From IMG/VR virus record IMGVR_UViG_3300046506_000279: a stretch of 19,198 nucleotides of DNA. One strand, 5' to 3'. The translations under genes were made by a program, and so were the position numbers. Position 1 is the first letter of the stretch. Each line of letters begins with the position of its first letter. This document shows positions 1-19,198 of this stretch, in pieces. The stretch is from a virus (Duplodnaviria; Heunggongvirae; Uroviricota; Caudoviricetes). The notes under the pieces were generated by a model. That model ran no database searches, was not told the origin of the DNA, and worked only from the letters and a program-made list of their open reading frames with translations.

Positions 1-1
1 A

Positions 2-2400
2 GTTGCCGCCCAAGGCCTTGCCGCTGGCGGTGAAGGCGCGCTTGGCGAAGTCGCCGGCCGGGCCGGCCAGTTCGCCCAGGTCGCGCGTGTAGTTCTCCTT
101 TTTGGTCCACAGGCCGCTGCCGGGCACCAGATTGCCCATGCCCATGCGGCCGGCGAAGTCGACCGGCATGCCGGGCAGCGCCGACAGGCCGTGGGTGATG
201 AAGTCGGCGCCGCCGTCGCCCAGCACGCCGGCCAGGAATTCCTGTTTCTTGCGCCGGCTCGAGAAGTTGTAGCCGAGCCGCTGCAGCACGCCGTCGATCG
301 CGTCTTCCAAGTCTTGCTCGAACGGCAGGCCGTCGGCGCCGCCCAGCATGAACAGCACCGCCAGCATGTACAGCACGGCGCGCTGGCCGGCTTTCCGTTC
401 GGGCGAGCCGGGGCGGCCGGCAAAGGCCATCTGGCTCAGCAGTTCGAGCCAGTTCACGGAATATTGCTTGAACGTCAGAAGGAGCCCGCCCACCGGGTTG
501 CGCGCCCAGCGCGGCTTGTTGCCGGCGTTATACACGAACTGGGTGCGGTTCACCGCCTCGGTGGCGAACGCGGTCGGGTTCGGCAAGCCTTCCTCGCGCG
601 CGGTGCGGTAGGCGGCGATGAAGGTGATCTTGCGGTTGGCCAGCTCGGCCAGCGCAAACAACTTGCCCCAGCCCAGTTTGACCTTGGCCAGGGTGTTGTG
701 GGCGGCGGCGCGCGCATCGCCCACCCTGGTGCCGTCGCCGGCCAGCAAGGTGCCCTTGCCGGCGCCCTGGGCCTGCAGGAAGTGGATTTCCTGCGGCGCC
801 ACCACGGCGGCCGCGTCTTTCAGCGCTTGCGCGAGGTCGGGGTCGGCGATGTCTTTCTTGGCGGCGTCGATGGTGGCCTGCTTGATGCGGGCGAAGGCTT
901 TTTTCACCCCGCCGTACTGGGACAGGTAAGGCAGGGTGATCGCGATCGGCTGGGTCGCATTCACCATGGCCGAGGCGACCGAGCCGCCGAGGAACTGGGC
1001 GAACATCAGGCCCGACAGGAAGGTGCCGCCGCTCTGCGGGTCGCGGATGTGCTGGCGCAGTTTCACCGCCTCGTCGGCCAGCTGGCCCTGCTGCTGGGGG
1101 ATGGCCTCCACCGCCTCGTCGATCTGGCCGCTGTGCAGGTTGCTGGCGGTCAGGCGCGCGTTGCTGTAGATGAAGCTGGCCAGCACCCGGCCCGGGTCTT
1201 CCGAGAAGCCGGCCGTGCCCTTGCGGTGGATCATGCGTTTCAGCGCGCTGCGGTTGGCCTTGGTCAGGCGCAGATAGTCCTGGTAGGCGGCGTCGCTGGC
1301 GTTGGCGTCGGCCCCCAGGCCCAGCATGGTGCCGAACAGTTCCACGGTTTCCGGGGAAATGCCGGCGAACAGCTTGTACTTTTCTTCCGATACCGTGCCC
1401 TGGCGCACCGTGGCGTGTTGGTGGTCGGCCTGCATCTTGCGCGCCATCTTGGCGGCGTCCTCGCTGTCCTCGAACATGCCGAAGTACACCTGCTGCTGGT
1501 TCTCGGTCACGTACACCGTGTATTTGCCGAAGCGCATCAGGGGCGCGTAGCCGCGGTCGATCAAGGCCTGGCCCTTGTCGGCCAGGTTGCCGATCTGCTG
1601 GGCGGTGGCCAGGTGCTGGGCCGCCAGCGCCGGGTCTTGCTGGGCCAATGCCTCGTAGTGGTGGCGCAGCAGCAGCGCGGCGCTGGCCAGGTCGGGCGCG
1701 GCGGTGGCCTGTTGCGTCAGCGCGCCGCGCGCGTCCTTGCCGCCCATCTTCAGCATTTCGGAAATGGTCAGGTTGCCCACGCTCTGGGCGATGGCGGCGC
1801 GAAATTCGCGGTACAGGCCGATCTGGCCCGGGTCCAGCTGGAACAGGGCGCGCAGCTCGGCGTCGCTCCACACCACGCCCGGCTGCAGCACGTTGTGCTC
1901 GTACAGGCGGTTGATGGTCTCGGCGTACACCGGCGCGGCCTGCATCCAGGTGTCGAATTCGGCCTGGTCGATGGCGCCGCGCAGCAGCAGCGCGGCGGCC
2001 TTGTCGGCGGCGCGCATGGTGGCCGCGTCGGCCTCGAGCTCGCTCACCTTGACCGGGCGCCCGCTCTCGTCGCGCGCCCACAGCAGGGTGCCTTCGAAGA
2101 TCGGCGCGGCGATGGCCTTGGTGTCGGCTGCCGATACCGCCTGCTTGCGGTTGGCGCCGGCGATGTCGCGCAGGTGTTCCAGCTGCGGCAGCAGGCGCGG
2201 CGCCCGCTCGGCGGCGGCCACGGCCACGCGCGACACCTCGCCCAGGAAGGACTGCACGGCGCGGTACACGGCGTTGAAGGCCGGGTGGCGCCGCGCCAGG
2301 TTGTCCATGGTGCCGATGGTCTTGTGCCACCACGATACCTTGCCGGTGCGGTCGAGGAAGTCGCCGACCTGGTAGCCGGCGGCCAGTTCCACCTGCTTGG
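2..2400 (-). other. PLxRFG-family C-terminal helical region (in giant CDS)
   Basis: Motifs GKVSWWHKTIGTM, IFEGTLLWARD, RGYAPLMRFGKYTVYV, KRMIHRKGTAGFSED, NPVGGLLLTFKQYS and GGADGLPF, recognised as typical of PLxRFG proteins. Hydrophobic segments LMFAQFLGGSVASAMV and AVLYMLAVLFMLGG. Confidence 0.85.
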
Positions 2401-5400
2401 CGTTGTTGTAGGCGTTGGACAGGACGGTGCCGAGGTCTTGGCGCAGGTTGCCCATCAGGTCGCTTGCGCCGGGCTCGCCCGGCGGGCGTGTGACCGCCTC
2501 CTGGGCCACGCCACCACCACCGCCACCTGGCTTGCCGTTGACAATCTTGATCTGGTCGGGGCGGAACACGGCGTAGGTGATCTGGCTATGGCTGCCGCCG
2601 CGCGGCTCCTTCATCTTCAGGCCGTCGTAGCCGGCGTCCACCAGTGCCGTCTGGAAGTCGCCCTGGTCGTAGCGGAACAAATGCCATGCGGCGATGTCCT
2701 GGAACCATGGGGTCAGGTCGAATTGCTTGATCACCCGTGCCGGCAGCGTCACGCCATGGTCGGCAAAGAACTGTTTCCATCCGGCCGGGTTGCGATACGC
2801 CTTGTGCGACAGGTCGAGCGGGTGCGCCAGCGCCAGGTAGGCGGTGGTGTACTTGATGTCGCGCGCGGTCTTGGCCTCATCCCCCGGCGCGATCATGCCG
2901 ACATAGTGTTCCTGCTTGTGGAAGCGCTTGATCCACTCCTTGCTTTCGGCGAAGTAGAAATACGGGTGGGTGCCGCCATTGCCTTTGTACTCGAACTGGG
3001 TGATCGCGTCCCGGCCGCCGTGGTAGACCGGCAGCGGCGCGCCGGTGGCCGGGTCGACCACCGTCGAGGCGCCGAACCAGTCCTTGAATGCTTGGGTGTT
3101 GGTCTCCATGGGCGCCATGTTAACCTCCGGCCCCCGCTGTGCAGCACGGCTGCTGTTGACGCCCAGCAGGCTCGGGTTGGCCGGATCGAAATTACCGTTG
3201 TTGCCGGTGGCGCTCTTGATCTGCCCGGCGTCGAAGGCGATGTAGACGTCGCTGTCGATCGGGCCGTAGCTGCCGTCTTCGCGCGTCAGCTGCTCGCGCC
3301 AGTTGCGCACCAGCATGCCGTCATGGCCGGCCTGCCTGGCGCTGCGCATCGCCTCGGCCAGCGATTGGCCGTGCGGGGCGGCGGCGTCGTAGCGGGCCGG
3401 GTTGCTGATGTGCAGGTACACCGGCAGCACGTTGCCGCCGTTCAGCGCGCCGTGCTGGCCGGCATACACGCCGGCAAACTCGGGGTTGGCGGCGAAGAAG
3501 AAATCGCCTGCGGTCGGCGTGAAGCCGAGCCGGTGCAGCATGTGCTGCAGCGGCGTGCGGGTGCGACCCTTGTCGTCGCGGAAGGCGCTCACGTCGTGCA
3601 TGGTGCCGTGGTACACCACGCGCGGCGTGCCGTCCGGGTTGACCACCTTCGATAGCCCGGCCGCGTTTGCTTGCAGCAGGAACTGGCGCGTCATATCATT
3701 CAAGGTGGGTGCTGTCGGCAAGGTGTTCCGGATAGGGCCGGGAGCGCTGTTCCCGCCCTGCGGACCCGTTGAATTCGTTGAATAACCGGCAGCATCCGCC
3801 CCTTGGGCCGGGCCTGCTTGTGGCGCAGCGCGGGGCGTCCTATCATTCAATGGCGGTGCCGCAGGTGCGGGATTCCCGTTAGGGTCGGTTGTTTGGCCCT
3901 CTGGACCCGACTGTGATGAAAGCCTGTCGGCATCCGCCACCGGCATCAAGTCCATCAACTCATGGTCGTAGAACAGGCGGCCATTGGCGTCCTCGCGCAC
4001 GCCGGCGGTCACGATGAAGTCGTTGCCGGCGATCCGTACCTTGGCGGCGAATGCCAGCATGCGCTGGGCCGCGTTCTTGACGTTGGTGGCGTCGGCCACC
4101 AGCACCCCATGCTCGAGCAGGGCCGGCAAGGCCGCCAGTGCGCGGATCTTGTCGATGCCACCGCCGTGCTGCAGGGTTTCCTTGATGCCGTGCGCGCGCA
4201 CTTCGATGGCCTGGCCGGTGGCCTGGTTGGTGTAGCCGCCCACCAGCTGCGCCTGGCCCCAGGCGCGCGCTTGCTTGCGCATCGCCTGCAGCGCGGCGTG
4301 CTCGTTGCTGCGGTTGGCGCTGATTTCATCGCCCTGCAGGGTCGCGACCGGGGCGCCTTGGGTCAGCCGGGTCGCCTGCGCGGCCTGCTGCCAGTCGCCG
4401 AACCAGCGCTTGAAGGCGTGGGTGGCGATCTGCGTCAGGTTGCCGTGCAGGCTTGCATCGGTGCTGCTGCTGCCGTTGTTCTCGGCCATCAGGTCGCGCC
4501 CCACGGCCAGCACTTGGCTCAGCAGATCGTGCTGGGCCTTCCCCATCCCGAGCACGGCGCGCACGATGTCCACAAACCGGTCCCACAGGCTGCGCGGGCC
4601 GCTCTGCACTTGCTGCAGGGCGTGCTGGAAGGCGGGGTTGGCGTGGGCCTCGGCCACGAATTCGTCGAGGTTGCGCATGCCGTAGTGGCTGGCCAGTTGC
4701 CCGCTGCGCTTGGCGTCGGCGTACAGGGCTTTCATCTGCATGGCCGCTTTTCCACCTTTGCGCAGGGCGCTGGCGGTGGCGGCGTGGACGAATTCGTGCA
4801 GCAGGTTGGTGGCGGCGCCGTTGGCTTCGAACAGCACCACATGGTTGCTGGTGGGTGCATAGCCGGCGCCGTGGCCTTGGGCCGGCATGCCGGTGGCAAA
4901 AGTGTAGTCGGCGGCATTGCCGGTGCCCACCGTCGGGTTCACCTGGTTGGCCAGCAGCTGTTCGGCCAGGGCGCGCTGGAACGGGGTGGCGCTGGTGGCG
5001 GCGATCTGGTGCAGCAGGTCGGTGGCGCTCGCGCCGCTGTCGATCGCGTGGTACAGGGTCTGGTCGGTGGCGCTGGCGGTGCTGGTCGCGGCCTGGTTGA
5101 ACAGCGGCAGGCCGGCGGTGGCCTTGGTGCGCAGGGTGTCGGTCAGGGTGAAGCCGGGCTGGTCCAGCGTGGCCGTGTCCGGTGCCGCCATCCAGGCGTC
5201 GAAGTTGGCGTATTCGGTCGGGCGTCCCTTGGGTTGGGCGATACCAACCGCTTCGACCTTGCCGCCGCCAAGTTTCTTGAGCACGGCGTTGACGTTCTGC
5301 GGCACGATCTGGTCGTAGAAGGCTTTCATGCCGTCGCCGCCCACTTTCAGGCCGTCGCCTGACAACTCGCCGGTCGGCTGCGCCATGATCTTTTCGGCCA

Positions 5401-8400
5401 GTTCCTTGCCGATCACGTCGTCGAGTGATTTGCCGGCCACATCGCCCAGCGGGCCGCTGCCGCGCAGCACTTCGCCAGTCGCGTTGTCGACATACAGGGT
5501 TTGGGCGCCCTGCGCAGTCAACTCGATCCGGACGCGGGTCGTATCCTTGGCGGCGGCGGCAATGTCCCATTCAATCGCGTTGACGGATTTCGACAGGTCG
5601 TAACGCTCGGCGCTTTGCTGGCCGTTGACGAACGCCACCTTGTCGTAGCCGTGGGCGGCGGCGTAGGTGATCACGCGCTTGATCGCCAGTTGCAGCCAGC
5701 CTTCGGTGCTGGTCACGAACGGGGCCGGCACCAGGCCTTGGCTGGCGCGCTGGGTATGGCGTTCGCTCAGGTCGCGGAAGCGGTTGATGGCGTCACGTTG
5801 GTCGGCGGTGTCGACTTCCCAGCGGTCCTGCCAGTCGCCATGGCTGCGCACCGCGGCCATGGCCTGGCCTAGGCTATCGAAGCCCAGCAGGTCGTTGGCC
5901 TCAAGCGCGGCGCGGGCGGCGCTGCCGGCGGCTTCCAGTTCGGCCTGGTGGTTGACGCCGCTGGCGTCGAAGCCCAGTTTCTTGCCCTGCTGTGCCCAGT
6001 CGGACTGCATTTCCTCGATGAACAGCACGCGGTGGCCGTCGGCGTCCACGCGGTCGTTCATGCGGATGTGGGCGACGATGTTCGGTTCGGCCCAGTGGCC
6101 CGACTGGTAATTGGCGGTGTGCTTGCCCGTCGCCTTGGCGATGTCGTCGCTGTCCAGTTCCATGGCGTCGATCATGGCCAGCAGGTCGGCGCGGCTGGCA
6201 CCGTCGGTGTCGGCGTCGTCATCGTTGCGCTCGACCAGCGTGCGCAGCTGGGCGTCGCTCAGCCCCTGCACGGTCGCGGGGCCGTCCATCGGCAGGGTCA
6301 GCAGCAGTTCGCGGTAGTGCGCGCCGCCGGGCAGGGTGTAGCGGCCGTACTTGGTGGCGCCGTCATTCCCTTCCTGCGCGCCATAGGCGTCGACCTCGCG
6401 CAGCGCGGCGATGATCTCGGCCCGGCCCTGGTCGTCGAACGGTTCATCGCCGGTGATCCGCTCATATTCCGTGCGCAACTGGGCGTCGGTCATCGCCTCG
6501 TAATTGACCGGCGGCGTACCTTTTTCCACTTCCTGCACCCGCACCCCGTTCTGGTCGAGGTAGGCGGCCAGGTCATCGCGGGTCAGCTTGTCCTTGGCGC
6601 GCAGGGCCAGGTAGTCGAGGATCCCGCTCCAGTCCAGTTCGTCTTTCTTGATGCCCAGCTTGGCGGCGTTGGCGCTCAGCCAGCTGGCCCACTGGTCGGC
6701 CGGCATGGTCGCTTGCTTGGCGCTGCCGATCTGGCGCGCCAGTTCGGAGTAGTAGCCGGGGGCGGCGCGCAGGTTGCCCATCAGGGTGCCGGCATTGGCT
6801 GCCAAGGCGTCCTTGATCCGCGCGAAGTCGAGCATGTGCAGATCGCTATTGCTGAGCACGAAGGCGTTGCCGTCGCGCGCGAACGGCACGCCGGCCTGTT
6901 GCAGCCGTTCATACAGGCGCGTGCTGTCGTCGGACAAGGTGCTTTCGCTGCGGAATGACGCCTCCGGGAAGCGGGCGGCGAATTCATCCAGACCGGTCAG
7001 GAACAGCGCCGTGGCGATTCCCTTGCCACGCGGTCGCGCATCGTCGTCGCCGCGCACTACCTCCATGTCGTTGGTGATCTCGTCATCGACATGGGCGAAG
7101 CCCACGCTGATTTGGGTGGTGCCGTCGCGCCAGATGTACTGCGCTGCGTCGTGCCCGCGTTCCTGTTTGGTGAAGCCTGCGCGCAGGTTGCCCATCAGGG
7201 GCTCGCTGTCGCTGGCGTCTTCTGCCGTGCTCAGGTTGGTGATGGTGCCTTCGTGCGAATACACCTGGCGGGTGTTGCCGTCATCTTGGCGCAGCGTGAT
7301 GCGCAGGTTCCCGGCCTGCATGGTGTCGATCTGTTCGACCGTGCCCTCGATCGCAGCGCGGCCGGTGTCGGTCGGTGCGAAGCGGATGCGCTCGTCCACG
7401 GCCACCGGCGGTGGGGTGGGTTCGGCGGCGGTGGCGACGGTCGGCACCAGCCCGTCCAGAATCTCCTGGGCGGCGCGCACCGCGTTGTCGGTCAGTTGCC
7501 GCTGCCAAGCGCCGGTCGAGGGCGCCCATTTGAAGCCGGCGCTTTTCAGTTGCGCGCGGATTTCGGCGGCGGGCTTGCCGTCGAAGAATACCTGCAGGCG
7601 GTTGAGGGCGGCATTGCGCACCAGGCGCGGGCCGGTGGCTTCCACCGCGTCGCCGTTTTCCTTGGCGGCGCTGATGGCGGCCTGGGCGTCGGCGTCGTCG
7701 GCGTGGGCCTCGGCATCGGCGATGCGGCGGGTGATTTCCTCGACCCGGTCGCGCAGGCGGCGGATTTCGGCGTTGTTGTTTTGCAACTGGTAGGCGGGGA
7801 TGCCGGTGCGGCCGGCGAAGTCGGGCTTTTTCAGTGCGGCGATCTGGTCCGGCTGGTAGCCCAGCGCGGCCAGTTGCGCGTCGTCGTCCTTGCGCAGGGC
7901 GGCGTTGGTGGCCTTGTACAGTTCCTGGGTCTGCTCGCGGCCGGCCAGCTTGGCCTGGGCGTTCTTCAGTTCGGAGGCGAGCGACTGGTCGACGGCGCCG
8001 CGCAATACCCGGGTCAGGCGCTTGGCGGCCTTGTCCAGGTATTCGTTCGCTTCTTCGGCGCGGCGGTCGGCGCTCTCGCCTTTCTTGCGGTTCGATTCCA
8101 CCGGGAAGCGGGCCGGGCCGGTGATCATGCTGCTCATCACGCGGCTATGGGCGGCCAGGTAGCTGTTGGTCAGGGCCGCGTAGTGGGCGGCGGCGCTGTT
8201 GAATTCGGCCACGAAGTCGGCCTGGCGGTCTGCGGGGGCGGCGTGGTAGGCGCGCTCGAAGCGCTGCCACAATGCCATCACGTCGCGGAAGTAGCTGCGC
8301 CGCACCGAGGCGCCGCGCGCTTCCGGGCTGTGCGAGGTGCCGGCAAAGGCGCGCACGGCGGCGCCCAGCGGGATCGCACTTTCCGAAATATGCACCGGCA

Positions 8401-11400
8401 GGCTGGCGGCATAGTCGTGCATGCCGCTGTACTGGCCGTCATGGATGGCTTCGGCCAGCGGGTCGCGCAGCATGCTGCCGCGCGATTGGTCGTGCTCGTT
8501 CCAGCGCTTGCCGGTCTGTTCCTGCACGGCCGCCAGCGCGGCATCGCGCACATCCTCGTACTTGGCGAAGGGCTGGGCCTTGGCGATGGTGCGCACGATG
8601 GCGATAGGGTCGGTGGTGGCGGTTGGCTCCTGCTTCGAACGGGCGGCCACAACCGGTTTCAGGCTCGGGTAGTCCTCCAGCACGGCATCCGGTACCGGCT
8701 TGCCTTCGGCGGCGGCCATGGTGACGGCCGCTTCGTGGTGGCTGGCGGCCTGGGCGTCGAGGCGGTCAAAGTCCTTGGCGCCGCGCAGGGTCGCCAGCGG
8801 GGTCGGTTTCACGCCCAGTTGCGGGAAGTCGCGGCCGGCGCGCACGGCGTCGAGGTAGGCGGCGCGTGTCAGTTCCCAGGGTTCCTGCTCGGGCGTGGTG
8901 CCTTCCAATTCTGCTGAATTCGACGGAATAGTGGCCGCATCTTCCTTGGCCACATAGCCCTCGCGGCGCAGGTAGTCGATACCGGCGCTGGTGGCGGCTT
9001 TCTTGGCGTCGCGCAGGCCGTCGTAGCGTTCGCCGTCGTCGCCTACCTGCCACTTGCCGTTGCCAATCTTCTGCACGTTGGCAATGGTGATGCTGCCGCT
9101 GCCGTCCTGGCCGTCCTCGCTGAACATCAGGCGGTGGGTGGTCACGCCGTCGCGCTGGCCAAGGTCGCGCCAGGTCATGTGCTGCTGGGCTTGGGCGGGG
9201 GTGAGGGTGTCGGCGGCTTCGGTGGTAGCAGCGGCCGGCGCTTCGTCCTGCTGGTACTCGGCGCGCACTTCTTCCGGCACATCATCGCCGCGCGTGATCG
9301 CCTCGTTGACCAGCCGTTCGTGCTGGCCGTAGGCGTGCGAATACACGTCGTCTGCAGCCTTGGCCGGCACATTGCCGCCGCGCTTGCTGATGTAGGCGCC
9401 GGCTTGCGCTTTCGCATAGTCGTCGCGGGTCAGTTGCCACGGCTCGCGGGCATCGTTGGCGGCCGGCTGCGCCTTGATCGCTTCAGTGGCGTCCTTCAGC
9501 TGGTAAGCCTTGGTGGCGGCGTCGTGCAGCAGGTCGGCCAGCTCGAGCGGGTCGCTGGCTTCATTCATCGCCGCTTTCAGGGCGGCGTGCTGCTCGGGGG
9601 TGACGTAGCCTTCGGTGCTCAGCTGATCGAGCTCGCTCGAAGCGTCCCGGGCTTCGTCCAGCGCGGCCTTGTTCATGGCGCGGGCGGTGTCGGCCCAGCG
9701 TTCGTCGGCGCGCTTGGCGACCAGCAGCTGTTCGAAGCTGCCTTCCGTGTTGCGTTCGGCGTCCACGCGGGCGGCGTCGGCCAACAGGCGGCGCGCCACT
9801 TCGTGGTGGAACGGCGCCATGTCCTGCTTGCTCATGCCGCGGTAGGCGGCAAACGCTGGGTCGTTGTAGACCGCGTCTTCGATCGCGCGGCGGGCGCTGT
9901 CGGCGCGCTGGTAGTCGCCGTAGGCGCGGCGCTGTTCGGCTTCAGCCTGGTCGCGCGCGTAGTAGGCTTGCAGTTCGGCGTCGGATTCGGTCCAGACTTG
10001 GCGCTCGCCATCCCAGAAGCCGGGGCGGGAAGCCAGGAAGGCGGCCGGTACGCCGGTGTCTTTCGCCTTGGCGGCCACGTCTTCCGGGGATGGGTAGGCC
10101 GGGTCGAGGCGGCGCATTTCGGCCGCTTCGGGCTCGCTCAGGCCGTGGTCGCGCAGCTTGGCGCGCAGGGCGTCGAAGCGGGCGGTGTTTTGGGCGGCAG
10201 TTGGCTTGGCCGGGGCGGCGGCCGGCGTTGCTGCTGCCTGCTGCTCCACCATGCCGATCAGGTCGCTCATGCTCTTGACGTCGCGTACTACCGGGTGGGT
10301 GCCGCGGTAGTTGCCAGTGTCGGTCAGGTACCAGCCGTTCATGCCGCTGCGCACCTGCCACGGCTTGCCGTCCAGTTTGACGATATTCCCGTCTTCATAG
10401 GGGTTGGCGAAGTTGACCTTGAACGGGGCGCGCTGGGGGCCGGTCATGGGCTGCGGTTCGCTGGCGGCAGGCGTGGTGGTGCCTTGCTCGGCTTCCAAAC
10501 TGGCCATCGGCGCGCTCTGGGTGGTGCCGTTGTCGTACTTCACCATCGCCACATGGATCAGCGGGCCGCTGCCGATCATGCCCTCGATCACGCCGGTGTG
10601 GCCGGTTTTCGTGTTCTTGACGCGGTCGCCCACGTCGTGCGGCGCGTAGCCTTGCGTCAAGACACCGGCACGGTAATGCTTTTCCCGCATCGGCTTGAAG
10701 CCGTCGGGGATGGCCGGCGGTTCTGCGGCCTGCGGTGCGGCTTGCGGTGCCGCCTGCTCTGCGGTGTCGATGATCTGCTGCAGGGTATCGCGCAACGCCT
10801 TGGCGCGGCCCGCTTCGCTGATGCTGGGCTTGCGGTGGTTGACGGCGCGCTGGTCCCACAGGTGGTCGATGTCGCGTACCAGCATGTCGCCGATGTTGCG
10901 CGGCAGGCTGCTGCCGTGGATCAGGTCGACCAGGCCCATGCCGCGCTGGCGCAGGGCGTCGGCGTCGGCGCGGGTGTCCAGCGCTTCTTTGTCCTGGATG
11001 TCGTGCAGCAGGATGGCGGCGGTGCGGCCCACCAGGGTGCGCTCGAGGGGCTTGGGTTCGGCGGCCGGGGCGGGTGCCGGTGCGGCCGGCTTGGCCGGTG
11101 CCTTGGTCTTGGCCTCGTCGGCGTACCAGTTCTTCAGCCAGGCGATCGCAGCGTCGAACGGGATGCCGGGCGCCGAGCGCGCGCCGCCGCTGGCGGCAAC
11201 CCGGTAGGTATCCTTGGCGCGGTCGTACCAGTACAACTCGGTCCCGGTGTTGCTGCCGGGCGAATGAATGATCAGGGGGTTGCCGCTCTTGAGGGTGTCG
11301 TTGGTGCCGCGCACGGTGAAGCCGGCGGCCTCCAGCTTGCCCACCGGCGTATCGGCCCGTGCGGCACGCTCGGCCGCTTCCTGTTCGTCCAGTGCGCGGC

Positions 11401-14400
11401 GCTTGTCGGCGGCCCGGCGCGCGCTGATGTCGGCCTGGTCGGCAAAGGCCTGGTCCGATTGCTCGGCGGCGGCCAGCCATGCGGTCTCCAGCGCGGCCTC
11501 GTCGGGTGCGGTGGCGGCCATCTTGTGGATGGCGTTGGCGAGCGTGTCTTTGCTGGCCGTGTCGAGCTTGCTGCGGGCCACGTTGATGGCGGCAGCCGCG
11601 CTGGTGGCGCCGCCGTTGCCGATCGCCAGCCCGCTCTGGTGCTCGATGACCAGCCACGGGTTTTTCTTGGCGCCGTGGCGGCGGCCCACGTAGGCGCGCA
11701 CGCCGTGCGGCAGGTCGGTCACGTCGCGCACGTCGGTGTACAGGTTGGGGGTGCCGTCCTTGTCGTTCTGGGTGAAGCGGAACGGCTTGCCGATTTGCTG
11801 GGCCAGCGCGTGTGCGGCCACCTGCTCGCCCTGTTCGAGCATGTCGTGGATCGCGGTTTCCGGGCTGGTACCCAGCCGGATCGTGCTCTTTTGCGGGCGC
11901 GGGCGGCCCTTGAAGCCTTCGGTGGCCATGACCTGGTCGCGGAAGCGGGTCAGGTTGTCCTTGTTGTTGGCGACCGTGAATTTGCCATCGCCGGGCACGT
12001 CGAAGGTGATGAAGTGGGCGGCTTTGCGGGCGGCCATGGCACGCTGCTCGGCGGCCCTGACCTTGGCGCGGGCAGCGTCGCGCTGGCTGGGGCTGCTGGC
12101 CTTGTTCACCGCTTCGCGCGCGTCCTCGAGCGCCCGTGCGGCCGCGTGCAGCTCGGTGTCCTCGGCGTTGGTGGTGGTGTCGGCACCGGCGGTCAGGATC
12201 GCGGCGTTGATCTTCTGGATCAGGTCGGCGCGCGCTTCCTCGTTGTTCATGATCGTGTGGTCGGCCGCCTTCTTCAGCGAAGCGGTGATCACGGTGGGGG
12301 TGGCGGGTTCGGTGTGGCCGGCCTCGATGTGCTCGGCCGCCAGGGCCGGCTGCGGCGCGGCCGGGACTGCCTGCTCGGCCTTGGTAGTCTGGCCAGGCGT
12401 GCCAAAGTGCTCGCGCACCAGATCCTGGTCTGCCAGCGCCTGCAGCCCGGCCTCGACATCATCCGGGTGCTCGGCCTTGATGGTGGCGCGCATGGCTTCC
12501 ACGCTTTGTTTGTTGCCGGCCAGCTCCATCGCGGCGTACATGGCGCGCACCTGGTCGTCGGAAAGGGCGTCCACCTTGGCGTCGTTGATCTTCCCGCGCG
12601 CCTCGAGGGCGGCGTAGGCGGGGCTGCCTTCGAGGTGGACCGGGCTGTCGGCCGGCGCGGCGGGGGCCACTTCTGGCACTGGCCGGGCTTCCTCGATCAG
12701 GCCATACGAGCGCATCGCGTCGACCACTTCCACCGGGCGCAGGAAGTCCATGCGGCCGTTGGCCTTGCGCGCGGCGATGGCCTTGGCGGCGTCGATGATG
12801 CCGTCGGTGGTGGTCTTGCTGATGCCCAGGTCGGTCAGGCCGGCGCGGATCTTGGCCAGCTGCTTGCGGTAGTCGCTGTCGGAATACAGCTTCCCGAACG
12901 GCACCGCTTTGCTGACCAGCGCGCTGATGGTGCCGGCAGGGTACTGCTTGGCGGCAGTGCCCGGCTTTTTGAAAAGCTCCGCCGCTTTCTTGCTGTCGCT
13001 GCCGTTCGGCTGGCGCGCCTTGGGCGCTTCCACCTGCGGCGCGGTCTGGCGGCCCGGCGGCTTACCGGCAGCCAGCGTCCCGTAATCGTTGGGCATCACG
13101 GCAAAGCCGGCCCCGCTCTCGGCGCGCACCACCAGGCGGCCATTGTCGGAAATCGACTCGACAGTGCCATTGGCGTGGTTGCCGTTTTGGTTCGAATAGA
13201 TACCGCTGGCGAAATGCACCTGGTCGCCGACCTTGAACGGCGCTTGCGGCGGCGTGGCTGGTGCCGGCACTTCTGCGGCGGCCTCGGCTTTCTTCCAACG
13301 GCCGTCCCATTTCATGCTCGACGTTTCACGCAGGCGACCGTTGCTGGATACCGTCATTTGGCCGTCGATCTTGACGTGCGGTGCGCCGCCGCGCTGGACG
13401 ATCGTGCCGGTATAGGTCGCGCCGCCAAGGAACGCGGACGGCACGAACGTCTGCACCTTGTCGCCGATCGCCAGGCCAGCCTCTTTCATCTTGGCCAGCA
13501 GTGCCGCGTCGGTGCCGGCTTTTTCGGCCTTGTAAATCTCTTGCAGCGTCGGGTAGACGCTCTTGTATTCGTCGGTGGCGTGGTACTTCTGCAGCGGCAT
13601 GTTCAGCTGCTTGGCGCGCGCGCTGACCCAGTCCATGGCGTCGGCGTAGGTTTCAAACGATGGTGCGGCCTGCGATGCGGCGCCGATGCCAAGGCGCTCG
13701 TTGAGCGTGCCGGGGCGGTGCTCGGTGCTGGTGATGCCGCTTACGCCGAACGCATCGAAGGCGCTGCGCGAGTCGACCTCATTCGCCACTTCGCGGGCGC
13801 GGGCCACCATCGCCTCGGCTTGTTCCTTGGTGTCGAACGGGCCAGCTAGGCGTGCCACGCGGCTATCGCGCAGCATGGTGACGTAAAACTTCTGCTCGCC
13901 CTCGGGTGCCGGCACTTCTGCGGCCGGTGCCGGGGGTGGGGCGTCTACAGCCGCTGGTTCTTCTGCCGCAATGGGTGGCTTCCCGACAAGCGCCTCGATG
14001 TGCGTCTGTCCGTTGCGCTTGGCCACCTGGAGTCGATGCCAACCGTCGATGATCGTAACGCGGCCATCGCTTTGCAGTTCGTAGATTGGGCGCGATACGG
14101 TTTCGGCATCGCGGATGGCTTTCAGGCGCTCATCAAGCTGTTCGGGCTCGGGCGCTTCATCCTGGGCAATGATGCTACCGACCGGCACCCGCGCGATGCG
14201 CCAATCCCAGTCTTGGGCCTCGTCAGCCTCCAGCATGTAGATGGCGTCGTCGCTTGCCGCGAACGGGTCGGTTTTGCTGCCTTCGGCAAACCACGAAGGC
14301 ACTTCGCCCGCCCGTTGCCCAGCCTGCAGCCCGCGCCGCGCGATTTCGTCGGCAATCGGCTTGGCGCGCTTGGGCAGTTCTTGCTGGGCGCGCAGCAGCT

Positions 14401-17400
14401 GGGCGTCGGTCATGGCCTTGATCGACAGGCGGTTTAGCTGCTGGGTGGTCAGGTCGTGCTCGGTCAGCGCTTCCGGGTCGACCGTTTCGGCGTCCTGCGC
14501 GCGGCGCTCCAGTTCGCTCAGCTCGCGGCCCGGTTCGGCGCGCTGGTCGTCGCGCACGATGCGCGGGCGCGGGCGGCCATCGGCCATGTCCGACTGCATG
14601 ATGTGGTGCAGGGCGTCGTTGCGCGGGCGGTTCTCGGTAATCAGCGCGCGCAGGCGGTTGGCGTCGGCCGACACGTTGCCGTCGTAGCCGGATGCCAGGA
14701 TCGCGTCCAGCCGCGGCTGCAGGCGTTCGTCGGAGGCGGCGCCCAGGATATGCACGCCGTGGATGTTGTCGCCGTACTGGCGCAGCAGGTCGGTCAGTTC
14801 GGCGTCGGACACGCCTTCCACCGCCGACGGGATGCCGATGATCGGCGCGATGTCGCCGGCCGGGTCCAGGCCCAGGTGGCGCATCATCTGCTCATACGCG
14901 GCGGTCAGGCTCAAGGGGCCGCCCTGCAGCGGCACGATCGCCTGCAGGCCGAAGCCGTTGATCTGCTCGGCGTACTTTTCCACCAGGGCCAGCGAGGCGG
15001 TCTGGTCGGTCACGACGTCGGGCATGACCAGGAACATGCGCCCCATCGCCATGCCGGCGCTGGCCTTGCTCAGTTCGCGCTCGATCTCCTCGTAGCGGTC
15101 AAACAGCGCGTCCGGGTCCAGTTGCGCGGGGGCGGCCGCTTCTCTCTGTTCCTTCTCCGCCGCTTCCGCTTCGCGCTGGTTGCGGCCGTGGATGGTGTAG
15201 GCGCCGGAATCGACGAACAGGTAGGTGCCCTCGGTGTCGGCCAGTTGTTGGGCGATCTTGGGGGTCGAGACTTTCGACAGTTCCAGCACCGAAATGCCGA
15301 CGTTTTTACCGTTGGCAAACATGCGGGTGAAGTCGCCCGGTGCCGACATGCCTGACAGGAAGCGCAGCGGCTGCTCCGGGGTGCCGTACACGCCCGGCTT
15401 GAATTCGCCGTCGATGTCGACCGGGTTGCCGGCGTTGGCGACGGTGGCGGCCAGGCGGCGCTGGGCTTCGAGCTCGGCGGCCGGGTGCGACTCTGGGATC
15501 ACCAGTTCGTGCGCGACGTTGTTGGTCTTGGCCTGCGCGTCCAGCGCGCGCAGGTACTCGCCCAGCTGGCCGCGCTGGACCCCGATGAAGCCCTCGGTGC
15601 CGCTCGGCTCGATGCCGGGCGCGACGAAGCCGGCCTTCTGCAACTGCTGCACGTAGGCGGCGGCCACCTCGCGGTAATCGCTGGGGGCGGCGATGAACAC
15701 GCTGCTGAAGTTCTTGTGGGCGAAGTCGGCCAGGTCCACGCCCTCGGCCAGCAGCGCGGCGCGGCGCTCGGGCGTCATCGCCTGTTCGTAGTTCTCGATC
15801 GGCTTGTCGGCATGGATCAGGCCATGCTTGGCCGAAATCACGTACACGTCGGGCCGCGCGCGCGGGTCTTCCGGCATCCATTTGCGCAGCATTTCAAACA
15901 TGCTGCCCTGGTACAGGTCGGCCGCCTTGTGGATGCCGGCCAGCTTGCGGTCGGAACAGGCGATCAGCAGCAGCGGGCGGGCGTCGGTGGGGTCGTAGGC
16001 GTGGATCTGCTGCTGGGTGGCGGCGGGCGCCACGGCGCTGGCGGCGCGCGCGGCGCGGCGCGCCTCGATCTCCCTGGCCACCGGTTCGGCGCGCTTGGGC
16101 AGTTCGCGCTGGGCGCGCTGCAATTGCGCGTCGGTCATGGCCTTGATCGACAGGCGGTTTAGCTCTTGCGTGGTCAGTTCGCGCGCGCGCTCGGGCAGGG
16201 CGCCGATGGCAGCATCGCTGGCGCGGTCTGCCGCGTCGGCTTGGGACAGGGCGGTGCGCGCTTCCTCGGCCGAACCGTAGTCTTTGCCGGCGCGTTCGTC
16301 GCGCCATACGACGGCGTGCTGGCGGTTCAGGGTCGGGGTGGCGGTGCGCGCGCCGACGGTAACGGGTTCCTTGGCGGCCAGCAGGGTGTCGCGCTGGCGT
16401 TTGCCGTCCAGCCAACCGGCTTCCCATGCTTCGCGCTCGGCTTTCTTGCGCACGTCCGACGGCGGGTGCATCGCATAGCCGTCCAGGGCGGCAGTCTGCC
16501 CGCGCTTTACCAGCGCCGGGTCGTGGTTGGTCTGGGCCTGGCTGCCGGCTGCATCGCGCGTCGGTTCTCCTGTTGGTGCAGGCGTTCCATTCTCGGCAGG
16601 CGGGGTGGGCGCAGCCGGGGCGGTCGTTTCGAGCGGGTGGACGTAGGCCAGCACCTGCTCGGCGCTCAGGGCGGCAACGGCATCCTCGCTGTCGGTGCCG
16701 TCGTGGTAGTCGGCAATGGCGTGGTAGGCGGCCTTCCATTGGCGGGCTGAAATGTCGTTGGCGAACGGGGCCAGTTTCGGGTTGGCGCGCATGCCTTTGC
16801 CGGCGGCGCCCATGGCGGCGGCAAACGAGCGAAAGCCCTTGCGTACCAGCAGTTCAATCACTTTGGACAGGGCCGGCAGCAGGTCGCCAGCGGTGTAGAG
16901 CTGGCCGCGGGCGTTCAGTTTGGCGCCGGACATATCACCCAGCACGTCGCCCAGGTGGCCCCAGGCGTCGGCCAGTTCGGCGTCGAGCGGGTCGGTTTCT
17001 GCGGCGGGCTCGGCCTTTGGCGCAGTGTCCGGCGTAACGGCGGGCGCGCTTGGCGCGGATTTGGCTTCGTTTGGCGCATTCGGCGCGGCGGGCGCGGACT
17101 GCTGGTATGGCGAAGCGAATTCAGGCGCGCTTTTACTTGGCGTCGGCATGTCGTCGTTCATCTTGACGTTCCATGCCAATTTCGCATCAGCTACCGGGAT
17201 GCCCAATTTGGCGGCGGCAGCTTTGAAGTCGTCGGTGCCGGGGCGCATCAGGCTGGCACTGTGCGGCATTGCAAAGGCGACGGCGTCGCCCAGTTTGCTC
17301 CATGCGCTGCGGCGGGCGCCCGGCGTTTCCGTGGGGGCTGCCGCTGCGTCCGGGGCCGTGTCCTTCGGCATGCCGAAAATCTTGTTGCCGCGGCCGATCG

Positions 17401-19198
17401 CGCCGGCTTGCTGCAGGGCGTCCTTGATCTGCTGCGGGGTGGCGTGGTCCGGTACCGTGACGTCGGCGCCGGTGTTGAAGTCCTGGGCGGCGTACTTGCC
17501 GATGTGGACCACGCCGTTCTGGACGGTGATCGGTTCGGCGCTGTTGGGCAGCTTGCCGAGCGACAGCGTGGCGGGGGCGGCGGGCAGTTCGGGCAGCGGG
17601 AAGCCGGCGCCTTGCCACTTCGCCAGCTGGCCTTCGGTCGGCGCGGTCGGCATGCCTTCGTCGGCCAGGTTGTTGCTGCCGTCCAGCTTGTAGTAGTTGG
17701 CGATCAGGCTCAGCGGGTCGCCGGCCAGCATGCGGCCGCGCTTGATCGTTACCAGGTGGATCGCCGACAGGCTCTTGCCGGTGCTGGTGACTTTCTTCTG
17801 GTTGGCCAGGAAATGCTGGGTCACGCCGTTGTGCTCGACCGTGATCGGGTGCCACGATCCCAGCGTCGCGTGCGGCAGTGCCTCGAATGCGGCGCGGATC
17901 TTTTGCGCGGCCGTCGCCGGGCTGGCGGCGGCTGGTGCCACTTCTGCCGCTTTGTCGGCGGTCTGGGTCGCGCCATCGGCCACTTCGGCACTGGGGAATT
18001 CGTGCGCCAGCGGGATCAGGTCGCGGATCGGGGCAGCGAAGCGGATCACCCGGATCGGGTCGTTGTCTTCCAGCCTGGCCAGCCACTGGTGGTGGCCGTC
18101 GAGGACGTGGTTGTCGCTCGAGACCAGGATGGCGCGGTCGCCGCCTTCATGGGCCTTGGCCTGTTCGACCTTGGCGTGGGAAAATTCCTGCTGGGTCGGG
18201 TGCAGGGTGCTGGGCAGCACTTCTTCCTGCTGGTGCGGGACGCCGCGCGCGGCCAGGAAGTTGACCAGGGCGCCGCGGTGCTCGGCTTTAACCTGCGGCA
18301 TGTCGGCGCGCGGGATGGCCAAGGTGCCGGAATCGGGGGCGAAGGCGGTCCAGTCGCGGTCGATCTGGTGGCCGGCCAGCTCGGTGACGGGGTCGGCGGC
18401 GGTTGGGGCGGCGGCCGGCTGCGCGCGGATACCCGGGATCTTGCGCGGGACTTGCAGGTTCCCGGCGAAGGTATCGCTGAACTTCGACGTGGGCGTTTCA
18501 AGCAGCAGGGTGAACGTCCCATCGCCATTGTCGGTGACTTGTACCACCCGGGCCGGCCTGCCTTGTGGCGTGATCCAGTCGCCTGCCTTGAGTTGCGCAA
18601 CGGTGGTTTTTTCGGTGCCGATGAAGCTCACGCCAAGCGGCAGGCCGAAGGCGTTGCGTTCCACCTTCTCGGCGGCCGGTGCGTCTTCGGCTAGTGCCGG
18701 CTGGGCGTCAGCGGCCGTACTTGCAGCAGATACATCAGGTCCAGCGCCTGGTGCAGGTGCGGCGGGAACGGCTGCTCGGTTTTCGCCAGCTGCTTGATCA
18801 GCTTGGCGTCGGCCTTGCTCACCAGCTTGGACTGGCGCAGCAGGCGCAGCGCTTCCCAGGCCGTCATTTCGTTGTCCAGCATCAGCGGCATGTCCTGCAT
18901 GGGCGGCTCCGGTGGCGGTGGGGGGGGCTTTGCGGCCGTTCTTGACGAAGGCCTTGAAGGCGGTCATCAGCGGTTCGCGCTGGCCGGCCGGTACCTTGGC
19001 CTTGTTCAGTTCTTTCCAGAAGTCGGTGCCGTTTTTCGAGCGCTGGGCGGCGGCCAGCAGCTCGGGCGGCAGGGCGGGGGCGGGCGCGGCGGCTGTGGGC
19101 GCGGCGGCCTTGCGCTCGGGTACCGCGTCGACCAGTTCGTTGGGGGCGGCAAACACCGGTTCGTTGAAGGCCTGCGCGGCGGCGCCGTGGCGCTCGAC
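2..19198 (-). CDS. Giant PLxRFG-domain polyvalent protein (>=6,399 aa, partial at both ends); probable phage/MGE internal-virion or ejected anti-defence protein
   Basis: Manual translation of the minus frame whose codons start at positions =1 mod 3 shows no stop from 19198 (VERHGAAAQAFNEP...) to 2 (...FAKRAFTASGKALGGN). Third codon positions are mostly G/C. Contains YAPLMRFGKY (PLMRFG at 1526-1543) and a long series of motifs typical of polyvalent proteins. Confidence 0.96.
2540..3105 (-). other. ADP-ribosyltransferase domain 2 (ART-PolyVal-like)
   Basis: AFKDWFGASTVVDPATGAPLPVYHGG (YHGG 3014-3025), YFYFAES, AYLALAHPLD, AGYDGL, YAVFRPDQIK. Confidence 0.8.
3160..3655 (-). other. ADP-ribosyltransferase domain 1 core (ART-PolyVal-like); its N-terminal FKRWFGDW motif lies at 4391-4414
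   Basis: SKVVNPDGTPRVVYHGT (YHGT 3602-3613), DFFFAANPEFAGVYA, GNVLPVYLHISNP, AGHDGMLVRN, VYIAFDAGQIKSATGNNGNFDPANP. Confidence 0.88.
3671..3699 (+). promoter_or_regulatory. Putative antisense sigma70-like promoter P-A
   Basis: TTGCAG (3671-3676), 17-nt spacer, TATCAT (3694-3699; 5/6 match to TATAAT). Lies directly upstream of hairpin RNA A. Confidence 0.55.
3704..3800 (+). ncRNA. Putative structured antisense RNA A (~97 nt)
   Basis: GGTGGGTGCTGTCGG (3704-3718) pairs with CCGGCAGCATCCGCC (3786-3800) as an uninterrupted 15-bp stem with 3 G-U pairs. G-U pairs favour the + strand. Internal hairpin AGGGC...GCCCT at 3734-3759. Paralogous to RNA B. Confidence 0.55.
3818..3846 (+). promoter_or_regulatory. 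Putative antisense sigma70-like promoter P-B
   Basis: TTGTGG (3818-3823), 17-nt spacer, TATCAT (3841-3846). Same geometry as P-A, 147 nt downstream. Confidence 0.55.
3852..3938 (+). ncRNA. Putative structured antisense RNA B (~87 nt)
   Basis: GGCGGTGCCGCAGG (3852-3865) pairs with CCTGTCGGCATCCGCC (3923-3938): 14 bp with two single-nt bulges. Internal hairpin AGGGTCGG-TTGT-TTGGCCCT at 3881-3900, at the same offset from the -10 box as in RNA A. Confidence 0.55.
3955..4290 (-). other. LPD3/PBECR-like (barnase/RelE-type nuclease-fold) domain inserted in ART domain 1
   Basis: YTNQATGQAIEVRAHGIKETLQH...ALAALPALLEHG...FAAKVRIAGNDFIVTAGVREDANGRLFYDHEL, a pattern I recognise from LPD3-type domains. 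Confidence 0.65.
4540..5060 (-). other. Zincin-like metallopeptidase (MPTase) domain
   Basis: LLHEFVHAAT (HExxH, 4784-4798), YGMRNLDEFVAEAHANPAFQ (third-ligand Glu motif, 4646-4666), SLWDRFVDIVRAVLG. Confidence 0.88.
5100..6760 (-). other. Conserved uncharacterised phage virion-protein domain ('EEMQSDW' domain)
   Basis: YYSELARQI, GIKKDELDWSG, TKYGRYTLPGGAHYRELLLTLP, SGHWAEPNIVAHIRMNDR, LFIEEMQSDWAQQG (5996-6016), PAPFVTSTEGWLQLAIKR, GYDKVAFVNG, VIGKELAEKI, GGDGMKAFYDQIVP, QPGFTLT...GLPLF. Confidence 0.7.
6790..7175 (-). other. GNAT-family acetyltransferase domain
   Basis: Motif A RGKGIATALF (RGKGIA 7013-7030) and downstream STLSDDSTRLYERL. Confidence 0.72.
7450..8370 (-). other. Plasmid/ICE-type region resembling parts of DUF3560-containing proteins
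   Basis: GTSHSPEARG, HSRVMSSMITGPARFP, PDFAGRTGIPAYQLQNNNAEIRRLRDR, NRLQVFFDGKP...LKSAGFKWAPSTGAWQRQLT. Confidence 0.55.
13982..14210 (-). other. ParB/Srx-like domain 2
   Basis: RPIYELQSDGRVTIIDGWHRLQVAKRNGQTHIEALV (DGWHR 14033-14047). Confidence 0.75.
14335..14452 (-). repeat. Direct repeat copy 2 (C-terminal flank of DUF6884/TGT cassette)
   Basis: Encodes LTTQQLNRLSIKAMTDAQLLRAQQELPKRAKPIADEI. 37-nt exact identity (14403-14439) with 16128-16164. Confidence 0.92.
14600..15370 (-). other. tRNA-guanine transglycosylase (TGT)/DpdA-like TIM-barrel domain
   Basis: Ordered TGT-type motifs: FVDSGAY (15197-15217), MPDVV (15011-15025), IVPLQG (14921-14938), GVHILG (14741-14758), VSADAN (SAD 14663-14671). 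Confidence 0.72.
15542..15979 (-). other. DUF6884-like (YaaA-related) domain
   Basis: LLLIACSDRK...AADLYQGSMF...VYVISAKHGLI...IENYEQAMT...FIAAPSDY...GFIGVQRGQLGEYL. Confidence 0.75.
16060..16177 (-). repeat. Direct repeat copy 1 (N-terminal flank of DUF6884/TGT cassette)
   Basis: Encodes LTTQELNRLSIKAMTDAQLQRAQRELPKRAEPVAREI. 37-nt exact identity with 14403-14439. Confidence 0.92.
16397..16519 (-). other. Rmf/CrpP-like Trp-Gly motif
   Basis: LVKRGQTAALDGYAMHPPSDVRKKAEREAWEAGWLDGKR resembles the Rmf pattern RGxxAxxxG-xn-P-xn-RxxWxxGW. Confidence 0.45.
17995..18345 (-). other. ParB/Srx-like domain 1
   Basis: IPRADMPQVKAEHRGALVNFL...LHPTQQEFSHAKV...DRAILVSSDNHVLDGHHQWLA (DGHHQW 18083-18100). 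Confidence 0.8.
18691..18900 (-). CDS. Nested overprinted 69-aa hypothetical protein (MQDMPLMLDNEM...LTPSRH) in a different frame inside the giant CDS
   Basis: 63/69 codons end in G/C, versus about 23/70 in the host frame over the same interval. GGAG Shine-Dalgarno (18907-18910) lies 6 nt before the ATG, and the ORF ends in TAG. The host frame here becomes a low-complexity A/G/Q/P linker. Confidence 0.7.
   Translation of the reverse strand: MQDMPLMLDNEMTAWEALRLLRQSKLVSKADAKLIKQLAKTEQPFPPHLHQALDLMYLLQVRPLTPSRH

Follow-up and report, generated by a model that had tools for sequence, protein, structure and literature searches.

The gene studied here encodes a giant phage protein, and on its opposite strand two sigma-70-like motifs stand directly in front of DNA that can fold into long hairpins. 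We asked whether these are an accident of the protein sequence written there, or whether the DNA behind a protein domain also serves as a gene for RNA. The window, by which we mean the whole stretch of DNA that was analysed, is 19,198 nucleotides long and comes from a 94.6-kb contig of a tailed phage.

A giant polyvalent-protein gene

The whole window is a single minus-strand ORF, and the two units in question form the tail behind its LPD3 domain (Table 1). Pfam finds DUF6884, LPD3, and two ART-PolyVal domains in this one gene of 7,371 codons, which has terminase, portal, major head, internal virion protein, and methyltransferase genes as neighbours; nearly all genes of the contig lie on the minus strand. 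This is the make-up of a polyvalent protein, in which a single polypeptide, borne by a phage or a conjugative element, combines many unrelated effector domains (Iyer et al. 2017, PMC5512222). An earlier sequence-only reading had placed an LPD3-like coding region at 3955-4290; the Pfam match lies at 3968-4291 on the minus strand. LPD3 is an alpha/beta domain of about 110 residues; in an AlphaFold2 model of LPD3 and its tail, pLDDT is about 70-85 for the core but under 50 for the tail. Neither Foldseek against the PDB nor a sequence search of the PDB gave a credible match for the fold. To our knowledge, LPD3 is a widespread mobile-element domain without a known function.

Table 1. Features of the window discussed in the text (positions are those of the window)
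Feature	Position	Strand	Details
Giant polyvalent-protein ORF, part	2..19198	-	Gene is contig 53564-75679, 7,371 codons
LPD3 core (Pfam PF18798)	3968..4291	-	Residues 4970-5077 of P0001, E 6e-17
First ART-PolyVal domain (PF18760), downstream of the LPD3 tail	3188..3634	-	E 1e-30
Repeat unit A	3807..3953		Promoter-like site A and putative RNA body A; protein is a disordered Pro/Ala/Gly-rich tail
Repeat unit B	3660..3806		Promoter-like site B and putative RNA body B; offset 147 nt
Promoter-like site A	3818..3846	+	TTGTGG 3818-3823, 17-nt spacer, TATCAT 3841-3846
Promoter-like site B	3671..3699	+	TTGCAG 3671-3676, 17-nt spacer, TATCAT 3694-3699
Putative RNA body A, canonical copy	3851..3949	+	Closing stem 3851-3865 / 3923-3940; covariance model 62 bits, E 5e-14
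Putative RNA body B, diverged copy	3704..3811	+	16-bp closing stem 3704-3719 / 3785-3800; covariance model 35.8 bits
Conserved unpaired loop, copy A	3911..3922	+	Consensus YUGUGAUGAAAG

Promoter-like sites and hairpins in the window

The two motifs, TTGCAG-N17-TATCAT and TTGTGG-N17-TATCAT, are both present where the sequence-only reading had put them, and a long-stem hairpin follows each. In both, the -10 box fits TAnnnT at a distance of 17 ± 1 nt and matches the consensus at 5 of 6 positions, the -35 box matches TTGACA at 3 of 6 (TTG only), and there is no extended -10. A promoter scan tool called no site in the window, both motifs falling under its threshold. At a looser level of 8 matches in 12, neither strand of the 19.2 kb has any site besides A and B, and TATCAT is confined to them within the window; since the contig holds 27 sites of this quality, however, two in the window are no excess. 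Nor is the spacing evidence by itself, because a conserved peptide motif (Asn-Asp ... Gln) dictates the 17 nt: at site A the TTG stands opposite a Gln codon, CAA, and the -10 box stands opposite AAT GAT together with a rare AGG codon. Copy A has retained the promoter motif though the overlapping peptide has lost its likeness to the family motif.

Folding bore out the hairpins. The plus strand of 3703-3802 (copy B) folds at -55 kcal/mol with a z-score of -4.7, the sense strand reaching only -1.3, and the plus strand of 3850-3940 (copy A) folds at -45.8 kcal/mol with a z-score of -3.65. After correction for composition, hairpin B ranks 2nd and hairpin A about 16th among the loci of the window. 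Throughout the giant gene the plus strand folds better than the minus strand, with 79 versus 8 stems of at least 12 bp. No U-run follows either hairpin, as had been noted before, and the window copies therefore have no intrinsic terminator of the kind expected of an OOP-like RNA. Opposite the conserved loop of copy A lie Leu-Ser-Ser-Gln codons, CTT TCA TCA CA; the frequencies of CTT, TCA, and TCA in the giant gene are 0.029, 0.031, and 0.031, and the GC3 of its reading frame is 0.87.

The two units do not have separate origins. Units A and B are a 147-nt (49-codon) in-frame tandem duplication with about 60% identity, all indels being multiples of 3, so the whole unit, promoter motif and putative RNA, was copied together in this phage. 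In unit A, GC3 falls to 0.48-0.59, and a codon-phase signal is absent. The earlier argument that two independent occurrences are unlikely by chance is wrong, since the units are copies of a single sequence, and any excess over chance rests on conservation in relatives, not on the two copies in the window.

The same element in other LPD3 genes

We compared the window with 13 other LPD3 genes of 39-66% GC; the tail-bearing proteins P0057, P0058, P0069, and P0087 lie outside this set. Each of the 13 loci has the same tail, with the unit in single copy. Site A is in register with the motif TTGNNN-N17-(TGn)[A/T]ATCAT of 11 relatives, and TTGNNN-N17-[A/T]ATCAT keeps this register in 12 of 15 copies. 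The -35 boxes of the relatives match TTGACA at 3-5 of 6 positions, the TTG being kept in 12 of the 15 copies. Where the base at -12 is A, an extended -10 TG is present (8 of 8 copies); where it is T, the TG is absent (4 of 4). In L187 the -10 box no longer has its T at -7, and a low-GC clade has no -35 TTG.

This conservation goes beyond what the protein requires. Third-position identity to L006 is 0.25 overall versus 0.75 in the tail, where it exceeds that of a stretch with 100% identical residues. The codons CTT TCA TCA, AAT GAT, and CAA recur across genes with GC3 from 0.29 to 0.87. Synonymous codons that are otherwise rare hold the promoter motif. Given each gene's own codon usage, the joint probability of the recurring codons is about 9e-8 here and 4.5e-7 in L188.

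In the L129 gene, the element is the only promoter-like site that the scan tool calls, and in the 5-kb L132 gene, the tool calls two sites, one behind each of two LPD3 domains. L015, from a different LPD3 subfamily, has TTGACA-N17-TATGCT followed by a hairpin, with z-scores of -2.7 antisense and -0.8 sense. After the element, L186 has a terminator-like hairpin with a U-run, and L131 a U-run. The element is a feature of the LPD3 tail, not of a junction between LPD3 and an ART or PBECR domain, and it is present in solo LPD3 proteins too. It is encoded opposite to the coding region of the LPD3 gene and overlaps it, in solo genes over the last ~30 codons.

A covarying stem on the antisense strand

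We tested the closing stem in a sequence-only MAFFT alignment of the 15 copies, using 500 shuffles and slid controls. In the stem, 96.2% of cells pair versus 79.5 ± 2.3 in shuffles, and both sides have changed in 19 cells versus 4.9 in shuffles; none of the 500 shuffles reached either value or the observed covariation score. Pairing in the slid controls was 30-50%. Compensatory changes thus exceed both kinds of control, as in a conserved structured RNA. Position-matched empirical tests gave a Fisher p of 8e-7 over 9 clades. The pairs also point to a strand: all 11 non-Watson-Crick core pairs read as G.U on the antisense strand, where A.C pairs are absent. Antisense folds clearly beat sense folds in L006, L131, L182, L184, L185, and copy B. 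For L129 and L132, MFE z-scores alone were not significant and did not separate the element from its background. The loop is nearly invariant in 13 of 15 copies. In silico, the comparison shows that selection acts at the nucleotide level, that the stem covaries, and that the promoter motif is conserved, and it shows which strand carries the structure.

The proposal that antisense promoters feed hairpin RNAs therefore stands in part. Motif register, rare synonymous codons, the covarying stem, and strand bias speak for it in the 13 other loci and in two out-of-sample LPD3 tails; its statistical argument fell, and copy B looks degenerate.

A proposed small-RNA gene overprinted on the LPD3 tail

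Both units are probably tandem copies of a conserved, uncatalogued small-RNA gene that lies antisense inside the LPD3 tail. We put the probability of the full reading, in which an antisense small-RNA gene of ~90 nt has a sigma-70-type promoter of its own, is overprinted on the LPD3 tail, and was duplicated in this phage, at roughly 0.6. According to this model, in one LPD3 subfamily the DNA for the C-terminal tail would also carry a small-RNA gene on the opposite strand. Its promoter would consist of a -35 TTG, a 17-nt spacer, and a -10 [A/T]ATCAT, to which an extended -10 TG is often added. Transcription is predicted to start at the base of a closing stem of 7-16 bp. The stem would enclose a variable inner hairpin and a conserved, unpaired, purine-rich loop of 12 nt, in an RNA of about 65-100 nt. 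Copy A (3818-3949) appears to retain all hallmarks of the family, and copy B (3671-3811) would have promoter and stem without the loop. With the conserved loop lost and promoter and stem kept, copy B looks degenerate (35.8 versus 62 bits). We infer that RNA is transcribed from these promoters; by analogy with known antisense RNAs, it may act in cis on the mRNA of the LPD3 gene, limiting or processing it. More tentatively, RNA and LPD3 might form one portable two-part module in which the RNA is a dedicated antidote or regulator, as in a toxin-antitoxin-like pair or a ribonucleoprotein. The conserved LPD3 "linker motif" would then be largely an imprint of the promoter and loop of the RNA gene, and the duplication would raise the RNA dose. 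We consider this wider proposal possible but clearly less probable than the small-RNA gene itself.

Searches

Rfam gave no match at E ≤ 1 for the window region and 8 relatives. In plasmid and phage collections, BLAST of 3300-4400 and tblastn of the LPD3 tail found no match, so the family is absent from the cultured phages and plasmids there. Protein-guided scans for LPD3-tail-ART in genome, viral, and metagenome contigs returned mostly ART-only relatives, with LPD3 only in L006 and L015. DNA pattern scans of viral contigs gave 1 and 49 matches, all due to chance and none in an LPD3 context. The covariance model R1 picked up no additional copies, either among 121 ART loci or elsewhere in the phage, and a profile search of 400 genomes from the class of L006 found L006 alone. 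We also looked in the phage for a trans target; there is no second site complementary to the loop.

Several other readings were rejected. An overprinted protein gene does not fit, with all other frames closed within 61 codons and GC equal in the three codon phases. ORFs starting from the AUG of the loop vary in frame length from 7 to 135 codons, and two lineages have lost the AUG. We dropped an NAD-capped RNA as substrate of the neighbouring ART domain because the predicted start has an invariant G. A likeness of the loop to a hammerhead or kink-turn was unsupported by Rfam.

Alternative explanations

The hairpin could instead work as single-stranded DNA or as another DNA-level signal (for priming, packaging, or recombination), the boxes being incidental imprints of the peptide motif. 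One-strand G.T pairs suit single-stranded DNA as well as G.U pairs suit RNA, and the window has no terminator. However, at single-strand initiation sites promoters are embedded within the hairpin, and here the boxes lie outside the stem. Synonymous codons preserve specifically the TTG and the -10 box, and a double-stranded promoter is what the TG/T-12 compensation and the tool calls in L129, L132, and L015 suit. We consider a DNA-level role unlikely, even though LPD3 is found in elements with single-stranded stages (PMC5512222). Also improbable is that the hairpin is real RNA within a longer antisense transcript begun elsewhere, which it would process, stabilise, or terminate. The promoters in the window are weak (3/6 and 5/6), and the L131 and L186 hairpins with U-runs resemble terminators; yet nearly all contig genes are on the minus strand, the scan tool finds no stronger promoter upstream on the plus strand of the window, and the -35/-10 motif accompanies the hairpin at all loci, solo LPD3 genes with unrelated surroundings among them.

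We give still less weight to a structure that acts in the sense mRNA of the giant gene, where it might pause translation between domains, serve frameshifting or processing, or be a target for RNase. Overall, the stem test also reaches significance on the sense strand (Fisher p 1.3e-5); in L129, L183, and copy A, it is the sense duplex that has slightly higher stability; and the rare CTT TCA TCA could slow ribosomes in this host. But in the mRNA all 11 wobble pairs become A.C mismatches, sense folds equal background in L006, L131, L015, and copy B, and CTT TCA TCA is common, not rare, in low-GC relatives; a programmed +1 frameshift at CUU U was rejected, as the new frame has no conserved stop. 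Least probable, and disfavoured, is that there is no nucleic-acid function at all, the boxes simply mirroring, on the other strand, the codons of a duplicated peptide motif, and the hairpins having formed by chance in G+T-rich DNA that codes for Ala, Pro, and Gly. It would account for the duplicate units, for a -10 box antisense to Asn-Asp codons and a TTG antisense to a Gln codon, and for the abundance of stems on the plus strand, and most enterobacterial antisense promoters are not conserved (PMC3419515). It would not account for synonymous-site conservation across genomes of 39-68% GC, for compensatory stem changes that extend to the encoded residues, Ala/Ala and Val/Thr replacing one another by way of complementary codons, or for the strand asymmetry of the wobble pairs.

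Comparison with known systems

The closest parallel to the proposed small-RNA gene is the OOP RNA of phage lambda, which has a promoter, pO, and a terminator, tO, and is antisense to the 3' part of cII (PMC5869508). OOP and the LPD3 element, whose RNA is putative, are short phage RNAs with their own promoter on the opposite strand, overlapping 3'-terminal codons (for the element, those of solo LPD3 genes), and a role as a cis-acting down-regulator is plausible for the element by this analogy. OOP, however, is a known transcript with a clear terminator and RNase III-dependent action, whereas the LPD3 element is known from its sequence. In the window, 2,100 codons separate the element from the end of the giant gene, and it accompanies a protein domain through many different architectures. 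Simple antisense pairing, moreover, would require neither the covarying closing stem nor the conserved loop that the element has.

Among toxin-antitoxin systems, the type I pairs txpA/RatA and bsrG/SR4 of Bacillus prophages have a structured, convergent antisense RNA overlapping the 3' end of a gene for a small membrane peptide. Carriage on mobile elements and a structured convergent RNA over the 3' coding end of a partner, putative in the LPD3 case, are common to both; in contrast to those small hydrophobic toxins, LPD3 is a soluble domain of ~110 residues. In type III systems (ToxIN), the ToxI repeats are on the same strand as the toxin gene, upstream of it, and are cut by the toxin. There, too, tandem RNA repeats adjoin a conflict-system protein, and on the surface the LPD3 duplication is similar; but the LPD3 element is antisense, inside the gene, and single-copy in 13 of 13 relatives, unlike ToxIN. 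Overprinted phage genes are known, for example, lambda Rz1 in Rz, and so are structured RNAs that go with a protein domain but are missing from protein annotation. As in such cases, one stretch of DNA would hold two kinds of information, the LPD3 "linker motif" being partly an imprint of the second, but here the second gene would be non-coding and on the other strand, with no open alternative frame or codon-phase signal.

Implications

So far, polyvalent proteins have been read purely as strings of protein domains. If the proposed reading is true, part of the "protein" conservation in their linkers would be conservation of a promoter and an RNA, and giant virion-protein genes could conceal genes for regulatory RNAs that are overlooked by gene callers and by Rfam. 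The LPD3 element would be a rare antisense promoter demonstrably under purifying selection, unlike most of those in enterobacteria (PMC3419515), and its RNA would provide an experimental handle on the role of LPD3.

The giant gene and its tail

The window covers contig positions 54040-73237 of the 94,661-bp record (68% GC), and a single minus-strand open frame of about 7,371 codons encloses all of it. According to Pfam, the frame encodes DUF6884, LPD3 and two ART-PolyVal domains, and the adjoining genes match terminase, portal, major head protein, internal virion protein and DNA methyltransferase. Because of this domain set and the virion-gene neighbours, the giant gene product is a phage polyvalent protein, a concept from Iyer et al. 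2017 (PMC5512222). Between LPD3 and the first ART domain runs a linking tail, and the flagged stretch lies opposite it, on the + strand. Upstream of LPD3, at about 4400-5000 of the window (minus strand), there is an HExxH zincin-like motif, and the short tag Leu-Met-Gly-Asn-Leu-Arg is repeated at the starts of several domains in the translated sequence; motif and tags may mark processing sites of the polyvalent protein.

Features of the flagged stretch in the window
Feature	Position	Strand	Basis or properties
First ART domain	3188-3634	-	Pfam
Unit, copy B (diverged)	3671-3811	+	
Hairpin, copy B	3703-3802	+	16-bp closing stem; -55 kcal/mol, z -4.7
Unit, copy A (canonical)	3818-3949	+	
Hairpin, copy A	3850-3940	+	-45.8 kcal/mol, z -3.65
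LPD3 domain	3968-4291	-	Pfam

Boxes and hairpins in the window

The sequence-only reading had described two antisense sigma70-like promoters, each just upstream of a hairpin RNA. The hexamers and their 17-nt spacers are present exactly as claimed. Their consensus matches are weak (3/6 at -35, 5/6 at -10), and our promoter scan tool listed no site in the window. At a looser threshold the two flagged sites are the only promoter-like sites within it, and TATCAT, the -10 box, is found in the window only there. Both hairpins are real. The + strand of the giant gene is G+T-rich and outfolds the - strand everywhere (mean -42 vs -35 kcal/mol per 100 nt), and across the window it carries 79 uninterrupted stems of at least 12 bp vs 8 on the - strand. 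Because of this tenfold excess, hairpins found by eye on the + strand need a composition-matched control; after such correction the two rank 2nd and about 16th among the loci of the window. No U-run follows either hairpin, in agreement with the reported absence of a U-rich terminator.

It had also been argued that two independent occurrences of this geometry were unlikely by chance. This is wrong: the units stem from one in-frame tandem duplication and have since diverged; they are offset by 147 nt (49 codons) and about 60% identical, with all indels between them in multiples of three. In both copies the coding strand has, opposite the -10 box, Asn-Asp codons and the first base of the codon after them and, opposite TTG, a Gln CAA codon; the 17-nt spacing follows from that of the peptide motif. 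A by-product of a duplicated linker was initially the most likely explanation of the boxes, and was displaced by codon bias and comparison with relatives.

Codon usage and selection at synonymous sites

Only one 50-codon stretch of the giant frame is more atypical than the tail, which has a GC3 of 0.48 vs 0.87 for the gene and equal GC in all three codon phases, as in non-coding DNA. A protein gene overprinted on the tail was rejected: every other frame closes, and the third-position signal is absent in all. GC3 is also lowered (0.62-0.66) where the giant protein has further Ala/Pro-rich linkers (13844-14179 and 16997-17146). The most atypical codon usage is at 18731-18880, where GC3 is 0.32 and GC at codon phase 1 is 0.94, the signature of a gene in another frame.

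The first relative, from a Methylococcaceae MAG of 45% GC, has a single unit. Third-codon-position identity to it is 0.25 across the alignment, even at stretches with 100% identical residues; in the tail it is 0.75, and nucleotide identity peaks there at 0.81. Word-based searching and one exhaustive run of HMMER revealed an LPD3 subfamily with the same tail, and the DNA of twelve relatives (39% to 66% GC) holds one unit in each. Since several members are solo LPD3 proteins that end right after the tail and so carry it too, we assign the element to LPD3 rather than to its junction with ART. Four of the solo proteins (P0061, P0062, P0063 and P0067, from L185, L186, L187 and L189) have 169-238 residues and end a few codons past the tail motif.

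In nearly all lineages Leu-Ser-Ser is encoded by CTT TCA TCA, Asn-Asp by AAT GAT and Gln by CAA, codons whose relative frequencies in the giant gene are 0.029, 0.031, 0.031, 0.11, 0.13 and 0.22, respectively. Their joint probability is about 9e-8 in the giant gene and 4.5e-7 in L188, the other high-GC gene. In copy A the Arg after Asp is AGG (frequency 0.017), the source of T at -12 of the box, where the usual CGC would give G. The peptide overlying copy A no longer carries the family motif, yet TTG, spacing and box persist. In silico, purifying selection at synonymous sites holds the promoter-like motif.

Promoter-like motif across relatives

A survey of the motif in homologues, as the sequence-only reading had proposed, found it conserved: TTGNNN, 17 nt and [A/T]ATCAT lie upstream of the stem in fixed register in 12 of 15 copies (two from the window, 13 from other LPD3 loci). 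TG occupies the extended -10 position in all eight copies with A at -12 and in none of the four with T. The other three copies, all low-GC, have TATAAT, shifted three bases upstream, and stems that begin three to five bases earlier. The stem core opens with an invariant G, 7 nt past the box; in the window copies it is 3 nt farther away, but an outward stem extension keeps the foot at 5-6 nt. At L187 the T at -7 is gone. Against the family covariance model copy A scores 62 bits and copy B 35.8; copy B, which has lost the conserved loop, may be undergoing decay or divergence.

In the L129 gene the unit's site is the only promoter-like site called by the scan tool (expected 0.2). The tool calls two in the 5-kb L132 gene, one behind each of two LPD3 domains. 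The site behind the first, weaker domain (L132:2280-2404, minus strand), which was outside the training set, has TTGACC-N17-TATTGT antisense and then a hairpin with a 10-bp closing stem; the gene for this protein of 1,654 residues thus has two units built alike. L015, from a different LPD3 subfamily and likewise out of sample, has TTGACA-N17-TATGCT with a consensus -35, followed by a hairpin (3838-3941, minus strand; z -2.7 antisense vs -0.8 sense). The association may hold across LPD3 in general. No member of the unit family was found in cultured phages or plasmids of collections.

Covariation and strand of the closing stem

At every locus the stem joins two stretches, one immediately 5' of the Leu-Ser-Ser codons and the other immediately 5' of the Leu-Asn-Asp codons. 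The arms vary among lineages, as do the encoded residues, and swaps are of complementary codons (Ala/Ala, Val/Thr). Against position-matched nulls from each locus, antisense stem p-values are 0.001-0.3 (Fisher 8e-7 over nine clades). A MAFFT alignment built from sequence alone gave, with RNAalifold, a 7-bp core in which 96.2% of cells pair vs 79.5 +/- 2.3 in shuffles (0/500), and 19 cells are changed on both sides vs 4.9 (0/500); slid controls are 30-50% paired. On the antisense strand all 11 non-Watson-Crick pairs of the core are G.U, with no A.C, and therefore the structure forms on the window + strand, not in the mRNA. In silico, this is a strand-specific covarying structure. A purine-rich 12-nt segment beside the 3' arm is nearly invariant and unpaired in most folds. 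Rfam had no match for the element.

What the unit may do

On comparison with relatives, the idea of antisense promoters feeding hairpin RNAs is probably right, although the statistics offered for it were not; we give a promoter-driven antisense small RNA a probability of about 0.6. A DNA element specific to one strand, which would share the strand bias, is unlikely. The hairpin could also be a piece of a longer antisense transcript, which we consider rather unlikely; a U-run follows it only at L186, L131 and L185, and the scan tool places a terminator-like hairpin plus U-run at the 3' end of the predicted RNA in L186 (1062-1076, minus strand). A structure acting in the sense mRNA, whose codons the stem overlies, is improbable in view of the G.U wobbles. 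Coincidence, to which a duplicated peptide motif and a stem-rich strand might lend themselves, is the least probable reading, with no shuffle reaching the observed pairing.

If the small-RNA reading is right, the motif would drive transcription of a ~90-nt antisense RNA, which, as the analogy of lambda OOP suggests, would act in cis on the mRNA that bears LPD3. Type I toxin-antitoxin loci, with antisense RNAs that overlap the 3' end, are a further analogy. OOP overlaps 52 bases at the 3' end of cII (PMC5869508), the same geometry as at L185, L186, L187 and L189, where the antisense unit overlaps the gene's 3' end. AlphaFold2 models the LPD3 core with moderate confidence and the tail as disordered, and the fold had no match in the PDB. 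Conservation of loop and stem hints at something beyond simple antisense pairing, and the RNA is perhaps bound by a protein such as LPD3 itself.

What the first reader, a model, noticed from the sequence alone, without database searches (positions are those of the whole stretch)
14600..15979. DUF6884 plus TGT/DpdA-like base-exchange module embedded in a putative ejected protein
All the canonical transglycosylase motifs appear in order (DSG, PD, QG, HxxG, SxD), directly after a DUF6884-like domain. TGT and DpdA enzymes swap guanine for 7-deazaguanine bases in tRNA or DNA, and phage DpdA-dependent DNA modification protects against restriction (established). They are usually standalone genes in modification operons. 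As a domain of a delivered polyvalent protein, this one could modify incoming DNA on entry, alter host tRNA, or excise modified guanines. The CxCxxC...H zinc motif of canonical TGT is not seen after the SAD motif, which suggests a divergent clade. I do not recall this architecture being described.
Basis: partly seen in the sequence, partly recalled or inferred. Interest (0 to 1): 0.85.

Follow-up and report, generated by a model that had tools for sequence, protein, structure and literature searches.

The report
DpdA-like DNA base-swapper in giant phage protein
One stretch of a 7,371-residue multi-enzyme phage protein holds a small, uncatalogued relative of the enzymes that swap guanine in DNA for 7-deazaguanine, next to a DpdC/YaaA-like domain; this suggests, untested, that the phage carries a DNA-marking tool against host restriction.

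Summary
The window lies inside one minus-strand ORF of 7,371 aa in a complete 94.7-kb phage genome. Residues 1068-1231 are a DUF6884 domain (Pfam E 1.3e-13, with the CxxxK and ISAKHG motifs). Their model best matches YaaA.

Residues 1274-1539 fold as a confident eight-stranded TIM barrel (pLDDT 92). No Pfam, NCBIfam, PADLOC or PDB sequence search names it. It nevertheless belongs to a large family: 345 representative clusters, about half of the top 150 inside proteins of 1,000 aa or more.

This family is related to phage DpdA1, the validated CAjan/9g enzymes. hhalign gives 94% (E 1.4e-7), and 30 of 64 members hit phrog_887. It is also related to DpdA4/DUF6610 (78%). All 30 best Swiss-Prot fold matches are tRNA-guanine transglycosylases.

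The three active-site Asp are invariant in 139 homologues. There is no zinc site, but the DpdA1 and DpdA4 alignments lack one too.

No preQ0 synthesis genes were found in this genome. None of 50 related viral records has QueC or QueD, so any 7-deazaguanine would have to come from the host.

DUF6884 adjacency is rare (4 of about 90), and a 130-nt direct repeat brackets the cassette.

Earlier agents of this scan reported the same kind of module on other DNA. I found no paper describing it. Activity, substrate and virion delivery are untested.

The parts
2..19198 (-). Window part (6,399 aa) of one 7,371-aa polyvalent protein gene (genome 53564-75679, minus strand)
   Evidence: The frame is open through the whole window. 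The full ORF has GC3 0.87. ART-PolyVal scores E 5e-32 and LPD3 E 4e-17. The genome is a complete phage with terminal repeats, an SU10-type portal and a capsid gene.
16058..16187 (-). Upstream copy of a 130-nt direct repeat (linker peptide, aa 1005-1047)
   Evidence: the repeat finder gives 82% identity to the copy at 14333-14462, with an in-frame spacing of 1725 nt. The peptides are TTQELNRLSIKAMTDAQL and TTQQLNRLSIKAMTDAQL.
15506..15997 (-). DUF6884 domain (aa 1068-1231), YaaA/DpdC-like fold
   Evidence: PF21818 E 1.3e-13 and phrog_5935 E 2e-20. PADLOC gives PDC-M57A E 1.2e-11 and DpdC E 1e-3. The model has pLDDT 79.6; its best PDB match is YaaA 5caj (Z 7.9, rmsd 3.4, 144 aligned), and rank 3 scores 5.6.
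15944..15958 (-). CxxxK motif of DUF6884 (C1081...K1085)
   Evidence: Both residues are invariant in the four barrel-associated DUF6884 domains. The motif is named in the Pfam paper PMC11701544.
15821..15835 (-). SAKHG motif of DUF6884 (S1122-G1126)
   Evidence: S, K and H are invariant in alignment A6. It corresponds to the LSAxxG motif of PMC11701544.
15380..15505 (-). Linker between the two domains (aa 1232-1273)
   Evidence: It has low pLDDT at the start of the barrel model and at the end of the DUF6884 model.
14582..15379 (-). Zinc-less DpdA/TGT-like TIM barrel (aa 1274-1539)
   Evidence: The model has pLDDT 92 and eight beta/alpha units. hhalign gives 94% to DpdA1 and 78% to DpdA4/DUF6610. 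Fold matches are aTGT Z 13.5, DpdA Z 13.0, Cap10 Z 13.0 and bTGT Z 12.6. All top 30 Swiss-Prot fold matches are TGT.
15209..15211 (-). D1330 of VDSGAY: predicted general acid/base
   Evidence: It is conserved in 139 of 139 homologues. hhalign aligns it with the D of FLDSGAF in DpdA1 and with D89 of E. coli TGT. The role is taken from DpdA D95.
15017..15019 (-). D1394 of MPDVV: predicted reader of the guanine Watson-Crick edge
   Evidence: It is conserved in 139 of 139 homologues. It aligns with the invariant D105 of LDGIGD in DpdA1 and with D190 of DpdA4. The role is taken from DpdA D130.
14924..14926 (-). Q1425 of PLQGG: predicted second base-reading residue
   Evidence: It is Q in 125 and H in 5 of 139 homologues. 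It aligns with H132 of DpdA1 and H225 of DpdA4. DpdA uses H181.
14663..14665 (-). D1512 of VSADAN: predicted nucleophile
   Evidence: It is conserved in 139 of 139 homologues. It aligns with the invariant D287 of DpdA4 and sits at the end of strand 8. Equivalence to DpdA D256 is inferred from its position.
14333..14462 (-). Downstream copy of the 130-nt direct repeat (aa 1580-1622)
   Evidence: The closest relative P0003 has only this copy, after its barrel.

Best explanation
Residues 1068-1539 of a giant polyvalent phage protein form a two-enzyme cassette.

The barrel (aa 1274-1539) is a minimal, zinc-less member of the TGT/DpdA superfamily with a complete active site. By analogy with DpdA, it would flip a guanine out of double-stranded DNA. 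D1394 and Q1425 would read the base between Y1334 and L1485. D1512 would displace it, forming a covalent enzyme-DNA intermediate. D1330 would help a free 7-deazaguanine base take its place.

Neither this phage nor its relatives encode the synthesis pathway, so the incoming base would be host-made preQ0 or preQ1.

The DUF6884 domain (aa 1068-1231) is a YaaA/DpdC-like DNA-binding domain. It may process the inserted base, as DpdC turns preQ0-DNA into ADG-DNA.

The outcome would be phage DNA marked against restriction. Marking could occur before packaging. If the protein is packed and injected like other polyvalent proteins, it could occur on entry.

Shown here: the fold, the homology, the intact catalytic residues and the lack of synthesis genes. 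Inferred: DNA as substrate, the identity of the base, the role of DUF6884 and delivery in the virion.
For: Homology of the barrel:
- hhalign of the family against a DpdA1 alignment that includes the validated CAjan and 9g enzymes gives 94%, E 1.4e-7. It pairs DSGAF with DSGAF, PDVVGDQ with LDGIGD, VPLQ with LPCFH and VHiLGA with KVHGFG.
- Thirty of 64 family members hit phrog_887 (best E 8.6e-8), while noise families get 1-2 members. phrog_887 is the DpdA of 9g, CAjan, 7-11 and Rosebush.
- Thirteen of 64 members hit DUF6610, which is DpdA4. hhalign to a DUF6610 alignment gives 78%, E 1.9e-5.

Fold of the barrel:
- The model has pLDDT 92.
- aTGT, DpdA, Cap10 and bTGT are four of the top five PDB clusters.
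- All top 30 Swiss-Prot models are TGT.

Active site: D1330, D1394 and D1512 are invariant in 139 homologues. They match the three Asp that are invariant and essential in DpdA and TGT.

Precedents:
- Phage DpdA alone put preQ0 into plasmid DNA in E. coli.
- The largest group of DpdA phages (76) encode no synthesis genes and may use host preQ0.

DUF6884:
- It is distantly related to YaaA, PF03883, and DpdC is a PF03883 protein.
- Three of the four barrel-adjacent DUF6884 domains weakly hit DpdC models, and apart from PDC-M57A no other PADLOC family.
- The model best matches YaaA.
- Two-domain barrel+DUF6884 proteins exist (P0082, the Cupriavidus plasmid protein). Their DUF6884 is 47% identical to this one.

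Context: ART-PolyVal and LPD3 lie in the same ORF. Standalone homologues sit beside Mom, DNA methylases and relaxase-proximal SprT-like genes.
Against: - No 7-deazaguanine synthesis gene was found in this complete genome. QueC and QueD are above threshold in 0 of 50 related viral records, 34 of them at least 90% complete. About half of the known DpdA phages do carry the pathway.
- Singleton DpdA phages that were tested had no modification (Orion) or only traces (7-11).
- The window's own domain hits neither phrog_887 nor DUF6610 directly.
- Fold scores tie with class II aldolases (Z 13.2 against 13.5). Foldseek TM-scores are only 0.45-0.5.
- The D1512-to-nucleophile equivalence is not covered by the DpdA1 alignment.
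- DUF6884 adjacency is rare. It occurs in 4 of about 90 multidomain homologues and in none of 86 fetched loci. The closest relative lacks it. In polyvalent proteins neighbours are often shuffled.
- The DpdC link rests on E-values near 1e-3, and PF03883 does not match in this genome.
- Bacterial DpdA needs the ATPase DpdB. No DpdB match was found.
Confidence: 0.5

Rival explanations
1. The barrel is a TGT-fold enzyme that removes or exchanges guanine-type bases without inserting a 7-deazaguanine. It could act as a DNA glycosylase on host or phage DNA, or install a different, unknown base. DUF6884 would then handle the resulting lesion or abasic site.
For: No synthesis genes occur in this genome or in 50 related viral records. 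A DUF6884 protein (YfjM) was reported among proteins that bind abasic and RNA-base lesions. The loop after strand 6 (GIPS) differs from the Gly-rich loop that reads the 7-substituent in TGT and DpdA.
Against: The full TGT-type set of base-reading and catalytic residues is kept. No member of the superfamily cited here is a simple glycosylase. Neighbours of standalone homologues are DNA-modification genes such as Mom and methylases.
Confidence: 0.2
2. DUF6884 and the barrel are two independent effectors that merely lie side by side. The cassette was assembled by recombination at the repeated linker, and there is no DpdC-like finishing step.
For: They are adjacent in only 4 of about 90 multidomain homologues. 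The closest relative P0003 (68% identical barrel) has the barrel and one linker copy but no DUF6884. A 130-nt repeat brackets the cassette. The neighbours of the barrel elsewhere are varied: InPase 10, ART 4, methylases.
Against: Proteins made of only these two domains exist, in both orders. Their DUF6884 is 47% identical to this one. Earlier agents of this scan noted DUF6884::TGT-like fusions in defence islands, but these notes are unchecked.
Confidence: 0.35
3. The barrel acts on host tRNA like a canonical TGT and changes position-34 queuosine status, altering translation.
For: All the best Swiss-Prot fold matches are tRNA enzymes.
Against: It lacks the zinc subdomain and the insertions that bind the anticodon stem-loop in TGTs. 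The nearest sequence relatives are DNA-acting viral DpdA enzymes.
Confidence: 0.07
4. The barrel modifies a protein, like CBASS Cap10, which attaches a 7-deazaguanine derivative to a CD-NTase.
For: Cap10 (9ntn) scores Z 13.0, equal to DpdA. A PP-loop PAPS-reductase-like gene occurs in this genome and in 12 of 50 related records, loosely recalling the QueC-like partner of Cap10 (the Cap9 partner is from my own knowledge).
Against: There is no sequence-level link to Cap10, since no PADLOC model was hit. Sequence links go to DpdA1 and DpdA4. The PAPS-reductase co-occurrence is modest and no baseline was measured.
Confidence: 0.04

Closest known systems
Phage DpdA1 (Escherichia phages CAjan and 9g; phrog_887)
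   Same: It shares the small TIM barrel without a zinc subdomain and nearly the same DSGAF and DxxGD motifs. It also shares an H-x-(F/L)-G strand 7 and an Asp after strand 8. hhalign gives 94%. DpdA1 acts on DNA and works without DpdB in E. coli.
   Different: The window's domain does not itself reach phrog_887. It has a helical insert of about 55 residues between strands 3 and 4. It has Gln where DpdA1 has His. It is embedded in giant proteins and is never seen with preQ0 genes.
DpdA4 / DUF6610 (Halovirus HVTV-1 gp69, PF20314)
   Same: The C-terminal half aligns: PD/GD, VP(Q/H), HxLG and VSxDxN. hhalign gives 78%, E 1.9e-5. Thirteen of 64 relatives hit PF20314 weakly. Neither has a conserved Cys.
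   Different: DpdA4 sits beside FolE, QueC, QueD, QueE-like and QueF genes in HVTV-1. It is restricted to archaeal viruses according to PMC10516641. The N-terminal halves do not align.
Bacterial DpdA with DpdB and DpdC (Salmonella Montevideo Dpd system; PDB 7ui4)
   Same: The fold matches (Z 13.0, rmsd 4.1, 224 aligned). Counterparts exist for D95/F99, D130, H181, L236 and D256. A DpdC-like (YaaA-fold) domain lies next to it.
   Different: There is no CxCx2Cx22H zinc site and there are no DpdA insertions. No DpdB match was found. There are no restriction genes, and the cassette is on a phage, not in a host defence island.
tRNA-guanine transglycosylases (bacterial TGT, archaeal ArcTGT)
   Same: They are the best fold matches: 1iq8 at Z 13.5 and all top 30 Swiss-Prot hits. 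The DSG motif aligns with D89 of E. coli TGT.
   Different: PF01702 gives no match. It lacks the zinc site, the N-terminal lid and the tRNA-binding domains, and it is about 100 residues shorter.
Polyvalent proteins carrying DNA-modifying enzymes, such as phage P1 DarB (Iyer et al. 2017, PMC5512222)
   Same: It is a giant multi-enzyme protein with ART-PolyVal and LPD3 domains. DNA-modifying modules in such proteins are thought to protect the incoming DNA.
   Different: That survey does not use the words TGT, barrel, glycosylase or deazaguanine. Here the modifying module would exchange a base rather than add a methyl group.
YaaA / DUF328 (PF03883) and DUF6884 (PF21818)
   Same: The upstream domain is a bona fide DUF6884 with the CxxxK and SAxxG motifs. 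Its model best matches YaaA 5caj (Z 7.9).
   Different: PF03883 itself does not match. The function of DUF6884 is unknown, and the link to DpdC is remote (E about 1e-3).

Membership tests
TGT/DpdA superfamily | (beta/alpha)8 TIM barrel that matches TGT/DpdA structures best | tested here: met
   The model has pLDDT 92 and eight beta/alpha units. Matches are 1iq8 Z 13.5, 7ui4 Z 13.0, 9ntn Z 13.0 and 3unt Z 12.6, but class II aldolase 3pm6 ties at Z 13.2. All top 30 Swiss-Prot fold matches are TGT.
TGT/DpdA superfamily | Detectable sequence or profile homology to validated members | tested here: met
   hhalign to DpdA1 gives 94%, E 1.4e-7. Thirty of 64 relatives hit phrog_887, which is DpdA1. The window's own domain gives no direct HMMER hit to PF01702, NCBIfam or PADLOC DpdA.
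TGT/DpdA superfamily | General acid/base Asp in a DSG motif, plus an Asp that reads the Watson-Crick edge | tested here: met
   D1330 and D1394 are invariant in 139 homologues. They align to the invariant D63 and D105 of DpdA1. D1330 also aligns to D89 of E. coli TGT.
TGT/DpdA superfamily | Nucleophile Asp after strand 8 | tested here: inconclusive
   D1512 is invariant, sits at the end of strand 8 and aligns to the invariant D287 of DpdA4. The alignment to DpdA1 stops before it. No residue-level superposition on DpdA D256 was available.
TGT and bacterial DpdA proper | Structural zinc site CxCx2Cx22H | tested here: not met
   No Cys is among the invariant or >=90% conserved columns of A1. The site is conserved in bacterial DpdA and the TGTs. 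The DpdA1 and DpdA4 alignments also lack it.
Viral DpdA systems | Linked 7-deazaguanine synthesis genes (FolE, QueD, QueE, QueC) | tested here: not met
   None was found in the complete genome. QueC and QueD are above threshold in 0 of 50 related viral records. The feature is not strictly defining: 76 known DpdA phages are singletons.
TGT/DpdA superfamily | Guanine / 7-deazaguanine base-exchange activity | not testable with these tools
   It needs a biochemical assay or nucleoside LC-MS.
DpdA1 (phrog_887) | Match to the family profile | tested here: not met
   The window's domain has no phrog_887 hit at E <= 0.1. The own-genome search found nothing at E <= 10.
DpdA4 / DUF6610 (PF20314) | Match to the Pfam profile | tested here: not met
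   There is no Pfam hit at E <= 10 for the window's domain. Only 13 of 64 relatives hit weakly.
DUF6884 (PF21818) | Profile match above the gathering score, plus the CxxxK and LSAxxG motifs | tested here: met
   It scores 51.7 bits against a cut-off of 30. C1081/K1085 and ISAKHG are present and conserved.
DpdC / YaaA (DUF328, PF03883) | Match to the family profile | tested here: not met
   PF03883 gave no match in the genome at E <= 10. Only weak PADLOC DpdC hits were found (E 1e-3 to 0.06). At the fold level YaaA is the best match (Z 7.9).
Polyvalent proteins (Iyer et al. 2017) | Many effector domains in one giant protein of a phage or conjugative element, including signature domains | tested here: met
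   The ORF is 7,371 aa and holds ART-PolyVal, LPD3, DUF6884 and the DpdA-like barrel. It lies in a phage genome.
Polyvalent proteins (Iyer et al. 2017) | Packaged in the virion and delivered with the DNA | not testable with these tools
   No MuF domain was found. Virion proteomics is needed.

The most novel reading that the evidence does not exclude
The cassette is a self-contained DpdA-plus-DpdC-like writer that is delivered in the virion. On entry it would use the host's own preQ0 pool to put a host-type 7-deazaguanine mark (dPreQ0 or dADG) on the incoming genome. This would counterfeit the self-mark of Dpd-type or other restriction systems. It would be the first base-exchange counterpart of the injected DarB methylase. 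It would also define a sixth, very large DpdA subfamily that lives mostly inside polyvalent proteins of phages and plasmids.
Probability: 0.25. Interest if true: 0.8.

Novelty: new variant of a known kind. Interest (0 to 1): 0.6.

Why it matters
DpdA enzymes are treated as the signature of 7-deazaguanine DNA, and five subfamilies are described (PMC10516641). This work points to a further large clade: 345 representative clusters at 50% identity. Pfam, NCBIfam, PADLOC and BLAST against 50,697 GenBank phage records all miss it.

The clade sits mainly inside giant polyvalent proteins of uncultured phages and in the leading regions of plasmids. It is never found with the synthesis genes.

If it is active, 7-deazaguanine marking would be more widespread among mobile elements than gene-cluster searches suggest, and it would depend on host precursors. 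Base exchange would also join methylation among the anti-restriction chemistries built into polyvalent proteins.

The family also links DpdA1 and DpdA4, which did not align with each other in my comparison. That helps to order the superfamily.

Tried and rejected
Barrel, direct sequence searches:
- Pfam, NCBIfam, PADLOC and PDB (phmmer, and a profile of 64 sequences) gave nothing meaningful.
- PF01702 and phrog_887 did not match in the own genome.
- tblastn found nothing in 50,697 GenBank phage records. DNA searches of the flanks found no related phage or plasmid.
- E. coli TGT by tblastn reached only bacterial-type TGTs, not DpdA.
- hhalign against single sequences was too weak to use. The CAjan homologue search returned only proteins about 70% identical, so the DpdA1 profile is shallow.

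Scans and look-ups that failed:
The single-protein scan then found no relative. The A5 scan found only 7 loci at about 30% identity, in Microvirga, Azohydromonas and Noviherbaspirillum, so the host stays unknown.
- One accession recalled from memory was wrong: NC_021328 is HGTV-1.

Other domains:
- The ParB-like motifs at aa 367 and 1716 match neither PF02195 nor PADLOC DpdB. I do not call them ParB or DpdB.
- MuF (PF04233) and YaaA (PF03883) gave no match in the genome.
- The weak QueC hit is the PP-loop of a PAPS-reductase-like protein, not QueC.
- My four-sequence DUF6884 HMM found no DUF6884 within 3-6 kb of the barrel in 86 fetched loci. This HMM is weak.

Literature: searches for AF0587/2q07 and for DpdC with YaaA gave nothing useful.

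Not attempted: a complex prediction, a phylogeny, and read mapping. The record is a metagenomic virus.
Full report
**Where the finding lies**

The 19,198-base window is open in one minus-strand frame from end to end. In the full record the frame is a single gene of 7,371 codons (genome 53564-75679) with GC3 of 0.87.

The record is a 94,661-bp virus genome with direct terminal repeats, rated complete. It has an SU10-type portal, a capsid protein and a beta-helix fibre.

The giant protein carries ART-PolyVal (E 5e-32) and LPD3 (E 4e-17). It is therefore a polyvalent protein in the sense of Iyer et al. 2017 (PMC5512222). The finding's coordinates, 14600-15979, are residues 1074-1533.

Residues 1077-1183 match Pfam DUF6884 above its cut-off (E 1.3e-13). 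They carry the two motifs the Pfam authors describe: C1081-x3-K1085 and I-S-A-K-H-G.

They are the conserved core of a real family. A search of 1.84 billion representatives found 345 proteins at E <= 1e-3 and 119 at E <= 1e-10. In 139 near full-length copies D1330, D1394, P1457, H1483, G1486 and D1512 never vary.

The AlphaFold model built on 64 homologues is confident (pLDDT 92, pTM 0.90). It has eight strand-helix units, with a two-helix insert of about 55 residues after strand 3.

**What the barrel is**

Direct searches with the window's own sequence name nothing. Pfam, NCBIfam, PADLOC and PDB sequences were all blank. That blank means little, because homologues of the validated CAjan DpdA also carry no precomputed Pfam domain.

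Evidence from the family as a whole is clear:
- Thirty of 64 members hit phrog_887 (best E 8.6e-8) and 13 hit DUF6610. Background families are hit by one or two members.
- phrog_887 is the DpdA of phages 9g (E 2.5e-100), CAjan (2.3e-98), 7-11 and Rosebush. CAjan loses its dPreQ0 when dpdA is deleted.
- DUF6610 is the DpdA4 subfamily.

Profile-profile comparison supports this. Against a DpdA1 alignment it gives 94%, E 1.4e-7, pairing DSGAF with DSGAF, PDVVGDQ with LDGIGD, VPLQ with LPCFH and VHiLGA with KVHGFG. Against a DUF6610 alignment it gives 78%, E 1.9e-5, pairing HxLG and VSxDxN. My DpdA1 and DpdA4 alignments do not align with each other, so this family bridges them.

Fold searches agree, with a caveat:
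- Archaeal TGT (Z 13.5), DpdA 7ui4 (13.0), Cap10 (13.0) and bacterial TGT (12.6) are four of the five best PDB clusters. A class II aldolase ties at 13.2.
- Foldseek puts Z. mobilis TGT first at TM of only 0.45-0.48.
- All 30 best matches among 550,129 Swiss-Prot models are TGTs.

**Active site**

The DpdA structure paper assigns four roles. D95 is the acid/base, D130 and H181 read the Watson-Crick edge of guanine, F99 and L236 sandwich the base, and D256 is the nucleophile. All three Asp are invariant in DpdA and the TGTs.

The counterparts here are D1330, Y1334 (Phe in 119 of 139), D1394, Q1425, L1485 and D1512. The first five rest on alignments. D1512 rests on its position at the end of strand 8 and on alignment to the invariant D287 of DpdA4.

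My DpdA1 and DpdA4 alignments have no conserved Cys either. The lack of zinc therefore groups this domain with the small viral enzymes rather than marking it as odd.

**Where the incoming base would come from**

QueC, QueD, FolE and radical-SAM profiles find nothing in this complete genome. The only weak QueC signal is the PP-loop of a PAPS-reductase-like protein.

Among 50 viral records that carry the barrel, 34 of them at least 90% complete, none has QueC or QueD above threshold. Any 7-deazaguanine must therefore be host-made.

There is precedent for this. The largest group of DpdA phages (76) are singletons thought to use host preQ0, and 9g DpdA alone put preQ0 into plasmid DNA in E. coli. 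However, the two singleton phages that were tested carried no modification or only traces. This is the main reason I hold the functional reading at about one half.

**The DUF6884 neighbour**

DUF6884 is distantly related to YaaA (PF03883) and is thought to bind DNA and flip a base. DpdC, which converts preQ0-DNA to ADG-DNA, is a PF03883 protein.

- The window's domain and two of the three other barrel-adjacent DUF6884 domains hit PADLOC DpdC models weakly (E 1e-3 to 0.06). Besides PDC-M57A they hit nothing else.
- The model (pLDDT 79.6, shallow alignment) matches YaaA best (Z 7.9), with AF0587 at 7.8 and the next hit at 5.6.
- PF03883 itself does not match.

The pairing is rare. It occurs in 4 of about 90 multidomain homologues and in none of 86 fetched loci. 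The closest relative (68% identical barrel) lacks DUF6884.

A 130-nt direct repeat of 82% identity, in frame, brackets the cassette. The relative has only the downstream copy. This points to insertion or loss by recombination at the linker.

Some evidence argues against pure chance. Proteins made of just these two domains exist. The DUF6884 of one of them, on a Cupriavidus plasmid, is 47% identical to this one, although the barrels are only about 35% identical.

**Context of the family**

Of the best 150 representatives, 49 are at least 2,000 aa long and 20 are 1,000-2,000 aa. Within 300 residues of the barrel the commonest Pfam neighbours are InPase (10), ART-PolyVal (4), DUF6884 (4) and DNA methylases.

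Standalone copies lie in three kinds of place:
- between a Mom-family gene and a helicase plus a C5 methylase;
- next to a relaxase and a SprT-like gene on a Cupriavidus plasmid;
- on Pseudomonas megaplasmids.

These are the early-entry, anti-restriction neighbourhoods described for polyvalent proteins.

**Comparison and novelty**

The polyvalent-protein survey never mentions TGT, barrels, glycosylases or deazaguanine. Three papers that hold the words polyvalent protein, transglycosylase and deazaguanine do not describe this architecture. The DpdA papers do not mention polyvalent proteins.

Earlier agents of this scan reported DpdA-like modules in polyvalent proteins, and DUF6884::TGT-like fusions in defence islands, on other DNA. 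Those are unchecked AI notes. I did not count them as evidence, but this finding is a repeat within the scan.

I class it as a new variant of a known kind: a further, zinc-less DpdA-type clade in an undescribed architectural setting.

**Limits**

- No activity, substrate or virion delivery was tested.
- The DpdA1 and DpdA4 profiles are shallow.
- The fold scores are not far above those of other TIM barrels.
- The host is unknown. Only seven distant loci were found in bacterial genomes.

Noticed in passing
window 14333-14462 and 16058-16187: A 130-nt in-frame direct repeat (82% identity, spacing 1725 nt) brackets the DUF6884/DpdA-like cassette. The closest relative has only the downstream copy and no DUF6884. 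This suggests cassette gain or loss by recombination at a repeated linker.
   Followed up: partly
genome G000:25730-26812 (L002:6733-7812, minus strand); related records G002, G011, G014, G019 and others: A PAPS-reductase-like PP-loop protein is encoded in this phage. PF01507 is above cut-off in 12 of 50 barrel-carrying viral records, sometimes inside frames of 1,200-1,900 aa. It also lies near standalone barrels in L010 and on a Pseudomonas megaplasmid (L012). No baseline frequency was measured.
   Followed up: partly
homologues P0003-P0151, flanks of the barrel (alignment A4): The polyvalent-type InPase domain (PF18823) lies within 300 residues of the barrel in 10 of about 90 multidomain homologues. 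It is the commonest Pfam neighbour, and this is unexplained.
   Followed up: no
alignments A1, A2, A3: The new family aligns to DpdA1 through its N-terminal half and to DpdA4/DUF6610 through its C-terminal half. My DpdA1 and DpdA4 alignments do not align with each other (hhalign probability 0).
   Followed up: partly
proteins P0190-P0194: These are DUF6610 (DpdA4-type) domains fused to GNAT acetyltransferase domains. They recall the GNAT-TGT pairs described for BREX-related systems in PMC12839542.
   Followed up: no
barrel model mf44cd4fae013 (window 14582-15379): ESM Atlas shape neighbours include a cluster named 'T4 beta protein family' (TM 0.70) and a mostly viral cluster whose members carry PF26345 ScoMcrA_N (TM 0.74). 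No sequence link to either was seen.
   Followed up: no
DUF6884 model mdad473175d36 (window 15506-15997): The second-best PDB match, tied with YaaA, is the uncharacterised archaeal protein AF0587 (2q07, Z 7.8, residues 252-394). I found no paper on it.
   Followed up: partly
window about 18100 (aa 367) and 14053 (aa 1716): Two DGxHR-type 'ParB-like' motifs flank the region. One follows the cassette directly. Neither Pfam ParB_N (own-genome search) nor PADLOC DpdB models match them, so the ParB or DpdB-like reading is unverified.
   Followed up: partly
locus L010:7067-15928: A standalone barrel gene lies between a Mom-family gene and a gene for an AAA_34/Helicase_C_4 protein, followed by a C5 DNA methylase. 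ParB-like and PAPS-reductase-like genes lie upstream. This is a dense DNA-modification and anti-restriction neighbourhood on a ParA-bearing element.
   Followed up: no
window 15197-15199 (Y1334) and about 15008-15010 (T1397): The window's copy has Tyr where 119 of 139 homologues have the 'gate' Phe. It has Thr where 132 of 139 have Gly in the DVVGDQ motif. These are minor departures from the family consensus.
   Followed up: no

Follow-up and report, generated by a model that had tools for sequence, protein, structure and literature searches.

Genes embedded out of frame in other genes are well known in tiny viruses, and to our knowledge they are rare in tailed phages, where most of them are spanins of the Rz1 type. 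Such genes stay invisible because gene callers forbid them. A close described system is the Rz1/Rz pair (o-spanin and i-spanin) of phage lambda, a tailed dsDNA phage, in which a small gene with its own start lies entirely within a larger gene, occupies its +1 frame and is expressed from the same late mRNA (PMC6139136, PMC5295617). The overlaps B in A and E in D of phiX174 and the L gene of MS2 illustrate dual coding in which one frame is constrained and the other is tolerant or disordered, in tiny genomes under size pressure (PMC8227390). In lambda G/GT and dnaX tau/gamma, a second product ends in an alternative frame of the same mRNA; these systems need a conserved slippery site and have no separate start for that product. 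The polyvalent proteins of phages and conjugative elements have been described by their main-frame domains only, and genes embedded in other frames are not mentioned (Iyer et al. 2017, PMC5512222).

The locus reported here lies in a window of 19,198 nucleotides, the whole stretch of DNA that was analyzed, taken from a 94.7-kb virus with terminal repeats (IMG/VR record IMGVR_UViG_3300046506_000279). Positions 2..19198 (minus strand) are part of one giant ORF, as judged from the ORF list, the Pfam domains and the neighboring virion genes; the whole gene runs from 75679 to 53564 of the genome and encodes about 7,371 aa. The giant protein is of the polyvalent internal-virion/ejection type, with an SLT domain at its N terminus (Pfam, 1.3e-11) and with DUF6884 (7.6e-13), LPD3 (6.4e-17) and ART-PolyVal (9.6e-31) domains. 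Polyvalent proteins are defined by the large number of unrelated effector and LPD domains that a single giant chain of a phage or plasmid brings together, and these four domains make it a member of the class of Iyer et al. (PMC5512222). Within this ORF, an ORF of 210 nt including its stop codon occupies 18691..18900 (minus strand), in the +1 frame relative to the host gene. It starts at an ATG (18900-18898), ends at a TAG (18693-18691) and encodes 69 aa.

The original prediction described a switch of codon periodicity over these 210 nt, with a GC3 of about 91% in the nested frame against about 33% in the host frame. Our recount agrees, with 64 of 70 codons (91.4%) in the nested frame against 23 of 70 (32.9%) in the host frame, the latter averaging 86.5% (5537/6399) over the whole window. 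We then followed the GC3 of each frame in 120-nt windows along the full window, where the host frame had a mean of 0.865 (sd 0.093) and reached its minimum, 0.275, within the nested stretch. It fell below 0.6 in only two stretches, namely 18958-18644, where the +1 frame rose to 0.90-0.97, and 3943-3734, a weak dip in which no other frame takes over. The frame switch at the nested ORF is thus genuine, has sharp borders and occurs nowhere else in the window. Moreover, codon usage in the nested frame matches that of the genome. The length of the ORF was dropped as evidence: the stop-to-stop stretch that contains it ranks only 16th of 161 by length in the +1 frame of the window, and +1-frame stretches of such length are common in DNA of 68% GC. 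The case against chance is built on the composition switch and on the comparative evidence, not on ORF length.

Read in the host frame, the same DNA (18692..18901, minus strand) encodes a linker covering residues about 914-984 of the giant protein. This linker is of low complexity and rich in Ala, Gly, Pro and Gln (24 Ala, 9 Gly and 7 Pro of 70 residues), ends in ...AADAQPAL and is kept open with a sequence that is barely conserved (19% identity among relatives), in keeping with its earlier description as filler. The first conserved cargo domain past the nested gene, recognized by its motif VLDGHHQW, lies at 17894..18436 (minus strand). It is common to 173 IMG/VR stretches and had no Pfam match at E<=0.01; by motif resemblance only, it may be ParB/Srx-like.

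Homologues were searched with jackhmmer and hmmsearch on six-frame segments, and the nested frame proved to be preserved across many relatives. At least 17 IMG/VR relatives, with GC contents of 44-68%, carry homologues in the same +1 frame inside very different giant ORFs of 1,400-2,200+ aa. They were found in L032, L065, L040, L009, L042, L007/8, L006, L027, L035/37 and L021 and, as divergent short forms, in L002-4 and L013/L028. Thalassomonas phage BA3 and some short contigs from metagenomes have further +1-frame homologues. L090, which also carries the nested gene, has the domains ddrB-ParB, LPD5 and LPD1. In 18 of the 19 contexts checked, the host frame runs through the nested gene free of stop codons. 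For the +1 frame to be open by chance over the needed length, each locus has a probability of 0.005-0.2, and for 11 lineages these values multiply to about 1e-13; conversely, when the nested codons are shuffled, the host frame stays open with a probability of 0.18-1.0 per locus, with a product of about 1e-5. The shuffling test thus argues for a need of both frames.

A profile search of 1.84e9 (1.84 billion) protein representatives returned 87 protein clusters at E<=1e-3, which at 50% identity sets the family size at 87 clusters or more. Their lengths range from 59 to 189 aa, nearly all being 59-80 aa, and the match extends to the C-terminus. The latter is shared in the form ...LLQxxPPTxSLH, the tail of the window's member (...LLQVRPLTPSRH) being conserved, and the last residue is His in 66 of the 87 clusters. 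Members remain detectable at 20-40% protein identity, where the DNA is saturated. Among cultured phages, the only example found is BA3_0004 (YP_001552273.1) of Thalassomonas phage BA3, a distant homologue (profile E 7.6e-4 against 1.84e9 proteins) that also lies embedded in a giant gene, BA3_0002, whose +1 frame it occupies. Its annotation says no more than hypothetical protein and gives it an out-of-frame extension of 46 aa at the N terminus, and the papers that mention BA3 are silent on it. Other searches gave little or nothing. In GenBank phages, tblastn with four family members turned up BA3 alone, at E=4, apart from a spurious match on the opposite strand in a Vibrio phage; the window's member had no tblastn match in plasmids; blastn of the region had none in phages; a word-indexed protein search with the family profile returned only the window's own protein. 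In F116, Itty13 and vB_PaeM_USP_25, there was no homologue within 3 kb of the shared domain. Altogether, these comparisons show that the predicted product belongs to a widespread, unannotated family that is nearly always found in an embedded position.

The distribution of the family also bears on the idea that the nested ORF is an artefact of two compensating frameshifts, either mutations or sequencing errors, and that the three-helix segment it encodes is really an in-frame domain of the giant protein. A homopolymer, the classic source of indel errors, does lie at the upstream boundary (a C8 run at 18920..18927, minus strand), and the host codon bias is normal again directly after the segment. 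However, the same out-of-frame layout and stop recur in at least 17 independent assemblies that differ in sequence and GC content. Besides, none of the 87 clusters from the 1.84e9 representatives has the family domain in-frame within a large protein, and the family alignment stops exactly at the conserved C-terminal His followed by the stop codon. We consider this explanation effectively refuted.

The nested protein was predicted by AlphaFold2 to form a three-helix bundle (residues 14-23, 29-41 and 47-60) followed by the conserved C-terminal tail. The pLDDT was 80 with 10 sequences and rose to 89.8 (pTM 0.70) with 96, the core reaching 95-98. The nested product is small, about 58-69 aa, and its conserved tail ends in His. 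No Pfam match was obtained for the nested protein, and nothing significant was found in PHROGs (E>=0.028). Foldseek searches with two models against PDB, AFDB clusters and BFVD gave E>0.07, the only meaningful row being BFVD entry A8HNW3, which is BA3_0004 itself (best BFVD match, prob 0.97, 31% identity). The best hit of VIA-align (wide) had a Z of 4.0, to generic three-helix or sigma-region-4-like rows, and ESM Atlas, searched by shape and by features, returned nothing above the generic three-helix level. This absence of fold matches does not establish a new fold.

Selection was then compared in the two frames, and the prediction of a real gene withstood this comparison too: over this stretch, purifying selection is seen for the nested frame but not for that of the host. 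In the pair L098/L099, which are 95% identical, host-synonymous changes account for 24 of 29 differences in the flanks but for only 2 of 13 inside the nested ORF (Fisher p=5.8e-5), whereas nested-synonymous changes account for 3 of 29 in the flanks and 7 of 13 inside (p=0.0046). The direction is the same in L027/L035 (p=6e-4) and L006/L021 (p=0.003). Over all pairs, the third position of the host frame is the least variable in the nested stretch (0.461) and the most variable in the adjacent host-only domain (0.626). In close pairs, substitutions in the nested frame are most frequent at the third position, then at the first, then at the second. The tail is constrained in both frames (nested ...PPTxSLH*, host ...ADAxPAL), and its conservation could therefore partly serve the host protein. 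As read from these substitutions, the data show that selection here acts on the nested frame, and that the giant ORF needs only to remain free of stop codons.

One could assume instead that the conservation stems from an element in the nucleic acid itself (an RNA structure, a regulatory site, or a hotspot of recombination through which domains are shuffled) or else from a constraint on the host linker, the open +1 frame being a by-product. The nested gene sits where two modules of a highly mosaic protein meet, which would suit such an element, and so would the doubly constrained tail. This explanation is very unlikely, since it accounts neither for the codon-periodic substitutions and the excess of synonymous changes in the nested frame, nor for protein homology at identities where the DNA is saturated, nor for an alignment that yields a confident protein fold; as for the linker, its host-frame peptide is hardly conserved among relatives.

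The expected signals for translation were also found. The Shine-Dalgarno-like GGAG that had been proposed 6 nt before the ATG is present at 18907..18910 (minus strand), with the ATG and the terminal TAG where they were predicted. Its duplex with the anti-SD (-5.8 kcal/mol) ranks among the best 6.4% when every ATG in the window is compared, which is a moderate signal (0.23 after correction for four candidate ATGs). The alternative in-frame ATGs lie at 18891, 18882 and 18867 (18865..18891, minus strand), and that at 18867 aligns with a Met found in 66 of 92 family members at that column. In most of the related loci, an SD-like motif precedes an in-frame ATG by 5-9 nt. Once the number of candidates is corrected for, the best SD+ATG candidate ranks in the top 10% of all ATGs at its locus for 17 of 23 loci, and a Met near the N-terminus was present in all family members examined. 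A scan for an internal promoter over 18400-19198 found none. By these in silico measures, the nested gene carries signals of its own for starting translation.

Ribosomes as a rule initiate inefficiently within an ORF that is already being translated, and this consideration favors another way of expressing the nested frame, namely a programmed +1 ribosomal frameshift, or else slippage at the C8 run during transcription or in the DNA, leading from the giant ORF into the nested frame. The outcome would be a truncated protein of about 980 aa, consisting of the N-terminal SLT/ejection module and the three-helix domain, made beside the full-length protein in a manner comparable to lambda G/GT and dnaX tau/gamma. 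Such a shift is geometrically possible, the nested frame being +1 relative to the host frame and open from 19005 down to the TAG, and the C8 run, the only conceivable +1 slippery site, sits just upstream of the point where the codon bias switches. However, the run is present in the window only, and its relatives share no homopolymer, nor any slippery motif of another kind, where the frames switch. In L006, L027, L035 and L007, the nested frame has a stop only 3-4 codons upstream of the ATG, so that almost no room is left for a shift in these four lineages. The conservation of SD+ATG well above background and the Met in the N-terminal region also argue against a shift, as does L089, where the small gene has no host frame upstream and is not fully embedded, the single contig of this kind. 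In contrast to lambda G/GT and dnaX, the nested gene has a conserved SD+ATG and no conserved slippery site, and we judge a frameshift improbable.

Altogether, the homologues, the selection on the nested frame and the conserved SD+ATG show, as far as sequence comparison can, that 18900..18691 (minus strand) is a genuine gene embedded in the +1 frame of a giant polyvalent virion-protein gene. Sequencing error, compensated frameshift and chance are excluded. The explanation that we favor, with a probability of about 0.8, is that of a true embedded gene with its own initiation; that its product is a partner of the giant protein is a weaker guess. We infer from the sequence signals that the late mRNA of the giant gene would carry the nested SD and ATG, that ribosomes would initiate there independently, and that nested translation would end at the TAG. 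Coming from internal initiation on the same mRNA, the small protein would thus be co-produced with the giant protein and yet be a separate polypeptide. The host gene reads the same DNA as an Ala/Gly/Pro-rich spacer between the N-terminal SLT/ejection module and the array of cargo enzymes.

A parallel can be drawn with Rz1, likewise a small gene with its own start, fully embedded in the +1 frame of a larger gene on a late mRNA of a tailed dsDNA phage. However, Rz1 is a secreted lipoprotein with a lipobox Cys and the partner of Rz, whereas the 69-aa product has neither Cys nor hydrophobic signal sequence; the host gene of Rz1 is an i-spanin, whereas here it is a polyvalent virion protein of about 7,400 aa, for which the partnership is proposed. 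The two proteins share no sequence or fold similarity. An Rz1-type o-spanin was accordingly rejected as an identity for the nested product, the host gene not being a spanin. As in phiX174 and MS2, one frame is constrained and the other is tolerant, but the overlap lies in a linker of a giant modular protein and in a 94.7-kb genome.

Concerning the role of the small protein, its net charge varies across the family from -14 to +10, yet conservation is kept in the hydrophobic core, at Pro46, Leu49, Leu58 and Gln60, and in the tail. This weakly suggests a protein-binding adaptor rather than a nucleic-acid binder. Our best guess is that it acts as a partner of the giant protein and may, for example, help to fold or package the cargo or to silence it while still inside the producing cell. 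The roles named in the original prediction, those of a chaperone, an immunity protein or a regulator, are speculative. The prediction of a complex between the nested protein and the adjacent VLDGHHQW domain gave a score of 0.00, which speaks neither for nor against contact.

On the other hand, the embedded gene could be real and its product unrelated to the giant protein, as a host-directed accessory (anti-defence or host takeover) lodged in a tolerant linker. On the tree of the VLDGHHQW domain, the nested gene is clustered but patchy and must have changed state at least 6 times. Besides VLDGHHQW, the domain used to fetch the loci, its carriers have no host domain in common. The huge variation in charge is what would be expected of a fast-evolving interface, and polyvalent proteins are themselves weaponry of biological conflict (PMC5512222). 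Against such a role stands the constant position of the gene: wherever the context includes enough DNA, it lies in the linker directly ahead of the first cargo domain of a giant virion protein. Elsewhere in phage genomes, copies standing on their own were not seen, and GenBank phages and plasmids gave no matches but the embedded one of BA3. We regard a host-directed accessory as possible and rather unlikely.

The origin of the arrangement can be approached from two sides, a giant ORF that came to read through an older small gene or a small gene born de novo. The nested codon usage, which matches the genome, and the un-embedded copy of L089 hint at the capture of a gene, and for these reasons weakly suggest the former. 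A tentative and more comprehensive picture, to which we would give rather low odds, is that, in a broad group of podovirus-like phages, a second, conserved gene lies hidden in the gene of the giant ejection protein, where the structural N-terminal module meets the cargo array. Its product would be an obligatory partner docking through its ...PPTxSLH-COOH tail, and the linker would be the overprinted frame. In that picture, the small protein would be a packaging adaptor, a chaperone or an inhibitor of the cargo enzymes in the producing cell, and the arrangement would derive from the fusion of two genes by read-through of the older small gene in the -1 frame.

Annotation has missed the family, apart from short contigs with an interrupted giant ORF and a single case in BA3. 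The linkers of polyvalent proteins that look like filler can hide real genes, and this one is a clear-cut case of dual coding from nature: selection preserves the sequence of one frame, whereas all it asks of the other is to stay open. The small protein may be a new player in the biology of giant ejected virion proteins, with regard to their folding, their packaging and their harmlessness in the producing cell. If it binds the giant protein, it would provide a handle for studying giant ejected proteins.

The analyzed DNA, bases 54040-73237, comes from an IMG/VR virus record that is 94,661 bp long and has direct terminal repeats. A single minus-strand frame is open across all of the analyzed stretch. 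In the genome this giant ORF extends from 75679 to 53564 (~7,371 codons). Its product carries an SLT transglycosylase domain at the N-terminus together with the Pfam domains DUF6884, LPD3 and ART-PolyVal, a content that makes it a phage 'polyvalent protein' as defined by Iyer et al. 2017 (PMC5512222). The genes preceding it are an internal-virion-protein gene (phrog_511), a DNA methyltransferase gene and a virion structural gene, and because of the virion-type neighbors the giant protein would probably be packaged and ejected.

The nested ORF lies at 18900..18691 on the minus strand, in the +1 frame of the giant ORF, and runs over 69 codons from ATG to TAG with a GGAG 6 nt 5' of the ATG. Its GC3 is 64/70, versus 23/70 for the host frame over the same stretch, while the window-wide mean for the giant ORF is 86.5%. 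The ORF, its contrast in GC3 and its GGAG were described in the original prediction, and every number given there proved accurate. The length of the ORF is not by itself remarkable given 68% GC DNA. A sliding scan of the 19 kb showed that only at this site is host-frame codon bias lost with a gain in another frame. The sole other host-frame dip in GC3 (0.47-0.57, at 3734-3943) coincides with the LPD3/hairpin region, and no alternative frame takes over there. The overlap corresponds to residues ~914-984 of the giant protein, after the N-terminal module with the SLT domain and before the first cargo domain, where the host frame reads as a low-complexity peptide rich in Ala, Gly and Pro.

We fetched 80 IMG/VR loci via the conserved VLDGHHQW domain (17894..18436, minus strand) downstream of the nested ORF. 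Searches with tblastn, then jackhmmer/hmmsearch of six-frame segments, recovered homologues of the nested peptide in loci L032, L065, L040, L009, L042, L007/8, L006, L027, L035/37 and L021, as well as shorter, more diverged forms in L002-4 and L013/L028 that end in ...LQWMPRPxRLH or ...CAPSPxxEH. Every IMG/VR homologue is located immediately upstream of the shared domain, and in all 12 loci checked (44%-68% GC) it occupies the +1 frame of an ORF of 1,400-2,200+ codons, with GC3 favoring the nested frame. Among low-GC members, just 0.5-3% of positions have a +1 frame that stays open over this length, and the joint chance of an open +1 frame over 11 lineages is ~1e-13. The host proteins carrying the nested gene have no domain in common besides the shared one, and the linker upstream of the gene is nearly unalignable among relatives (18% identity). 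The phages F116, Itty13 and USP_25 are without the nested gene. In the shared-domain tree the carriers are clustered yet patchy (9 changes, against 14.4 when labels are shuffled; at least 6 are forced), from which we infer that the gene travels with this junction and has been repeatedly gained or lost.

Relatives without the nested gene also display, upstream of the shared domain, +1-frame stretches whose alternative-frame GC3 far exceeds that of the host (e.g. 0.89 vs 0.55): L053 3111-3308, L029 2964-3428, L018 3339-3503, L023 3216-3398, L011 3327-3497, L017 3591-3956, L050 3561-3797, and others in L038/L039/L043/L046/L048 (e.g. L039 3516-3842). These may be further, unrelated genes embedded in polyvalent-protein linkers. 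In Pseudomonas phage Itty13 (L084; NC_070969.1 5759-12175), the CDSs PQC19_gp02 and gp03 are opposite in strand to the tblastn match of the VLDGHHQW domain; the strand that this record gives for the giant gene may be wrong.

A ten-member profile run against 1.84 billion representative proteins matched 87 clusters at E<=1e-3, of 59-189 aa and nearly all 59-80, the match extending to the C-terminus; the longer members contain evident out-of-frame N-terminal junk. Not one of the clusters belongs in-frame to a large protein, a result that rules out reading the nested segment as a giant-protein domain displaced by a frameshift. Almost all members come from contigs below 2 kb, where the gene caller can pick the small ORF because the giant one is truncated. 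Of seven metagenome contigs inspected (one of them present as two identical copies), six have a host frame that is open end to end, and locus L090 encodes another polyvalent protein, with ddrB-ParB, LPD5 and LPD1. The only cultured example is Thalassomonas phage BA3, in which BA3_0004, annotated in 2007 as a hypothetical protein, lies inside the giant BA3_0002. A second annotated CDS, BA3_0003 (L086 8947-9291), is embedded further downstream in BA3_0002. The literature searched mentions neither BA3_0004 nor embedded genes in polyvalent proteins.

The exception among the contigs inspected is L089, a Logan contig of SRR30140746 (1-1029), in which a 130-aa gene and a 57-aa zinc-ribbon-like gene are followed by a 78-nt gap, a strong SD and the homologue (786-974); a downstream 'host-like' frame opens only at 854, within the homologue. 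This may represent an un-embedded, ancestral-like arrangement. Together with the genome-like codon usage of the nested frame, which the host frame lacks, it suggests that the small gene is the older one and came to be read through by the giant ORF.

The cleanest test of selection came from contigs L098 and L099, 95% identical over the region. In the 360-nt flanks, 24 of 29 differences are host-synonymous and 3 nested-synonymous, whereas inside the nested ORF these classes number 2 and 7 of 13 (Fisher tests: host frame, p = 5.8e-5; nested frame, p = 0.0046). Within the overlap, many replacements in the host frame are radical ones (A>K, L>T, P>T, Y>H), and more distant pairs agree in direction (L027/L035, p=6e-4; L006/L021, p=0.003). 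With all pairs taken together, the differences are 0.604/0.461/0.571 at positions 1/2/3 of the nested codons, so that the host third position (nested second) is the least variable in the overlap; the adjacent host-only domain follows the ordinary pattern (0.347/0.274/0.626 at host positions 1/2/3). When nested codons were shuffled, the host frame stayed stop-free with a probability of 0.18-1.0 per locus (product ~1e-5). The host frame is thus kept open beyond chance, and both frames appear to be used, the nested one for its sequence and the host one only as a spacer. Frame conservation in relatives and nested-frame selection therefore bear out the proposal of a real overprinted gene facing a filler host frame.

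Concerning translation, nearly every locus has an SD-like motif (GGAG, GAGG, AGGGG) 5-9 nt 5' of an ATG that is in frame and close to where the open stretch begins. By anti-SD duplex energy, corrected for candidate number, the best ATG candidate ranks in the top 10% of locus ATGs in 17/23 loci, where ~2 are expected. The window holds four candidate in-frame ATGs, the first with the SD and the fourth aligning with a Met in 66/92 members. A +1 frameshift from the host frame could be imagined at a C8 run just upstream (18920-18927). Deletion of a single C from the run would join the nested frame to the first 900 aa of the giant protein. However, this run is not conserved in relatives, the loci compared have no slippery motif in common, four lineages have a nested-frame stop 3-4 codons 5' of the ATG, and L089 lacks any host frame upstream of the homologue. 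Given these observations and the enriched SD/ATG signals, we consider frameshifting improbable and favor independent internal initiation, with a probability of roughly 0.8.

AlphaFold2 predicted the same three-helix bundle from 10 sequences (pLDDT 80) and from 96 (pLDDT 89.8, pTM 0.70, core 95-98). The hydrophobic core, Pro46 (93/96), Leu49, Leu58, Gln60, Pro63 and the terminal His are conserved, while net charge spans -14 to +10 in the family; this pattern would suit a protein-protein adaptor more than a protein that binds nucleic acids. Family and fold searches yielded no match that points to a function; the best BFVD fold match is BA3_0004. CAC (His) directly precedes the stop codon in 17/20 DNA sequences, even in 42-50% GC genomes (stop region 18691-18696 in the window). 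Whichever stop codon follows a His, the host frame must read Leu, and this accounts for the invariant host residue here. In high-GC members the host frame reads ...ADAxPAL at this tail, which is constrained in both frames, so the host protein may account for some of the tail's conservation.

Altogether, the sequence comparisons indicate that the nested gene is real and that the core of the original interpretation holds. Its predicted product probably has a role tied to the giant virion protein. We regard it as a new and widespread case of an arrangement already known, a phage gene embedded out of frame, within a host gene where it was not expected; with 87 clusters, the family of small proteins hidden inside giant genes is large.
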